A stretch of DNA of 63,466 nt, counting the filler, from Sphingomonadaceae bacterium (lineage in GTDB: Bacteria; Chloroflexota; UBA6077), in assembly GCA_050261575.1 (NCBI GenBank). It is 4 parts of 4 records of this genome, joined end to end, with 100 filler letters (N's around TTAATTAATTAA, not from the genome) between each part and the next. Parts side by side here need not be neighbours in the genome. Positions count along the whole stretch, not along the records: positions 1 to 30,266 come from JBLNDL010000019.1; 3 more parts are not named here. The stretch is one strand, 5' to 3'. Each line of letters begins with the position of its first letter. Position 1 is the first letter of the stretch. The position numbers were made by a program, and so were the translations under genes. Of the stretch, positions 1 to 63,466 are shown one piece after another. The notes beneath the pieces were generated by a model. The model made no database searches. It was not told the DNA's origin and was given only the letters and a program-made list of their open reading frames with translations.

Positions 1-52
1 GAATGGGCCAGGCAGGCACCGAGTGGACCTCCTGGCATACCAAACCAGGATG

Positions 53-117
53 CCCTTCGGTAAGGTCCCTTTATGAGGCAACGAAGCCCCTTCGGTAAGA
101 TCTAATTGTGAGGCAAC
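53..117. repeat. Two tandem 30-bp imperfect direct repeats, CCCTTCGGTAA-N7-TTRTG-AGGCAAC (35-bp period)
   Basis: Copies at 53-82 and 88-117 share both arms and differ mainly in the central 7 nt. Confidence 0.8.
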
Positions 118-219
118 ACGCCCTTTCAAGACGATTTGTCTAACGAGATTCACCTTCTTCTTGCCGGCCTCGACCGGAGGTACTACAATCGCGCCATCCG
201 GCCACCTGTCTCACGTAGG

Positions 220-1095
220 ATGGAGGTGGCTTGTGAGGAGAGCCAGCCGGCGGCAGGCCTTGCCGCCGCCCCCATCCACCCTGCTTTGGGAGAGCCACCC
301 GTGCCCTGGGAACTCGACGACTCCGAGCCCCGAATAACCCCCGATGGGGCTCTCTCCTACTACGGCCGGCTGCTGGGCGGCCCCGAGGCGCTCGCTCTGC
401 CCGACCTGCTCGTGGCGACCTTCCAGCAGCAGGCGTTGCAGCACATGGTCGACCGCCTGGGCGCCGCCCCCCCTACTCGATGGCCCACCACTGTCTTCTG
501 GCCCCTCACCCGTGCTTCCCTCGACGGCCGAACCCTTGCGCTGGCCCGGATCCCCATCGGTGCCCCCGCGGCCGCCTCCGCCCTCGAACTTGCGATCGCG
601 GCGGGTGTGAGGACGGTCCTCGTGGTGGGATCGGCAGGCAGCCTCCAGCCCCATCTGCCGGTGGGCTCGCTGGCGATCCCCACCGCGGCGCTGAGGCACG
701 AAGGCACCTCCCATCACTACCTGCCCGCCGGTGAGCCCGCGGTGGCAACGAGCACGCTGGTCGATCGCCTCCTCTCCACCGCCCTCCGCCGAGGTGTCCC
801 CGCGCCCGCCGTGGGGCCCGTCTGGACCACCGACGCCATCTATCGCGAGTGCGCCGAGACCGTGGAACGCCACCGTGCGGCCGGGGTGCTCGCCGTGGAG
901 ATGGAGGCCGCCGCACTCTTCGCCGTCGCCAGCCACCGTGGAGCGCAGGTAGCCCTGATCGCCGCCATCTCCGACGAGCTGTGGGGCTCCTGGAAGCCCG
1001 GGTTCCACACCCTGGCCTACCGCCGGGCGCTCCTGACGGCAGCCGACATCGCACTGGAGACGGCTGCGGGGATCCCCATTCCCTTCAGCGCATAG
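220..1095 (+). CDS. Nucleoside phosphorylase (PNP/UDP family)
   Basis: Motifs GSAGSL, EGTSHHY, WTTDAIYRE, AVEMEAAALF and ISDEL. ATG at 220 preferred over TTG at 136. Confidence 0.85.
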   Translation: MEVACEESQPAAGLAAAPIHPALGEPPVPWELDDSEPRITPDGALSYYGRLLGGPEALALPDLLVATFQQQALQHMVDRLGAAPPTRWPTTVFWPLTRASLDGRTLALARIPIGAPAAASALELAIAAGVRTVLVVGSAGSLQPHLPVGSLAIPTAALRHEGTSHHYLPAGEPAVATSTLVDRLLSTALRRGVPAPAVGPVWTTDAIYRECAETVERHRAAGVLAVEMEAAALFAVASHRGAQVALIAAISDELWGSWKPGFHTLAYRRALLTAADIALETAAGIPIPFSA

Positions 1096-1319
1096 GGCGG
1101 GGCTTCACCCCCGCCGCCGGGCAGATTGCTGCAACGAGGCGGAAGGGGACGAGCCCCTGGCATCCCGCGCACGTCCCCGCCCCCCCCCCCCCGCGCCCGT
1201 ATTCGGTCCGCTTCTTGCATCTCCCCTCAGGACGAAAACCGAAGGATCGAGGGCCATCCGCCCGGCTCGTCGGCCTGGGAGGATGATCCAGAGACACTCA
1301 CGTCCACTCGAGGTAGCTC

Positions 1320-2642
1320 ATGTCGACCTTGCGAAGAGGCGGAGAGGACGTCGTACGACTGGGGACGGGCGACGACCTGAGAAGCTACCTGGATGCCCTG
1401 GCCGGCCACGGCCCCCAGCACGAAGCCGTCGTCGAGGTCGATCGCGACGACGATCTGACCTCCATCCGCAGCAAGCTCGAGGCTACACGACTCACCCGGG
1501 TCGTGCTGATCATCCCGAACAACGTGAAGGCGCTCAGAGACGGACTCGAGTTTCGAGTCCTGCGTCGTCTGCAGCGAGAGCTGGGGCTCGAGCTGGTGAT
1601 CGTCAGCGACGATCTGAATCGCCGCGGATACGCCAGAGAGAACGGCTTCCGCAACGTCCACGCGACCCTGAGGGGCTACTACGGCAGCAGGATCAACAGC
1701 CCTGACCGATCGGAAGACCTCGCCTTTACCGATCCCGAGGAGTTCTCCCCGTCTATAGGGATCAGTCGATGGGGGATACTCGTGGGCGCGATCCTGGCGG
1801 TGGTGCTGGCCGTGGCGGCCTACTTTGCAGTGCCCGTCGCCCGGGTGGTCGTCTACCCGGAGGCTCAAAGCATGGTGCGGGACGTGGAGGTGCTGGTGGA
1901 GGTGGGCGGTCCGCGAGTCGACTTCACCGCCCAGCGGCTCTCTGGCCGGGTGGTGGACACCAGGGTCCAGGTGAACGGCTCCATCGACGTGAGGTCCGTT
2001 CCCTCTCAGCCCGCGCCGGACGGAAACGTCACGGCCTTCAAGCCGGGAAGCGTCACCCTGGAGGTCCGCGATGCCCTCCGGCAGCAGATGCTCCAGCAGG
2101 CAACTCAACAGGCCATGGAGCAGTTGAGGAGCCAGTTGAAGAGCAACGAGTCGATGCCCGACCAGGCCATCCAGACCCAGATCGTCAGCGAGCGGTACGA
2201 CCGCAACATCGGCGATGCGTCGGAAAGCCTGGGCGGGACCCTGGAGATCCAGACCACCGGTCTCGTATTCAACAACGACGACTTCAACAGGCTGACTCTC
2301 TCCCTCTGGTTCCAGGATGTCCCTCGCGGCTTCCAGGCCGTGGGGAACCCGAAGCTCGATCCCCCGGCCGTCGTCAACGCCGAGGGACAGCACATGACGC
2401 TGCGAGTCCGGGCCTCCGGCCTGCTCCAGCGGGATCTGGACACCGGCGCGATCGCCGCGGAGGTGAGGGGAAAGAGCCCCGCCGAGGCCGAGAAGAGCCT
2501 GTCCGCCATGGCGGGCTTCGCCAGGCCGCCCGAGGTCACCCTCTGGCCCGATTGGGCCGGGCAGGCGTACCGGGTGCAGGTACGGACCCAGGCCGAGCTT
2601 CCAGCCAGCTCTCAAACGGGCTCGTCATCGGGCAATCGGTAG
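1320..2642 (+). CDS. Single-pass membrane protein, baseplate J/gp47-like type often seen in Chloroflexota
   Basis: Good RBS (GAGGT). N-terminal alpha/beta domain (EVDRDDDLTSIRSKL...VVLIIP), one TM helix, C-terminal EVTLWPDW motif. Family call is from recall. Confidence 0.55.
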   Translation: MSTLRRGGEDVVRLGTGDDLRSYLDALAGHGPQHEAVVEVDRDDDLTSIRSKLEATRLTRVVLIIPNNVKALRDGLEFRVLRRLQRELGLELVIVSDDLNRRGYARENGFRNVHATLRGYYGSRINSPDRSEDLAFTDPEEFSPSIGISRWGILVGAILAVVLAVAAYFAVPVARVVVYPEAQSMVRDVEVLVEVGGPRVDFTAQRLSGRVVDTRVQVNGSIDVRSVPSQPAPDGNVTAFKPGSVTLEVRDALRQQMLQQATQQAMEQLRSQLKSNESMPDQAIQTQIVSERYDRNIGDASESLGGTLEIQTTGLVFNNDDFNRLTLSLWFQDVPRGFQAVGNPKLDPPAVVNAEGQHMTLRVRASGLLQRDLDTGAIAAEVRGKSPAEAEKSLSAMAGFARPPEVTLWPDWAGQAYRVQVRTQAELPASSQTGSSSGNR

Positions 2643-2785
2643 CGAAGAAGCGGAACTGGGAGGGCCGAACGAGGCCACCCCGAGATCTGCGCGGCACACG
2701 TGGTCCGAAAGTACTTTCCACAGCAGCCCGATCCCTGGTATCATCTCCGTAAGATCCCCGCCCATTCTGCGCTAGGTGTGACTTC

Positions 2786-3520
2786 TTGGGTAAAGCAGAT
2801 CTCCACATCCACAGCAGCGTCAGCGACGGCATGGCCTCCGTCCCTGATATCATGCACTACGTTCAGGAGAACACCGACCTCGACCTGATAGCCATCGCCG
2901 ATCACGACCAGGTGGATGGGGCCCTGCAGGCGGCGGAGTGGGTGAAAAGCCACCCCGATTGCAGGTTTAGGGTGGTGGTAGCAACCGAGATAACCACCGC
3001 CCTCGGTAGACATCTCCTCGCCTACTTCTTCAGGCCGCCCTATCCAACCGAACCGTTCCCCAGAGGCAAGAGCTACCGGCACACCATCGGCCTCGTCCAC
3101 GAGATGGGCGGCCTCGTAGCGATTCCCCATCCCACCGTCCTATGGACCCCAAGCGGGGGCTACCGGCACATACTCTGGCTGCTGGGCGCGGGAGTGAGGA
3201 TCGACGGCATCGAGGTCTGCAACGCCGCCATCGGCGCTCGGGGCAACACCGACAAGATCCGGGTCTTCAACCGCAGAGACTTTCACCTCGGGGAGCTGGG
3301 CGGCAGCGACGCTCACCACCTTGCGCAGATCGGCTCGGCATTCACCTACTTCAAGGGTCGCTCTCCTCAGGACTTCGAGCGCTGCCTCCTTCACCGAAAG
3401 ACCAAGGCTCGCTTCGGCGAGGCGGGAACGGTGACCGTGGGTGAGCACCTCCGGCAGCTCTTCAAGAGCTGGGTGGAGAAGCCAACCAGGGGCCTTCGCG
3501 CGACCCTCGCGAACCGGTAG
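2786..3520 (+). CDS. PHP-domain phosphoesterase
   Basis: DLHIHS, ADHD, IPHP and GGSDAH motifs. TTG start. Confidence 0.85.
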   Translation: MGKADLHIHSSVSDGMASVPDIMHYVQENTDLDLIAIADHDQVDGALQAAEWVKSHPDCRFRVVVATEITTALGRHLLAYFFRPPYPTEPFPRGKSYRHTIGLVHEMGGLVAIPHPTVLWTPSGGYRHILWLLGAGVRIDGIEVCNAAIGARGNTDKIRVFNRRDFHLGELGGSDAHHLAQIGSAFTYFKGRSPQDFERCLLHRKTKARFGEAGTVTVGEHLRQLFKSWVEKPTRGLRATLANR

Positions 3521-3663
3521 CCGGGGCTGCCCTGCCCCTCCACCGCGCCACCAACCACGCCACGGCCGCGCGAAGACGGCGTGCCACCGTTACGCTCAGC
3601 GCTCGTCCTCGCTAGAGAGATCGTCGAGGATCTCAAACCCTACACGCACTGGGCCTACTCGGC

Positions 3664-3731
3664 GCCACCCCGAGCGGCAGCGAAGGGCCTCCCGCTGCGC
3701 GGGGAGATGCTCAGCTTCGCTCAGCACGACA
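3664..3731. repeat. Degenerate REP-like palindrome (GAGCG.CAGCGAAGG...AGATGCTCAGCTTCGCTCAGCACGAC)
   Basis: Intergenic imperfect inverted repeat resembling a widespread REP family. Confidence 0.45.
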
Positions 3732-3779
3732 GCGTTGTCGACCTCGCAGAGGTCCCACCGCACACGATGGAGGAAACGG

Positions 3780-5300
3780 ATGCACGTTCGGTCCATGGCT
3801 GGAACCTTTAGAGCCATCCTAGCTCTCGCGATCATCTCGGCCGCGGTCGCCCTCACCGCAGACTCGAATGGGGCCCACGCTCAGCAAGCGCCGACGGTCC
3901 TGATCTCACCCGCTTCTGCCGCCCCCGGAGACAGCGTGACCCTGCGTGGCACCGGATGGCCCGCTGGGGCGTCCCTCGTGGCCCGCCTGCACGACCCCAC
4001 CATCCCCGGTCGCAACTCTCCCCTGGGTGGCGCTCTGGAGGTCGGGGCCGACAGCGGCTTCTCTGGCCAGGCCACGGTGCCCAACACCCTGTTCGGAGGT
4101 GGAAGCCGCGGAGGCATCACGGTGGTCCCGGGCAGCTACTCGGTCACCGTGGTCGATAGTGGCACGGGACACTCCGCCAGTGCCGCATTCACGGTGGTGG
4201 CGCCCGCCGATAGCTCGCTCCTCTGGGGTGAGGTGGCCTTCGACACCAACCGCAACGGCCTCCGCGACGCAGAGGACGCCCCCGCCACTTGGGCAGCCTA
4301 CGTGGTGGCAACGGGGCCCAACCCGAACGGCCACGAACGGAAGTCCATGACCGATAGCATGGGCCGCTACCTGCTCAACCGAATCGAACCGGGAAGCTAC
4401 TCGGTGGGCACCACCGCTCGCTTCAGAGACGTGAATTGGACGGCGAGCGCGACGGTGGACCTGCGCCGGGGCCAGGCCATCAGGGTCGATCTTCTGCTCC
4501 ACCCGGCCTCTGGTTCGGTCCATCCCGAGCGCTACTTCCAGGAGACCGGCTTCGCCATCGACAACGACGCCTTCTGGGACTACTTCACCCACAGGGGCGG
4601 CGTTCGCACCCTGGGCTACCCCATCAGCCGTACATTCCAGTTCCAGGGATACCCCACCCAGTTCTTCCAGCGGTTGGTGCTTCAGGAGGTTCCGGGGCAG
4701 GGCATCCAGAGGCTGAACCTACTGGATCCGGGACTGCTCCCGTACACCCGCATCAACGGGAGCCAGTTCCCGTCCGTCGACGAGGAGGTCAAGCGTGCCG
4801 CCCCGCGGGTGGACGAGCCAGACTACGACCGGCGGGTGATCGATTTCGTCCGGCAGTACGCCCCCAACGAGGTGGACGACCGCCGGGTCGGCTTCTTCGA
4901 TGCCTTCGCGGGGACGGTCACGAGCCAGGACGCCTTCCCGGCTGGGGGTGGCCGCGAGGAGCTGCTACCCCTCCTGAATCTGGAAATCTGGGGGGTCCCG
5001 ACGAGCAGGCCCGTCCAGGACCCCAACAACTCCCAGTTCGCCTACGTGCGCTTCCAGCGAGGGATCATGCACTATCAGGGGCAGGATAGCCAGGGGAAAC
5101 CCGTCACCGAGGGGATCCTACTGGGAGACTGGTTCAAGAGCTTGATCACCGGCAACAACCTGCCCCCCGATCTGGAGGCGCAGGCGCAGGCCGACAACTC
5201 CCCCTTCCTGAGGCAATACGATCCCGGCAGCCCCAACTGGGTTGCCCGTCCGGACCAACTGCCAGGCACCAACCTCAGCTTCGCGTTCGAGAGGCAGTAG
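3780..5300 (+). CDS. Secreted protein with Ig/SdrD-B-like domains and a Chloroflexi-type YFxETG C-terminal domain
   Basis: RBS GGAGG before ATG 3780. Signal peptide ending AHA. FDTNRNGLRD motif, then RYFQETGF...LGYPISR...QFFQR. Confidence 0.7.
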   Translation: MHVRSMAGTFRAILALAIISAAVALTADSNGAHAQQAPTVLISPASAAPGDSVTLRGTGWPAGASLVARLHDPTIPGRNSPLGGALEVGADSGFSGQATVPNTLFGGGSRGGITVVPGSYSVTVVDSGTGHSASAAFTVVAPADSSLLWGEVAFDTNRNGLRDAEDAPATWAAYVVATGPNPNGHERKSMTDSMGRYLLNRIEPGSYSVGTTARFRDVNWTASATVDLRRGQAIRVDLLLHPASGSVHPERYFQETGFAIDNDAFWDYFTHRGGVRTLGYPISRTFQFQGYPTQFFQRLVLQEVPGQGIQRLNLLDPGLLPYTRINGSQFPSVDEEVKRAAPRVDEPDYDRRVIDFVRQYAPNEVDDRRVGFFDAFAGTVTSQDAFPAGGGREELLPLLNLEIWGVPTSRPVQDPNNSQFAYVRFQRGIMHYQGQDSQGKPVTEGILLGDWFKSLITGNNLPPDLEAQAQADNSPFLRQYDPGSPNWVARPDQLPGTNLSFAFERQ

Positions 5301-5389
5301 AGCAGGCGGGCCAGAGGCGCTTAGCAGGTATCTCCAGACAGAGTACACGCTTCCCGCTGGAGAAGTGGATATGAACTAGAGACACCTGC

Positions 5390-6481
5390 TTAGCCCTCGC
5401 GCAGCGCCTCCGCCAGTGCCTCCAGAGTCTGGGCCACCAACCTGTCGTCGGCCTGGGTGCCCATGTGTCCCAGTCGGAAAACCTTGCCGGCCAGCGGGCC
5501 GAAGCTCCCCCCTACCCCCACTCCGCGCCGCCGGAGGCGGCGGTCCAGCTCGGCCCACTCGATGGAGGATGGCACCTTCACGGCCGTCACGGTGGGCGAG
5601 CAGTACTCCTCCCTGCGGGGATAGATATCCAGTCCCAGATCCCGGAGCCCCTGCCGGCAGGCCGCGGCAACTCGCTGGTGGCGAGCCAGCACGGAATCCA
5701 GCCCCTCGTCCAGCAAGCGCCGGCAGGCAACCTCCAGGGCGGCTATGCCGTGCCAGTGGGGGGTGTAGGGGAAGAAGCGATTCCGCAGGGCATCACGCCA
5801 GGGAAGCAGCGCATCGTACCCCTGGTACCCCACCTCCTCGATCACGTCCCACGCCCGCGGACTCACCGCCACGATCGAGAGATCGGCAAGCGCCGACAGG
5901 CACTTCTGGGAGCCAACGAGGCAGAGGTCGATCCGCCAGTCGTCCGTGCGCAGCTCCGCCCCCGCGGCGCTCGAGACGGCATCCACGTAGAAGAGCGGCA
6001 CGCCGTGAGCGGCCACCAGCCCGCCGATCGCCCCCACCGGGTTCAACGTACCCGAGGGGGTCTCGCAGTGGACCACGGTCACCATCTTCGGCCGAAATCG
6101 CTCGATCGCCTCCCCGACCTTCTCGGGATCGGCAACGACGTCGTAGTCGAAGCCCACGGTCTCCACCTGGGCACCCATCGAACGCGCCATGTCCGCGATC
6201 CCGAATCCGAACAGCCCCGTCGCCACGGAGAGCACTCGGTCGCCGGGACGCAGACAGCTCCTGAGGGCTCCCCAGAGAGCCACCATCCCCTCTCCGGTCA
6301 TGATCGCCATCTGGTTTCGAGTCAGCAGCAGGCTGCGAAGGTGTCTCTCCACCTCCTCGTACAGGATGAAGAACTCCTCCTCCAGGTCGCTGGAGGCATA
6401 GTTGAACTGATAGGCCGCCAGCACCTCGGGGGGAGCCGAGGTGGGTCCAGGCACCATGGGGACTCTATAGCTGCGCATCAA
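5390..6481 (-). CDS. Class V PLP aminotransferase (serine-pyruvate/alanine-glyoxylate type)
   Basis: PGPT, VHCETPSG, VDAVSS, SQKCL (PLP lysine) and FRLGHMG motifs. Confidence 0.9.
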   Translation of the reverse strand: MMRSYRVPMVPGPTSAPPEVLAAYQFNYASSDLEEEFFILYEEVERHLRSLLLTRNQMAIMTGEGMVALWGALRSCLRPGDRVLSVATGLFGFGIADMARSMGAQVETVGFDYDVVADPEKVGEAIERFRPKMVTVVHCETPSGTLNPVGAIGGLVAAHGVPLFYVDAVSSAAGAELRTDDWRIDLCLVGSQKCLSALADLSIVAVSPRAWDVIEEVGYQGYDALLPWRDALRNRFFPYTPHWHGIAALEVACRRLLDEGLDSVLARHQRVAAACRQGLRDLGLDIYPRREEYCSPTVTAVKVPSSIEWAELDRRLRRRGVGVGGSFGPLAGKVFRLGHMGTQADDRLVAQTLEALAEALREG

Positions 6482-6548
6482 CGACCTCCTATTCCGTGTC
6501 CCTTCGCAGCGCCGCCTGGCGCGACCGGGGCAATGGGCACGACGACGC

Positions 6549-7352
6549 TCACTTGGCGCTAGAGTTGCCGCCGGTACGCAGGGTCAACTGGGCCGCGGGC
6601 GAGAAGACCCGCATCCGCAGAAACGCCAGGGTCACCACCGACGTCAGACCACCGGCGGCGAAGATCATCGCGAGAACCACGAACTGGTATATGGCGGCGT
6701 AGACGGGGTCGCTCCCCGAAAGGATCATTCCGGCCATCAGCCCCGGAATCCACACGATACCGAGGGTGCGCAGGTTGTCGATGCGTGGGATCAGGCTCGC
6801 CTCGACCGCCCGGTGTACGTATGGGGCGACCACGGCCTTCGGGTCCGCCCCAAGCGCCAGCCCGGCCTCGATCTGTCCGGCATGGGTTTCCACCTCCGCA
6901 CGGAAACGGTCCAGGGCAAGGGATGCGGAGTTCATGGCATTCGCCACGATCATGCTGCCCACCGGCACTAGGGAGGCGACGCTCATCTCGATCACGCCCA
7001 CCGCGGTCATCAGCAGGATCACCACCCCAGAGCCGATGGACACCCCCCACAGCGAGTCCCAGAATGCCCCGGGCAGCTTCTTAGCCCTCCGGCCTGAGGT
7101 CTCTGCCGCCGCGATCATCATCACGATCAGGATCAGCACACTGGTCCAGGTGGGGCCCTGCAGCATCACCATCAGCACCGCACCCACCAGGACCACCTGG
7201 ATCAGCCCCCGTGCCAGTGCCACCACCGATTCCCGCTCGATGTGAACCCCTCGCCACCTGGCCATCCACACCACCGCCAGGGCGAGAAGGCTGGCCATGG
7301 CTGCCTGTGTCAGCCCCAGTCTCACCTGGTCACTGAGGATCTCGCCGAACAT
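6549..7352 (-). CDS. fetB: ABC transporter permease, FetB/YbbM (UPF0014) family
   Basis: Multi-TM. IEAGLALGA, LGIVWIPGLMAGMILSG and AAIYQ motifs. Confidence 0.8.
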   Translation of the reverse strand: MFGEILSDQVRLGLTQAAMASLLALAVVWMARWRGVHIERESVVALARGLIQVVLVGAVLMVMLQGPTWTSVLILIVMMIAAAETSGRRAKKLPGAFWDSLWGVSIGSGVVILLMTAVGVIEMSVASLVPVGSMIVANAMNSASLALDRFRAEVETHAGQIEAGLALGADPKAVVAPYVHRAVEASLIPRIDNLRTLGIVWIPGLMAGMILSGSDPVYAAIYQFVVLAMIFAAGGLTSVVTLAFLRMRVFSPAAQLTLRTGGNSSAK

Positions 7353-8028
7353 GCGTCATCTCCTCGATCGTGCCGATCCTAACCATGCGCCCGTCCTGCA
7401 TCAACATCACCCGGTTCGCCATCCTGGCCGCCTGGGCCATATCGTGGGTGACGATCAGGCAGGTCAGCCCCTCCGAGCGCAGGATCCCGAGGATGAGCGC
7501 CTCCACCTCGCCCTTCGAGGCCTCGTCGAGCGCCGAAGTCGGCTCGTCCAGCAGCAGCACTTCCGGCGAGTTGGCCAGGGTTCGGGCCAGCGACACCCGC
7601 TGAGCCTCTCCCCCGGAGAGCGTGGCCACGTCCCGCCCCTGATACCCCGCCAGCCCGACCCGGCTCAGCCACCGCTCCACGTCCTCGCCCGACGTCTTCC
7701 CTCCCCGCTGCTCGGGGCCGAAACGTATGTTGCCGGCCACCGTCCCAGGAAACAGGAAGGGCTGCTGCGCCACCATGCCCACTCTCCGTCTGAGATCCCG
7801 AGGGTCGATGGTGCGGTAGTCGCGATCCCCCAGGAACACGGTCCCGCGCGTGGGCTCGTCCAACCTGTTCAACAACCGCAGGAAGGAGGTCTTTCCGGCG
7901 CCGCTCGGACCGACTACCGCGAGGACCTCTCCGCGGCAGACCTCTAACGTTATGTCTTCTACCAGCCGCTTCTCCCCAACGCTGCGGCTCAGATGCTCGG
8001 TGCGCAAACAGGTGGCGTCCATCTTCAT
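7330..8028 (-). CDS. fetA: ABC transporter ATP-binding protein, FetA/YbbL-like
   Basis: GPSGAGKT, LSGGEAQR and LLLDEPT motifs. Overlaps the permease. Confidence 0.8.
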   Translation of the reverse strand: MKMDATCLRTEHLSRSVGEKRLVEDITLEVCRGEVLAVVGPSGAGKTSFLRLLNRLDEPTRGTVFLGDRDYRTIDPRDLRRRVGMVAQQPFLFPGTVAGNIRFGPEQRGGKTSGEDVERWLSRVGLAGYQGRDVATLSGGEAQRVSLARTLANSPEVLLLDEPTSALDEASKGEVEALILGILRSEGLTCLIVTHDMAQAARMANRVMLMQDGRMVRIGTIEEMTHVRRDPQ

Positions 8029-8162
8029 CCGCTTCCTCGAAACCTACCCGTCCCCGCTTCGCGCGGCCGTGCCTACGACCCGGCTGAACGGATTCATACC
8101 ATACTCCAACAGGAACCCACTCGCCAATCCGCGCCGAAGACCAGGCATCCTGAACCTTCCTG

Positions 8163-8422
8163 GGCGCCATCAAGGCGATGCTCGCGCTCGCCCGACCCCC
8201 CAGGAGCACAACTCGTCGGCGGTCCAGGCGGCGATCGCGCAGGGTGCGGATTACCTCCTCGGCCGAGATCCCGCGGTGGCAGACCACCCGGCCGGGTGGG
8301 AGAACGCGAAGCCGAGCGGATCCGGGTTCAAACCCAGCTTTCCGCTCGGCTACGTATCCGACGTACTCCAGAATCTGGAAGCCCTCTACGGGCTGGGGCG
8401 GGCGAAGGGCGGCGGGGGATGA
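8163..8422 (+). pseudogene. Frameshifted internal fragment of a prenyltransferase/squalene-oxidase-repeat-like protein
   Basis: GAIKAMLALAR in one frame continues as AVQAAIAQGADYLL..DPAVAD.P..KPS...FPLGYVSDVLQNLEAL in another. No N- or C-terminus. Confidence 0.45.
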
Positions 8423-8447
8423 ACCCTCGCTCAGCGTCTCCCGCCGG

Positions 8448-9119
8448 TCACCTCACGACCCGATACCTCAGCCAGACGGTGTCTCCTTCCAGCCTCTCCA
8501 GGTGGATCAGCTCCAGAGAGATCACGCCCGCTCCTGCGGGAAGATCGGCTGCCCGGAAGATCGACCTGGACACCTCGCCGCCTACCAGGGCAGGGTGGAC
8601 CACCACGCTGACCTCGTCCACCAGGCCGGCCCGAAGGAGCACGCCGTTCAGGGTTCCGCCGCTGTCCGCCCTGACCGTCGCCACCCCGTAACGTGCATTG
8701 AGCTCCTCCAGCGCCGCGCGCAGATCCACCCGATCGTCGCCGGCCACGATGTACTCCACCCGTCGAGCCCGCAGGTATTCCAGATGCTCACTGGGGGTGG
8801 AACGGGAGCATAGCACCACAGCGTCCCGCCAGTAGGGCTGCCTCCGCAACCAGTTCCAGCCGCGGATCCTCCCTCGGCTGTCGGGGACGACCAGCAGTAC
8901 GCGCCTGTCCCCGGGGTCGGCCTTCGGGAGTTCTGGGTCGACCTCTTCCATTGCCGTCGCCTCTGCCCCGGCCGACTTCAGGATGGTCTCGCTTCCCGCG
9001 AGGGTGGCGTCCTCCTCCCAGGTGGCGACCAGGCCGTAGTACTGCCCCAGATTGGGCACGAACCCGTCGATACGCCCATCGAGGCTGACCACGTTGTGCA
9101 GGATCACTCTCGGTAGCAT
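8448..9119 (-). CDS. RibD C-terminal/dihydrofolate reductase family protein
   Basis: SLDGRID, VPDSRGR and GGTLN..LL.AGLVDE motifs. RBS GGAGG before ATG 9119. Confidence 0.85.
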   Translation of the reverse strand: MLPRVILHNVVSLDGRIDGFVPNLGQYYGLVATWEEDATLAGSETILKSAGAEATAMEEVDPELPKADPGDRRVLLVVPDSRGRIRGWNWLRRQPYWRDAVVLCSRSTPSEHLEYLRARRVEYIVAGDDRVDLRAALEELNARYGVATVRADSGGTLNGVLLRAGLVDEVSVVVHPALVGGEVSRSIFRAADLPAGAGVISLELIHLERLEGDTVWLRYRVVR

Positions 9120-9292
9120 CGCTAGCACCTCCCTGCGTTCTTCTGCGATCCCATCTTAGAACCTTGGTGGGCAAATGGAGGGTTGCCGATCTAAACGAGG
9201 ATCGCGTGCCCGGTGACCGACGAAGGGGGGGAAGACACTGGTGCCGTGAGGGGCGCGAAGGAGGGCACTGCAGGGGTCACTGTGATGGCCGG

Positions 9293-10090
9293 CTACCGCG
9301 GACGCTTCCGGATCATGCACTCCAACTGCGAGATCACATCCTCCGCCCGCCGCTCCTGCGCAGCCAGGGTCGTGAGCCAACGGTCCGTGCAGTGCACGGG
9401 GTCCTCTTCGTCCTCGGGTGGGGTGTCCAGGGCTCGGCGCAACTCTCCCAGCTCTCCTCGATCCAGGCGATGCATCATCCGAAGTATGGCCATCGCCCCG
9501 TACCCGGCGCTCCGAAGCACCCGGATCACCCGAAGCCTATTGATCTCAGTGCTACCGTAGAGCCGGTAGCCGTTGGCTGGGTCCCTAGGGACCCGAAGGA
9601 GACCGTTCCGCTCCCAGTTCCGAAGCGCGTCGGTAGTGGTTCCCAGAAGAGTGGCCGCCGCCCCGATCGGAAGAGGTTCGTCGGCACACCTCGGCATGGA
9701 ACCGCGCGCCCAATCCTCCAGGAGGTCCGCGGCAGCCTCCGCGTGAGCCCGCTCGGCCCGCACCTGAGACAGGTAGCGGCCGGCCAGGTCGAGCGCCCCC
9801 TCCAGATCACCTTCCACCGCCCGGCGCACCAATCCGAGGACCGGATCCTTCCCTCCCGGGTAGGGGAAGTGCAGCGCGGTCCTGGCCAGGCGCATCAGGT
9901 CGAGATGCTCGTCGGTGAACTGCCGGTAGCCCTTGGGGCTGCGAGGTATGGGCGGCAAGAAGCCCCAGACCTCGTAGAGCCGCACGGTGTTGGGATGCAC
10001 GCCCACCGCGCTGGCCACGTCGGACGTGCGCAGGTAGCCCCGTCCCCTGATCGGTCGCTCGTTTCGAGTGGCACGGGTGGGCCCCCTCAC
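9293..10090 (-). CDS. MerR-family regulator with two HTH domains
   Basis: RTSDVASAVGVHPNTVRLYE...GYRQF and IGAAATLLGTTTDALRNWE...NGYRLY. GTG start overlaps the MFS stop (GTGA). Confidence 0.85.
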   Translation of the reverse strand: MRGPTRATRNERPIRGRGYLRTSDVASAVGVHPNTVRLYEVWGFLPPIPRSPKGYRQFTDEHLDLMRLARTALHFPYPGGKDPVLGLVRRAVEGDLEGALDLAGRYLSQVRAERAHAEAAADLLEDWARGSMPRCADEPLPIGAAATLLGTTTDALRNWERNGLLRVPRDPANGYRLYGSTEINRLRVIRVLRSAGYGAMAILRMMHRLDRGELGELRRALDTPPEDEEDPVHCTDRWLTTLAAQERRAEDVISQLECMIRKRPR

Positions 10091-11292
10091 GATGCCTCCC
10101 TGTAGGGTCTTATCCTGCCGGTAACTAGGATCGCCACCAGGGTGGTGGCCACCGACAGCACGATGGGGGCGGTGGTGAGACCCAGATCCATCAGGGCACC
10201 GAAAAGGGCGGGAGCCCCCACCATGCCGACGAGTCCGCCCACGCTGTTGGCCGATGCCAGCGCCTGCTCCCTCTGGTCCTGGGGATAGGCACCCGCGATG
10301 ATCAACGGCTGGAGGCTTACCGTGCCCACCGCTCCCACGGCCAGCACCAGCACCCCGGCGAGGAAGAGCGGGCCGTAGCCGTTCAGGGACATGACGGACG
10401 TTCCGGCCAGGCTCAGCAGTTGAAACATCCTCAGCATCCTGGAGTGGCCCCATCGATCGCCCTTCAGTCCCACCATGAGAACCGCCAGCAGGCCCGCGAG
10501 GCGGGTGTAACCGATCACGGAGGCAGCATCTGCCTGGCTGAGGCCCCAGGCCCTCACCATGATCAGGGGAAGCACCGAGATCAACCCCATCAGAAGGATC
10601 GAGACCGAGGCGTGGATGGTGGCGCTGTACACCAGCCGAAGATCCAGCGGCACGCGTCCGCGCGATCCCCGCTTCACCGCCTGGCCGCCGCTATCGCGCA
10701 CCCTGGCGAAGGCCACCACCGCCGCGGCCCCCACGAGTCCCGCCATCAGCAACGTCCCGCGCCAATCGGTCCAGAAGAGCATCACCGCCACGAAGGTCGA
10801 TCCGCTGAACGATCCCAGGGTGCCGGCAAGCTCGTGCACCGCCATGAAGCGCGCCCTGTTCCGCTGGCCTCCGGCCTCCACCAGGAGAGAGAGCCCCAAC
10901 GGGAGGTAGAACCCGACGCCGAGCCCCATGAGCCCCGCTCCCACCATCAACGTGCCCGTGCCGGCAGCCTGGGACAGCAGCACGACCCCGGGGAGGGACA
11001 GGGCGACGCCGCCGACGATACGAGCCCTCCGGCTGCCGGGCAACCACCCGCTCGACCAGTTCCCGAAAGAGAAGCCGAGAAGCATCACGGCGATGGCCAG
11101 GCCTGCCGCGGAGTTGGAAAGCCGCAACTCGGCCCCGACGGTGGGCATGAGGGTATAGGTCAGGGCTCGAGAGAAGATGGACCAATAGAAGACGAGCATG
11201 CAGGCCAGGACCGCGTACGGCAGGCCCGCACCTTTTTCCGCTGCCATCCTGGGGGTGTTGCTGGATCCGGGGGAACCGCTCGAGTGCGCCAT
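10087..11292 (-). CDS. MFS transporter
   Basis: About 12 hydrophobic helices in about 400 aa. GDRWG loop motif. Confidence 0.85.
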   Translation of the reverse strand: MAHSSGSPGSSNTPRMAAEKGAGLPYAVLACMLVFYWSIFSRALTYTLMPTVGAELRLSNSAAGLAIAVMLLGFSFGNWSSGWLPGSRRARIVGGVALSLPGVVLLSQAAGTGTLMVGAGLMGLGVGFYLPLGLSLLVEAGGQRNRARFMAVHELAGTLGSFSGSTFVAVMLFWTDWRGTLLMAGLVGAAAVVAFARVRDSGGQAVKRGSRGRVPLDLRLVYSATIHASVSILLMGLISVLPLIMVRAWGLSQADAASVIGYTRLAGLLAVLMVGLKGDRWGHSRMLRMFQLLSLAGTSVMSLNGYGPLFLAGVLVLAVGAVGTVSLQPLIIAGAYPQDQREQALASANSVGGLVGMVGAPALFGALMDLGLTTAPIVLSVATTLVAILVTGRIRPYREAS

Positions 11293-11781
11293 CTTGACCG
11301 CCTTACCGCCTGACTCACGATCGTGCCCCGATCAACTACCGACCGGGGCTTGCGGATAGTCTACCAACAAGAGGTGGTGCAGCGCGACCGTGAGATCCCA
11401 GGGGCCGGATAGACGGTGCGGTGTGTGGATCGCACTAGGAAGCGGCGATCCCACGGCGGGTTGCATCGGATGCGTCGGGTCGCGCGCGTTCCCTGCGGGC
11501 CCTCGCTCGGCTACCAGCCGGACGTCGCGCTCTCCGTCGCCTGGGGATGCAGTTCGATCCGGTGGTCGATTGCCTCCGCCTTCGGGCAACGCTCAGACGA
11601 ACAGAGCCCTGAGCGCATCGTTCCTCAATTCGACGACGTAGGGCAGACATGGGGTTGCGCCCGCTCGCGTCACGTGTCCCCCGCCGCCCCCAGCCGAGGG
11701 CGCACGGGGCGGAGGTTCATCCCCCGCCCCGCCGCATGGGACTTGCTGAACGACGCACTTGGCCGGTGCCCTGCGCGGCGA

Positions 11782-12249
11782 TCAGGAGGTTCTCAATGGG
11801 AAGAGCACCTGGGTCTGCAACTCCTGAGGTGGCGTCTCGTTGGGGTCGTTCAGGTACATCTCGTACGAGACACCTGTCGCCTCGTATCCGGACTGTCCGA
11901 CGAACGCGGAGAGCGCCTCGTAGGCCCCAGGCCCGATCTCGTTGTAGGGGCCGGTATAGAGGCAGCTCGCATACTTGCCAGCAGGGATCTCTCCGGCCAG
12001 GATGTTGCCCCTGCCGGGAACCTTCCGCGGGACGGGGAATCCGATCTCGACGTCCAGGTTCGCCATGTCCATGTTGTGGTAGGCAGCGAAAGGAGGCCCT
12101 GCAGGATGCTCTCCCAACTCACCCAGGTATTGCGCTATGGCGCCGTAGGACTGCCCGAGCACCTGCCGTAGACCTTGAACGGATGTCCTGGTCCGGATCG
12201 ACAACGTGGGCTGCGCCGCTTGGTCTAGGATCGCGCACTGGTGCGACAT
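11782..12249 (-). CDS. GyrI-like small-molecule-binding protein
   Basis: QPTLSIR, GPPFAAYH, DVEIGFPV, YTGPY and YEMYLNDP motifs. Confidence 0.85.
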   Translation of the reverse strand: MSHQCAILDQAAQPTLSIRTRTSVQGLRQVLGQSYGAIAQYLGELGEHPAGPPFAAYHNMDMANLDVEIGFPVPRKVPGRGNILAGEIPAGKYASCLYTGPYNEIGPGAYEALSAFVGQSGYEATGVSYEMYLNDPNETPPQELQTQVLFPLRTS

Positions 12250-12560
12250 TCTGTCTACTCCCCAATCGATTAATCGGTGACTCAGGCAACCAAGGTCATC
12301 ATAATCCACCGAACACTGGGCAGTCCATCGTCGGCCAGCGGCCGACGAGGCGCCGGGCGCTGGTCCGCACCATCGGATTGGCGGGCCCGATTCCGGATAA
12401 TGGGTGGGTCCAGCCAAAGGCTCGTGGCATCGCCCCTTCCACCACTACTTGGTTCCTGCTATGATGCACCCGTAGCGCGATCGCTCGAGCCGTCGACCGC
12501 CAGCCATCGGCAGCCACGATCATCTCTCAGAATCCAGAATCCCAGCGCCTGGAGGCGGCC

Positions 12561-13213
12561 ATGCTCGCCAAGGCCCTCACCTGCGCCGTCGTCGGCCTCG
12601 ACGGACAACTGGTCGAGGTCGAGGTCGACATCGCCTCCCACGGCATGCCCCACTTCGCCATCGTCGGCCTGCCGGACGCCGCCGTCCAGGAGGCCCGCGA
12701 GCGGGTCCGCGCGGCGATCAAGAACTCCGGCCTCGTCTTCCCGATGCGCCGCATCACGGTGAACCTGGCCCCGGCCGATCTGAAGAAGGAGGGGCCGGCG
12801 TACGACCTCCCCATCGCCGTGGGCATCCTGATGGCTTCGGGCCAGGTCCCGCCCCCGGACGTCTCCGCCCTCTTCCTCGGCGAGCTTTCACTCGACGGCG
12901 GCCTCCGCCACGCCAACGGCATCCTGCCCATGGTCTCCCTGGCCAGGGAGCGGCAGATCGAGACCGTCTTCGTGCCCGCCGAGGACGCCCGGGAGGCGGC
13001 CCTGGTCGAGGGCGTGACGGCCATCCCCGTAGAGAGCCTGGCCGCCCTGGTTGCCCACCTGCGGGACGAGGCGCCCATAGCCCCCACCCTCCACCAGGAC
13101 GGTTGGGAGGCGGTCGTCCCAGGCGACGGCGCCCGCGACATGGTCCACGTTCGGGGCCAGGAGCACGCCAAGCGCGCCCTGGAGGTGGCCGCCGCGGGGG
13201 GTCACAACCTGCT
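12561..13213 (+). pseudogene. comM: comM (YifB/Mg-chelatase-like AAA+), 5' part, interrupted by an integrated element
   Basis: VEVEVD, IVGLPDAAVQEARERV, NLAPADLKKEG and GQEHAKRALEVAAAGGHNLL motifs. Stops at TGA 13221-13223 inside attL. Confidence 0.95.
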
Positions 13214-13235
13214 TATGTTGTGAACAAAACACCCT
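13203..13235. other. attL (core plus P-arm GTTGTGAACAAAACACCCT)
   Basis: The P-arm at 13217-13235 matches the reverse complement of 22322-22340 at 17 of 19 positions. Confidence 0.85.
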
Positions 13236-13324
13236 GTCAATGACTCTGCCCTGGCTAGCCCTACTCGACAGTCTGAAGTACACTCACCCCAGGAGTCTGG
13301 ACACAACGCGGAGAGGAGTAACGG

Positions 13325-13774
13325 ATGGCCGACATCAAGGACTTGCTTGCTGCATCTGCCCAAGCTAATGCGGGTCTAGAGAGACTGAACCGAGACCTTA
13401 AACAAATGGCGGAACCGAGAGACTATTCCTTCCTGGCGGCATCCATCAAGGACTACAAGTTAGCCGATACCCTCTATGAGGAGTTGGAAGAGGACATTCA
13501 GAAGACCCAGCAAGGGCTCGGGCCAGACGAGCAAATCCTGGCTATCTACTATGCTCCAAATGGGGATCCCATTATCATCGACGACATCGGCTACCACAAT
13601 CCGTATCTCTTGATCCTGAAGGGTCGAGATGCTGAAGGGAACAAGTGTCGGGTCCTGGCCCACATGAACGTTGTTCAGATCGTGGTCAAGATACTCAAGG
13701 TGGTCGGCAAACAGCCCAGGCGGCAAATCGGCTTCGTGGGCGAACAGAACAGTAAGACCGAGGCAGAGCAATAA
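13325..13774 (+). CDS. DUF6173-like protein
   Basis: Strong RBS. IDDIGYHNPYLLILKGRDAEGN...AH...RRQIGF pattern recalled for DUF6173. Confidence 0.6.
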   Translation: MADIKDLLAASAQANAGLERLNRDLKQMAEPRDYSFLAASIKDYKLADTLYEELEEDIQKTQQGLGPDEQILAIYYAPNGDPIIIDDIGYHNPYLLILKGRDAEGNKCRVLAHMNVVQIVVKILKVVGKQPRRQIGFVGEQNSKTEAEQ

Positions 13775-13787
13775 GAGCCAAGAATAG

Positions 13788-13818
13788 AAAAGGGGAGGAG
13801 CCTTTCGACCCCTCCCCT
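13788..13818 (-). terminator. Intrinsic terminator between convergent genes
   Basis: AGGGGAGG/CCTCCCCT stem with an A-tract on the left (U-tail on the minus strand). Confidence 0.65.
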
Positions 13819-13841
13819 AAGTGTCGGACCGCCTTGATTGT

Positions 13842-14354
13842 CTAGCCGTTGGCTTCCTCGGTCTTCGGCTCTTCAGCCTTCAGTGCCTCCAGCGCCTTGG
13901 TCAGTTGAGTCCGGGCCTTGTTCAACAGGCTGGCCGCTGGACCCTCGACCCCTTGGACTTCGCTCAACTCTTGACTGATCCTCTCGAGCCGGACGACCGG
14001 AGGCAAAGGCTGTCTGCCGTTCCGAACCGCCGGCTTCTTGGTCCCCGCGTCGTAGCCCCTCAACCAAGCCGCCTGCAACTTCTCGGTTAGGGCCTTGTCC
14101 GTGCCTTCGGGGGTCGAGGGTGCCACCTTGGTCATCCCGCGCTGCCCCTTGGAGTAGCCTGCCGAGAACCAGTTCTTGACGGTCAGAACCGTGAGAACCT
14201 TGACCTGCTTGCTCGTCTCAGTCTGAACGCCGGTGGGCTGAGTCTGAGTCTCCACCGTCTCAGACTGGCCTTCTACGGTCGCCGTGGGCTCGCTGGTGAC
14301 GTCCTGCGCTTCGGTCTTCTCCTCAACTTGGGTCGCCTTCGTGGTCCTTGCCAT
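13842..14354 (-). CDS. Hypothetical protein with Rmf/CrpP-like GY..G...W..GY..G motif
   Basis: RBS GGAGG. Low-complexity E/T/Q N-terminus, central motif, helical C-terminus. Confidence 0.6.
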   Translation of the reverse strand: MARTTKATQVEEKTEAQDVTSEPTATVEGQSETVETQTQPTGVQTETSKQVKVLTVLTVKNWFSAGYSKGQRGMTKVAPSTPEGTDKALTEKLQAAWLRGYDAGTKKPAVRNGRQPLPPVVRLERISQELSEVQGVEGPAASLLNKARTQLTKALEALKAEEPKTEEANG

Positions 14355-14472
14355 CGTTCCGTCCTCCATCCTGATCTAGGGAGCTGTGTCCCCGACAGGC
14401 ATCATCATGTCGTAGATTGAGGACGGCGTATGCCGGGCAAAGCGCACAGAGTTTTGGTGGGGGTTCGGGTGG

Positions 14473-14697
14473 TTAGTTCCGCCGTTCCAGGGCTTCGTCC
14501 ATCTCCCGCAGGACCGAGAGCAGAGTATCCCGTAGAGACTCCAGCGCCCGGCGCCCGAGGACGGGCCGCCTAATGTCTGGTCTGTCCTCAGCGGGTCGGA
14601 GGTTGGCTGCTGCAATCTGGTCCCATCGGGCTAGGGCCGCCTCGACCCGTTCTAGTCGAGCTTCGGTTGCCCTTCTACTTGCTCCTGTCTTGGCCAT
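14473..14697 (-). CDS. Small helical hypothetical protein
   Basis: ATG with upstream AGGTAGGTGG. Amphipathic helical composition. Confidence 0.5.
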   Translation of the reverse strand: MAKTGASRRATEARLERVEAALARWDQIAAANLRPAEDRPDIRRPVLGRRALESLRDTLLSVLREMDEALERRN

Positions 14698-14804
14698 CTT
14701 CCACCTACCTTCTGATCCATTCTAGACGGTGCACACCGACTGCTGGACGGATAGGTTCGCTCCGAGTAGAATGACGATCTACAAACATCCCAAGGAGGCT
14801 GCCG

Positions 14805-16634
14805 GTGAGTCGTAGGAAGCACACGCCAAGGGCGACCCCGTCGAGGACCACTGGCCCGGTTAGTCCTCAACCCATCCCTGCAACTACTGATACGCCACAA
14901 CCAGGGAAGCCAGCTAATCCAATTATCGATGGTAGTAGGACACTGGCTCAGGGGATGGCAGTCAACCTCGCCTGGGACCTGGCCAAGGCCGCAGCACAAG
15001 GGCCAGTCACCGATATCTGGAATGAGATTATCAAGAATGCACCATCGCTGATCAATAGTGCGGTTAGTGCCGCCCACCAACTCGTGGGCTTGTCGGCGAT
15101 GAACTTCATGCAGCGCGAGACTCTCAGTCCGGTCGAGTGGCGATACCTCACCAATGGCTTTCTGTTCTACGGGGACAACCTCGATATCCTCGGTCGCTAT
15201 ATCAAGGACGAGTCCGTCGATCTGGTTTACCTCGACCCGCCTTTCAACAGTGACCAGGACTTCAACGTCCTCTTTGACGAGCAAGACGGCACCAGGAGTG
15301 CGGCTCAGATCAAAGCCTTTGAGGATATGTGGCGTTGGGATCAGGCATCGGTCGCTGCCTATCAGGAAATGGTTGAACACGGACCCGAAGATGTAGCCAA
15401 GGCTCTCCGTGCATTTCGGATTATGCTCGGTGAGACTGACCTTCTGGCCTATCTGTCTATGATGGCTCCACGTCTCGTAGAACTAAAACGAGTGATGAAA
15501 CCTACAGCTAGTATCTATCTGCACTGTGATGCTACTGCCGGACATTACCTCAAGATGCTGATGGATGCTGTCTTTGGGCCAAAGCAGTTTCGTAATGAGA
15601 TTGTCTGGTACTACTATAACAAGATGCATGACCGGCGCAAGAAGCTTTTCCCAAGGGCACACGACACCCTTCTGTTCTATGTCAAGGATATTGAGGCCGA
15701 TTTCACATTCCACCAGCTCAAGGAGATGCGTGACGAACCAGTCAAGCAACTGCTCCGCAAGAAGGTGGACGGTCGCATGGTCAACGTCAAGGACGCTGAC
15801 GGTCACGTAGTCTACCAACTCAAAGAGGACCGGACTCTCGACAACGTATGGCGTATTCCATGTCTTCAACCAGCAGCCAGGGAGAAGCTAGGTTATCCCA
15901 CACAGAAGCCAGAGTCACTGTTGGAGAGGGTAATCGAGGCGAGTAGTAATCCTGGTGATGTAGTTCTTGATCCATTCTGTGGTTGTGGCACCTCGATTTC
16001 GGTAGCCCAAAGACTTGGCCGGCGTTGGATCGGGATCGATGTTACTCACCTTGCCGTTAACTTGATAAAGCACCGGATGTACCACGCCTTTGATGATGGA
16101 ATTGCCTACAAGGTCATCGGTGAACCCACCACCCTCCAGGATGCAATTGAGCTGGCTGAACAGGACAAGGACCGGATGCAGTTCCAGTATTGGGCACTGG
16201 GCCTAGTTGCCGCTCGGCCAACGGAGCGGAAGAAGGGGGCGGACAAGGGGATTGATGGACGTCTGCACTTCCACGACGGGCCGGATTTGAAGACCCAGCA
16301 ACTGATTATCTCGGTGAAGTCCGGGGGTGTGGACGTCAAGGATGTTCGGGAACTGATTGCGGTCGTAAAACAGCAAGAAGCACAAATGGGGGTCTTGATC
16401 ACTCTGGAGAAGGTCAAGAAGACCATGCGGGCTGAAGCGGCTTCCGAGGGCTTCTACTACTCACCTCTCTGGGATAGGAAGTATCCACGTATCCAAGTCC
16501 TGACTATCGAAGAGCTCCTTAACGGCAAGCAGATAGACATGCCTCCAATAAAGCAGGTCAACCGTACGTTTAAGCAGGCACCAAGGGCAAAGATAATCGA
16601 GGGGATAGAACAACTGTTGCCGTTGATGGAGTAG
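14805..16634 (+). CDS. N4/N6 DNA methyltransferase (beta class) fused to a C-terminal Mrr-like nuclease domain
   Basis: YGDNL, YLDPPF (motif IV), YPTQKP and VLDPFCGCGT (motif I), then GADKGIDG...ISVKSG. RBS GGAGG before GTG. Confidence 0.85.
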   Translation: MSRRKHTPRATPSRTTGPVSPQPIPATTDTPQPGKPANPIIDGSRTLAQGMAVNLAWDLAKAAAQGPVTDIWNEIIKNAPSLINSAVSAAHQLVGLSAMNFMQRETLSPVEWRYLTNGFLFYGDNLDILGRYIKDESVDLVYLDPPFNSDQDFNVLFDEQDGTRSAAQIKAFEDMWRWDQASVAAYQEMVEHGPEDVAKALRAFRIMLGETDLLAYLSMMAPRLVELKRVMKPTASIYLHCDATAGHYLKMLMDAVFGPKQFRNEIVWYYYNKMHDRRKKLFPRAHDTLLFYVKDIEADFTFHQLKEMRDEPVKQLLRKKVDGRMVNVKDADGHVVYQLKEDRTLDNVWRIPCLQPAAREKLGYPTQKPESLLERVIEASSNPGDVVLDPFCGCGTSISVAQRLGRRWIGIDVTHLAVNLIKHRMYHAFDDGIAYKVIGEPTTLQDAIELAEQDKDRMQFQYWALGLVAARPTERKKGADKGIDGRLHFHDGPDLKTQQLIISVKSGGVDVKDVRELIAVVKQQEAQMGVLITLEKVKKTMRAEAASEGFYYSPLWDRKYPRIQVLTIEELLNGKQIDMPPIKQVNRTFKQAPRAKIIEGIEQLLPLME

Positions 16635-16644
16635 AAGGCTTATG

Positions 16645-16673
16645 GGGGCCGAGTCTCTGACTGGCTCGGCCCC
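16645..16673. terminator. Hairpin between the convergent MTase and recombinase genes
   Basis: GGGGCCGAGTC/GGCTCGGCCCC stem. Confidence 0.55.
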
Positions 16674-16680
16674 TGCATCG

Positions 16681-18249
16681 TTATGCCCCCCTCGCCATGA
16701 ACTCAAAGGGTTCCGACTCCCAACCGGGGATAACGAACCGGATGTGCCAGTCTCGGCCCGATACTCGGACCACGACCCCCCAACGCTCCAACGCCCGCCG
16801 CTTCTGCTCGAACCCGAAGCTATCGATCTGCCCGGCTACCTCGTCGCAGTACCGGAACAGTTCTTCCCACTTGGTGCCCATGGACTCCTGCTTGGCGATC
16901 TGCTCATTCAGTGCGTCTATGGTCGCCCGTAGTCGTCGCTTCTCCTGGTCGGCCAGAGCCAGTTCCTGCTTGATGGTGTCCAGCGCTAGGTTCTCGTCGT
17001 CGGCATACATCCGGATCAACCGCTGCAACCGACCCTCCACCTTGGTTAGTGCCTTCTCGGCCGCGTCTCGGTCGGCTTCCAGTAGTCGGCTCGTGCCCGC
17101 CTCTCGACGCCGATTGTACTCGTCCAGAATGACCGTGGGGTCCTTCAGCACTTCGGCCATTCGCTCCCAGACGAAGGACTCCAGAAGGTCGGCGTTCACC
17201 CGCTTGGCTCCGCAAGGCCCGCTCGGGGTTTCCCTGGACGAGCAGCGGTAGGTCCTTCGACCCTTCTCAGGGTTGGCCCGCATCTTTCGGCCGCAGACCG
17301 AGCAGACCGCCAAACCTCGAAGGAGGTAGGGTCGCTCTTCGTTGCGGGTCGCCTCTCCCATGTTGACTGCCAGCCGGTTCTGGACCCTGTCCCAAAGTTG
17401 GGCGGACACGATGGCCGGTGTCACCCCATCGGGCAGCTTGATCCACTCGGACTCGGGTCGCTCCAACAGGACCCGCACCTGCTTGCCGTCCCTGACCTGC
17501 TTCTCCCAGGTCCAGTGCCAAGCGTAGGTCTCTCCCTTGTAGGCCGTGTTCACAAGGACCCGCCGAAGGCAGCCCGTACCCCAGTAGGGCTTTCGACCCA
17601 GTTTCCTTTTCCCCTCGGAGGGCGCTGGTATGCCGGTATTGTTCAGTTCGTGGATCACCGACCGGATAGACCGCCCTTCCTCACCGACCCACCTGAAGAT
17701 GCACCGGACAACTTCGGCCTCGGGCTCGTAAATCCTACGGACACCGGCCGCCTTGTCTCGGCGGTAGCCGTACAGTTCCGAACTATGGCTGTGGATCTTC
17801 CCACTCTTGATCCGGGCTCGCTTGCCTCTGGTCACTCGCTCCTTGATCTTCTCCCGTTCAACCTCGGCGGCGAACGCCTTGGCCGACCGAAGGAACTTCC
17901 CGACCGCTGAGTCCTCGAAGCTCTCGGTCACAAACTCCAAGCCGACCCCTGCCCGCTCGAACTCGTCGGCCAGAATGTAGAGGTGGGCTTGGTTTCGGGC
18001 CAGACGGTCAACCGCGTGGGCGATCACAACATCAACGTCGCCTTGACGGATGGCCTCTCGGAGTCTGGTCACCTGAGGGCGCTCGGCTAGATCGTACCCG
18101 CTATGCACATCTTGGTAGACGGCTACCACCTCGTAGCCTCGGGCCTCGGCATGCCTCTGGCTGTACTCCTGTTGGGTGTCCAAGCTGGTACCGTCTTCCT
18201 CTTGCTTGGTGGTGGACACCCGACAGTAGATCGCGGCTCGCTTGGTCAT
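16681..18249 (-). CDS. Large serine recombinase (integrase)
   Basis: IYCRVST catalytic Ser, DRLAR, recombinase domain, Zn ribbon CSVCG..YRC..C and C-terminal coiled coil. 522 aa. Confidence 0.95.
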   Translation of the reverse strand: MTKRAAIYCRVSTTKQEEDGTSLDTQQEYSQRHAEARGYEVVAVYQDVHSGYDLAERPQVTRLREAIRQGDVDVVIAHAVDRLARNQAHLYILADEFERAGVGLEFVTESFEDSAVGKFLRSAKAFAAEVEREKIKERVTRGKRARIKSGKIHSHSSELYGYRRDKAAGVRRIYEPEAEVVRCIFRWVGEEGRSIRSVIHELNNTGIPAPSEGKRKLGRKPYWGTGCLRRVLVNTAYKGETYAWHWTWEKQVRDGKQVRVLLERPESEWIKLPDGVTPAIVSAQLWDRVQNRLAVNMGEATRNEERPYLLRGLAVCSVCGRKMRANPEKGRRTYRCSSRETPSGPCGAKRVNADLLESFVWERMAEVLKDPTVILDEYNRRREAGTSRLLEADRDAAEKALTKVEGRLQRLIRMYADDENLALDTIKQELALADQEKRRLRATIDALNEQIAKQESMGTKWEELFRYCDEVAGQIDSFGFEQKRRALERWGVVVRVSGRDWHIRFVIPGWESEPFEFMARGA

Positions 18250-18350
18250 ACTCCTTCTCCTCGGGCAGAATGGGCGGCCTCCTTATGTTGTGGCCGCCCT
18301 ACTAATGTGTCGTGTTTGCTCACTCTCGAGAGCCCCCCGCCCTGGGGGGT

Positions 18351-18394
18351 AAAAAGGGGGCAGACTACCTGCTGGGGATCAGGTAGTCCGCCCC
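18351..18394 (-). terminator. Intrinsic terminator after the capsid gene
   Basis: 15-bp stem GGGGCAGACTACCTG/CAGGTAGTCCGCCCC with a 5-U tail on the minus strand. Confidence 0.75.
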
Positions 18395-18414
18395 ATGTTG
18401 GATGGTCTTCTGGA

Positions 18415-19686
18415 CTAGGCTCTAATGCCCTTGACCAGGCAGAAGGCGCCGGGCTGAGCCACGGCAACATCCGCCCGCAGGTAGGCTCTGAAGATCACCT
18501 GGAGATCGCGGAAGCTATCCCCGGCCTCTCGGCTGACTTCCAGACGCACACTCGTCCGCATGCCGACCATCATCTGGCTGAAGTCGCCGATGAAGGCATC
18601 GCTGTTGTCCGAAGTGTTGCCCTGCGCCAGGTTGGTCGGGACCTGCTTGGTGGGATACTTCTTGAGGTCCAGCCAGACCTGCGGAGCAGCCAGCGGCGTA
18701 TTGTCGCCGGCGATGCCAGTCTTGAGCCGGCTCAGAGTGCCCAAGGTCCGCGGGTTGAGGATGATCGAGGCGGGCTCGTAGTTGCTGTTCCTGACGTACT
18801 CGACCGCGTAGGCCGTCCAGTCGTAGTTGGCCGGAACCGCACCGTTAACACCCATCTCATAGGTGTTGATGCCTTCCCAGTTCCGCAGCCCCAAGGGCTC
18901 ATTGGCCGCGCCCAACCCATACAGCGCGGCCCGGTCCAGTTCTAGGGCCAGAGCAGCGGCGATGCTGTTCTCGACGCTTAGACTCGGGGCATCCTCCAGC
19001 AGTTCAACACTGGACTTGACGAGCACCATCAGCGTCCGGGCATGCAGGCTGAGCCGACCCAAGCTCATGTCACTGAAAGAGCCCTGGGCGTTCTCCGCCT
19101 TCCAAGTGGCGGTCGGGTCTCCGGTAATTCGAGCCAGGTTGAGGGTGTCCGAAGTCATCGGAACCGTTCTGGCTCCAGCCTGGAACACCCGAGTCTGGTT
19201 GCGGGCCAGATCGATGATTTCCGCACTCAGGGCTTCGGGGACCGCATAGCCACCCAAAGCGTCCAGGCCCTCGGCCATCGCCCGCCTCTCTGCTTCCGCT
19301 TCCCTCCAGTTGCCGGTCACGATGCCTCTTAGGCAGCGGTCGAGACGCAGGTTCTGTCCCCTGGAACCAAGCCCAAGGCTCGCGGCCATTCGCTGCTCGG
19401 GGGCCAGGATCAGAACATCGCCGGATCGGCGGATTGGGGCTTCCATTGGTTCGCCAAGTCCACCCAACGGGTGACTGCGACCCTCAGGTGCCGGGAGGTC
19501 CAGCTCCACTACCATCTGATCCTCTCTGGCGGTCATCTTGGACACCTGGGCTTCAAGCTTCTGGAAATCGGCATCCTGAGCACGAGTCAACGGCCGTCCA
19601 TCGGCCGCATCCATAATCCCTCGCATCTTGGCGATGAGTTCGCCCTTCTGTCGCCGGAGTTCGATCAAGTCCTTAAGTTCTGCCAT
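18415..19686 (-). CDS. HK97-fold phage major capsid protein with N-terminal coiled-coil (delta-like) domain
   Basis: GGYAVPE.LS.EII, W.AEN, S.ELLED, LD.AAL.G.G....P.GL, GDFS and F..LQV.FRA..R.D motifs. Confidence 0.9.
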   Translation of the reverse strand: MAELKDLIELRRQKGELIAKMRGIMDAADGRPLTRAQDADFQKLEAQVSKMTAREDQMVVELDLPAPEGRSHPLGGLGEPMEAPIRRSGDVLILAPEQRMAASLGLGSRGQNLRLDRCLRGIVTGNWREAEAERRAMAEGLDALGGYAVPEALSAEIIDLARNQTRVFQAGARTVPMTSDTLNLARITGDPTATWKAENAQGSFSDMSLGRLSLHARTLMVLVKSSVELLEDAPSLSVENSIAAALALELDRAALYGLGAANEPLGLRNWEGINTYEMGVNGAVPANYDWTAYAVEYVRNSNYEPASIILNPRTLGTLSRLKTGIAGDNTPLAAPQVWLDLKKYPTKQVPTNLAQGNTSDNSDAFIGDFSQMMVGMRTSVRLEVSREAGDSFRDLQVIFRAYLRADVAVAQPGAFCLVKGIRA

Positions 19687-19915
19687 GTGTTGGATACACT
19701 CCTGGTTGTTAATTCCCCTCATTGGGGTGGTGGATTGTTCAGAGTCTTTGGACTGCCGCTCTGCCGCCCACTCCGTGGCGACTCGGCGCTACCTGGGGTC
19801 CACACTCCGTTGGATGCCCAGGCCCAGGAGTGACTCTGGAGTCGCGACCCTCGGCTAGGACGCCGCTGGTCCTAGTCGCGGGTTTGGCCTAAAGACCGTC
19901 TCTAGGCCGGGTTGG

Positions 19916-20176
19916 TTAACCGAGCAGGGCGAGCCTGCGTCGTATCTGCTCCCGACCCGCCCCGCGCTTGGGGTTGGGCTCGGGTTCAGAGTCAAAGGTG
20001 GACTCGATGGCGACCGGAGGGTTCTCCGTCAGCCACTCGACGTAGATCTTGTGGTCGACCGCTCGGCGTTCCCTGCGACCCATTCCCTGTACTTCGGGGG
20101 CAGTCGCCATTGCCTGGGTAATGCGGTCTACCTCTTCCTGGCTTCGGGCCTGGATGATCGTGGTCAGTTCGTCCAT
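19916..20176 (-). CDS. Hypothetical protein (86 aa)
   Basis: RBS AAGGAG. Co-oriented between the RHH-like and capsid genes. Confidence 0.6.
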   Translation of the reverse strand: MDELTTIIQARSQEEVDRITQAMATAPEVQGMGRRERRAVDHKIYVEWLTENPPVAIESTFDSEPEPNPKRGAGREQIRRRLALLG

Positions 20177-20187
20177 GTGGTCTCTCC

Positions 20188-20388
20188 TTACAGAACCTGG
20201 CAGGTCGCCGGTTGGTCTTGGCTCTTGCTGGACTGCTCTCGGCTCTCCCTTTGCGCCATGTGCTTGTGGGCGGAGCGGATCAGGAGCCGAACGGTGTCAG
20301 GTGAAGTCCGCTCAACCTTCGAAGCCAGGTCCGTCAAGGACTGGTGCTCATCAGGATCAAGAAAGACGGTAACTCGGAAGTTCCTCAC
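20188..20388 (-). CDS. Small ribbon-helix-helix-like DNA-binding protein
   Basis: GTG start with GGGAGG RBS. Beta strand RVTVFL then two helices. Confidence 0.55.
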   Translation of the reverse strand: MRNFRVTVFLDPDEHQSLTDLASKVERTSPDTVRLLIRSAHKHMAQRESREQSSKSQDQPATCQVL

Positions 20389-20435
20389 TGGTTTCCTCCC
20401 TTGGTGAGTGATTGACTGGCCCAAGCAGGGCATAC

Positions 20436-20475
20436 AAAAAGGGCCGATCGCTGCTCTTGGGCAACGCCGACCCTT
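20436..20475 (-). terminator. Terminator-like hairpin downstream of the HNH/cos-like region
   Basis: Imperfect AAGGGTCGG...CGGCCCTT stem followed by a T-tract on the minus strand. Confidence 0.5.
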
Positions 20476-20613
20476 CAGGATGTTTTCTAAGTAGTCGCTA
20501 TAACAATAGCGTGTAGGGCATTTGGAAACTGGCCTTCGCGAACGTTTGGCTGGGCCCGCGGGTTCTGGCCTTACCTGCCGGGGATTTGGCCCCCATATAC
20601 CCCGGCGGGGGGC

Positions 20614-20961
20614 CTAGCGGTCACCCCATCCACTAGACTGGATCGCGGTTTTCCGGGAGTGGCAACTCTGGCACATTGACTGGAGGTTGTTCTCGTCGTC
20701 GGTGCCACCCTGAGACTTCGGGATGATGTGGTCCACATTGACCGCCGGTCTGCCACAGACCACACACCAGGGATACCTCTTAAGAAACTGATCGCGGGTC
20801 TTCTTCCACTTGGACTTATACCCGCGATAGGACATTCCTGGTCGAGTAGACCGCCCAATCTGTCGAGTCTTCTTGTGCTCAGCACATAGACCACCCGACC
20901 CAGCCGGAACCTTGTTCTTGCAAGGGTAGACTGAGCAAGGAACCATTGGCTTCTCGGGCAT
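20614..20961 (-). CDS. HNH endonuclease, HK97 gp74-like (terminase-associated)
   Basis: N-terminal PC..PC...C.EH, RGY..W...R, CVVC..VDHIIP..GG.D..NNLQSMC.SCH.RKT. Confidence 0.9.
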   Translation of the reverse strand: MPEKPMVPCSVYPCKNKVPAGSGGLCAEHKKTRQIGRSTRPGMSYRGYKSKWKKTRDQFLKRYPWCVVCGRPAVNVDHIIPKSQGGTDDENNLQSMCQSCHSRKTAIQSSGWGDR

Positions 20962-21540
20962 GCTGTACCCTCATATCGGATAGCCTGTGGCGCTCGCAGG
21001 ACTCACCTAAATGCGCATCTAGTTCGTTTGCTTACCTGGGGGTTCTAGGTCGCGTGGTGGTCAACGTGGTGCGCCGTGGGTCGTCCTGTGTAGTCATTCC
21101 CTCAAGACTGATGCTGACGCAGGTCGGTGAGCAGCTGATACACACCGACCTGCCCCAACACTTGGAGAAAAAGGACCGAGACCGAGTCAAAGCCCGCCTG
21201 GTGGGTTGGTATGCCAGGGAGGATGCAGTCCCCGACTCGCCAAACAACCAGCGACCGCTTACCGAAGGCGATCACTGATTGTCTGACTTGAACCAACCTT
21301 ACACATCTATTGTATCGCGTTCCACCGGGGTGCTTACGTCGTCAATACTCAGGTTTTCCTGCTTCTTTTGCGACCCGCCTCGCGGATTACCGAGTCAAGA
21401 TCCGGGTTGGGTGTGGATACTGTACTATTACTCTTCTTTCAAAGTAGATATAGGATATGAATAAGATCCTCAGAAATCACTCATAAGGTAAGGGGAGTTT
21501 CAAAACGAGCCGTAACATCCCCAAATAGTGCGGCATCCCG

Positions 21541-22101
21541 CTAGACTCTGGGTCGATGGGCAACAACGGCCCCAGGCCGGGGCACCAGAGGGAAGGAAGC
21601 CGGACCCCACCGCATGACCGACCAGAGTTTCTCCATGTGCTGCGCGGTCATCTTGGGAGGGTCGGCAACCTGCTCGAAGTCCAAGACCTTGTCCGTCCAA
21701 CCAGCTAAGATCATGACAGTGACACTCGGCTCTTGTCCGAGCTTCCGAGCCAATACGTGAAGGGCCGCCTTCCGAGTCTCACCCCAAGCCATGCACTGCT
21801 CTGGTAGGTTCAGGGGAATGCCGTTCGACTTCTGGGCATTGTAGGGAGACTTGGCCGCCACTCGCTTCTTGGTGGTCACATAGGCCAGGTACTTGCCCTC
21901 ACCCTTCGGGTCGTCTGACAGGAACCTGACCCGAACGAATACCTCGGTAGTCTCGTCCTCTTGGACGTCCCAGTTCGCCCTCTCTCGATACAGTCTCTCG
22001 ATCAGCAAGACAGTCTCGTCGGTGGTCAGCATCCGGGTTTGTAACTGTCCGTCCCCTGGCCTTAGATGGGTCTCTACCCGCATCTCTGGTCCTCGGCTCA
22101 T
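21541..22101 (-). CDS. Hypothetical protein, possible HicB-like fold
   Basis: ATG 22101 with purine-rich RBS. GKYLAYV...LPEQCMAWGETRKAAL segment. Confidence 0.5.
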   Translation of the reverse strand: MSRGPEMRVETHLRPGDGQLQTRMLTTDETVLLIERLYRERANWDVQEDETTEVFVRVRFLSDDPKGEGKYLAYVTTKKRVAAKSPYNAQKSNGIPLNLPEQCMAWGETRKAALHVLARKLGQEPSVTVMILAGWTDKVLDFEQVADPPKMTAQHMEKLWSVMRWGPASFPLVPRPGAVVAHRPRV

Positions 22102-22321
22102 GGCCCTTTCTCCCTCTGCTATACTGTAGAAGCTCGGACGCAGGGCACAGAAAAGCCGCAAGGCGTTTGCCCTGCGGCTCAATGGATGCCTATGCGACCT
22201 GAGTTCAACTCTCTACAACCATTATAGCAGGTTGACCCCCAACGCTTACGTCCTGATTTGGACTAAACGCCTGCGTGTTGTTGCTGGATTGAGTAGAGAT
22301 GGGTCGGAAGCCTCTGGGCAG

Positions 22322-22349
22322 AGGGTGTTCTGTTCATAACCTGCTGATG
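22322..22349. other. attR (P-arm AGGGTGTTCTGTTCATAAC plus core)
   Basis: Inverted partner of the attL arm. Core AACCTGCT is followed by comM codons. Confidence 0.85.
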
Positions 22350-23216
22350 GCGGGTCCCCCGGGCTCGGGCAAGACGCTGCTGGCCCGCACCCTCCCCACC
22401 ATCCTGCCCGCCATGACGGTCGACGAGATGCTGGAGGTCACCAAGATCTACTCCGTCACCGGCCGCCTCTCCAAGGAGGTCCCCCTGGTCCGCGAGCGCC
22501 CCTTCCGGGCTCCGCACCACACCATCTCCTACGCCGGCCTCATCGGCGGCGGCAAGTGGCCCCACCCGGGGGAGATATCGCTGGCTCATCGGGGAGTGCT
22601 CTTCCTGGACGAGTTCCCGGAGTTCGGGCAGGCCACCCTGGAGCTGCTCCGCCAGCCCCTGGAGGACGGCATCGTCACCATCTCCCGAGCCCAGGGCAGC
22701 GTCACCTTCCCGGCCAAGTTCATGCTCGTCGCGGCGATGAACCCCTGCCCATGCGGCTTCTACGGCGACGCACAGAAGGAGTGCTCCTGCTCCTCCACCC
22801 TCGTAGCCAAGTACCAGAAGCGCATCAGCGGCCCCATGCTCGACCGCATCGACATCCACGTGGAGGTCCCCCGCATCGCCTACGAGAAGCTGGCTGACGA
22901 CGGCCAGGGGGAGGATTCCGCGCAGATCCGGTCGAGGGTGGAGGCGGCCAGGGAGATCCAGCGGGCCCGCTTCCGCGGAACCAACCTCACCTGCAACGCC
23001 GACATGGGGCCCGCCGACGTCCGCGCCCACTGCCGCGTGGAGGGCTCCGCCCAGAGCATCCTGAAGTCCGCAGTCGCCCAGATGCACCTCTCCGCCCGCG
23101 CCTACCACCGCATCCTCAAGGTCGCCCGCACCATCGCCGACCTCGAGGGCACCCCCCAGATCGGCCCCGCCCACGTCGCCGAGGCCGTGCAGTACAGGCC
23201 GAGGAGCGGGGGGTGA
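22346..23216 (+). pseudogene. comM: comM 3' part (AAA+ domain)
   Basis: GPPGSGKT, RPFRAPHH, GEISLAHRGVLFLDEFPEF, AAMNPCPCG and SARAYHRILKVARTIADL motifs. Joined with the 5' part it gives a 507-aa frame. Confidence 0.95.
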
Positions 23217-23267
23217 GGGGGCAATACGGAGGCTGATGTCACGCAGTGAGACGCGGGATCATTCTGC

Positions 23268-25322
23268 CTACTCCAAGCCCATCGCCCTGATCGCGGCGTT
23301 GATGGGGTCCATGTAGAACACCGGCTGGACGGCGTTCAGCACCTCATCGGGCACGTCACCCAGGTCGCGCTTGTTCTCCGAGGGAATGAGAACTCGCTTC
23401 GCTCCAGCATCCAGGGCGAGCTCCAGCCGCTCGGTCAGGTTCGGCACCTTCTGGAGCAACCCCTTCACGCTCATCTCCCCGACTACTACTGCAGTAGGGT
23501 CGGCGGGTCGCTCCAGGATAGCGGAGACCATGGAGATGAAGAAGGCAATGGCCGTCTCTGCCCCCTCCTTAGCCTGATTCAGGTTGACAGCCTGGACCGT
23601 GAAATCGTACTGCCGAGGATCTCGGTCGATCCCCAGATCCTTGATGTGGGCCTTCAGGTAGGCGTCCGCCGCCTTCAGCGCCTCCTTCATGACCGGCGAC
23701 AAGCTGCCCAACGCGACGATCCGCCCACTGCCGGGGTTCACCTGGGTCTGTATCAGGTAGAGGGCGAGCTTCCGGTCAGAAGGGTCCATGCCGACCGTGT
23801 ACACCGAGCCCGGTGGTAGCGGCTGGCCGGTGATCATTACTCCACCGCCGCTCTCCGGCACGGTGACGAACTTCTGGGCGTGAGTCTCCCGATCTGTGTA
23901 GCTGAAGTTCACGTCCCAGTACTCCAGCCCGCCAATCTTCTTCAACTGCTCTTTGACCCGCCTGCGCATCTCCAGGGCGAACCCCACGTACTCCCCCAGT
24001 TCCTCCTTGCCCACTTTCCCGTCGGGGTGGATCAGCTTCACCAGACCGCTGACCGTCTTCCGGACCGCCTTGGCATCGCGCCCTCCCACGTGGTTCCCGA
24101 ACTCGAAGTACCGCTCCGGCAGGTCCACGTAGCTGGTCCTCCGCAGCGCCCGCAGCACCTCCGCCAGGTAGTCGGAGAGAAGGCCGAAATGGGACGTGTA
24201 GTACTCATCCCGCGTCTTGCCCAACTCCCAGCCCGGCAGGTAGAAGTGGATCCGGTCGAAGAAGGCGGTGTCCATCTCCTTCGGCATTGGATAGAAGAGG
24301 TTGGAGGTGCGAACGACAGTGCTGACATCGCCGTCGAGGTTGCCAACGAAGACTATGGACCCCTCGGCGTTAATGACATCCCGCCCGCGACTGAACGCGC
24401 CGTCCTCCATGTAGTTCTTCATGATATTGATGCCGTTCTTGTCCTGGAACCGGATCCCCGCCGCCTCGTCGAAGGCGACGGTATCCCAGAGGGCAACCAG
24501 CCCGCGCTGCCCCGTGGCAAGATTCACGAACATCTGGGCAACGGTAGTCTGCCCGCCAGACACCAGGTGGCAATAGGGACTGATCTGCTGATAGACGAAG
24601 CTCTTGCCTGTTCCTCTGGGGCCCAGCTCGATCAGATTGAAGTTCCGTTCCACCAGAGGGATCAGCCGCGACAGATAAAGCAGCTTCCTGCGAGGAGTGA
24701 AGTACTCGTGGCTGGGTTCCATGCCGAGAGAGCGAAGCAGCAGGTCGATCCACTCCTGCCGTGAGAACTGTCCCCTGGCCTCCTGAAGGGGGCCAATGCT
24801 GTACTGGGAAAGCTGGATCGGCTTGAGCTTGCCGATGAAGAAGGGCCGCGTGTAGTTCTTGAACTTGTAGGTTCCGTCATATCGTAGGAAGATCTCCGCC
24901 CAGATGCCCCCCATCAGCAGACGATCATGCTCCCGGAGGGTCGACTCGTCGATGTTGACGTAGTCCAGGCTGATGTTGTGGAGCGTCGCCCAGTACTTGT
25001 CGTCGACCTCTTTGAGCGTGGCGGAGACCTTGTCGATGATGGTGTAGACGCCCTGCTGCTGGATCCGCGCCTTCACGATCTCTCGCTCGTCGGGCTTCAC
25101 GTACCGCTCGGACAGGTTCTTCCGGACGAACTCAAGCCCGTGTTCGATGACTGTGGGATCGGTGGACGCGCAGTACTTCCCCAGGAGGTATTCGATGACG
25201 AAGATGGGCACGGCATAGGCGGAACGCAACCGGCGCACCAGGTCCTTCCTTACCACCAAACCGGGAAAGGCTGCATTCGCCTTCTCGTCCAACCTATCGA
25301 GTTCGACCGTTTCCATCGTCAT
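23268..25322 (-). CDS. brxL: BREX Lon-like protein BrxL
   Basis: FPGLVVRKDL, EYLLGKYC, ELGPRGTGKS, DTVAFDE and C-terminal Lon-like domain. 684 aa. Confidence 0.9.
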   Translation of the reverse strand: MTMETVELDRLDEKANAAFPGLVVRKDLVRRLRSAYAVPIFVIEYLLGKYCASTDPTVIEHGLEFVRKNLSERYVKPDEREIVKARIQQQGVYTIIDKVSATLKEVDDKYWATLHNISLDYVNIDESTLREHDRLLMGGIWAEIFLRYDGTYKFKNYTRPFFIGKLKPIQLSQYSIGPLQEARGQFSRQEWIDLLLRSLGMEPSHEYFTPRRKLLYLSRLIPLVERNFNLIELGPRGTGKSFVYQQISPYCHLVSGGQTTVAQMFVNLATGQRGLVALWDTVAFDEAAGIRFQDKNGINIMKNYMEDGAFSRGRDVINAEGSIVFVGNLDGDVSTVVRTSNLFYPMPKEMDTAFFDRIHFYLPGWELGKTRDEYYTSHFGLLSDYLAEVLRALRRTSYVDLPERYFEFGNHVGGRDAKAVRKTVSGLVKLIHPDGKVGKEELGEYVGFALEMRRRVKEQLKKIGGLEYWDVNFSYTDRETHAQKFVTVPESGGGVMITGQPLPPGSVYTVGMDPSDRKLALYLIQTQVNPGSGRIVALGSLSPVMKEALKAADAYLKAHIKDLGIDRDPRQYDFTVQAVNLNQAKEGAETAIAFFISMVSAILERPADPTAVVVGEMSVKGLLQKVPNLTERLELALDAGAKRVLIPSENKRDLGDVPDEVLNAVQPVFYMDPINAAIRAMGLE

Positions 25323-25334
25323 CGAGCTTCCTCC

Positions 25335-27980
25335 CTAATCCCAATCCACCATCAGGGTCAGCGGCACGGAGCCCAGATCGCGGCCCGACTCGGCGTCCAC
25401 GGCGCGGAGCGTCAGCTTCTGGCCAGCCGGGAGCGCCAGCCCCTCCAGCAGATACACCGCGGGCTTCAACTCCTCCACATCGGGGCGCAACTCGATTGCC
25501 TGTTCGTCGGCCACTCGCCTGGCCCCTGCCCCCTCCTCCGCCGTCTCCACCCAGAGCCGCAGTCTCAACGGCTGCACCCCACCTAAGCTCGCCTGGCCGG
25601 TAGGGATCACCGGACGCAGCACCACCGGCACCGTCCCAACGGCGAGCTTCGGGGTGGTGACCTCCAGCGTGAGGCCTACCTTTGTTGGGCGGAAGAGGGA
25701 GCGTGACACGAGGTGAGGGATCACGCACTCCTGGAGGGAAAGCCCGCCATGGAGATATGGCTCAGGCTTCTCCAGCGTTCGTACTCCACGCGCCAGTCCA
25801 AGCTCGTTCGGAGCGGGCACGAAGGGCGATGGCAGCCGGATCAGCTCCTGGGTGGGAGCATCATGGAGGAGAGCCGCCCACCGAGGCTCTCGCTTCACCA
25901 CCTGGGCTACGGGAGCCGACGGGGTACCGAGGGCCAAAACCTCATCAGGCGGCAGAAGCAAGAATCCGTGATCGGTCACCAGGTGCACCGTGTCCACCCC
26001 AGCCTCGTGGAGCAGTTCCACCGTCCTGGCGAGATTCCCCGCCAGTTGCCTGGCCAGCACCGGCAGATTCTCCGGCACCTTGTGCCCCTGCTCATCGATA
26101 GTGTTGTCGAACAGCACCACCACCTGAGACTCGGGCACAGGTGCGCCCTTCAGCAGAGCTGCGACCTCGGCGAACTCCACAATGGGTTTACCGTCGCCGT
26201 CCACCAGCTTCGCCTTCAGGTACTCCCTTCTGGCCTCCCGCCCCGAGAGGTCGTGCCCATCCTGGTCCCTCAGCTTAACCCGAACCTTTCCGGTCTCGCC
26301 CACAAGGTACTCGACCTGGATGGGGCCGCCCACCGGCATCAGCGCAGCCATGCCGAACAGGGTCTCCGAAGGCAGCACAGAGGCCACCACCCGCGCGGAG
26401 CAGTCCGGACCGGAGAGCGCATCCAGCACTTTCTGCCCCAGATCCCACCTCAACGCATCGCAGATGATCAGCCCCGTTCTCCCCTTGTCGGACTGCCAGA
26501 GGGTGCCGGCCAGCGTATCCGCATACGGGACCCCGGCTGGCGGCCAGACCCCTTCACGCTCGACCGACTCGGCCAGGCGCTGGTTCACCTCGGCGGCATA
26601 ATGCAGATAGATCAGGTCCGCCAGTCTCCGGACCTGGTCGAGACCACCGGCAGCAAAGCAGTCCGCGCACAGTTCCAGATGGAGCCAGTCCACCCGCCAC
26701 CAACTCTCGCGGTATCGCGCAACCAGTTGACCCGCCGACTTCGTCCCTTCAGCCTCATCGACTGCCTCAGATGCCCGGCGGCCCAGATCCAACAGTTTCT
26801 CGGCAGTCCCCCAGTGGCTCTCTCCCCCCTTCCCATCCCAGGGAGTTCGGGCGCGGGCAGCTATCACTGCTCTCCTGCCCAACAGGTAGTCCAGCCCGGA
26901 CTTCCATCCGCCCTCGACAGCCTGCTGGAAATCGTGGAGGAAAGCCTTCCACTGCCGGCGAGCCAGCAGTGGAAGCCCCACCGGCCAACCATCGCGCCCG
27001 GCTGCCCAATCGGCCAGGTCGTAGCCCGTCTCCAGCCTCGCCATCCGGCTTCTAAAGCGCGGACCCAACTCCGTGTGGGCGGCGATATCATCCCGGAGGA
27101 AGGCCGCCATCCGGCGGCGGTGAACCTCTTTGGCGGGGAGTCTGGAGAGGAAGGGGAAGTCTCTCGGCTGGCCGAAGGCGTCCCACGCCTCGCACAGGGC
27201 GAGCTGCACCACAATCGAATCCACGAGGGGCTCCGCGTCCATCTCTGCTGCGGCGCCCTTCTCTGAGGAGGTCTCCGGAAGGGTGAAGCCGTACTCCCCG
27301 ACCAGACGCGCCAGCACGACGGCCCGCTCGTCCCCCCACCGCTTCACCTCGTTGTGGGGCGCCGCGAGCAACCTCCTCAGGACGTCCCGAGGGTCCCCTC
27401 CCAGCTCCTCCTCCACGTCTGAGAGCCTGAGAGGCCGAGGCCAGGAAGAGGGATCGCGTCTCGCCATCCGGACCGCGTACCGGGCGAGCATCGAGTCGGA
27501 GCCCCCGGCCACCAGCTTCTTCGCAGTCTTCTCGTCGGCCACGGTGAGTCCGTGGCTCAGCAGCCAACCAAGCAGCGTTGGCGGCTCCGGCAGATCCACG
27601 GGCTGCCAGCCGTCGCCGCGGCCCCACACGCAACCCTTGAAACGGTAGTCGTACACGCTCCAGAGGCCCGGCGCCCCGCCGTCCGCCCGCGGCTCCAGAT
27701 CCTCGCGGCTGTAACCGGGCAGGTACACCACCACCCGGGCTTCATCGTCCCTCTCCGCCTCCAGCAACGCCAGCTTCAGGCGAAGCTGTCCCTCACCTGC
27801 CTGAGGGTCGGAGCGGAGCAGGGTCAACCCGCGGCCCTCGAGCTCCGGCCCCAGGGCATCGACCAGCCGGACGAACTGCCGCTCAGGGTCGAGCCAGAGC
27901 AGCACCCGCCGAGGGACACCGTCGGGAGCCCCATTCATCCAATCGAGCAGCTTTGCCGCTAGCAACTCGCCTAAGCTCAC
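25335..27980 (-). CDS. pglZ: PglZ-domain protein (BREX phosphatase/nuclease)
   Basis: IICDALRWD, LPSETLFGMAALMP, VTDHGF and YLHGGLSLQECVIP motifs. GTG start overlaps the fic stop. Confidence 0.85.
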   Translation of the reverse strand: MSLGELLAAKLLDWMNGAPDGVPRRVLLWLDPERQFVRLVDALGPELEGRGLTLLRSDPQAGEGQLRLKLALLEAERDDEARVVVYLPGYSREDLEPRADGGAPGLWSVYDYRFKGCVWGRGDGWQPVDLPEPPTLLGWLLSHGLTVADEKTAKKLVAGGSDSMLARYAVRMARRDPSSWPRPLRLSDVEEELGGDPRDVLRRLLAAPHNEVKRWGDERAVVLARLVGEYGFTLPETSSEKGAAAEMDAEPLVDSIVVQLALCEAWDAFGQPRDFPFLSRLPAKEVHRRRMAAFLRDDIAAHTELGPRFRSRMARLETGYDLADWAAGRDGWPVGLPLLARRQWKAFLHDFQQAVEGGWKSGLDYLLGRRAVIAARARTPWDGKGGESHWGTAEKLLDLGRRASEAVDEAEGTKSAGQLVARYRESWWRVDWLHLELCADCFAAGGLDQVRRLADLIYLHYAAEVNQRLAESVEREGVWPPAGVPYADTLAGTLWQSDKGRTGLIICDALRWDLGQKVLDALSGPDCSARVVASVLPSETLFGMAALMPVGGPIQVEYLVGETGKVRVKLRDQDGHDLSGREARREYLKAKLVDGDGKPIVEFAEVAALLKGAPVPESQVVVLFDNTIDEQGHKVPENLPVLARQLAGNLARTVELLHEAGVDTVHLVTDHGFLLLPPDEVLALGTPSAPVAQVVKREPRWAALLHDAPTQELIRLPSPFVPAPNELGLARGVRTLEKPEPYLHGGLSLQECVIPHLVSRSLFRPTKVGLTLEVTTPKLAVGTVPVVLRPVIPTGQASLGGVQPLRLRLWVETAEEGAGARRVADEQAIELRPDVEELKPAVYLLEGLALPAGQKLTLRAVDAESGRDLGSVPLTLMVDWD

Positions 27981-29176
27981 GCCGACTCTCCACTCCGTGT
28001 CTGTGTGCGATCCTGCGTGCCATGCGACGGAACCGTCCATCCCGAACTTTGAGGCTCGAACAGAGAAAGATACTGCCGGTAAACGAACAGTCGGTTGCGA
28101 GTCTGTCCGGTCACCTCGTCGAGCAGTCCCGCATCCACCATCTGTCCAAGCAGTGCGTTGGCGGTGGGATGGGTTACTCCGAGCCCCTCCTGGACGTTCT
28201 TTGCCGTGACCACCGGTTTTTCGTACAGCAGGTCCAGCAAACGAAGGGTGTTGCCCGCCCCACGCCCTTGAGAGAGTTGCCTGCGATGCTCCTCTCTCAT
28301 TCGGAGAATCTGCCGTGCCGTATCAGTAGCTTGGGTGCCAACGGTGCCTACCCCCCGCAGGAAGAACTTGATCCAGCCCTCCCAGTCGCCTCGGGTCCGA
28401 ACCGCCTGCAACCGGTCGTAGTACTCATCCCGGTGCTGCTTGAAGAAGAAGGATAGATAGAGAAGTGGCCGGCTCAATACCTTCTGCTGGACTAGAAAGA
28501 AGGTGATCAGCAACCGCCCCATTCGACCGTTGCCGTCCAGGAAAGGATGTATTGTCTCGAACTGAGCATGGACGAGTCCTGCCTTGAGCAGAATCGGCAT
28601 GGGTATAGGGGCATGAAGAAACTTCTCCAGCTCGCCCATGGCCCGTACCATTTCGAGAGGCGGCGGAGGTACGAAGGTGGCTGTCTCTATCGTATCGCCA
28701 GCCTGCCCGATCCAGTTCTGGCTCGTCCGGAACTCCCCCGGCGAACGTTCGCCTCCCCGAACACCTTTCAGCAGTTCCGCATGGATCTCTCGGATCAGGC
28801 GCAGAGATAGTGGCAACTGCTCCAGGCGAGCTAGCCCATAGTCCATCGCCCGGACGTAGTTGACCACCTCACCCACATCGCCCGGCAGGTTCCGTCGAGC
28901 CGCAGCAGTCTCGTACTCCAGAACGTCGGCCAGGGAGGCCTGAGTCCCCTCGATCTGGGAGGAAAGAACTGCCTCTTGACGAACATACATGGCGACGAAC
29001 AGCTCCGGATTGGGGAGCACCTCGGTGGCACCGTCCAACCGCCCAAGGGCCAGGTCCGCGCGGGACAGAAGGTCCAGCATTTCCGCGTCTATGCTCAGAG
29101 GCGGATCGGGGGGCAGGGGTGCGGGTATGAAGGCCGTGTAGCCAGCCGGTTGTCTGACAAGAGTCCCAGCACGCAT
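27977..29176 (-). CDS. Fic family protein (class II, N-terminal inhibitory helix, C-terminal HTH)
   Basis: HPFLDGNGRMGR catalytic motif and SSQIEG inhibitory motif. Confidence 0.92.
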   Translation of the reverse strand: MRAGTLVRQPAGYTAFIPAPLPPDPPLSIDAEMLDLLSRADLALGRLDGATEVLPNPELFVAMYVRQEAVLSSQIEGTQASLADVLEYETAAARRNLPGDVGEVVNYVRAMDYGLARLEQLPLSLRLIREIHAELLKGVRGGERSPGEFRTSQNWIGQAGDTIETATFVPPPPLEMVRAMGELEKFLHAPIPMPILLKAGLVHAQFETIHPFLDGNGRMGRLLITFFLVQQKVLSRPLLYLSFFFKQHRDEYYDRLQAVRTRGDWEGWIKFFLRGVGTVGTQATDTARQILRMREEHRRQLSQGRGAGNTLRLLDLLYEKPVVTAKNVQEGLGVTHPTANALLGQMVDAGLLDEVTGQTRNRLFVYRQYLSLFEPQSSGWTVPSHGTQDRTQTRSGESA

Positions 29177-29200
29177 TCTCGTTTCCCTGCCAAGTCGAGT

Positions 29201-29234
29201 CGTATGAAAGCAAACTGCCAGTAGCTTTCATACG
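29201..29234. promoter_or_regulatory. Perfect 11-bp inverted repeat upstream of fic (candidate operator)
   Basis: CGTATGAAAGC-N12-GCTTTCATACG, about 25 bp from the fic ATG. Confidence 0.55.
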
Positions 29235-29247
29235 GCATGATAGCACG

Positions 29248-29336
29248 TAAGCGTGCTTACATACAGGGGTCTACCGCGGTTTTCAGAGGAACGGTCCCTT
29301 GGCCATCCTAAGCGTGCTTACATACAGGGGTCTACC
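29248..29336. repeat. Perfect 28-bp direct repeat TAAGCGTGCTTACATACAGGGGTCTACC (two copies)
   Basis: Copies at 29248-29275 and 29309-29336. The second overlaps the pglX stop. Confidence 0.9.
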
Positions 29337-30266
29337 ACTTCTTTATCACCTGCCTCACCGCCAGGAGACCCGCCTCCTGGAATGGGCGGATGTTCACCTT
29401 GACCCCATCGTCGATGTCCGGGGCGTAGGGGCCGGGCCGCCCCGCCTCCTCCTCGCCCTTCCACCGGCAGCGGATCCGGTACTTCAGCTCGTCCCCCCGC
29501 TCGATCTTCTCGATGCGGCTCCGGAACTCCTCGACATCCTCGATCTGAAGCTGGAGCTGGGTCACCTCGCCGTCGGCGCCCCTGGCCCTCGCTCGCTCCT
29601 GGTCGGCCCGTAGCCGCTCGATCAGGCTACCCGCATACTGCGCCCGCAGCCGCTGCAGGGTCTCCCGGCTCAGCCGGTGGTAGAGGACGAACGCCTCGAA
29701 GGCGCGGTTGGGCGAGACGAGGTGCCAGGCGATGGGGCGCTGCTTGAACTGCTGCACATGCCGCTTGAAGAAGTCCCGGCGCAGCCAATCTCCCAGGTCG
29801 CGCCCCACCCACTGTCGGAACTCCTTCAGCGACCGCTCGGCGCCCTCCTCGCCGAAGTCCCGCTCCAGCCGCGCCCTGATCCGCTCCTCCGCGGTGGGCT
29901 CCCCAGTGCAGGGCACTAGGGGGATGATGCCGTCCTCATCCACCAGGGCCGGGTCCAGGATAGGGCCGTGCTCCGCCTCGTACTTGTCCTGCTCCGGCCA
30001 GCGGTAGCCGAGCATCCGGAGGAGGGAGACGGAGGCGTAGTCCTCCATGTGGCGCTTCAACTCCGGAGGACAGACCAGCCCCTCCTGCTCCCGCATCTCC
30101 TTCAGCAGCCAGTAGACGGAGATAGGGTGGATCTCCAGCTTCTGTGAAAGCTCCTCGAGGAAAGTCTCAGCGGGGATCGGGATGCGGCCTCCCAGCACCT
30201 CTGTCGATTCACCAGCACCGGATTCCTCGTCAAGTTCCTCCGTCCTCGCCCCGGGGCCTGCTTGGT
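29332..30266 (-). CDS. pglX: PglX-like BREX methyltransferase, C-terminal part (truncated by contig end)
   Basis: FFKRHVQQFKQRPIAWHL and YAPDIDDGVKVNIRPFQEAGLL C-terminus. Lies upstream of pglZ-brxL, and the frame is open to the gap. Confidence 0.75.
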
Positions 30267-30366
30267 NNNNNNNNNNNNNNNNNNNNNNNNNNNNNNNNNN
30301 NNNNNNNNNNTTAATTAATTAANNNNNNNNNNNNNNNNNNNNNNNNNNNNNNNNNNNNNNNNNNNN
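30267..30366. other. Artificial contig-join linker
   Basis: N-run, TTAATTAATTAA, N-run. Confidence 0.95.
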
Positions 30367-30470
30367 CCATTTTCCCCCGGGCCCTGCCTATGTCCACCCC
30401 TCCCCCTCCGGGCCGGCGGGCGCCTGCGGCCCCGGCCCGGACGGAAGGAACGGATCAGGAGCGGAGGTGA

Positions 30471-31118
30471 GTGGTGTCGGAAGTCATCGCCTGGTCCACC
30501 GCCCTCGTCTCGATGGTGTGGTTGGCCGAGAGCATCTCGGGCCAGAGACGGCGACCCCGCCGAATCGGGGTGAAGACAGCTCGAAGCTGGCTGCAGCCCT
30601 GGCCCGAGGTGTCCAGGGTCCTCTTCGCCGTCCTCGCCGTGGCGGCGCTCCTCTTCGACCTGGGGACCTTCCGGGTCGAGGGAGCGGTGTTGTTGCAGGC
30701 CCCCGGCCTCCTTCTGGCCATCGCGGCCACCGTGCTGAGCGCCAGGGCCAGGGTGGAGATGGGAGAGCAGTACGCCACCGGCATCCAGGCGTGGACCGGG
30801 CAGCAATTGGTGACAGGGGGTCTGTTCTCCCTGGTGAGACACCCCATCTACCTGAGCGTGGTCGCCATGTGGCTGGGAGCAGGGTTGGGGATGGCCAGTT
30901 GGCTCCTCGTCGTGGTGGGGGTGGTAGCGGTCTCGCCGGCCTTCTATCTGATGGCCAGGCACGAGGAGAAGCTGATCCTGGACCACTTCGGCCGCCGCTA
31001 CTGCGAGTACCGGGCGCAGGTGCCCATGCTGCTGCCCTGGCCCAGACCGAGCGGACTCGTCGAGGTGCCCTCCTCAGTCGAGGTGACAGAGCAGCCCAAC
31101 GTCGCGGAGCAGGAGTGA
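30471..31118 (+). CDS. Isoprenylcysteine carboxyl methyltransferase (ICMT/PEMT) family protein
   Basis: LVTGGLFSLVRHPIY and EEKLI..FG..Y.EY...VP motifs. Confidence 0.85.
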   Translation: MVSEVIAWSTALVSMVWLAESISGQRRRPRRIGVKTARSWLQPWPEVSRVLFAVLAVAALLFDLGTFRVEGAVLLQAPGLLLAIAATVLSARARVEMGEQYATGIQAWTGQQLVTGGLFSLVRHPIYLSVVAMWLGAGLGMASWLLVVVGVVAVSPAFYLMARHEEKLILDHFGRRYCEYRAQVPMLLPWPRPSGLVEVPSSVEVTEQPNVAEQE

Positions 31119-31274
31119 GACAGCAGGGCCCATCGGCACCACGGAGGCACGAAGACGGCCGACCTACACTGGCCATACTAGCCCGCAGAAGGGGCGGACC
31201 TACGCGTCTGCGCACACTCAGGTCCGCCCCGACAACCACCCTCTGTCCCCGTCTGCGCTATGCGACGCCGTGCA

Positions 31275-33131
31275 TCACCTGTCCCAAGAGAGTGGCAGGT
31301 TGCTCTCCACCACCCGTCCCTCCCGCAGCACCAACCGATGCTGGAACGCTCCGGCCTCGAAAGAGCGGTTGTGGGAGATCACGAAGATCTGGCTGAAGCT
31401 CTCCGCCACCTGGCCGGAGGTGAGTAGCTGCACCAGGGCCTCCGTCCGAGGCCCATCGAAGGAGCTGAGGGGCTCGTCGAGGAAGATGAAGCCGGGCGCC
31501 GTTCCAAGCTCCTGTGGAAGTGTCGCCAACGCGAAGGCCAGCCGCAACGCCAGGGAGAATTGGTCCTTGGCGCCACCGGAGAAGACACTCTTGGAGACGT
31601 AGCGGCCGGCGGAGTCGTCCCACACCTGAATGTGGTAGTCTTCCCCGATCCGCGCCTCGTGGTAACGGCCCGCGGTAAGCAGGGGCAGAATCTGGCCGAG
31701 ATTGCGCTCGGTGTTGGGCAGCACCATCCGCACGATCCTCTCCATGGTCCCCTCGACGATGGCCGCCGCTCGCCGCTTCACCTCCAACTGGCGGGCCAAC
31801 CTCTCCACCTCTGCTCGGCACTCCCCCGTCTCCAGGGAGTCGCCATCGATCCCCAGTCTCTCCTCCAGCCTCCGCCGCCGGCCTTCCAGCTCGCCTATCC
31901 TGGCGATCAGGGCATCCCGGTGGGCCGACAGCTCGCCCGCCGACTCCGCCGCCCACCGGTCGATCTCGGATGCCGACCGGAAGGACACGACTGCCACCGC
32001 TCCGGCCAGCAGCGCCACCAGTACTGGCACTACCCAGAGGACCGACGCGCCGGAGTACCCAAGCGCAGGCAGAAGGGCCGCCCCCGCAGGAAGGGCCAGC
32101 ATCCCCAGGGCGGCCGCCCACGCGGCCAGTCTCCCCCGCCGCCTCGCGGTCGCGCCATCCCGACGGAGGGCGGCGAGGCGATGGGCCGCCTCGGCCCACG
32201 AGGCTTCCGTCCCTCGCCCGTCGGTCCCCATCGTAGAGCCCGCCGGCCCGCCCGCGCTCCCGCGGGCGTCTGGCCCGCTCCGGTCCTGGCGCGCTTCCTT
32301 TCCGCGTGGGGAAGGCGTGAGCGTGCTCGAGGGCAGGTCCGCTGGGCGAGGGTCATCGGGGCCGGCAGACCTGCCAGCCCGCGCGGCTTCGCGAAGGGCT
32401 GAGGCCTGTCCCCAGACGCCTGGCCCACGGTCCGACATCGACGGTGCAGGGCTGGGGCTTGTCCCCTGCCACCCGGCCGCCTCCAGCGCGACCCTCTGCC
32501 GGGCCACCCTGGGCAGTTCCGCCACCACCTCCGCCAGCTCCAGCCGGTCGCGGGCTTGGGCCAGCGTCCTCTCGTCCTGGACGGTCACCTTTAACCGGTC
32601 GGCCAGATCCGTCAGCCTCTCCAGGTTGAGCAGCTTCCGCAGGGATTCCTTCCGCTGGCCGATACCCAGGTCCTCCAGCTTGGAGAGCTTCTTCTGCTCC
32701 ACGAAGCAGGAGTTCAGCAGCGCCTCGCTGTCCAGCCCCCCCAGTTCTTCGACCACTCGGGCATTGACCGCCAGCACTCCGGCCACCCGCTCCTCCGGAG
32801 CGCCCGGCCGGCGCACCGTGAGGGCCGCCTGGCTGGGCCTGTTGCGGGCCACCGTCCGGCAGATCTCCAGCTCCGTATCGTCCACCTCAAGCAGCAGCTC
32901 CACCGTCGTAGAGTCGGCCCCGTACCGGATCACGCTCTCCAGGTTCCCCTTCCCTCGCCCCTCAGCGATCAAAGGGGAGCCGTAGAGGGCGTAGAAGACG
33001 CTCTCGAAGAGGGTGGATTTTCCAGACTCATTCAGCCCCTCGATCAGGACGCTGGCCCGGCGGGGGAAGACCACCTCCACGTGGCGCAGCAACTTGAAGT
33101 CCTCGACTCGAAGCCGTCTTAGAACGATCAT
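31275..33131 (-). CDS. Short SMC/Rad50-like ATPase with a central hydrophobic hairpin (YhaN/SbcC-like)
   Basis: GLNESGKST, FVEQ, FSGGAKDQ, FLDEP and ISH motifs. ATGA overlap with the nuclease gene. Confidence 0.85.
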   Translation of the reverse strand: MIVLRRLRVEDFKLLRHVEVVFPRRASVLIEGLNESGKSTLFESVFYALYGSPLIAEGRGKGNLESVIRYGADSTTVELLLEVDDTELEICRTVARNRPSQAALTVRRPGAPEERVAGVLAVNARVVEELGGLDSEALLNSCFVEQKKLSKLEDLGIGQRKESLRKLLNLERLTDLADRLKVTVQDERTLAQARDRLELAEVVAELPRVARQRVALEAAGWQGTSPSPAPSMSDRGPGVWGQASALREAARAGRSAGPDDPRPADLPSSTLTPSPRGKEARQDRSGPDARGSAGGPAGSTMGTDGRGTEASWAEAAHRLAALRRDGATARRRGRLAAWAAALGMLALPAGAALLPALGYSGASVLWVVPVLVALLAGAVAVVSFRSASEIDRWAAESAGELSAHRDALIARIGELEGRRRRLEERLGIDGDSLETGECRAEVERLARQLEVKRRAAAIVEGTMERIVRMVLPNTERNLGQILPLLTAGRYHEARIGEDYHIQVWDDSAGRYVSKSVFSGGAKDQFSLALRLAFALATLPQELGTAPGFIFLDEPLSSFDGPRTEALVQLLTSGQVAESFSQIFVISHNRSFEAGAFQHRLVLREGRVVESNLPLSWDR

Positions 33132-34450
33132 CGGTACTCGTCCAGGATCAGGCGCAGGGCTTCGTCGATCAGATCGCGCTCCCGGAGGTCGTCGGCCTCC
33201 TCCCGACGCTCCCGAGCGAAGCGGATCAACTCCTCCCGCTGCGATAGCCTCCCGCCCCGGGCGCTCGTGGCATACCGCTCGTCCTCCACGTAGAGTCCGG
33301 TGGTATCCAGGTCGAAGAAGAAGGAACGAGCGGCGCCGAACTCGGCCACCTCTCGCAGCCGCAGGTCGTGGTACCGCTGCCTCGAGATCGGCCCCTCGAG
33401 TCTCACGCGAACCATCGCGTCCCGCCGGCACTCCGTCTCCAACCGCTCCTTCAGAGTCTCGGCCGGGTCGCCTTCGGCCAGATCCGAGGTCGGGATCGCG
33501 AGCTGCAGCCGCGGCTGGCAATCCACGGGTACCTGCTGCAGGCCGACGAGCCGCCCCGGTTCCGCCTCTAGGTAGACGAAGCCGGGGGTCACCTCCATCT
33601 CCGCGAAGGTCATCCGCTCGGTCGCCCCCGGCACGATCACCGTCTTCCCGCCCCAGCAGAAGGCGGCAAAACGATGGACGTGGCCCATCAGCAGGTAGTC
33701 CACCCCCTCGAGTCCCTCGACCGTCGCCCGCCGCACGATCGGCTCCGGGGCCCCCGGGTAGACGTGGCCCTCCAGGCTCCCGTGGAGCAGCAGCAGCGCG
33801 ATGTCCGCGTTCGGTCGCCACTCCAGCCCCTCCAGGGGGTCGGATCCGGCCGGTGCGGTGGGATCGGGGGGCATGCCGGCCACGGCAACCCGTATCCCCT
33901 CGATCTCCAGGGTCTCCTCATCCAACCGAGGGCCGAAGACTGAGGACTGAGGACTGGGTGCCTTTCCCCTGGTGTGCTGGCCCTCTATCCCCCGCCGGAG
34001 GGCCGAGGCGCGCCCCCCGCCGCCCGATCCCCAGGAAACGTGCGGGCGGCAGGGGATACCCCCCCGCCATACTTCAGGGGCGACGTCCTCAGTCCTGAAT
34101 TCGCCGAGCAGTCTGAGGCCGCCCAGGCGAGCGTAGGTGGCCTGAGGTGTGGACATCGAGTGGCCATTGCGGGACCGCGGGGTGTCGTGGTTGCCGCCGA
34201 TGCCGAGGCACCGCACCCCGGCCTCTCGAAGTCGGGCAAGAGACTCGGCCACGAACTGCCGCTCCACGTTGCGCGGCTCGGGGGAATCGAAGAGGTCGCC
34301 CACCTGGAGGAACAGGTGTGCCCTCTGCTCCAGGGCGTGCTCCACCGCCGCACCGAAGCCGCGGCGCAGCCAGGCTCGCCGCTCTTCCAGCTTCTGAGAG
34401 AACATCCTGTCGTAGTGGCGGCCCAGGTGGTTGTCGGCCGTCACGACCAT
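33128..34450 (-). CDS. Mre11/SbcD-like metallophosphoesterase nuclease
   Basis: ADNHLG, GDLFD, GNHD, LLHG, GHVH and PGATER motifs. Confidence 0.88.
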   Translation of the reverse strand: MVVTADNHLGRHYDRMFSQKLEERRAWLRRGFGAAVEHALEQRAHLFLQVGDLFDSPEPRNVERQFVAESLARLREAGVRCLGIGGNHDTPRSRNGHSMSTPQATYARLGGLRLLGEFRTEDVAPEVWRGGIPCRPHVSWGSGGGGRASALRRGIEGQHTRGKAPSPQSSVFGPRLDEETLEIEGIRVAVAGMPPDPTAPAGSDPLEGLEWRPNADIALLLLHGSLEGHVYPGAPEPIVRRATVEGLEGVDYLLMGHVHRFAAFCWGGKTVIVPGATERMTFAEMEVTPGFVYLEAEPGRLVGLQQVPVDCQPRLQLAIPTSDLAEGDPAETLKERLETECRRDAMVRVRLEGPISRQRYHDLRLREVAEFGAARSFFFDLDTTGLYVEDERYATSARGGRLSQREELIRFARERREEADDLRERDLIDEALRLILDEYR

Positions 34451-34561
34451 CCGGATAGCGATGGCTGACCTCCGGTGAGGCGAAGGAGGACGAGTGACCG
34501 GGGAGGAGTCTCGTGAGTGCTCGTCTTCCGATCGTTCCCCAGGGATCTCGATCCGATTCTA

Positions 34562-35632
34562 TCACCTTTTGACCGACAACTCGGCGGGCTGCTGGGGCTG
34601 GGGCTGGGGCGAGGGGGCAAAGACCCTGACCTCGTGGCGGACCTGGACCTGAACCCGGTCACCCGGGAAGAAATCGGCCCACGGCCCCAGTCGAGATCGC
34701 ACCAGGTTGCCCGAGGGGAGACGCACGGTGATCAACTGGTCGTGGCCGAAGAACTCCCGAAGCACCACCTGGCCCGGCCCCTGGGAGTCCAGGGTCAGAT
34801 CGACGTCCTCCGGCCTGAGCATCACCTCCACCTGCCCATGGAGGGCATCCGAGGTGCGGAGAAGGCCAAGCTCGCAGGACACCCTTCCCCCCACCGCCTC
34901 GCCAGGAAGAAAATCGGCATCGCCAAGGAAGGTCGCCACCGCCCGCGTGGCCGGGTATCGATAGAGCTGCATGGGCGCTGCCACCTGCACGAGTCGCCCC
35001 TCCCGCATCACCCCCACCTCGTCGGCAAGGCTCAACGCCTCCTCCTGGTCATGGGTCACGAAGACGGCCGACACCCCGGCCCCTTTCAGGATCTGGCGTA
35101 CCTCGCCTCGGACCCGCACCCGTAGCGCGGCGTCGAGATTGGAGAAGGGCTCGTCGAGCAGTACGACGTCGGGACGAGGGAGCAGGGCCCTCGCCAGCGC
35201 CACCCGCTGCTGCTGGCCACCCGATAGCTCGTGGGGCATGCGCCCTTCGAGACCAGCCAGCCCGACCAGCGAAAGGATCTCCCTCACCCTGGACTCGCGA
35301 TCCTCCGCCTTGGGGAGCCCATAGCCGACGTTGGCCGCCACGTCCAGGTGGGGAAAGAGGGCGTAGTCCTGGAAAACCATCCCGACCCGACGTTTCTCGG
35401 GCGGGACGATCCGACCGTTGCCCGCGACGAGGCGGCCACCGATCTCGATGGTCCCAGCGTCGGGAACCTCGAAGCCTGCCAGCAGCCGCAGCGTGGTCGT
35501 CTTGCCGCAGCCGCTGGGCCCGAGCAGCGCCAGCATCTGTCCTCTGCGCAGGGCCAGGGTGACATCGTCGACGGCCCGCACGGAGCCGAACCGCTTGGTG
35601 ACGGATAGACAGCGGACAGAGAAATCACTCAC
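34562..35632 (-). CDS. fbpC: Fe3+ ABC transporter ATP-binding protein
   Basis: GPSGCGKT, FQDYALFPH and LSGGQQQR motifs, TOBE tail, operon context. Confidence 0.8.
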   Translation of the reverse strand: MSDFSVRCLSVTKRFGSVRAVDDVTLALRRGQMLALLGPSGCGKTTTLRLLAGFEVPDAGTIEIGGRLVAGNGRIVPPEKRRVGMVFQDYALFPHLDVAANVGYGLPKAEDRESRVREILSLVGLAGLEGRMPHELSGGQQQRVALARALLPRPDVVLLDEPFSNLDAALRVRVRGEVRQILKGAGVSAVFVTHDQEEALSLADEVGVMREGRLVQVAAPMQLYRYPATRAVATFLGDADFLPGEAVGGRVSCELGLLRTSDALHGQVEVMLRPEDVDLTLDSQGPGQVVLREFFGHDQLITVRLPSGNLVRSRLGPWADFFPGDRVQVQVRHEVRVFAPSPQPQPQQPAELSVKR

Positions 35633-37268
35633 CGCGAGCCCTCCCTTCGGAGCGAACGACCAGGGCCATCGACAATCCCGAAACCAGCACCAGGAGGAGG
35701 GCAGGGGCTGCGGCCGCCGCGAAGAAGCCCTCTGAAGTGGCTGTCCAGATGGTGGTGGCCAGCGTCTTGAAACCGATCGGACTGAGCAGCAACGTCGCCG
35801 GCAGCTCTTTCATCGTGGTCAGGAAGACCAGGGCGAAGCCGGCCAGAAGCCCGGGGCGAACCAGGGGCAGCGTGATCGTGGCCAGCACCTGGGGCTGGGT
35901 GCGTCCCAGGCTGCGGGCCGCCTCCTCCAGGCTGGGACTCACCTGCAGCAGGGAAGAGCGGGCGGAGCCGAGAGCCTGGGGAAGAAAGCGCACCAGGTAG
36001 GCCACCACCAGCAGTGTCAGGGTCTGGTACAGCATGGGGACGTAGTTGGCCCCGAAGAACACTAGAGCCAGCGCCACCACGATGCCCGGCAACGCGAAAC
36101 CCGCGTAGGTGGCTCGCTCAAGAAGCTGGCTGGCTCTCCCCGGATAGCGCACTGACAGCACCGCCACCGGCAGGGCAGCGGCCAGGGTCGCCAGGGCGGC
36201 GAGACCCGAGACGTATGTGGAGTTCAGGACGGCATCCCACAGAACCCCCTGCGACGCCTCCATCGTCAGACCTCGGGCCAGCCAATAAGCGAGAACCAGG
36301 ATCGGTAGTACCAGGGCGATAAGCACCACCAACGAGCAGAAGGCGAGGGAGGGCCATCTCCATCGGCCCAGCCGGACCAGAGGAGAGGGCCGCACCGTCC
36401 CCGCGCTGCTTCGGTGGTAACGGGCCCGGTCCCGGGTGCGCGCCTCGGCCACCAGGATCAGGCAGGTGAGACCGACCAGGAGAAGGGAAAGCAGGGCGGC
36501 CATGGTCCGGTCGAAGGAGCCCTGATACTGCAGGTAGATGGCCCTAGTGAAGGAGTTGAACTGCAGAAGCGAGACGGCGCCGAAATCGCTGAGAGCGTAA
36601 AGTGCGACCAGGAGCGACCCTGCGGCAAGGGAGGGCCGCAACTGGGGGAGCGTCACCCCCCAGAAGGTGGCCAGGGTGCCATGGCCGAGACTACGTGAGG
36701 CCTCCTCGAGGGCAGGGTCTACGCCCTGCAAGCCGGCACGAACGCTCAGCAGGAGGTAGGGATAGCTGAACAGAGTCAAGGCAAGGACCGCACCGGGGAA
36801 GCCGTAGATCTCGGGCAACCTCTCCACCCCAAGCGGGCCCGAGAGAAGCTGTTGCAGTATGCCCCGGGGCCCGAGGGCAGAGACCAGGATGAAGCCACCC
36901 ACGTAGGTTGGGATCACCAGGGGAAGAACGGTGAGCACCGACCACCAGCGGCGATAGGGAAGGTCGGTGCGCACCGTGAGCCACGCCAGGGGCAGGGCGA
37001 TGCCCGCTGCCGCCCCCGTTACCGCCAGGGCGAGGCCGGCGGTCTGCAGGAAGACCTCCAGGGTGCGAGCCCGGAACAGCAGATGCCATGCCTCCTGCCC
37101 CGCGCCCACGGCGCGGGCCATCAGGTACAGGATCGGAAGAAGGACGAGGGCTACGACCAGGCCAGCCGGCACACACAGCAGGAGGGGGGCCGAGGGGGTA
37201 TGGCGCTCCCCTCGGCTCTTGGCTAGGCCCGGTCGCCGCTGGATCGAGACTGCCCGCGGCGCGATCAT
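35625..37268 (-). CDS. fbpB: Fe3+ ABC transporter permease
   Basis: Duplicated LEEA(S/A)RSLG EAA loops. MKELPATLLL motif. Confidence 0.85.
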   Translation of the reverse strand: MIAPRAVSIQRRPGLAKSRGERHTPSAPLLLCVPAGLVVALVLLPILYLMARAVGAGQEAWHLLFRARTLEVFLQTAGLALAVTGAAAGIALPLAWLTVRTDLPYRRWWSVLTVLPLVIPTYVGGFILVSALGPRGILQQLLSGPLGVERLPEIYGFPGAVLALTLFSYPYLLLSVRAGLQGVDPALEEASRSLGHGTLATFWGVTLPQLRPSLAAGSLLVALYALSDFGAVSLLQFNSFTRAIYLQYQGSFDRTMAALLSLLLVGLTCLILVAEARTRDRARYHRSSAGTVRPSPLVRLGRWRWPSLAFCSLVVLIALVLPILVLAYWLARGLTMEASQGVLWDAVLNSTYVSGLAALATLAAALPVAVLSVRYPGRASQLLERATYAGFALPGIVVALALVFFGANYVPMLYQTLTLLVVAYLVRFLPQALGSARSSLLQVSPSLEEAARSLGRTQPQVLATITLPLVRPGLLAGFALVFLTTMKELPATLLLSPIGFKTLATTIWTATSEGFFAAAAAPALLLVLVSGLSMALVVRSEGRARGE

Positions 37269-37270
37269 GG

Positions 37271-38350
37271 CTACAGCACTCCAGTGTCTCGCAGCAACTT
37301 CAACGTCTTCTCCAGGTCGCTGAGGCTACCCAGGTCCAGCGTAGGCGTCTTGATCTGGGACAGCGGGATCAGCAGCGAGTGTGTGTTGACTCCCTCGACC
37401 AAGGGATACTCCATGGTCTCATCGGCGAAGTACTGCTGGGCATCCTTCGAGAGTAGATAGTCCACGAACCTCTCGGCGAGCTTCGGATCCCTCGCGGAGG
37501 TCAGGACACCCACGCCAGCCACGTTGATCATGGCGCCCGCATCGCCGGCCCTTGGGTGGTAGTTGCGAGCCGGGAAGGCCTCTCCCTGCTCCCTCAAGAA
37601 GCTGAACAGGTAGTAGTGGTTGACAAACCCTACTTGCACCTCGCCGGCCCCCACGGCCTGCACTATGCCGGTGTTGTTGGCGTACGCCTTCGGGCTGTTG
37701 GCCTTGATGCCTTCCAACCATTGGCGGGTTACCTCCTCGCCCTGAGTGACTCGCAGGGCCGTGACGAAGGCCTGGAAGGAGCCGTTGGTTGGAGCCCAGC
37801 CGATCTTGCCCTTCCATCGGGGATCGGTGAACCCGAGAATGGAATCGGGCAGATCCGTCTCCTTCAGCTCCTTCGTGTTGTAGACCACAGTGCGGGCCCG
37901 CCCGGAGAGGCCAACCCACTCTCCGTGTGGAGCCCTGAAGCGGGCATCCACTCGGTTCAACAGGGAATCGGGAAGCTTCGCCAACCGCTGGGCGGCGACC
38001 AGGGCACCGAGAGCCCCGGCATCCTGGGCAAAGTAGACGTCGGCGGGGCTGTTCTTGCCCTCTTCCAGGAGGGCCGCGGCCAGTTCCGCGGTGTCACCGT
38101 AGCGCACCTTTACTTCTACACCCGTTTCCTTCTGGAAACGGTCGATCAGGGGGCCAATCAGCTTCTCGTTTCGGCCCGAGTACACCGTCAGCGTCCCGCC
38201 TTTCTCGCCGGGAACCGCCGCGGCAGCGGCCGGTTGGGGGGACCCCGTGGGCTGGGTAGACGCCACGGGGGCGGCAGCCGTGGCGCACGCCACCCCGCCG
38301 AGGGCAACAACGGCCAGGAGAGCTAAGAGAGTCAGGCGTAGTATCTTCAT
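37271..38350 (-). CDS. fbpA: Fe3+ ABC transporter substrate-binding lipoprotein (FbpA/FutA)
   Basis: Lipobox-like signal. YSGR, EGKNSPADV and VNHYY motifs. Confidence 0.85.
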   Translation of the reverse strand: MKILRLTLLALLAVVALGGVACATAAAPVASTQPTGSPQPAAAAAVPGEKGGTLTVYSGRNEKLIGPLIDRFQKETGVEVKVRYGDTAELAAALLEEGKNSPADVYFAQDAGALGALVAAQRLAKLPDSLLNRVDARFRAPHGEWVGLSGRARTVVYNTKELKETDLPDSILGFTDPRWKGKIGWAPTNGSFQAFVTALRVTQGEEVTRQWLEGIKANSPKAYANNTGIVQAVGAGEVQVGFVNHYYLFSFLREQGEAFPARNYHPRAGDAGAMINVAGVGVLTSARDPKLAERFVDYLLSKDAQQYFADETMEYPLVEGVNTHSLLIPLSQIKTPTLDLGSLSDLEKTLKLLRDTGVL

Positions 38351-38583
38351 GCTTCGATGCTCCTCGAAGGATGTTATTCGCTGACGACCTTCCAGCCAGG
38401 AACCCCGCTCGAAGGGGGGGGCGCAGCGACGCCCAATGCAGCGCCAGGGAACGACACTGGCAGATCAGCAACTAGAAGGGGTTACCCGGAGCCTCCGGCG
38501 CCGCAGGCGCGCGCCAGGGGCTCGATACACTTTTCGCAGGGGAAGGGGTTAACGATGACGTCGACTAATCGAACACCTTCAAT

Positions 38584-38778
38584 CTAGGACACGGGGCAGT
38601 GGGAGCATCCCCCGGCGCAACCCACGGCGGGCAGGGCTCCCCAGCAGCGTGGGCACCGGCCTAGCATGGGGTCGGAAACGATGTAGCCGCATCGGTCACA
38701 TCGGCGTAAGCCACAGCTATGGCCAGGGGCCTCGCTGGTCGCTCGGGATCTTTCTTGGGCCTTCTCGGTCGGTTTCAT
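38584..38778 (-). CDS. Small Cys-rich protein downstream of feoB
   Basis: ATG 38778 with AAGAGG RBS. 64 aa with CxxC, CxxC and CxxxCxxC. Confidence 0.55.
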   Translation of the reverse strand: MKPTEKAQERSRATSEAPGHSCGLRRCDRCGYIVSDPMLGRCPRCWGALPAVGCAGGCSHCPVS

Positions 38779-38876
38779 CAGCAGCCTCTTTCGGCACCAT
38801 CGCGGCTGGCAGCCACGCGTTTCGCCCCTTGTGGGAGCGGATTCCTGGGCGCGATGGTCTCGCGATCGCAAAACGT

Positions 38877-40766
38877 CTATATCAGCAGTTGGGACACCAC
38901 TCCACCAACGGCGAAGGCGGTCACCAGGCATCCGCCCCACACCACCGTCGCCTCCCGCCAGCCCCGCTCCTTGAACAGCATCATCACCGAGGCGATGCAG
39001 GGGACGAAGAGGGTTATGGTGACCAGCGCCACCACGGTCTGGAGGGCGGTAAGATCCATATCCAGCAGTCCGGCGGCCCCGAAGTCGCGGCGGACGAAGC
39101 CCATGACGAAGGCGGCGGCGGCCTCCTTCGGCAACTGTAGCCAGCCCTCCGTCAGCGGGATCATGACATCCTGGATCCCCTGGAGCCCGCCGGTGATCTG
39201 CAACCCGCTCAGCAGCAGCGAGCCAACGGCGAAGAGGGGTCCCGCATCGGACAGGAACATCTGCACCTTGCTGAAGGTCTTGCGAAGCACGTTGCCGGGG
39301 CGGGGCACCCGCAGGGGCGGCAGGTCGATCAGCAGCCCGGTGGACTTGCCAGGCAGCAACCGGTTCAGCAGGGTGCCCACCGCCACCAGGATCGCGACGA
39401 TGATCCCGCTGTAGAGGGCGACGAAGCCCGGCCCGAGACCGGCAAGCATCGCGGTGATGACGGCGAGTTGTGCCGAGCAGGGGATGGTGAGCCCCAGCAA
39501 GGCCACTGCGATTCGCCGCTCCCGTTGCGAGCCGAGGATCCGGGTGGTCATGGTCGCCATGGTGACGCAACCGAGGCCCAGGATCATCGGCACGATAGCC
39601 CGGCCGTTGAGGCCCAGGGCCACCAGACCCCGATCCACCAGGGTTGCCAGGCGGGGCAGGTAGCCGGAGTCCTCCATAAGCGCCAGGGCGAGGTAGAAGC
39701 CGACCACCAGGGGCAGCAGCAGCCCCAGAAGATAGGTGACGGTCATGGTGAGCAGGCCGAACTCACCGACCAGCACCACCGACAGGGGGGATTGGGACGG
39801 CAGGAGGCCCTCCACCACCCCCCGCACGAGGGGCTCGTAGATCCCCACCATCAAGGTTTCCTCTGTGAAGCCAACCACTTGCTGGGCTATCAGGTTGCCA
39901 ATCAGGTAGTAGAGGAGCGCCAGCACACCGGCCAGGATCGGTATGCCGGTGAGGGGCTGGATCATCCAGTGGCCAAGCCTCGCGGCGAAGTCCCCTTCCT
40001 CCCTGGAGTCGGTCACGGCCCGATGGACCAGGTCGTTGACTCGCTGCCGGCGCAGGAGGTAGATCTCCTCCCTGCCATCCATCGGACGCAGGCCGGAGCG
40101 AGCGGCGATCTCCTGGTCCCCCTCTGCGGCCAGCAGCAGTTGGGGTTTCGGCTCGGTGGCGCCGTACCAGGCAGCGAGTTTCGCCCACAGCGTGGGATCG
40201 ATCCTCCCGTTGCGAGCGTGGGGGATGGCGGCCTTCAGCTCCTCCATGCCGCGCCCCTCCACGGCGACGGTGGGGACGACTGGAACCCCGAGCGATTCCT
40301 CCAGTTGGCGCAGGTCGATCTTCAGTCCCTGTGCCTCGGCTTCGTCCATCATGTTGAGGGCCACGACCATGGGGAGCCCCATGTCTATCAGTTGCTGGGT
40401 CAGGAAGAGATCTCGCTCCAGGTGGACGGCATCGACGACGTTCACCACCAGGTCGGCCTCGACGATGATGTCGCGAGCCACCCGCTCCTCGTCGTTGAAG
40501 GAGGCCACACCGTAGATGCCGGGGGTATCGACGATCAGGGCATCGCCCCACCGCCCCTGAGCGACTTCGACGGTGGTGCCGGGGAAGTTGGAGACGTCGA
40601 CGTAGAGACCGGTGAGGGCGTTGAAGAAGACGGACTTACCGGTGTTGGGATTGCCCACCAGGACAATGCGGCGGGCGGTCGAGAAGGATTGACCCTGATC
40701 CCCGTGGTGGCCATGCCGGTGCCCCAGGGCGAGGCCGCCGTGGCCGTGGTGGTGATGCCCGTGCAT
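38877..40766 (-). CDS. feoB: Ferrous iron transporter FeoB with His-rich N-terminus
   Basis: GNPNTGKS, NFPGTTV, DTPG and NMMD GTPase motifs, EDSGYLPR, PCSAQ. Confidence 0.93.
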   Translation of the reverse strand: MHGHHHHGHGGLALGHRHGHHGDQGQSFSTARRIVLVGNPNTGKSVFFNALTGLYVDVSNFPGTTVEVAQGRWGDALIVDTPGIYGVASFNDEERVARDIIVEADLVVNVVDAVHLERDLFLTQQLIDMGLPMVVALNMMDEAEAQGLKIDLRQLEESLGVPVVPTVAVEGRGMEELKAAIPHARNGRIDPTLWAKLAAWYGATEPKPQLLLAAEGDQEIAARSGLRPMDGREEIYLLRRQRVNDLVHRAVTDSREEGDFAARLGHWMIQPLTGIPILAGVLALLYYLIGNLIAQQVVGFTEETLMVGIYEPLVRGVVEGLLPSQSPLSVVLVGEFGLLTMTVTYLLGLLLPLVVGFYLALALMEDSGYLPRLATLVDRGLVALGLNGRAIVPMILGLGCVTMATMTTRILGSQRERRIAVALLGLTIPCSAQLAVITAMLAGLGPGFVALYSGIIVAILVAVGTLLNRLLPGKSTGLLIDLPPLRVPRPGNVLRKTFSKVQMFLSDAGPLFAVGSLLLSGLQITGGLQGIQDVMIPLTEGWLQLPKEAAAAFVMGFVRRDFGAAGLLDMDLTALQTVVALVTITLFVPCIASVMMLFKERGWREATVVWGGCLVTAFAVGGVVSQLLI

Positions 40767-40984
40767 CAGATTGCCTCGACGCTGATGGAACGGGCGATGC
40801 TGCGGCCGATAGCGATCTCCTGTCTGCCGCGTCGGAGGACGATGGGGCCGGCGGGCAGCTTTTCGGCGCATCGGACGTCGGCGCCCTCGCCGATGCCGAA
40901 ACGGATGGCCTGGAAGCGAACCTGGGGGTCGTCGATCCTGAGTATGCGCACGTGGTCGCCACGTCTAACCATGTCCAGTGTCAT
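40766..40984 (-). CDS. feoA: FeoA
   Basis: 72-aa SH3-like protein (GIGEG, GPIVL, EIAIGR). Stop overlaps the feoB start. Confidence 0.9.
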   Translation of the reverse strand: MTLDMVRRGDHVRILRIDDPQVRFQAIRFGIGEGADVRCAEKLPAGPIVLRRGRQEIAIGRSIARSISVEAI

Positions 40985-41047
40985 CGCAGTCCCTCCTTGG
41001 GTGGAACGGGGCCCGCCGTGGGTCCCGAGTGCGTGGATCTATCGCCA

Positions 41048-41064
41048 TTGCGAACCATTTGCAA
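41048..41064. promoter_or_regulatory. Fur/Mur-like box upstream of feoA
   Basis: TTGCGAA-CCA-TTTGCAA near-palindrome. Confidence 0.6.
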
Positions 41065-41123
41065 CAGGCCGTCCGAGGAATAGGTCCCGGGAGGACCATG
41101 ACTCAGTCGTCAGTCCTCGGCCC

Positions 41124-41585
41124 TCAATACTTGTCCGGTGGCTCGGACTCTCGGCAGCTTCTGCAGAGGCCGACGAAGACCGTCTGACAGCGCTCCACGG
41201 TGAAGCCGTGGGGCTCCGCTAGCAGCGCCGTCAACTTGTCCGCCACCACGGACGACACCTCCGTGACACCCCCGCACGCCCGACACAGCAGGTGGCAGTG
41301 CCCCTGGGGGCTCTTCGACTCGTAGTGGTGGTGCTCTTCCCACAGGTGGAGTTCGTCCACCAAGTCGAGTTCCTTCAGGAGGCCCAGGGTGCGGTAGACA
41401 GTGGAGAGGCTGATCCGCTCTCCGCGCTCCCGTGCGCGGCGATGGATCTCCTCGGCATCCAGGTGCTCGTCCGCATCCTGGATGATCTCCAGCAGGGCAG
41501 CGCGCTGAGGGGTCATCCTGCGCCCCGTGGTGCTGATTGCCCTGCGCGCCGACGCGCTCAGGGGTCCACCCGACTCCGTCGTCAT
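41124..41585 (-). CDS. fur: Fur family transcriptional regulator
   Basis: RMTPQR, HLDAEEI, STVYRTL, HCHLLCRACG and C-terminal CxxC. Confidence 0.88.
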   Translation of the reverse strand: MTTESGGPLSASARRAISTTGRRMTPQRAALLEIIQDADEHLDAEEIHRRARERGERISLSTVYRTLGLLKELDLVDELHLWEEHHHYESKSPQGHCHLLCRACGGVTEVSSVVADKLTALLAEPHGFTVERCQTVFVGLCRSCRESEPPDKY

Positions 41586-41598
41586 CCATCGCCCCTTA

Positions 41599-41615
41599 TT
41601 GCGAAAGATTTGCAG
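41599..41615. promoter_or_regulatory. Fur/Mur-like box upstream of fur
   Basis: TTGCGAA-AGA-TTTGCAG, matching the feoA box. Confidence 0.6.
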
Positions 41616-41631
41616 TTGCAATTGTACTCCC

Positions 41632-42147
41632 CTACACGGCGCTGTCAAGTCCCGCCCCGAGCAGATATCTCCGGCCCCAGTACACCTTCCCCACTGGGGG
41701 CGTTGGCACGAACTGGAGATGCCTGCTCAGCGGCTCCACCGAATCGATCTTCCATAGCCCTCTCTCCTTCGCCAGAGGGAAGCTCATCCCCTCCTCCGTG
41801 CGGTCCCCCATCACCACCCTCACATCCACCGTGGCGGCGGCCCCCTCCGCTCGCGTCCCCACTATCCGAACCATCGAGATCCCACCCCGGCTCCTCTCCA
41901 GAGAGATAACCAGCGCCCGAAGCTGCTCCTCCGTCACCCGCGCCCTCGCCCCCTCGCTCAGTTGATCCCGGGCCGTACCGTAGCGGTGGGCCTTCAGCGC
42001 CCCCAGGAACTGCTTCACCGTCGTCTCCGGCGAGGGAACCAGGTATCCGCCCCTTCCAGTGGTGACCAGCGCCGTCAGGACGGCCATCGTCGCGGCGAAG
42101 ATGGCGACCACGGCGAAGAGCCCGCTCAAGGCTCGCAGGTCGCTCAC
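41632..42147 (-). CDS. Membrane-anchored hypothetical protein (NTF2/DUF4878-like)
   Basis: N-terminal TM, SPETTVKQFL..L motif and GLWKID. Confidence 0.55.
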   Translation of the reverse strand: MSDLRALSGLFAVVAIFAATMAVLTALVTTGRGGYLVPSPETTVKQFLGALKAHRYGTARDQLSEGARARVTEEQLRALVISLERSRGGISMVRIVGTRAEGAAATVDVRVVMGDRTEEGMSFPLAKERGLWKIDSVEPLSRHLQFVPTPPVGKVYWGRRYLLGAGLDSAV

Positions 42148-42647
42148 CGCATCGCCCTTCGCACACGGGGGAGGTCCCTCTTCTCCGCGGGCTTCGCCTC
42201 ATCCCGACTGAGCACGCTCAGATCGCCGCTGGGCTCCAGCATCGCCTCCCGGACCGCCTCGAGCCGCTCCACGCCCCGCAGCCGAAGCTGCGACCGAACC
42301 GTATCCACACCCATCCGCTCCCTGCGCAGCCCCTCCTCGACGATGCTTCTCTCGCGCACGATCGGGGTCGGCCCGGAGCCGAACAGGCGCCACAGCCGCC
42401 CGCTCTTGAAGCTGGCGTAGGAGACCAGGATGTGCAGCAGGAGAACGGTCGTCATCCCGGTGATGGCCTTGGTCAGCGGGGTCTCACCCCACAGGACGTC
42501 GTCGAACATGTCGCTGAGGATCAGGACGACGAGGAAATCCCACGGCTCCAGATCCCCCAGGGTACGCTTGCCGGCGAACCTCAGCGTGGCCAGGACGTAG
42601 AGGTAGATGACCGAAGCCCTCACAGCGATCCCAGCCAGCTCCTCCAT
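42144..42647 (-). CDS. DUF421 (YetF) family protein
   Basis: R.AGKR.LG.L...DF, LRLRG and LEPSGDLSV motifs. Confidence 0.85.
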   Translation of the reverse strand: MEELAGIAVRASVIYLYVLATLRFAGKRTLGDLEPWDFLVVLILSDMFDDVLWGETPLTKAITGMTTVLLLHILVSYASFKSGRLWRLFGSGPTPIVRERSIVEEGLRRERMGVDTVRSQLRLRGVERLEAVREAMLEPSGDLSVLSRDEAKPAEKRDLPRVRRAMR

Positions 42648-42658
42648 CCAGCCCTTCC

Positions 42659-43168
42659 TCAGCCACCTTGGTCGCCCGACATCTCCAGGTCACCCTTCTG
42701 GACCGGCTCCGCCCACCTCTCCTTGATCACGCTCACCTGGCCGTTCGGCTCCAGGGTCGCCCGCTTCACCTCCGCCAGATCGTCGAGCCCCCGTAGCCTC
42801 AGGGCCGACCACAACTCCTCCTCGTTCATCCTCTCCCACTGCATCCCCTCCCAGTTGAGCCGGCCGTGTTCCACCAGCACCGTCGGCTGGGAGCCGGTGA
42901 GCCTATCGATCAACGGACTCTTGAAGCTGCCCCAGGAATTGGCCAGCTCCCAGACCGCCACCGTGCCGATTGCGACCGCACCCTGGGCGATGGTGACGTC
43001 GCCGAAGATGATCTCGTCCGCCACCTCGCCCAGCATGAACGCCACGATGAGATCGAAGGCGGTGATGTTCCCCACCTCACGCTTGCCCAGGGTGCGGACC
43101 ACGAACAGGAGCAGGAAGTACAGGAAGCTGGCTCGCGCCGCCGTAAGCAGAAGATCGGCCGGATCCAT
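42659..43168 (-). CDS. DUF421 (YetF) family protein, tandem paralogue
   Basis: GKREVGNITAFDL and LEPNGQVSV motifs. Confidence 0.85.
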   Translation of the reverse strand: MDPADLLLTAARASFLYFLLLFVVRTLGKREVGNITAFDLIVAFMLGEVADEIIFGDVTIAQGAVAIGTVAVWELANSWGSFKSPLIDRLTGSQPTVLVEHGRLNWEGMQWERMNEEELWSALRLRGLDDLAEVKRATLEPNGQVSVIKERWAEPVQKGDLEMSGDQGG

Positions 43169-43354
43169 CGAAGCCCCCTTCAGTCGATGCAAAGCGCCGA
43201 GGGGTCGCCCTCGGCTTGATCTTGGAAGGGGAGAAGGGCAACCTCTGTACCCTGTGGAGCGAAAGAAGGCGGGATTCGTGGCCCCCGGCGACACGGGGCG
43301 GGGGGGGGGGGGGGCGCCGCGGGACGCGGGGGGTGGGGGGACCCCCGGGCGGCG

Positions 43355-43454
43355 NNNNNNNNNNNNNNNNNNNNNNNNNNNNNNNNNNNNNNNNNNNNTT
43401 AATTAATTAANNNNNNNNNNNNNNNNNNNNNNNNNNNNNNNNNNNNNNNNNNNN
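43355..43454. other. Artificial contig-join linker
   Basis: N-run, TTAATTAATTAA, N-run. Confidence 0.95.
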
Positions 43455-43566
43455 CAAGAGTCTCACCCTCGTCCAGGGTGAAGCTCACACCGCTCACCGC
43501 CTTCACCACCCCGTCCTGGGTGTGAAACTGCGTCCTGAGATCCTCTACCTCCAGCAGTCGAGCCAT
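43455..43566 (-). CDS. Oligopeptide/dipeptide ABC ATP-binding protein, N-terminal fragment (truncated by contig end)
   Basis: MARLLEVEDLRTQFHTQDGVVKAVSGVSF. Confidence 0.75.
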
Positions 43567-43614
43567 TGATCCCCCAAAATCCTGAGAAGTCACGCGGTCC
43601 GGGTCCAGCCCCAC

Positions 43615-45186
43615 CTACCAACGCAGCTTCGGCTGCCTCGCCGCCGCGGTCTCGTCCATTCGCCCCACGACTGTGGTGGTGGGAGCGGACTTCACAACCT
43701 CGGGGTTCTCCTCGGCCTCCCTGGCTATCGCCAGGAGCGCGTCTGCGAAGGCGTCCAGCGTCTCCTTCGTCTCCGTCTCGGTCGGCTCCACCATCATCGC
43801 CTCCTCCACGATCAAAGGGAAGTAGATGGTGGGGGGATGGATCCCGAAGTCGATCAGCCGCTTGGCGATGTCGAGGGTCCGCACTCCGAGGGCCTTCTGC
43901 CGGCGGCCGGAGAGGACGAACTCGTGCATGCAGGTCCGAGGGTAGGGTACCTCGTAGGCGTGCTGCAGCCGAACGCGAAGGTAGTTGGCATTGAGAATAG
44001 CGTTTTCGCCGACTCTCCGCAATCCGTCGCTACCGAGGGCCCTGATGTAAGCGTAGGCCCTCACCAGAACCCCGAAGCTGCCGTAGAAGCTGCGGACTCG
44101 ACCGATCGTGTGGGGCACGTCGTAGCTCAGGTAGTAGGAGCCGCCACCCGCCACCGACTCTGCGCCTCTCCCTCTGGGAGAGGCCACCCGAAGGGCGGGT
44201 GAGGACGGGATGCCGGGTGCGGGGTCGCCGCTCTCACCCTGGCCCTCTCTCTCTGGGAGAAGGATTCCCCGCGTCTCCGCGTCCCCGCGCCTCCTGACCA
44301 CAGGCACCGGTAGGAAGTCCGCTAGTGTCTCCCTGGCCACCACGGGACCGGCACCCGGTCCTCCGCCACCGTGGGGCGTCGCGAAGGTCTTGTGCAGGTT
44401 GATATGCATCACGTCGAAGCCGAGATCGGCGGGCTTGGCGACACCCAAGAGGGCGTTGAGGTTGGCCCCATCGCCGTACATCAGGCCGCCGCAGCCGTGA
44501 ACGATCTCGGATATCGCCAGCATATGCTCGTCGAACAGCCCCAGCGTGTTGGGCATCGTCAGCATCAGCGCCGCCGTCTCCTCGTCGGCCAGCGCTCGCA
44601 GCGCCTCAAGGTCCACGTTGCCGCGGGCATCCGAGCGCAACGGCACCGTCTTGAAGCCGCACATCGTCGCCGTGGCGGGGTTCGTCCCGTGCGCAGAGTC
44701 GGGGATCAGCACCTTGGTGCGCTTCCTATCCCCCTTAGCCTCGAAGTAGGCCCGCACCATCAGCATGCCGGTCAGCTCGCCGTGGGCCCCAGCCGCAGGC
44801 TGGAGAGACACGGCGTGCAGGCCAGTGATCTCCCCCAGCGCCCGCTGCAGCTCGAACATCAGTTGCAGTGCCCCTTGCGATACCTCCTCCGGCTGATAGG
44901 GGTGTATCGCCGAGAAGCCAGGCAGCCGGGCCACCTCCTCCGATACCTTGGGATTGTACTTCATGGTGCACGATCCGAGGGGATAGAAGCCCGTGTCCAC
45001 ACAGTAGTTGAGGCTGGACAGGTGGACGAAGTGCCTCACCACCTCGTTCTCGGATACCTCGGGCAGGTCGAGACGATCCCGCACCAGGTCAGGCGGCAAC
45101 CCCTCCGCCGAAGGAACGTCCCCGCGCGAGACCTCGTGCCCCACCCGCCCGGGTCGGGAAATCTCGGAAAGCAGGCGCTCACTCAT
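43615..45186 (-). CDS. gcvPB: Glycine dehydrogenase subunit 2
   Basis: [12 protein letters not shown] and [18 protein letters not shown] motifs. Carries an in-frame insert. Confidence 0.95.
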
Positions 45187-46547
45187 AGCGTCCCTCCCTC
45201 GGAGCCACCGATCTCCGCCAGGGCCGAGACCAGGGCATCGATCTGGTCCTTGGTGTTGGTCTCCGTGGTACACAGCAGCATGCAGCCCTCTAGCGAGGGG
45301 CTCACGGCCGAGAGATCGTATCCGCCCACGATCTGTCGGCCCAGCAGGTGGCGATTGATCTCGGCTGGGGGACGCGGGACCTCCACCACGAACTCGTTGA
45401 AGAAGGGGCCCGTATCCAGCAACCTGTATCCCTTCAGCTTTCCGATCCGATCGGCGGCGTAATGCGTCTTGTCGTAGCACAGCTTGGCCACCTGCCGGAG
45501 TCCGCTGGGTCCGAGGAAAGCCAGATACATCGCTGCGGCGGTCGCCAGAAGCTGCTCGCTCGTGCAGATGTTGGAGGTAGCCTTCTCCCGCCGGATGTGC
45601 TGCTCCCGCGCCTGGAGCGTGAGGACGAATCCCCTCCGACCCTGGTGGTCCTTCGCCTCTCCCACCAGCCTCCCCGGCATCTGCCGCAGGTACTGCTCCT
45701 TGCAGGCTAGAAGGCCCAGGTAGGGTCCCCCGAAGGCCAGGGGCGATCCGAGCCCTTGCCCCTCGCCCACAGCGATATCCGCGCCCCACTCGGCCGGGGG
45801 CTTCAGCATCCCCAACGAGATTGGGTAGCAGGCGACGATGAACAGGGCGCCCGCCTCGTGAGTCCTCCGCCCCAACTCGGTCAGATCCCGTATTCCGCCG
45901 AAGAAGTTCGGCTGCTGCACGATGCAGCAGGCACACTCCCCGTCCAGCAGTGCCGCTGGGTCCTCCTCCACGATCCCGTCACCCTCGCGACCCACGCGGG
46001 AGGTGACCATCTCGATCCCCCGACTCCGCACGTAACCCTCGAGCACCGCTCGGTACTCCGGGTGCACGCTGCCCGACACCACCACCTTGTCCCGCCGCGT
46101 GGCGGCCACGGCCATCAACGCGGCCTCGGCGAGGGCGGTTGCGCCGTCGTACATGGAGGCGTTCGCCACATCCATCCCGGTCAGAGCGCAGATCATGCTC
46201 TGGAACTCGAACGCCGCCTGGAGAGTCCCCTGACTGATCTCGGGCTGGTATGGGGTGTAGGAGGTGTACAGCTCGCTGCGCAACAGCAACTGCGATATCG
46301 CGGATGGCACGTAGTGGTTGTAGGCGCCTGCCCCAAGGAAGTACGCGTAGTGCTGCGCGTCCGCGTTCCGCTCCGCCATCGACCGAAACTCGGCTACGAG
46401 TTCCATCTCGGTCAACGGCGCCGGCAGGTCCAGCGTCGGCCGCCGAACCTCGGCAGGAATGACCTCTAGCAGGTCGTCGACGCTCCGAACCCCAATCGCC
46501 CGCAGCATCTCCTGCGTGTCCTGCTCGGTGTTTGGCACGAAGTCCAT
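45183..46547 (-). CDS. gcvPA: Glycine dehydrogenase subunit 1
   Basis: [18 protein letters not shown] and [15 protein letters not shown] motifs. Confidence 0.95.
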
Positions 46548-46653
46548 CTGTCTACTCACCTCCATCCACACCACCAGTACCGGACCCTAGGTCCTGGGTC
46601 CAGGGAGGATCACGATTCAGAACCACTCAGTCCTAAGTCCCCGGTCCTCGCCC

Positions 46654-47034
46654 CTACCCCTCCGCGATCTCCTTCTCGTAGGCCGACGCGTCCATCAAAG
46701 CCTCGAGCTCGCTCTTGTCCTTCAGCCGAACCCGAATCATCCATCCGCCACCGTATGGGTCCTCGTTCACTTTCTCCGGTGCCTTGGCCAACTCGGTGTT
46801 CACCGCGACGACCTCGCCGCTGACGGGGGAGTAGAGATCAGACGCCGCCTTGACGGACTCCACAACACCGAAGGTCTTGAACTGCTGTACCTGCTGGCCC
46901 ACCGATGGCAGGTCGACGTACACCACGTCGCCCAACTGCTCTTGCGCGTGATCGGTGATGCCGATCACGGCCTCGTCGCCCTCGACCTTGGCCCACTCGT
47001 GCTCCTTCGAGTAGCGTAGATCCTTAGGTACCAT
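46654..47034 (-). CDS. gcvH: Glycine cleavage H protein
   Basis: HEW, LGDVVYV and ESVKAASD (lipoyl Lys) motifs. Confidence 0.95.
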   Translation of the reverse strand: MVPKDLRYSKEHEWAKVEGDEAVIGITDHAQEQLGDVVYVDLPSVGQQVQQFKTFGVVESVKAASDLYSPVSGEVVAVNTELAKAPEKVNEDPYGGGWMIRVRLKDKSELEALMDASAYEKEIAEG

Positions 47035-47046
47035 CTTCGCTCCCTC

Positions 47047-48252
47047 TCACTTCTTTCTCTTGCGGCTGTAGAAGGGTAGATCCACCAGCCGAGCCGGGTG
47101 CGCCGTGCCGCGCACAGACACCTCGACGGGAGGTCGGCTCAATGCCACCTCCGGCTCGACAAACGCCATGGCAATGCTCCGCTCCAGGGTTGGCGAGTAG
47201 CTGCCACTGGTGACCGCGCCCACCTGTGTGCCACCGACCACCACTGGTGTTCCCTGCCGAGCGATCGCCCGGTCGGTCACCTCCAGGCCGACGAGCACGC
47301 GCCGAGGCCCGCTTCTCTCCAGCTCCAGCAGCCGCTCCCTACCCACCAGCTCAGCCTTCTCCAGCTTCACGTAGCGACCCAGCCCCGCCTCGAAGGGGTT
47401 GACGTCCTCGCCAAGCTCGTGTCCGTACAGCGGCATTCCGGCCTCCAGCCGGAGCGTGTCACGAGCCCCGAGCCCGGCCAACGCCACAGCGCCGCTCGAC
47501 GCAGCCTCCGACAGCTTCTGCCACAACCTCCGCCCGGCCTCCACCGGCAGGATCACCTCGAAGCCGTCCTCCCCGGTGTACCCCGTACGGGACACGTAGC
47601 CCTCCACGCCCACGACCCGACCCTGCGCACCGTGATAGTAGCGCAACTGCCCCAACGGCAGATAGGACAGCGGCTGCAACACCTCCATCGAGGAAGGCCC
47701 CTGCACCCCAATCATCACCGTCTCTAGCGTCCGGTCCTCGATGGCAACGTCCGCGGGACCGCCCCGAGTCCGCAGTTCGTCCAGCAGCTCGCCCATCCAC
47801 CCCAGCACCTTAACCCGGTTGGAGGCGTTCACCACCAGCAGGTAGCCCTCGTCCCCCCTCTCCCTCTCGGAGGGCGTGAACGTGCCCGAGGGCACGTTCA
47901 CGGGGGTGAGAGCCGCAGACTCGCCGCCCAGCCTGTACACCAGGATGTCGTCCCGAACCCCACCCTGCCGGTTGCAGATCAGCGAGTACTGCACCTGCCC
48001 GACGGCCAGCTTCTCGACGTCGTTGCTCGTGACCGTCTGAAGGAAGCGCGTGGCATCCGGGCCCTTCACGTGCACCCGCCCCATGTGGGACAGGTCGAAG
48101 GCCCCGGCAGACTCCCTGACCATCCGGTGCTCAGCGACGATGCCGGAATACTGCACCGGCATCTCCCATCCCCCGAAACCCACCATCCTCGCTCCGGCAG
48201 CACGATGCAGGTCGTACAGCGGAGTCCTCATCAATCCACCGTCCTCGCTCAT
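47047..48252 (-). CDS. gcvT: Glycine cleavage aminomethyltransferase T
   Basis: FGGWEMPVQY, FDLSHMG, RTGYTGEDGFE and GLGARDTLRLEAG motifs. Confidence 0.95.
   Translation of the reverse strand: MSEDGGLMRTPLYDLHRAAGARMVGFGGWEMPVQYSGIVAEHRMVRESAGAFDLSHMGRVHVKGPDATRFLQTVTSNDVEKLAVGQVQYSLICNRQGGVRDDILVYRLGGESAALTPVNVPSGTFTPSERERGDEGYLLVVNASNRVKVLGWMGELLDELRTRGGPADVAIEDRTLETVMIGVQGPSSMEVLQPLSYLPLGQLRYYHGAQGRVVGVEGYVSRTGYTGEDGFEVILPVEAGRRLWQKLSEAASSGAVALAGLGARDTLRLEAGMPLYGHELGEDVNPFEAGLGRYVKLEKAELVGRERLLELERSGPRRVLVGLEVTDRAIARQGTPVVVGGTQVGAVTSGSYSPTLERSIAMAFVEPEVALSRPPVEVSVRGTAHPARLVDLPFYSRKRKK
47855..47910. repeat. In-frame palindromic element in gcvT
   Basis: Perfect IR CGTGAACGTGCCC/GGGCACGTTCACG (47875-47902) flanked by CCCCTCTCCC and GGGGTGAG. 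Confidence 0.8.
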
Positions 48253-48743
48253 AGGTCGTACACCACCGCCACTTCGTCGCACTCGGGGAACTTGGGACAG
48301 CGAATGCACTCGCCCCAAACCTTCCGAGGCAGTTCGTTCATGTCGATTCGGACGAAGCCGAGGCTCTCGAAGAAGGGAGCCTCCCGGGTCAGCGCGTACA
48401 CCCTCGTCAGCTCCATCTCCCTGGCCTCCGCGATGCAGGCCGTCACCAGCGCACTCCCCAATCCCCGCCGCTGATAGCGCTTGTCCACTGCCAGCGAACG
48501 GACCTCGGCAAGGTCGGCCCAGTTCACGTGCAGGGCGCAGCAGGCCACCAGCCCGCCGTCGGCCTCCATCACCCAGAAGTCCCGCAGGTTCTCGTACAGC
48601 TCACTCAGTGGACGCGGCAGCATGACCCCGGACTCCGCGTGCTCGTTGATCAACCGATGCATCGCCGGAACGTCGCCGATCCGCGCTTTGCGACTCGTGT
48701 GCGCTCCTCTCAACTCCTCCAGCGCTATCCCCGTCTCTTCCAT
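48249..48743 (-). CDS. argA: Short GNAT N-acetylglutamate synthase
   Basis: MLPRPLSELYENLRDF, LAEVRSLAV and LPRKVWGEC..C.....CDE motifs. Confidence 0.85.
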   Translation of the reverse strand: MEETGIALEELRGAHTSRKARIGDVPAMHRLINEHAESGVMLPRPLSELYENLRDFWVMEADGGLVACCALHVNWADLAEVRSLAVDKRYQRRGLGSALVTACIAEAREMELTRVYALTREAPFFESLGFVRIDMNELPRKVWGECIRCPKFPECDEVAVVYDL

Positions 48744-50584
48744 ACCTTGTGCTCCTCGGCCTTTCCCAGCAACTCCTGAGCGCTGGCGATAGCCGAAGCG
48801 AACTCGGCCGTGCCGGCCAGCATGGTCGCCAGCTCCTCAACCCGAGGCTGTCCCTCGAGCAGCCTCACTGTGGTTCGGGTGCGCCCACCCTCGACGATCT
48901 TCGCCACAGACAGGTGCCGATCCGCCATGCAGGCGATCTGCGGCATGTGGGTGATGCACAGCACCTGGTGGCCCTCGGTCAGATCCCACAGCTTCTCCCC
49001 CACCCGAGCACCACTGCGAGCCCCGACTCCAACGTCGATCTCGTCGAACACCAGCGTCGGGATGGCGTCCGCCCGGCTAAGGATGCTCTTCAGCGCCAGC
49101 ATCAACCTGGCCATTTCGCCCCCACTGGCGATCTTGGCCAGCGGCTTCGGCTCTTCCCCCGGGTTGGGCGCTACCAGGAACTCCACCCGGTCCACCCCTG
49201 TCACCTCCACAGCCACCCTCGCCCCCTCTCCCTCAGGGAGAGGCGTGAACGTGCCGTCTTGCACGCTCACGCGCCGAGATCCCCCCACGTCCCTCCGAGA
49301 GAGGGCCGGGGTGAGGGCATCCACCACCTGGTACACAACCCCGGTCTCGTCCGGCGCCACCCCGAACGACACCTCGAACCGGGTCCCCTTCATGTTCAGC
49401 GCGCTCAACTCGCGCTGTACCTCCTCGGCGAGCCTCGCCGCCGCCTCCTTCCGCCTTGCGGAGAGGTCGCTCGCCAGCTTCCCTACCTCGGCCAGCAGGA
49501 CACTCTCCCTTTCCCGCAGCTCGCCCACGTAGTAGGCCCGGTTGGACAGCTTCTCCAGCTTCGCCTCCGCCTCGTCGCAGTAGGCGAGCACCTCCTCCAG
49601 GGTACGGCCGTACTTCCGTTTCAGCGAGGCCAGAAGCTCCAGCCGCTCTTCCACCTCGTTCAGCCGCTCCGGATCGTCCTCCACAGCCTCGGCATAGGAC
49701 CTGGCCCGCCGAGCTACCTCCTCCACCGCGTACAGCGCGCCCTCCAGCGCCTCTCTGTCGGGCTCCAGACTCGGATCCAGTCGCGCCAGTTCCAGGAACA
49801 CCCTCTCCGCCTGGGCCAGAAGGTCCGCCGCACCGGGCTGCTCCTCCCCACCCCCGGTCAATTGCCGCACCGAATGGGCGAGCTCCCGCAGCCGCTCGGC
49901 GTTTCGCAGCCGCACCCGCTCGGCCTGCAAGTGCTCCTCCTCCCCCACGGTCGGGCTCGCCGCGCGGATCTCCTCGATCTGATACCGCAGCAGGTCGATC
50001 TCCCGGGCCGACTCACGCTCGTCTCGCGTCATCTGCTCGATGTCGGCCCGCACCGTCCTCAGCTCCCTGACCCCGCGCGCCACCTCCTGCCGCAGATCCA
50101 TCAGCCCGGCGTACCGGTCCAGGTACTCCAGGTGCTCCCTCACCCTCAGCAGCGAGAGATGCTCGCTCTGCCCGTGGATGTCCACCAGCAACTGGCCGAC
50201 CTGCTGCAGCAACGACAGTGGCACGGCCCGACTGTTGATCCTCGCCACCGTCCGGCCGCTCCCGCGGTTGACCTCCCGACTGAGGATCAGCACCGCGTCG
50301 TCCACCTCGATCCCGTGCTCCACCAGCAACGACGTAACGGCATCCACCCCCGGCCCCCCGCCGCTACCCGGATTCAGCTCGAACACCGCCTCCGCCACGG
50401 TCTGCTCGGCCCCAGATCGGACCACCTCTGCGCCCACCCGCTGGCCCAACGCCGCGCCCAGGGCATCCACTATGATCGACTTTCCGGCCCCAGTCTCGCC
50501 CGTCAGCACGTTGAGGCCCGGGCCGAATCTCACCCGCAGCTCCTCGATGATCGCGAAGTTCTTTATGTACAGCTCCGACAGCAC
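48725..50584 (-). CDS. recN: DNA repair protein RecN
   Basis: LTGETGAGKS, DIHGQ, IASGGE, FDEID and CITH motifs. Carries an in-frame insert. Confidence 0.95.
   Translation of the reverse strand: MLSELYIKNFAIIEELRVRFGPGLNVLTGETGAGKSIIVDALGAALGQRVGAEVVRSGAEQTVAEAVFELNPGSGGGPGVDAVTSLLVEHGIEVDDAVLILSREVNRGSGRTVARINSRAVPLSLLQQVGQLLVDIHGQSEHLSLLRVREHLEYLDRYAGLMDLRQEVARGVRELRTVRADIEQMTRDERESAREIDLLRYQIEEIRAASPTVGEEEHLQAERVRLRNAERLRELAHSVRQLTGGGEEQPGAADLLAQAERVFLELARLDPSLEPDREALEGALYAVEEVARRARSYAEAVEDDPERLNEVEERLELLASLKRKYGRTLEEVLAYCDEAEAKLEKLSNRAYYVGELRERESVLLAEVGKLASDLSARRKEAAARLAEEVQRELSALNMKGTRFEVSFGVAPDETGVVYQVVDALTPALSRRDVGGSRRVSVQDGTFTPLPEGEGARVAVEVTGVDRVEFLVAPNPGEEPKPLAKIASGGEMARLMLALKSILSRADAIPTLVFDEIDVGVGARSGARVGEKLWDLTEGHQVLCITHMPQIACMADRHLSVAKIVEGGRTRTTVRLLEGQPRVEELATMLAGTAEFASAIASAQELLGKAEEHKVWKRRG
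49222..49318. repeat. In-frame palindromic element in recN
   Basis: CCCCTCTCCC..GGGAGAGG, GCGTGAACGTGC/GCACGCTCACGC and GAGAGGGCCGGGGTGAGGG segments. Confidence 0.75.
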
Positions 50585-50593
50585 TGGGACCCC

Positions 50594-51460
50594 CTACCTC
50601 TTCTTGAGGCCCTCGACCAGCGTCTCGTAGTATCGATTGGCGCTCCCGGTTCGGGCGAAGACGGTCCGCTCCCGGGCCCTCTCGATGACCACCGGCTGTC
50701 CGTTCCTCAGTGGGATCTGCACCTGGCCGTCCAGCACCAGCAGCGTCGGCTGGTCGGCGGAAGCTCGCACCTCGATCCGAGCCGACGTCGGCACGACCAG
50801 CGACCGCAGCACCGCCAGGTGAGCTGCCACCGGCACCACCACCATGCCCTCCACCCCCGGCGCCACCACAGGGCCGCCCGCCGACAGGGCGTAGGCCGTC
50901 GACCCCGTGGGTGTCGCCACCACGAGCCCGTCGGCCACGTAGTGAACCAGGTGCACCCCGTTCACAGACACGTCGATCTGGGCCACTCGCGGACTCGCCC
51001 CCCTGGCCACCACCACGTCGTTCAAGGCGATCAACGGGGAGCCCGCCGGGTCGTCGCGCTGCTGCCCGGACTCCACCTTGGCCGACAGCATCAGCCGCTC
51101 GTCGATCCAGTACTCGCCCCGCAGCACCTTGGGAAGCCAGTCGCAGGCATCGCCGGGCGGCAACTCAGTCAGGAAGCCCAGCTTCCCCATGCCTATCCCC
51201 AAGATCGGAACGCCCGTCCCCGCCAGCCACCTCGCCGCCCTGATGATGGTACCGTCGCCGCCGAACGTCACCACCAGGCGCACCCCATCTTTGGCGGCCA
51301 CGGGCCCCAGCTCCCAGGCCGAGATCAGTCTGGGGACCAGCCCCTCTGCCTCGACGAGTCTCGCGCACTGCTCAGCCAGCCGCCGGGCCTCCTGCAGCAT
51401 CGGCTGGAACACCAGTACCACGACCTGCTCGCCACCGTCCATCTTTCGAGCCTTCGGCAT
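50594..51460 (-). CDS. nadK: NAD kinase
   Basis: GGDGT, GKLGFL, LND and DGLVVATPTGSTAYALSAGGP motifs. Start uncertain. Confidence 0.92.
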   Translation of the reverse strand: MPKARKMDGGEQVVVLVFQPMLQEARRLAEQCARLVEAEGLVPRLISAWELGPVAAKDGVRLVVTFGGDGTIIRAARWLAGTGVPILGIGMGKLGFLTELPPGDACDWLPKVLRGEYWIDERLMLSAKVESGQQRDDPAGSPLIALNDVVVARGASPRVAQIDVSVNGVHLVHYVADGLVVATPTGSTAYALSAGGPVVAPGVEGMVVVPVAAHLAVLRSLVVPTSARIEVRASADQPTLLVLDGQVQIPLRNGQPVVIERARERTVFARTGSANRYYETLVEGLKKR

Positions 51461-51624
51461 CCTCTCTCCGTTCAGCAATCAGCATGGAGCCTGGGTTGTC
51501 CCAACCCAGGCGGTCGAAGGCCACGTGCTGCCAGATGTCGACGCCCGCGATACGTCGGGGGGGGCCCCACCCCGACTCCGAAGGGTCACAACTCCAACCA
51601 GCCGCCGGCACCCAGCACCCGGCC

Positions 51625-52422
51625 TCAGTCCTCAGTCTTCAGTCCTGACTCGCCGACCGCCGCCTCTATCTGCGCCCCCACGTCGGGACTGCTCGACTCG
51701 CCCGGCACGATCAAGGCGAGGTACTCCACGTTCCCCGCAGGTCCTCTGATGGGCGAGATTGTCACCCTCCGCACGCCCATCCCCTCGCGGTCCGCCCACT
51801 CCACCATGGCGCGCAACACCGACCTGTGGACCTCCGGATCGCGCACCACTCCGCCCTTCCCAACCTGTTCGCGGCCTGCCTCGAACTGCGGCTTCACCAG
51901 CAGCACGATCATCCCACCCTCGCAGAGCAACCGCGCCACCGCAGGAAGGATCAGGCGCGCCGAGATGAAGGATACGTCCATCACCGCCAGGTCGGCCGGC
52001 TCCGGTAGCCCCGTCAGGTACCTGGCGTTGGTCCGCTCCATCACCACTACCCTCGGGTCGGTGCGCAGACGCCAATCCAACTGGCCGTACCCCACATCCA
52101 CCGCGTACACCCGCGCTGCCCCGCGCTGCAGCAGACAATCGGTGAACCCACCGGTGGAGGCCCCCACGTCCACCACGACCCGCCCAGACACATCCACCCC
52201 GAAGGCTTCCAGCGCCTTCTCCAGCTTCAAACCGCCCCGGCTCACGTACCTGGGTGGCGCCGCAACGGCCAGCGGGGAGCCCTCGTCCACCTTCGTGCCG
52301 GGCTTGTCTACCACCTCGCCACCCGCCGTCACGGAGCCGGCCATGATGAGCGCCCGAGCCTGCTCACGAGTCGCAGCGAGCCCCTTCTCCACCAGCAGCA
52401 AATCGATCCGCTTCCGCAACAC
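51625..52422 (-). CDS. tlyA: TlyA rRNA methyltransferase
   Basis: S4 domain, YVSRGGLKL, DVGASTGGFTD and KPQFE motifs. Confidence 0.95.
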   Translation of the reverse strand: MLRKRIDLLLVEKGLAATREQARALIMAGSVTAGGEVVDKPGTKVDEGSPLAVAAPPRYVSRGGLKLEKALEAFGVDVSGRVVVDVGASTGGFTDCLLQRGAARVYAVDVGYGQLDWRLRTDPRVVVMERTNARYLTGLPEPADLAVMDVSFISARLILPAVARLLCEGGMIVLLVKPQFEAGREQVGKGGVVRDPEVHRSVLRAMVEWADREGMGVRRVTISPIRGPAGNVEYLALIVPGESSSPDVGAQIEAAVGESGLKTED

Positions 52423-52429
52423 TCACCAC

Positions 52430-52468
52430 AAACAGAAAAGGACAGGAAAGAGCTTTCGCCTCCTGTCC
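52430..52468 (-). terminator. Riboswitch-controlled intrinsic terminator
   Basis: GGACAGGA/TCCTGTCC stem followed by TTTTCTGTTT on the minus strand. Overlaps the 3' strand of aptamer-2 P1. Confidence 0.8.
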
Positions 52469-52636
52469 CGTCTACCTGAGAGATACTGCCCACCTCCCGG
52501 CTGGGCTATCCCCTTCGGTGCCCTCCTAACAGAGCGTCTCCAGGATCCTGTCCGGCTGCCGTCCTTCTGCCTGAGAGATTCCAGTCTACTGTCTTGCCCC
52601 TTCGGCGCCGCATTCGAGCGGTCTCTCCGGCAGCCA
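52461..52636 (-). ncRNA. Tandem glycine riboswitch
   Basis: Two aptamers, each with GGAGA...CCGAAGGGG...CTCTCAGG. Aptamer-1 P1 is GGCTGCC/GGCAGCC. gcv genes lie downstream. Confidence 0.92.
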
Positions 52637-52927
52637 TCAACCAGGCGCTATTCTATTGACATCGTGAGTCTACCCGTCGGATAGCTCTCCCGTCAAGAGT
52701 AGCTGCCACGTGGGACGCGGCGCTACTCTCCGGGAGGCTCACTTGTCGGGTCGCCGGGGCGAAGCATTCGCCGCGGCGGATGCTTCGCCCCAGGCTCGGA
52801 CGGCAGGGAAGAAGCATCCCACCCACGGGCGGGGGAAGCGTCGGCGGTTGAGGCCGGTGCCACCGGGCAACGTCGAGGCGCCAATGCTTAGCCCCTACCA
52901 GGCCGAATCCTGCCGCTCGGGGCGAGT

Positions 52928-54715
52928 CTACCGCTCCAGACGATTCCGCAACTCCAGGAGCTGCCTCCTCAGTCTCTCGGGCAGCCGGTCGCCGAACCGG
53001 GCGAAGTGCCTTTCGATGTCCGGCACCTCCGCCCTCCAGGCCGCCTCATCTACCTGCAGCAGCTCCATCAGGTTCTCCCGCGGCAGGTCCAGTCCAGCCA
53101 GATCCAGGTCCCCGGGCTCGGGCAGCAGCCCGATAGGAGTCTCCCGCGCCCCGACCTTGCCGTCCACCCGGTCGCACATCCACTTCAGCACGCGACTGTT
53201 CTCACCGTATCCCGGCCACAGCCATTTGCCGTCCGCGCTCTTGCGGAACCAGTTCACGTAGAAGATCCTCGGGGCCTTCTCCCCAAGCCGGTCGCCCATC
53301 TCCAACCAGTGCCCGAAGTAGTCCCCCATGTTGTAGCCGCAGAACGGCTGCATTGCGAACGGATCCCGCCTGAGGTTGCCCACGGCCCCGATGGCGGCGG
53401 CAGTCGTCTCGGAAGACGCCGTCGCACCGAGGAACACGCCGTGATCCCAGTTGTAGGACTCCGTCACCAGCGGCACCACCCCAGCGCGTCGGCCGCCAAA
53501 GATGAAGATGTCGATCGGCACCCCCTCCGGCTTCTCCCAGTCTGGGGATATCACCGGACACTGCCGCGCCGGAACCGTGAAGCGGGCGTTGGGATGCGCG
53601 GCCGCACGGCCATTGCCGGGATGCCAGTCCTGCCCAGTCCAGTCCACCGCGTGATGCGGCGCGGAACCCATACCCTCCCACCACACGTCTCCATGATCGT
53701 CCAGCGCGCAGTTGGTGAAGATCACGTTCTCCCGCAACGTGTCCATCGCGGCCGGATTGGAATCGTAAGAGGTCCCCGGCGCCACACCGAAAAACCCGGC
53801 CTCCGGATTGATGGCGTACAGCCTGCCGTCTGGCCCGATCTTCATCCAGGCGATGTCGTCGCCGAGGCACTCCCCTTTCCAGCCAGGAACCGTGGGGTGG
53901 ATCATCGCCAGATTGGTCTTGCCGCACGCCGACGGGAACGCCGCGGCGATGTGGTACCGCCTACCCTCAGGGCTGGTGAGCCGGAGGATCAGCATGTGCT
54001 CCGCCATCCACCCCTCGCGCCTCGCCATCGCCGATGCGATCCGAAGCGCCAGGCACTTCTTACCCAGCAGCGCGTTCCCGCCGTAGCCAGACCCATACGA
54101 CCAGATCAGGTTCTCCTGCGGGAAGTGACTGATGTACTTCTGCTCCATCGGGGCACAGGGCCAGAGCACATCACTCTGCCCGTTCTGCAGGGGAGCGCCC
54201 ACGGAGTGGACGCAGGGGATGAACTCCCCATCGCTGCCCAGCGCCTCGATCACCTTCCGGCCGACCCTCGTCATGATGTGCATGCTGCACACGACGTAGG
54301 GGCTGTCCGTCACCTCCACGCCGATCTTCGCGATCGGTGAGCCGATCGGCCCCATGGAGAAGGGGATGACGTACATCGTCCGTCCCCGCATCGATCCGCG
54401 ATAGAGACCCTCCATCGTCCGCTTCAGTTCGTCGGGGTCGACCCAGTTGTTTGTGGGGCCGGCATCCTCCCGAGTCGGCGTGGCGACGTAGGTGCGGTCC
54501 TCCACCCTCGCCACATCGCTCGGATCGGAACGGAAAAGGAAGCTGTTGGGTCTCTTCGCCAGCGGTATGGCAGCGCCACTTGCTACCATCTGCCTCATCA
54601 GCCGGTCGTACTCTGGCTTGCTGCCGTCACACCAATACACGGCATCCGGCTGGCACATCTCCGCGACGCTCCGAACCCAATCAGTCAGTCCCTTGTGATT
54701 GACAACGTAAGACAC
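52928..54715 (-). CDS. pckG: Phosphoenolpyruvate carboxykinase (GTP)
   Basis: [33 protein letters not shown] and HPNARF motifs. Confidence 0.95.
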
Positions 54716-55266
54716 CGGCTCCTCCTGTAGAGAAATCGTGGGGAGGCTGCCCCGTCAGAAGGAGGACTCACCCCCAATGGCACTGGGAGATACCTCCTGC
54801 TCTGGCGGGCGACGAAGCGGTCTGCGGGCAGGTGGGCGACGGGCCCTCGCAACTCCCGGTTCGCACCTTGCGGGGCACAGTCGCGCCGCCCTCTGTGGAA
54901 GGCGGCGCACTCGCTCACATGAGACGTGAGGATGTGCCGAGGAGAGTGCCTACCCGGTGGCAGCGTGCCAACCGTCGGGAAGAAATCGAAAACCTCCCCC
55001 ATATAACAGGATACCACGGCCTTGTCCAGATGTCATCTATCCTGTTGTCGCTCTACAGGCCACCTTTGCCAGTCCGCCGGTCGTCCTGGACGTGGGTTGC
55101 GAGGGCGGCGACCCGTCACTGTTCCCCCAACGGCTGGACCTCGTGAACCATGCCTGCTGCAGCCGGCCCACTGAGTGCTAATATGGTCCCACCGGCGATG
55201 CCACGCGGACATGCCGGCCGCATGCCCGATGGTACCGACCCGTCCTGCTCGCCTGGGAGGTGACAG

Positions 55267-56286
55267 ATGGAAACCCCGACCAACATGCGCGCGATGGTCC
55301 TGGAGGCCACTGGCCAGCCACTCCGCGCGATGGAACTCCCGGTACCTCGCCCCGGCCCGGGACAGCTTCTCCTTCGCGTTCACGCCTGCGGCGTGTGCCG
55401 CACCGACCTTCACATCGTCGATGGCGAGCTTCCCCACCCCAAGCTACCCCTGGTGCCCGGCCACGAGATCGTCGGAACCGTCGTCGGGCTGGGGGCCGGC
55501 ACCCGGCGCTTCCGCCCGGGGGACCGCGTCGGTGTCCCCTGGCTCGGGTACACCGACGGAACCTGCCGCTTCTGTCGCCGGGGGCGCGAGAACCTGTGCG
55601 ACAACGCCCTCTTCACCGGCTACACACTGGACGGTGGCTACGCCGAGTACGCCGTCGCCTTCGAGCGGTACTGCCTCCCCGTTCCCTCGACCTACACCGA
55701 CGACGAGGCCGCCCCACTCCTCTGCGCCGGACTGATCGGCTACCGCACTTACCGTTTGGCTGGCGACGGGGTCGAGCGACTCGGCATCTACGGCTTCGGG
55801 GCCGCCGCGCATATCGTTGCCCAGATCGCCGTCCACCAGGGGAAGAAGGTCTACGCCTTCACACGCCCCGGCGACGAAGCCGGCCGCCGCTTCGCCCTCA
55901 GCCTAGGCGCCACGTGGGCAGGATCGTCGAATGAGCTACCCCCCGATCAGCTCGACGCAGCCCTCATCTTCGCCCCCGTCGGCGCGCTCGTCCCCGCGGC
56001 CCTCCGCGCCTCCGACAAAGGCGCCGCTATCGTGTGCGGCGGGATCCACATGAGCGATATCCCCTCCTTCCCATACCGCCTCCTGTGGGAGGAGCGCTCC
56101 GTGCGCTCGGTGGCGAACCTCACCCGCCAGGACGGCGAGCAGTTGATGGAGCTCGCTCCCAAGGTGCCCGTCCGAACCCACGTCCATGCCTTTCCGCTGG
56201 AGGAGGCCAACCACGCCCTCGACCTGCTCAGGGCAGGCCGCATCGAAGGCGCCGCCGTCCTCGTCGTGAGTCCCCGGCCCGAGTGA
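55267..56286 (+). CDS. Zn-dependent alcohol dehydrogenase (AdhP-like)
   Basis: CGVCRTDLH, GHEIVG, structural Zn cysteines and GIYGFG. Confidence 0.9.
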   Translation: METPTNMRAMVLEATGQPLRAMELPVPRPGPGQLLLRVHACGVCRTDLHIVDGELPHPKLPLVPGHEIVGTVVGLGAGTRRFRPGDRVGVPWLGYTDGTCRFCRRGRENLCDNALFTGYTLDGGYAEYAVAFERYCLPVPSTYTDDEAAPLLCAGLIGYRTYRLAGDGVERLGIYGFGAAAHIVAQIAVHQGKKVYAFTRPGDEAGRRFALSLGATWAGSSNELPPDQLDAALIFAPVGALVPAALRASDKGAAIVCGGIHMSDIPSFPYRLLWEERSVRSVANLTRQDGEQLMELAPKVPVRTHVHAFPLEEANHALDLLRAGRIEGAAVLVVSPRPE

Positions 56287-56535
56287 TCCGGCGGTCTTCT
56301 AGCGGTGCAGCGTGCCAGCATCGCAGCTCCGAAGAGGGCCGCGGCTTGTCACGCGAGCACCGCACTGCGCCCCGGCGCCCGGCGGCATGGGATCAGCCCT
56401 TGCCCCACTCAGGGAGAGGCACGAGCAGGTGCCACGCAGGGCAGCGGCCATCGGGTGCTTGAACATCCGTCGAGAGGCGGAATAGAATAGGCCTAATGGT
56501 GTGACGAACATGGACTCACGAAAGGAGCGCGGTCA

Positions 56536-57456
56536 ATGAAGATCTCGATGATCGGTGCCGGTAGGGTGGGCTCCACCACGCTGTACACCCTGCTGCTCGA
56601 GGGCGGCATTACGGAGATGGTGATCGTCGACGTCGACAAGCCCAGGGCCGAAGGAGAGGCGCTGGACCTCCGCCATGCCCTGGCACTCACTCAGAACTGC
56701 AAGATCACCGCGGGGGACTACGACGCAACCGAGGGGTCCGACATGGTGATCATCACGGCTGGCATCCCCAGAAAGCCGGGCGACACCAGGCTGGACCTCC
56801 TCAAGCGTAACACCGAGTTGATGGGCGGCATCCTCGAGGGCGTTCTGAAGTACAATAAGGACACCTTCCTCTTCATGGTCTCCAACCCCGTCGACGTCCT
56901 CACCTTCCAGGCGCTCAAGACCTCCGGTTTCCCTGCCAACAAGGTCTTCGGGCTCGGGACCGTGCTCGACACGAACCGCTTCAGGGCACTCCTCGGCGAG
57001 CGGCTCGGGGTCTCGCCAGACCAGGTCGTTGTCTACATGATGGGCGAGCACGGCGACAGCATGGTGCCCGTGATCTCCCACGCCACTGTCGCCGGCATCC
57101 CACTCCAGCAGTTCCCGGGATTCTCCAACGAGATGCTCGAGGAGGTGATAACCGCCACCCGCTTCGGCGGCGCCGAGGTGATCAAGCGGAAAGGCGGCAC
57201 TTTCTACTCCGTCGCCCCGTCCATAGCGTCCGTGGTGCGCGCGGTCAAGAACGACCAGAAGAAGGTCCTCCCTATATCTTCCCTGATCGACGGCTGGTAC
57301 AAGGACCTGAAGGGCATGACCATCTCGCTCCCCTGCGTCGTCGGGAAGAACGGCCGCGAGAAGGTGCTGGATCCGCTCTTCTCGGAGAGCGAGGCCGCCC
57401 AGTTCGAGAACTCCTTCAAGGTGCTCAAGGAGGCGGCCGCGTCGGTGGGCCTGTAG
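56536..57456 (+). CDS. mdh: Malate dehydrogenase (LDH-like)
   Basis: GAGRVG, TAGIPRKPG (Arg at the specificity site, where LDH has Gln), GEHGD. Next to fumarase genes. Confidence 0.8.
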   Translation: MKISMIGAGRVGSTTLYTLLLEGGITEMVIVDVDKPRAEGEALDLRHALALTQNCKITAGDYDATEGSDMVIITAGIPRKPGDTRLDLLKRNTELMGGILEGVLKYNKDTFLFMVSNPVDVLTFQALKTSGFPANKVFGLGTVLDTNRFRALLGERLGVSPDQVVVYMMGEHGDSMVPVISHATVAGIPLQQFPGFSNEMLEEVITATRFGGAEVIKRKGGTFYSVAPSIASVVRAVKNDQKKVLPISSLIDGWYKDLKGMTISLPCVVGKNGREKVLDPLFSESEAAQFENSFKVLKEAAASVGL

Positions 57457-57547
57457 TGCCCGTCAGCAGCGAGTGTCGAGTGCTGGGCTCCGCGGGCCGT
57501 GGCCTCAGCACTCGACGCCCACACCAATGCTGTTGGAGGTGACTGCC

Positions 57548-58417
57548 GTGCCAAGTGTGAGCGCCGAGGCGATCACGGAGAAGGTGCGGGAACTCTGCAT
57601 CGCGGCCGCCTACGAGCTGCCGCAGGATGTCGTCCACTCCCTTGGTCGCGCGATGGAGATCGAGGAATCCCCTCAGGGTAAGGCGATCTTCGACGAACTG
57701 TTGACGAACGCCCGAGTGGCCTCGACCGAGCGAATCCCCTACTGCCAGGACACTGGCATGGTGACGGTGTTCGTCAGGAAGGGACCGGGGGTCACGATCG
57801 AGGGCGGTACCCTGACTGCCGCCATAAACGAGGGAGTCCGTCGTGGCTACACCGAGGGCTACCTCCGCGCGAGCGTCGTGGCCGAGCCCCTCTTCGAGCG
57901 GGCCAACACTCGCGACAACACTCCGGCCATCATCCACATAGAGGAGAGCGAGCGGGACGAGTTGGTTATCACCGTAGTCCCAAAGGGCGCAGGCAGCGAG
58001 AACATGAGCAGGGTCGTCATGCTCGCGCCCTCTGCCGGATGGGAAGTCATAAAGCGAGAGGTCGTCGAGGCCGTGCGGAAGGCTGGTGCCAACCCCTGTC
58101 CACCCATCGTCGTCGGCGTGGGCATCGGGGGCAACTTTGAGATGTGCGCGTACCTCGCCAAGAAGTCTCTCGTGCGTGACGTGGACGAGCCCAATCCGGA
58201 TCCTCGGATCGCCGCCCTCGAGCGGGAGCTGCTGGAGGAAGTCAACGCAACCGGCATCGGCCCCGCGGGCCTCGGTGGCACCGTCACCGCGCTGGCCGTC
58301 CACATCGAGACCTACCCCACCCACATCGCCACCCTGCCGCTCGGCATCAACCTCGGATGCCACGCCTACCGTCACAAGAGCGCGGTGCTGCTAGGAGGTG
58401 ACAGAAGCCATGGGTGA
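57548..58417 (+). CDS. Class I (Fe-S) fumarate hydratase alpha subunit
   Basis: CQDTG, KGAGSEN, PCPP.VVGVGIGG, GIGPAGLGG and CHA.R motifs. Confidence 0.9.
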   Translation: MPSVSAEAITEKVRELCIAAAYELPQDVVHSLGRAMEIEESPQGKAIFDELLTNARVASTERIPYCQDTGMVTVFVRKGPGVTIEGGTLTAAINEGVRRGYTEGYLRASVVAEPLFERANTRDNTPAIIHIEESERDELVITVVPKGAGSENMSRVVMLAPSAGWEVIKREVVEAVRKAGANPCPPIVVGVGIGGNFEMCAYLAKKSLVRDVDEPNPDPRIAALERELLEEVNATGIGPAGLGGTVTALAVHIETYPTHIATLPLGINLGCHAYRHKSAVLLGGDRSHG

Positions 58418-58568
58418 TGCGATCAGACTGAGCATGCCCTTGGAACGTGGCGAGTTGAAGCGCCTTCGGGCAGGCGATCGGGTCCTCCTGAATGGCAGGA
58501 TGCTGACCGGTCGGGATGCGGCCCACAAGCGACTCTACGACCTGCTGTCAGAGGGCAAGGAGCTCCCC
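58410..58568 (+). CDS. Class I fumarate hydratase beta subunit, N-terminal part (truncated)
   Basis: LRAGDRVLLNG..TGRDAAHKRL. Confidence 0.85.
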
Positions 58569-58668
58569 NNNNNNNNNNNNNNNNNNNNNNNNNNNNNNNN
58601 NNNNNNNNNNNNTTAATTAATTAANNNNNNNNNNNNNNNNNNNNNNNNNNNNNNNNNNNNNNNNNNNN
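58569..58668. other. Artificial contig-join linker
   Basis: N-run, TTAATTAATTAA, N-run. Confidence 0.95.
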
Positions 58669-58829
58669 CCCCCCTGGGGGTGCGGCCGCGGGCGGGGGGG
58701 GGGGGGGCCGGCGTGGGCCATTGGGGGGGGGGCGGCGGGGCCCCCCCGCCCCCCCCGGCTCAGGAACGTCGAGCGCCATGGTAGAATACGGGATGGTGGG
58801 GATCGCGGCAGAAGACGGGAGGAGTAGGG

Positions 58830-59315
58830 GTGTTATCGGCAGAGAGGGTGCGCGTGCTGTTGTGGGAATGGCTCCCAGCAGCGGCGATGATGGCCCTCAT
58901 CTTCTTTCTGTCGTCCCAGTCCGCCCTGCCGGGGCCCGAGGAGAAGAGTCTGGACTTCCTGCTCAAGAAGCTAGGCCACGTCCTCGCCTACGGCGCGGTG
59001 TCCCTCTCCTACCTCCGCGCCGTGCACCGGACCCAGCGCCCCTTCCTCCTGGCCTTCCTGTTGACGCTGCTCTACGCCGTCAGTGACGAGTTCCACCAAT
59101 CGCTGGTGCCTCTGAGGGAGGGCACGGTGCGGGACGTGGTGATCGACTCCTTGGCGGCCGCCGCTGCACTGCGGGGGGTCGCGCAACTGCTGACGGGGGC
59201 ACAGGGGCGGTGGAGAAGCCTGGCGGAGGCACTGGTAAGCCCGCGGGGCAGCAGGCGAGGCATGGAGTCCCGCTCCCGGAGTGGGGCGAGGACCTGTCCT
59301 CCCGCCGCCAACTAG
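58830..59315 (+). CDS. VanZ family protein
   Basis: IFFLSSQ, KLGH..AY and YAVSDEFHQS.VP.R.G..RDV motifs. Confidence 0.85.
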   Translation: MLSAERVRVLLWEWLPAAAMMALIFFLSSQSALPGPEEKSLDFLLKKLGHVLAYGAVSLSYLRAVHRTQRPFLLAFLLTLLYAVSDEFHQSLVPLREGTVRDVVIDSLAAAAALRGVAQLLTGAQGRWRSLAEALVSPRGSRRGMESRSRSGARTCPPAAN

Positions 59316-59378
59316 CCGAGAGGCACCTTGCGGCTGGGGATGAACCCCTGCCCCAGCCGCACGCCAGTAACGAGGCGT

Positions 59379-59891
59379 TCAGTTCTCCCGAACGCAGAAG
59401 TGGCCGCCACCATCGAGCGGGTCGCCACAGAGCGGGCACGTGGGCCTTCCGGCCGAAATCACGGATTCGATTCTCTGGCTGAGAGCCCGTAGCTGGGTGG
59501 CGCTAGCCAGGCACGTGAAGGTGGCTGGTCCCTCTGGATCGTCGTCGGAGTCGTGCACGAGCAAGACGAACAGACGACTCTCGGTCTCGTATCCCAGCGA
59601 GAGCTGGCCTACCTTGAACTCGACCGACGGCGGCGTGGTGGCGTCCCTAGGGGAGGGCTCGTACGGTTCCGGCGCCTTTCCGTACAGCTTCCATTGAGGG
59701 CGACCGGAGACGCGGGCGAGTAGCTGGTCTATCGCCATGCCGAGGGCTCGCAGTTCCTCCTTCTCCAGCCAAAGGAAGGCGGTGCCATGCCGCCCGGTGA
59801 CGAGGAGCCGGAAGGTTCGCGTGCCCGGGGGGCCTTCTGCTTCTGCCTCCAATCTCGATACGGGTCCGAAATCGTTGGGTATGCCGGCCAT
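59379..59891 (-). CDS. DUF3090 family protein
   Basis: GPPGTRTF, LEKE, EFKVG.L.LG and GRPTCPLCG...GHFC motifs. Confidence 0.85.
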   Translation of the reverse strand: MAGIPNDFGPVSRLEAEAEGPPGTRTFRLLVTGRHGTAFLWLEKEELRALGMAIDQLLARVSGRPQWKLYGKAPEPYEPSPRDATTPPSVEFKVGQLSLGYETESRLFVLLVHDSDDDPEGPATFTCLASATQLRALSQRIESVISAGRPTCPLCGDPLDGGGHFCVREN

Positions 59892-59984
59892 TCCAACCTC
59901 ACGTCGACTTCTGTTGCGTCCTCAAGGATACCACACCGAGGAGTGCTCAGGACTGAGGACTGATCATCAGGACCCAGGACCGGG

Positions 59985-60794
59985 CTACACCAGCGGCCAC
60001 GGGATGTTGCGAGTGGGGTCGAGATGAGGGAACCTTCGCGTTTGGAGCAGCCTCTCGAGTCTTCGGAAGAGGGCATCGATCTCGGTGGAGGCAAGCTCTG
60101 GCTCCAACTCGGAGCGCAGCCTCTCCCGTCGCGATGCGTCGTCGCGCAGCGACTCCAAGTCGGCCGCCAGTTCCGGGGGAAACGGCTCGCCGCAGTACTC
60201 CCACAGCACGGTGCGAAGCTTGGGTTCCACGTGGAAGGTGAGGCCGTGGTCGATGGCCCACACCCGACCGTCGGCGCCGAGGAGACAGTGGCCCCCCTTG
60301 CGGTCAGCGTTGTTCACCAGTAGGTCGAACAGGGCGATTTGCGCCAGCTCCTTCCGGTGTCGCCGCTGAAGGTCGACGAGATCTGGCTGCCGCGCCGGGG
60401 GAACGTAGAGTTGCACGCTGCCGATCCCGAAGGGCCCGTCTCGGATGACGGTCACGGGCACGTTGGGCCAGCCGAGGTGGCGGCTTGTGACGTAGGCGGC
60501 GCGCTCACGACGGTGGAGGGTGCCGCTCGGAAAGTCCCAGAGTGGTCTCTCGCCGCGTTGAGGCTTGTACACGGCCAGGAACTGGCCTGGGCCGTCGGCC
60601 GCCATCAGGAGCGCGAAGGTGTAGTTGCTGCCGGCGAGGATCAGCTCGTGGGCCTGGATCTCTCCCTGCAAGAGCAGGGCCTCCGCCTCCCGGGCGGACA
60701 GCGCGATGGTGCGCCGGCCGTCCTGCGGTGCAGGCTCGCCCCGCCCCGCGCGCCGAGCCCTCCGTGGTGGTTCTCCCTGGTGACGCCGTGCCAC
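59985..60794 (-). CDS. SCO1664 family PI3/4-kinase-like protein
   Basis: GSNYT, VYKP.RGERPLWDFP and NNADRKGGH...IDHG motifs. Confidence 0.88.
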   Translation of the reverse strand: MARRHQGEPPRRARRAGRGEPAPQDGRRTIALSAREAEALLLQGEIQAHELILAGSNYTFALLMAADGPGQFLAVYKPQRGERPLWDFPSGTLHRRERAAYVTSRHLGWPNVPVTVIRDGPFGIGSVQLYVPPARQPDLVDLQRRHRKELAQIALFDLLVNNADRKGGHCLLGADGRVWAIDHGLTFHVEPKLRTVLWEYCGEPFPPELAADLESLRDDASRRERLRSELEPELASTEIDALFRRLERLLQTRRFPHLDPTRNIPWPLV

Positions 60795-61100
60795 AGTCTC
60801 CCTGAGACCAGACCCTCTAGACCTGCTCGTGACGTGCAGATGAGTGCGTCTCAGGGGATATCGTACCCGGCTTCCGGTGAAGCTTCAACCCACGGTGGAG
60901 CGCGATTCGGGCTCGGCCGTGAACGGCCGGGTAGCGATACTCCAACACGACCACGGAGACGCGGAATCGCCGAGGATTCTCGGGTTCTCTCGGTGTCGTT
61001 CCTGTGCCCTCGTGTCTCAGTGGTGGGTGCTGTCAGGCAGATCGGTGATGCCCATCGGGGGACATCGGTGGCGGCCATATCTACGGCCGCCACCCATCGG

Positions 61101-61304
61101 TCAAGGTCGGATTCCCACGGGCTCCAGCGGCATGACTGCCCAGAAGATGAAGTACAGCAGCACGCCCGGAAGCACTCCCGTGATCAGGGTAAACAACGCC
61201 CAGATCAATCGAATCGCGGTGGGATCGACGCCGAAGTACTCGCCTATTCCGCCGCAGACGCCCGCGATCATTCGTTGATCTCGGGAACGGTAGAATCTTC
61301 GCAT
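61101..61304 (-). CDS. PspC domain protein
   Basis: YRSRDQRMIAGVCGGIGEYFGVDPT followed by a TM helix. Confidence 0.88.
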   Translation of the reverse strand: MRRFYRSRDQRMIAGVCGGIGEYFGVDPTAIRLIWALFTLITGVLPGVLLYFIFWAVMPLEPVGIRP

Positions 61305-61688
61305 TTTCGCATCACCTCCCGTCACCCTGGTCGGGCAACCGTGTCAGGGCAAGGCTCGTGCCCGGCAGCGCCTCCCGCAGTGCGGCCCTGGGTATCGCAA
61401 CCGTGAGCGCCGGAGCTCGCCTGCGGGGGGGCGCCACGTCGGAGCTGGTCTCCGGCGCATCAGGCTGCCGCTCGCACACTGACGCCTCACTCTCTGGCGG
61501 CGTGTCCCCTGGCCCCCCTCCTTGCCGCGGTGGCCGCGATGCCCAACTCTCTATGGTTTGCCCGCGGCGGTAGTCTCACATATAATATGCCTATCGTTAG
61601 GAGACTGCGGCGAGGCCAACCCGAGCAGTTGCCCAGACGGCGGGACTCGGGAGCCTCGCTAATAGTGTAGGCCTCGAAAGGAGAGGGG

Positions 61689-61952
61689 ATGATCAAGATC
61701 CGGTTGCGGAGAACCGGCGCCAAGAAGCAGCCCAGCTACCGCATCGTGGTGGCTGATGCGAGAGCCCCGCGGGACGGCAAGTACATCGATCTGGTGGGGC
61801 ACTACAACCCACTGACCGAGCCTGCGACCATCCAGGTGGACGTGGAGAAGGCGGCGAAATGGGTAGGCCAGGGCGCCCAGATGACTGAGACCGTGGAGAA
61901 GCTGTTCACCCGGGCGGGGGTCATTGACCAGGTCAGGCGACCCCAAGAGTAG
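61689..61952 (+). CDS. rpsP: 30S ribosomal protein S16
   Basis: [29 protein letters not shown]. Confidence 0.97.
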
Positions 61953-61984
61953 ATCAACAGCCTGGGAAGGACGGACTCGCAGAG

Positions 61985-62212
61985 ATGAGAGAACTCGTGG
62001 AGTTCATCGCCCGCTCGCTCGTGGATGATCCCGACGCGGTCCGAGTCACGGAGATCGAGACTGATCAGTTGACCACTTACGAGATCGAGGTGGCGCCCGA
62101 CGAGGTGGGCAAGCTGATCGGCCGCCAGGGTCGCATCGTGAAGGCGATCCGCTCCGTGGTCAGAGCGTCGGCGGCGAGGCAGGGCAAGCGGGTGGCGGTC
62201 GAGGTCATCTAG
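61985..62212 (+). CDS. khpA: KH-domain RNA-binding protein
   Basis: GKLIGRQG motif and the conserved position after rpsP. Confidence 0.9.
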   Translation: MRELVEFIARSLVDDPDAVRVTEIETDQLTTYEIEVAPDEVGKLIGRQGRIVKAIRSVVRASAARQGKRVAVEVI

Positions 62213-62213
62213 A

Positions 62214-62738
62214 TTGGCAGAGATGTTCCTGGTCGTTGCTCGCATCGTGTCTCCCCAAGGTAACAGGGGCGAGGTGAAGGCCGAGGTGATCACCGATTTT
62301 CCGGAGAGGTTCGCCTCCACCTCCGCCGTGTACCTGGGGCCGGACCACCAGCGATTCGAGGTGGAGAGCCACCGTTTTCTCAGGGACGCCCTGGTGCTGA
62401 AGCTGAAGGGGGTCGACAGCATCGAAGACGCTGAGAAGCTGAGGGGGAAGCTGGTGGAGGTGCCGGAGGAGGAGGCCGTCGAGCTTCCGAAGGACCACTA
62501 CTTCTGGCACCAGATCATCGGCCTCACCGTGCTCACCGTCGGCGGTGAGCGGCTGGGGAAGGTCGTGGACATCCTGGAGACCGGCAGCAACGACGTCTAC
62601 GTGGTAGACGGACCCCGTGGGGAGCTTCTCATACCTGCCATCAAGCAGGTCGTCAAGTCCGTGGACCCCGCCGCCGGCACCATCACAGTGGAGTTGATGC
62701 CGGAGTTCGAGGAGAACCCTCCCCCGTCTTCCCCCTAG
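62214..62738 (+). CDS. rimM: 16S rRNA processing protein RimM
   Basis: G.RGEVK, YFWHQIIGL, TGSNDVYVV and LIPAI motifs. TTG start. Confidence 0.93.
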   Translation: MAEMFLVVARIVSPQGNRGEVKAEVITDFPERFASTSAVYLGPDHQRFEVESHRFLRDALVLKLKGVDSIEDAEKLRGKLVEVPEEEAVELPKDHYFWHQIIGLTVLTVGGERLGKVVDILETGSNDVYVVDGPRGELLIPAIKQVVKSVDPAAGTITVELMPEFEENPPPSSP

Positions 62739-62749
62739 AAGGCCATGCC

Positions 62750-63466
62750 ATGGCAGAGCGTCCGAGAGTCTATAGAACGAAGGGCGTGGTGCTGAAGAGG
62801 ATCGACCTCGGCGAGGCCGACAAGATCCTCACAGTCTACACCTCGGGCTCCGGCAAGCTGCGGGCTGTGGCCAAGGGGGTGCGGCGCCCCTCCAGTCGCC
62901 TGTCCGGCCACGTGGACGAGTTCGCCTACTCCGACATGTTGCTGGCCAAGGGACGAGAACTCGACATAGTCACCCAGAGCCAGACACTGGAGCCATTCCG
63001 TCGAATGCGCGAGGAGCTGTGGCGCACGAGCCACGGCTACTACGTGACGGAGCTGGTGGACAGCTTCACCGAGGAGCGGATCGAGAACCGTGAGCTGTTC
63101 GACCTGCTGGTGTCCACGCTTCGGATGCTGGCTGAGAGGGACGACCTGATTACCGTCGTCCGATTCTTCGAGCTTCATCTTCTCGACCTGGTGGGATACC
63201 GGCCGGAACTGACCCGCTGCCTCGGGTGTCGCGTGGAGATCCGGCCAGAGGCCAACTACTTCGATGCGGACCGCGGAGGGGTGCTTTGCCCGTCATGCGG
63301 GCGCGCGGACGTGGCGGCGATGCCGGTCTCCCTCAACGCCCTGAAGGTGCTGCGCCACCTGCAGAGACTCGATGCCCCACCCCTCAGGGGACTGAGGTTG
63401 GACGCGGCCACCCGTCGGGAGGTCGAGGGCGTCATGCGCTCCTACATCGAGCATCTGCTGGAGCGG
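62750..63466 (+). CDS. recO: DNA repair protein RecO (runs off window end; not in the ORF track)
   Basis: Translation from ATG 62750 gives MAERPRVYRTKGVVLKRIDLGEADKILTVYT..AVAKGVRR, with a later CxxC...CxxC Zn finger. Confidence 0.93.
   Translation, partial: MAERPRVYRTKGVVLKRIDLGEADKILTVYTSGSGKLRAVAKGVRRPSSRLSGHVDEFAYSDMLLAKGRELDIVTQSQTLEPFRRMREELWRTSHGYYVTELVDSFTEERIENRELFDLLVSTLRMLAERDDLITVVRFFELHLLDLVGYRPELTRCLGCRVEIRPEANYFDADRGGVLCPSCGRADVAAMPVSLNALKVLRHLQRLDAPPLRGLRLDAATRREVEGVMRSYIEHLLER

Follow-up and report, generated by a model that had tools for sequence, protein, structure and literature searches.

The window analyzed here, a stretch of 63,466 nucleotides from a Chloroflexota genome assembly (GCA_050261575.1), contains an island of 9,132 bp (13206-22345, one core copy counted) that we read, with moderate confidence, as a minimal integrative phage-satellite-like element. 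Most likely, this 9.1-kb Chloroflexota island spreads by borrowing the other virion parts from a helper phage. The satellite reading fits best because an empty site exists, the reduced gene backbone recurs, the relatives of the capsid occur in small elements and the matches in phages are distant. What is new here is the Chloroflexota host, the serine integrase, the comM target and the absence of a replicase. The design itself has been reported earlier, in other bacteria and in metagenomes, and is covered by Ccm-type cos SaPIs and by the HK97 "mini genomes" of 5-11.6 kb that lack a portal (PMC13669383); the earlier note, which spoke of a satellite of a different design, overstated this point.

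Boundaries and insertion site

The earlier note had described a complete element between intact att sites, and this was confirmed: the two 8-bp cores are exact copies of each other and there is no N within the element, the N run of the window being located at 30267-30366. The GC content drops across 13001-22000 from about 0.66 to 0.52-0.63. The two attP arms are complementary at 16 of 18 positions with an 8-nt spacer between them. The attP is an imperfect palindrome enclosing the 8-bp core, and the element, which encodes a large serine recombinase, sits in comM. Among 39 related comM loci, the two halves of the gene adjoin on the same strand in 31, with an unbroken frame in 30 of these, and the remaining eight are interrupted or end at a contig edge. 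In the closest relative (L033), the window flanks share an 18-nt overlap. Other serine-recombinase elements were also found in comM (loci L027 and L071).

Table 1. Features of the island and of the interrupted host gene (positions in the window)
Feature	Position	Strand	Evidence or remark
comM/YifB N-terminal part (interrupted host target)	12561..13223	+	Pfam ChlI and start of Mg_chelatase
attL core AACCTGCT	13206..13213		8 bp; joint 13205->22338 with 8 letters fitting either side
attP arm (P')	13217..13234		inverted partner of 22323-22340
orf149, no assigned function	13325..13774	+	phrog_3306 (unknown function) E 2.7e-8
Terminator-like hairpin, orf149/orf175 gap	13791..13818	-	12-bp stem, then T run
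orf175, no assigned function	13842..14369	-	below cut-off in every family (Pfam, PHROGs, NCBIfam)
orf74, no assigned function	14473..14697	-	no match in Pfam, PHROGs, NCBIfam
DNA methyltransferase + Mrr-like nuclease domain fusion	14805..16634	+	N6_N4_Mtase 162 bits; NA-iREase1 E 2.5e-10; Mrr_cat E 4.6e-8
Large serine recombinase (LSR, integrase)	16681..18249	-	Resolvase + Recombinase + Zn_ribbon_recom; phrog_95 integrase E 5e-100
Terminator-like hairpin 3' of capsid gene	18357..18394	-	15-bp stem (10 GC pairs), then CTTTTT
HK97-family major capsid protein	18415..19686 (ORF open to 19722)	-	PF05065 124 bits; TIGR01554 141 bits
orf86, no assigned function	19916..20176	-	no match in Pfam, PHROGs, NCBIfam
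Arc/RHH-like regulator, candidate	20188..20433	-	phrog_3431 Arc-like repressor E 3.2e-4, sole match
HNH endonuclease	20614..20961	-	PF01844 56 bits; phrog_144
Stretch of 579 nt, no gene identified	20962..21540		candidate regulatory or packaging region
orf213, ORFan	21541..22182	-	186 aa if started at ATG 22101
comM/YifB C-terminal part	22299..23216	+	Mg_chelatase 283 bits and Mg_chelatase_C; homology from ~22335
attP arm (P)	22323..22340		inverted partner of 13217-13234
attR core AACCTGCT	22338..22345		second copy of the 8-bp core; same joint

Gene content

The intact HK97-fold capsid gene with its own terminator, as claimed earlier, is supported by the PF05065 and TIGR01554 matches, by a PDB match to HK97 gp5 (E 7e-9) and by the 15-bp hairpin followed by a T run. 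A region of ~145 aa precedes the Pfam capsid domain at the N-terminus, and the protein is a plain PF05065 member in which Pfam detected no encapsulin domain. Compared with its counterpart in another study (P0001), 415 of 423 residues are identical. The gene is under purifying selection: only 8 of 423 amino acids have changed versus 95 differences in 2,208 nt across the region.

The LSR, HNH and methyltransferase-nuclease genes were all borne out by Pfam, and the first two by PHROGs as well. The best NCBIfam match of the LSR is the developmental excisase XisF, below the cut-off of that model. The methyltransferase-Mrr fusion gene (PADLOC MTase_II; GC 0.516) is variable cargo, and its Mrr-like domain is possibly inactive. 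Of the RHH-like regulator only a weak candidate remains: the Arc-like PHROG match suggests such a protein faintly, and its AlphaFold (AF2) model (pLDDT 48) was unusable, as was that of orf149 (pLDDT 43), for which Pfam, NCBIfam, PADLOC and PDB returned nothing. Five of the ~10 genes are ORFans, and related elements have no homologue of them; orf213 matched only itself among 5.8 billion clusters, and its Atlas result was not above chance. In the 579-nt stretch where no gene was identified, six-frame segments had no family match, and neither Rfam matches nor iterons or tandem repeats were found.

Searches of the 10-11 candidate ORFs against Pfam, PHROGs and NCBIfam gave zero matches to terminase, portal, protease, tail, lysis or primase families, in agreement with the absences listed in the earlier note. 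Moreover, stop-to-stop segments of 45 aa or longer from all six frames of 13150-22400 were compared with PHROGs at E<=0.05 (111 of 116 segments, five already-named genes being excluded); none of the head, packaging and tail families gave a match, and hence no decayed virion-gene fragment, terL and portal included, was detected.

Empty site and a close variant in metagenomes

Contigs joining 13205 directly to 22338, and thus skipping 9,132 bp, were found in metagenome runs X1 and X4 (one each), at depths of 40.4 and 12.7 against ~34 and 13.7 for the flanks. Pieces of the element reached depths of only 2.6-5.6. In metagenome contigs the empty site outnumbers the element by roughly 10:1, and both states occur together in the same samples. 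The element is present in part of the population's genomes and precisely absent from the rest. Among the joints listed there was no circular (attP) junction, and the empty site may represent strains that were never given the element, rather than excision.

In a different study, a 6,731-bp contig carries the recombinase, capsid, orf86, Arc-like gene and orf213 at ~94-96% nucleotide identity, so the reduced backbone recurs, at ~95% identity, in a second study. This variant has no HNH gene and no match over the methyltransferase region, whose depth is close to nil in runs X2-X4. Besides, orf175 is kept in the variant of study P2 (an X2 contig spanning 13805-14450, with 41 differences). The HNH cassette (20593-20982) is either present or absent, with nine letters in its place in X2 and X3 contigs. 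Since a near-identical variant lacks the gene, HNH does not belong to the constant core of the design, contrary to what had been proposed, and HNH-assisted packaging cannot be essential.

Host genome and a possible role in interference

The assembly contains no PF03354 TerL, PF04860 portal or S78 protease, so no helper was identified in it; its sole head module lies on a 6.3-kb contig and has a capsid of a different family (phrog_212). The island directly adjoins a BREX locus comprising BrxL, PglZ, SoFic and the C-terminal part of PglX. This location would suit an interference or defence island that stays chromosomal, whose capsid homologue would poison the heads of infecting HK97-type phages or give them the wrong size, whose methyltransferase and nuclease-like genes would be cargo for defence or anti-defence, and whose reversible excision would toggle comM. 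We consider this unlikely, though it agrees with the methyltransferase-nuclease fusion as variable cargo, with the lack of both a replicon and TerS in the element, with the co-occurrence of empty and occupied sites, with the XisF match of the recombinase and with Ccm, which itself works through interference according to PMC5052747. However, no PADLOC model matched the capsid gene, and the elements of its relatives hold transfer machinery: a primase, TerS and HNH, and in many cases TerL and portal as well. In addition, interference and satellite transfer are not mutually exclusive; known satellites do both.

Capsid relatives and their context

Nearly all capsid relatives at 40-55% identity are found in elements of 8-12 kb that bear an integrase, and the closest homologues do not lie in full-length prophages, for which the earlier note proposed a check; the top match among 50,697 phage genomes has 23-28% identity. 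Some of these elements also carry TerL and portal (cf-PICI-like) and others the capsid alone. In a Pfam scan of 16 genome loci with the capsid, neither TerL nor portal was present in 11 (L027, L012, L020, L030, L003, L005, L014, L015, L018, L022 and L023; among these, L012 and L020 end at a contig edge), and one or both were present in the other five. With custom HMMs, an integrase was found at most 7 kb from the capsid gene in 24 of 31 genome loci and in 34 of the 80 IMG/VR loci, and TerL or portal in 74 of these 80, although for loci outside the Pfam scan the absence of these two genes is judged by small models of limited reach. Most IMG/VR contigs (78/80) are no longer than 13.6 kb, and none has terminal direct repeats.

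The capsids nearest to that of the window in a FastTree phylogeny belong to the capsid-only Chloroflexota loci L027 and L012. The former is a ~10.2-kb element of a Chloroflexota MAG with a serine recombinase, HNH, capsid and an AAA_25 protein that we interpret as its replication helicase. A further locus (L100; 9,950 nt) encodes a G39P-like protein, HNH, TerS, capsid and LSR, and many relatives combine integrase, primase, HNH, TerL, capsid and portal. HNH homologues adjoin or are fused with TerL in four loci (L016, L029, L002 and L013).

The abundance of relatives with a fuller module raises the alternative of a stranded remnant, namely a small prophage or cf-PICI-like satellite from which TerL, portal, protease and replicase have gone and which can no longer transfer, while its recombinase and capsid genes have yet to decay. 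The missing replicon and TerS, the high ORFan content and the occurrence of this capsid in just one of the 66 genomes examined from the class are in line with it. Against it, no pseudogene fragments were detected, every ORF is intact and terminators are present, the same reduced backbone is seen in two copies ~5% apart in nucleotides whose capsids differ at few residues, the att sites are exact with presence/absence polymorphism, and the capsid-only state recurs in at least six places on the capsid tree, across phyla. We consider this scenario unlikely, marginally below the interference island in probability.

The satellite reading is better than prophage decay because there are no terL or portal remnants, the homologues lie in small elements, the backbone recurs in a second study and the att sites are exact. 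This part of the earlier satellite interpretation is supported, whereas its different design, fixed HNH, packaging site and cos helper are not. The packaging site and the HK97-like cos helper remain conjecture; no cos site, helper or circular form was found.

Proposed mechanism

Under the satellite reading, the element would excise upon infection or induction of an HK97-type helper, which would require a directionality factor; none was identifiable among the small ORFs. Its capsid protein would co-assemble with or replace that of the helper on the helper portal and protease, and the resulting shells may be small, about T=4, fit for 9 kb. The helper terminase would package the element DNA, recognising a site that the element has copied from its helper; the HNH nuclease, if carried, might aid HNH-dependent cos cleavage, and the methyltransferase may shield the DNA when a new host is entered. 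Any replication would rely on helper or host. No replicase, origin or TerS was identified in the element, though replicon genes are present in most relatives.

It is very improbable that the island is an autonomous "mini" HK97-fold virus-like element with no tailed helper, packaged and delivered by a non-canonical route. We know of no HK97-fold virus that packages DNA without portal and terminase. The size and gene set of the island do fit the portal-less genomes of PMC13669383, where this alternative is raised, but there it is linked to Rep/HUH-type rolling-circle initiators, and none was found in the element with Pfam, PHROGs or NCBIfam. Furthermore, the capsid is of the plain type, and HNH belongs to a neighbourhood that is terminase-associated in the relatives.

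Comparison with known systems

In its integration, the satellite-like element resembles LSR prophages and islands by which a host gene is interrupted: they share an integrase of the Resolvase + Recombinase + Zn-ribbon type, a short core enclosed in an imperfect-palindrome attP, and insertion within a coding gene that is restored upon excision. The gene-splitting LSR elements known are complete prophages or developmental excision elements, and to our knowledge none is defined by a lone capsid gene.

Among satellites, SaPIbov5, a cos-type SaPI with Ccm and the helpers phi12 and phiSLT, is similarly small and integrative, with one HK97-fold capsid homologue bearing a helical N-terminal region and, by its description, without portal, terminase large subunit or tail. 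Its capsid homologue, Ccm, changes the size of helper heads and leads to small ones, and SaPIbov5 depends on an HNH-dependent cos helper, as described in PMC5052747 and PMC8569155. Unlike the element, SaPIbov5 is ~14 kb in size; its cos site has been demonstrated, and it carries a regulatory and pri-rep module of the PICI type. The element instead has a large serine recombinase, its own HNH in some copies, a Chloroflexota host and a full-length TIGR01554-type capsid, and no primase, replicase or cos site was found in it. PICIs typically use a tyrosine integrase.

The capsid genes of cf-PICIs (e.g., EcCIEDL933) are described as forming deep clades apart from phages, and cf-PICIs resemble the element in having HNH in the packaging set and no tail or lysis genes (bioRxiv 10.1101/2022.09.08.507074; PMC10085698). 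They differ in encoding protease, portal, head-tail connectors, TerS and TerL. SatelliteFinder requires at least nine of 11 core components, and the element has three or four at most (integrase, capsid, HNH and possibly regulator).

Aguilar et al. (Nat Commun 2026; PMC13669383) describe 536 portal-less, MCP-bearing "twilight-zone" HK97 genomes of 5-11.6 kb. Their dominant group has a mean of ~8.75 kb, an integrase, regulators and many unknown genes, with no terminase, portal or tail reported; the MCP is given as the sole structural gene besides a scaffold, and a satellite lifestyle is proposed there as an untested possibility. By that description, the dominant group comes from the human gut and has encapsulin-like MCP domains and RepA or helicase genes. 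In contrast, the element, with no replicase found, has a plain PF05065 capsid and a serine integrase, and is present as an integrated copy with defined att sites in the genome of a soil Chloroflexota bacterium.

Precise insertion of the element into comM

Positions 1-30266, in which the element lies, are a single contig (C19) of the 3.72-Mb, 103-contig assembly; N runs around the ttaattaattaa linker (30267-30366) join C19 to the next contig of the window. The GC content falls from about 0.66 to 0.52-0.63 across 13001-22000, which coincides with a break in a comM/YifB Mg-chelatase-like gene. Two copies of an 8-nt core bound an insert of 9,132 bp, which bears out the size given in the earlier note. 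The halves of comM abut on the same strand in 31 of 39 loci from other species, with an unbroken frame in 30 of these 31 (the other eight loci are interrupted or cut at a contig end). In the closest relative (a Chloroflexi MAG; 91% protein identity in the C part of comM), both flanks of the window share the same 18 nt of overlap.

Inverted arms around a short spacer are the usual anatomy of the attP site of large serine recombinases (LSRs). The element has the features by which LSR-borne elements are recognized: a short identical core, an imperfect inverted-repeat attP and a target that is precisely restored, the last of these seen in empty-site contigs of two public sequencing runs (X1 and X4). 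LSR-driven integration into comM took place at a defined core. Integration of the tRNA type was ruled out, as the window contains no tRNA.

Two further observations were made at this locus. Directly to the right of comM lies a BREX-type locus (23268-30198, minus strand), which is cut off by the contig end at 30266. In addition, a groundwater Chloroflexi MAG (L071) carries a different LSR (10389-12119, minus strand; 34% identical) in comM, after residue ~152 of the C part, and this contig stops 1.5 kb past the LSR.

Features of the element and its surroundings in the window
Feature	Coordinates	Strand or placement	Remarks
comM N-terminal part	end at 13223		220 codons
Core, left copy	13206-13213		AACCTGCT, 8 nt
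attP arm	13217-13234		18 nt; 16/18 complementary to the other arm around an 8-nt spacer once the ends are joined
orf74, orf175, orf149		left end	sole match among them phrog_3306, a family of unknown function
N6/N4 DNA methyltransferase + Mrr-like domain fusion	14805-16634	convergent on recombinase gene	
LSR	16681-18249	leftward operon	522 aa
Hairpin	18394-18357	3' of capsid gene	15-bp stem, then T run
HK97-family major capsid protein (by profile match)	18415-19686	leftward operon	
orf86	19916-20176	leftward operon	
Possible Arc/RHH-like protein	20188-20433	leftward operon	PHROG match, E 3e-4 only
HNH endonuclease	20614-20961	leftward operon	
Stretch with no identified gene		between orf213 and HNH gene	579 nt
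orf213	21541-22182	leftward operon	ORFan
attP arm	22323-22340		18 nt
Core, right copy	22338-22345		repeat of AACCTGCT
comM C-terminal part	22299-23216		305 codons
BrxL	23268-25322	-	BREX locus
PglZ	25335-28040	-	BREX locus
SoFic-like Fic protein	27977-29176	-	BREX locus
PglX, C-terminal part	29332-30198	-	BREX locus

Gene content of the element

The element carries a complete, conserved capsid gene and no other virion gene. No element ORF matched terminase, portal, protease, tail, lysis, primase or replication families in Pfam, PHROGs or NCBIfam, and no head, packaging or tail family was found in PHROGs (E<=0.05) with six-frame stop-to-stop segments (111 of the 116 segments that reach 45 aa, namely all but the five genes assigned before). 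Primase, helicase and Rep likewise gave no match in the three collections, no iterons were detected, and the non-coding stretches of the element contain no tandem repeats or iterons of note. Neither a replicon nor TerS was found in the element. These domain matches, family absences and the six-frame scan confirm the gene content described in the earlier note, except that its RHH-like regulator is reduced to a weak Arc-like PHROG match. It is very improbable, in our view, that the element is a mini virus independent of any helper.

The recombinase contains Resolvase (E 1e-31), Recombinase (E 5e-16) and zinc ribbon (E 2e-13) domains. In the C-terminal domain of the methyltransferase fusion, the Pfam family NA-iREase1 ('inactive restriction endonuclease') scores slightly above Mrr_cat, and S-V-K was seen by eye at the Mrr-motif position of this nuclease-like domain, where Mrr-type enzymes presumably have (E/Q)-x-K. 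The same gene is the GC minimum of the element (0.516). Together, these features suggest a recently acquired cargo gene whose C-terminal domain would bind DNA rather than cut it.

The small ORFs have few relatives. No homologue of orf213 other than itself was found among 5.8 billion clusters, and no small ORF had a homologue in 114 related loci, save for a weak match of orf149 (E 5e-4) in one of them (L023). Matches of the ORFans in the Atlas were all below 0.9, with structural TM values of at most 0.35, and in comparisons of orf149, orf175 and orf213 with PDB sequences no E value fell below 0.6. AlphaFold models from single sequences were of too low confidence to be useful, with a pLDDT of 48 for the Arc-like ORF and 43 for orf149. 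Nothing matched in Rfam at E<=0.1. The promoter and terminator scan gave overall counts at chance level (4 vs 2.3 expected, and 8 vs 7.4), two long-stem hairpins alone standing out.

PADLOC recognized only generic MTase and HNH models in the element. With a BREX locus adjoining it, the element might be considered an interference or defence island, possibly one that also switches comM on and off. We regard this explanation as fairly unlikely; interference and transfer are not mutually exclusive.

Presence/absence polymorphism and variable cargo in natural populations

Small shares of the region are present in six public runs from two studies, and contigs of four runs were aligned to the window (X1 and X4 from soil, study P1; X2 and X3 from sediment, study P2). 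Only contigs were compared, and stretches without cover carry no evidential weight. In both X1 and X4, one contig joins 13205 to 22338, skipping exactly 9,132 bp, with 8 letters at the joint fitting both sides. This empty-site contig has a depth of 40.4 (X1) and 12.7 (X4); the flank contigs, with 0-3 differences from the window, have depths of ~34 and 12.5-16, respectively, whereas pieces of the element in these soil samples have a depth of merely 2.6-5.6. Most genomes of the X1/X4 population thus have an intact comM, and a minority carry the element. The element shows a precise presence/absence polymorphism at the predicted core. The exact orf213 protein was also found on a contig in Logan whose length, 9,184 nt, matches the sum of the 9,124 element-specific bases (13214-22337) and 30 on either side. 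If k=31 was used for its assembly, as we assume, this length is what one branch of an assembly bubble should have, a detail that would be consistent with the polymorphism. No joint of the circular form was present among the 15 of 27 joints listed, the element being seen in its integrated state, and no RNA run or raw-read run with the element was among the runs listed.

In X2 and X3, the stretches 16702-18254, 18385-20592 and 20983-21882 are represented on a contig of 6,731 bp, with ~94-96% nucleotide identity. The capsid protein of this contig (P0001) differs from that of the window at 8 of 423 residues, with 95 nucleotide differences in the 2,208 nt of the stretch that holds its gene, a pattern that suggests purifying selection on the capsid. 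In the same contig, 390 nt containing the whole HNH gene (20593-20982) are swapped for 9 letters (GGCTATGGG), and 1,657 nt beyond the recombinase gene have no match to the methyltransferase region. It follows from these differences that the backbone consists of the recombinase, the capsid and small ORFs, whereas the cargo, HNH gene and methyltransferase, varies. The pattern of the HNH gene is that of a cassette which is either present or absent, both sides of which continue at ~95% identity. The motif TATGGGGGCC is located at the edge of this cassette (20588-20597, minus strand) and again at 16641-16650, just past the methyltransferase stop codon and within the inverted repeat I1.

The capsid protein and its relatives

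The product of the capsid gene was assigned to the HK97 family of major capsid proteins by full-length matches above the curated cut-offs: 124 bits to PF05065 (cut-off 24.2; profile positions 1-279 of 280) and 141.3 bits to TIGR01554 (cut-off 27.5; positions 3-384 of 385). It also matches HK97 gp5 chains in PDB (E 7e-9). The HK97 isopeptide cross-link residues, which we take to be K169, N356 and E363, align with G202, L395 and Y402 (phmmer vs 1ohg); they are not conserved, and family membership does not require them. PF05065 is the sole Pfam family at E<=0.01, and a reading as encapsulin was ruled out, since only this family matched and neither cargo nor operon context was present. A region of ~145 aa precedes the Pfam capsid domain and resembles the delta scaffolding domain described for HK97, phi12 gp33 and Ccm, the capsid homologue of cos-type SaPIs, in the available text of PMC5052747.

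A total of 9,791 capsid homologues were found at E<=0.001, none of them, P0001 aside, above ~55% identity. Within the class, the capsid was detected at E<=1e-20 in only one of 66 genomes, its own. A pattern scan with the capsid alone gave no relative in genome contigs and two distant loci only in metagenome contigs (38% and 51% identity over parts of the protein). Among 50,697 genomes of phages, no capsid match exceeded 23-28% identity, a contrast that is weakened because cultured phages of the phylum are almost absent from this collection.

An alignment of 30 sequences (A1) yielded 31 genome loci, and Pfam was applied to 16 of them (in a first batch to selected ORFs of at least 100 aa, in a second to most ORFs that reach 220 aa and lie between -8 and +5 kb relative to the capsid, 13 overlapping ORFs being dropped). 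TerL and/or portal genes lie beside the capsid gene in five of the 16 (L002, L013, L016, L029 and L004). The first four combine an integrase, usually a primase-like gene, HNH, TerL, capsid and portal in ~10-11 kb, and are cf-PICI-like by annotation (cf-PICI, capsid-forming PICI); L004 also has a tape-measure gene. The other 11 have the capsid together with an integrase and/or primase and no TerL or portal by Pfam (L027, L030, L003, L005, L014, L015, L018, L022 and L023, as well as L012 and L020, both truncated at a contig end). Of these capsid-only loci, L027, from a Chloroflexota MAG, is the most informative; there an insert of ~10.2 kb (2280-12520) occupies comM ~65 codons further into the gene than in the window. 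This insert encodes a 428-aa serine recombinase, an IS630-type insertion (DDE_3 + HTH), a 754-aa AAA_25 protein, HNH and the capsid.

In IMG/VR, 110 contigs matched and 80 were kept, 78 of which are no longer than 13.6 kb. Using our own HMMs, whose reach is limited (built from 4-11 annotated sequences, three of them from one sequence only), TerL or portal was detected in 74 of the 80, and an integrase in 34, always within 7 kb of the capsid gene; in the 31 genome loci, TerL or portal was detected nine times, and an integrase no more than 7 kb from the capsid gene 24 times. Pfam was run on three of the six IMG/VR contigs with no TerL/portal match. L100 (9,950 nt) has a G39P-like loader, HNH, TerS, capsid and LSR, with the gene order of the window. 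L140 has a tyrosine integrase, a DUF3631/DUF3854 protein (primase-like in our reading), HNH, S78 protease and capsid. L098 contains the capsid, an HTH protein and an LSR that shares 35% identity with that of the window; its capsid + LSR element (4295-6923) adjoins an SPP1/P22-type portal ORF of 385 aa on the opposite strand, and could have been inserted next to or into a prophage head gene. No terminal direct repeats were found in 111 related loci, including the 80 IMG/VR contigs. Homologues of the window's HNH adjoin TerL or are fused with it in related elements, which supports the earlier description of this nuclease as terminase-associated.

In a FastTree phylogeny of 108 capsids (four short rows dropped; long branches; support values local only), the capsid of the window is nearest to those of L027 and L012, both capsid-only and from Chloroflexota, with no starred branch. 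The capsid-only label, which some rows carry as truncated contigs, changes 8 times on this tree (at least 6 forced), compared with a mean of 24.9 after label shuffling. Hence the capsid-only state is clustered, yet has been gained or lost several times. Judged by gene neighbourhoods, these data show that the capsid lineage is tied to small integrase-bearing elements. That the element is a stranded remnant of a fuller cf-PICI-like element we consider unlikely: no gene fragments were found in the six-frame scan, a conserved twin copy exists, and the capsid-only state recurs.

The assembly, with an estimated completeness of 100% and contamination of 4.8%, contains no second homologue of the capsid, and no PF03354 TerL, PF04860 portal or S78 protease at all. 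One whole high-GC contig of 6,309 nt (C4, locus L155) encodes a TerL fragment, an SPP1-type portal (phrog_64), phrog_399 and a major head protein (phrog_212) of a capsid family different from that of the element; this contig may come from a prophage or may be that of a phage binned with the genome. An island on C12 (L156, C12:12000-31999, ~3524-11360) has a tyrosine integrase, an 866-aa primase and a 288-aa ORF whose match to the terminase large subunit (phrog_7579) is confined to the ATPase part, followed by phrog_27743, and is, to judge by these predicted genes, a second satellite-like island of the same genome. Neither the C4 head module nor the C12 island is an evident helper.

Proposed working of the element

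We interpret the element as a helper-dependent phage satellite, with slightly better than even confidence. It would excise, and we infer the steps that follow. The capsid protein would assemble on the portal of an HK97-type helper with the help of the helper's protease, forming either the entire shell or, in the manner outlined for Ccm in the available part of PMC8569155, particular capsomers. The terminase of the helper would then fill the shell with element DNA. The accessible text of PMC13669383 projects a capacity of roughly 10 kb for T=4 shells, and the 9.1 kb of the element falls near this value. Where present, the HNH nuclease could assist cos cleavage, as in the HNH-dependent cos phages of the bioRxiv excerpt available (10.1101/2022.09.08.507074), and the methyltransferase might protect the incoming DNA.

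A broader proposal is also possible, although we hold it only tentatively and think it rather doubtful: capsid-only integrative elements would form a distinct, cross-phylum class of satellites related to cf-PICI-like elements, having arisen or been reduced several times, with the window's element as the most stripped-down, and a lone satellite capsid would be enough for satellite-sized heads on a helper's portal. Members may share one HK97 capsid gene, an integrase and usually a primase and HNH, with no portal or TerL.

If working as proposed, the element would be the first of its kind, satellite-like and bounded, to be described in Chloroflexota, going by the literature matches listed, none of which, judged by title and the start of the abstract, deals with satellites in this phylum. 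Its capsid protein of 423 aa, serine integrase and defined attP/attB pair make it a compact test case for asking whether one satellite capsid gene is enough to hijack the head assembly of a helper. As a candidate pair for site-specific recombination, the integrase and its sites may also be of use as they stand.

Comparison with known systems

For 'capsid-only' satellites, the literature matches are limited to the papers on Ccm, PICI, cf-PICI and mini genomes cited here. As far as the available text of PMC6092414 defines PICIs, they have an integrase, which the element also has, but of the serine type; in the accessible part of PMC10085698, SatelliteFinder treats serine and tyrosine integrases as exchangeable. 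The same PICI definition includes a pri/rep replication module with an origin, which was not found in the element, and the absence of structural genes, whereas the 9.1-kb element carries a capsid gene, as Ccm-type SaPIs do. On these two points the element departs from the PICI definition. The definition further lists helper-dependent induction with packaging into phage-like particles, and a master repressor with divergent regulatory genes, for which the element shows only the Arc-like match (E 3e-4).

The cf-PICIs have their own portal, prohead protease, head-tail connectors, TerS and TerL, whereas the element has capsid and HNH only. A SatelliteFinder call of cf-PICI takes at least 9 of 11 core components, according to the available text of PMC10085698, and this identity was ruled out, since portal, protease, connectors, TerS and TerL were found in no reading frame.

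Portal-less HK97 'mini genomes' of 5-11.6 kb were reported in 2025-2026 (PMC13669383, as far as its text was available) with an MCP and no terminase, portal or tail, and the element fits this description at 9,132 bp. Those genomes were recovered as complete circular (terminal-repeat) contigs; the element is seen here in its integrated state. Of the interpretation in the earlier note, the satellite reading still leads at little better than an even chance, whereas the supposedly different design falls within this reported class. According to the same text, the dominant 8.75-kb group has an integrase, regulators and RepA or a helicase, with MCP and scaffold as the only structural genes and an encapsulin-type MCP domain; the element differs from it in a plain PF05065 capsid with no encapsulin domain, a serine integrase and no replicase. 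It provides a natural integrated example of mini genomes, with exact att sites and population polymorphism, for a class whose lifestyle is left open in that part of the paper. In its proposed working, by analogy, the element would come closest to the Ccm-bearing cos SaPIs.
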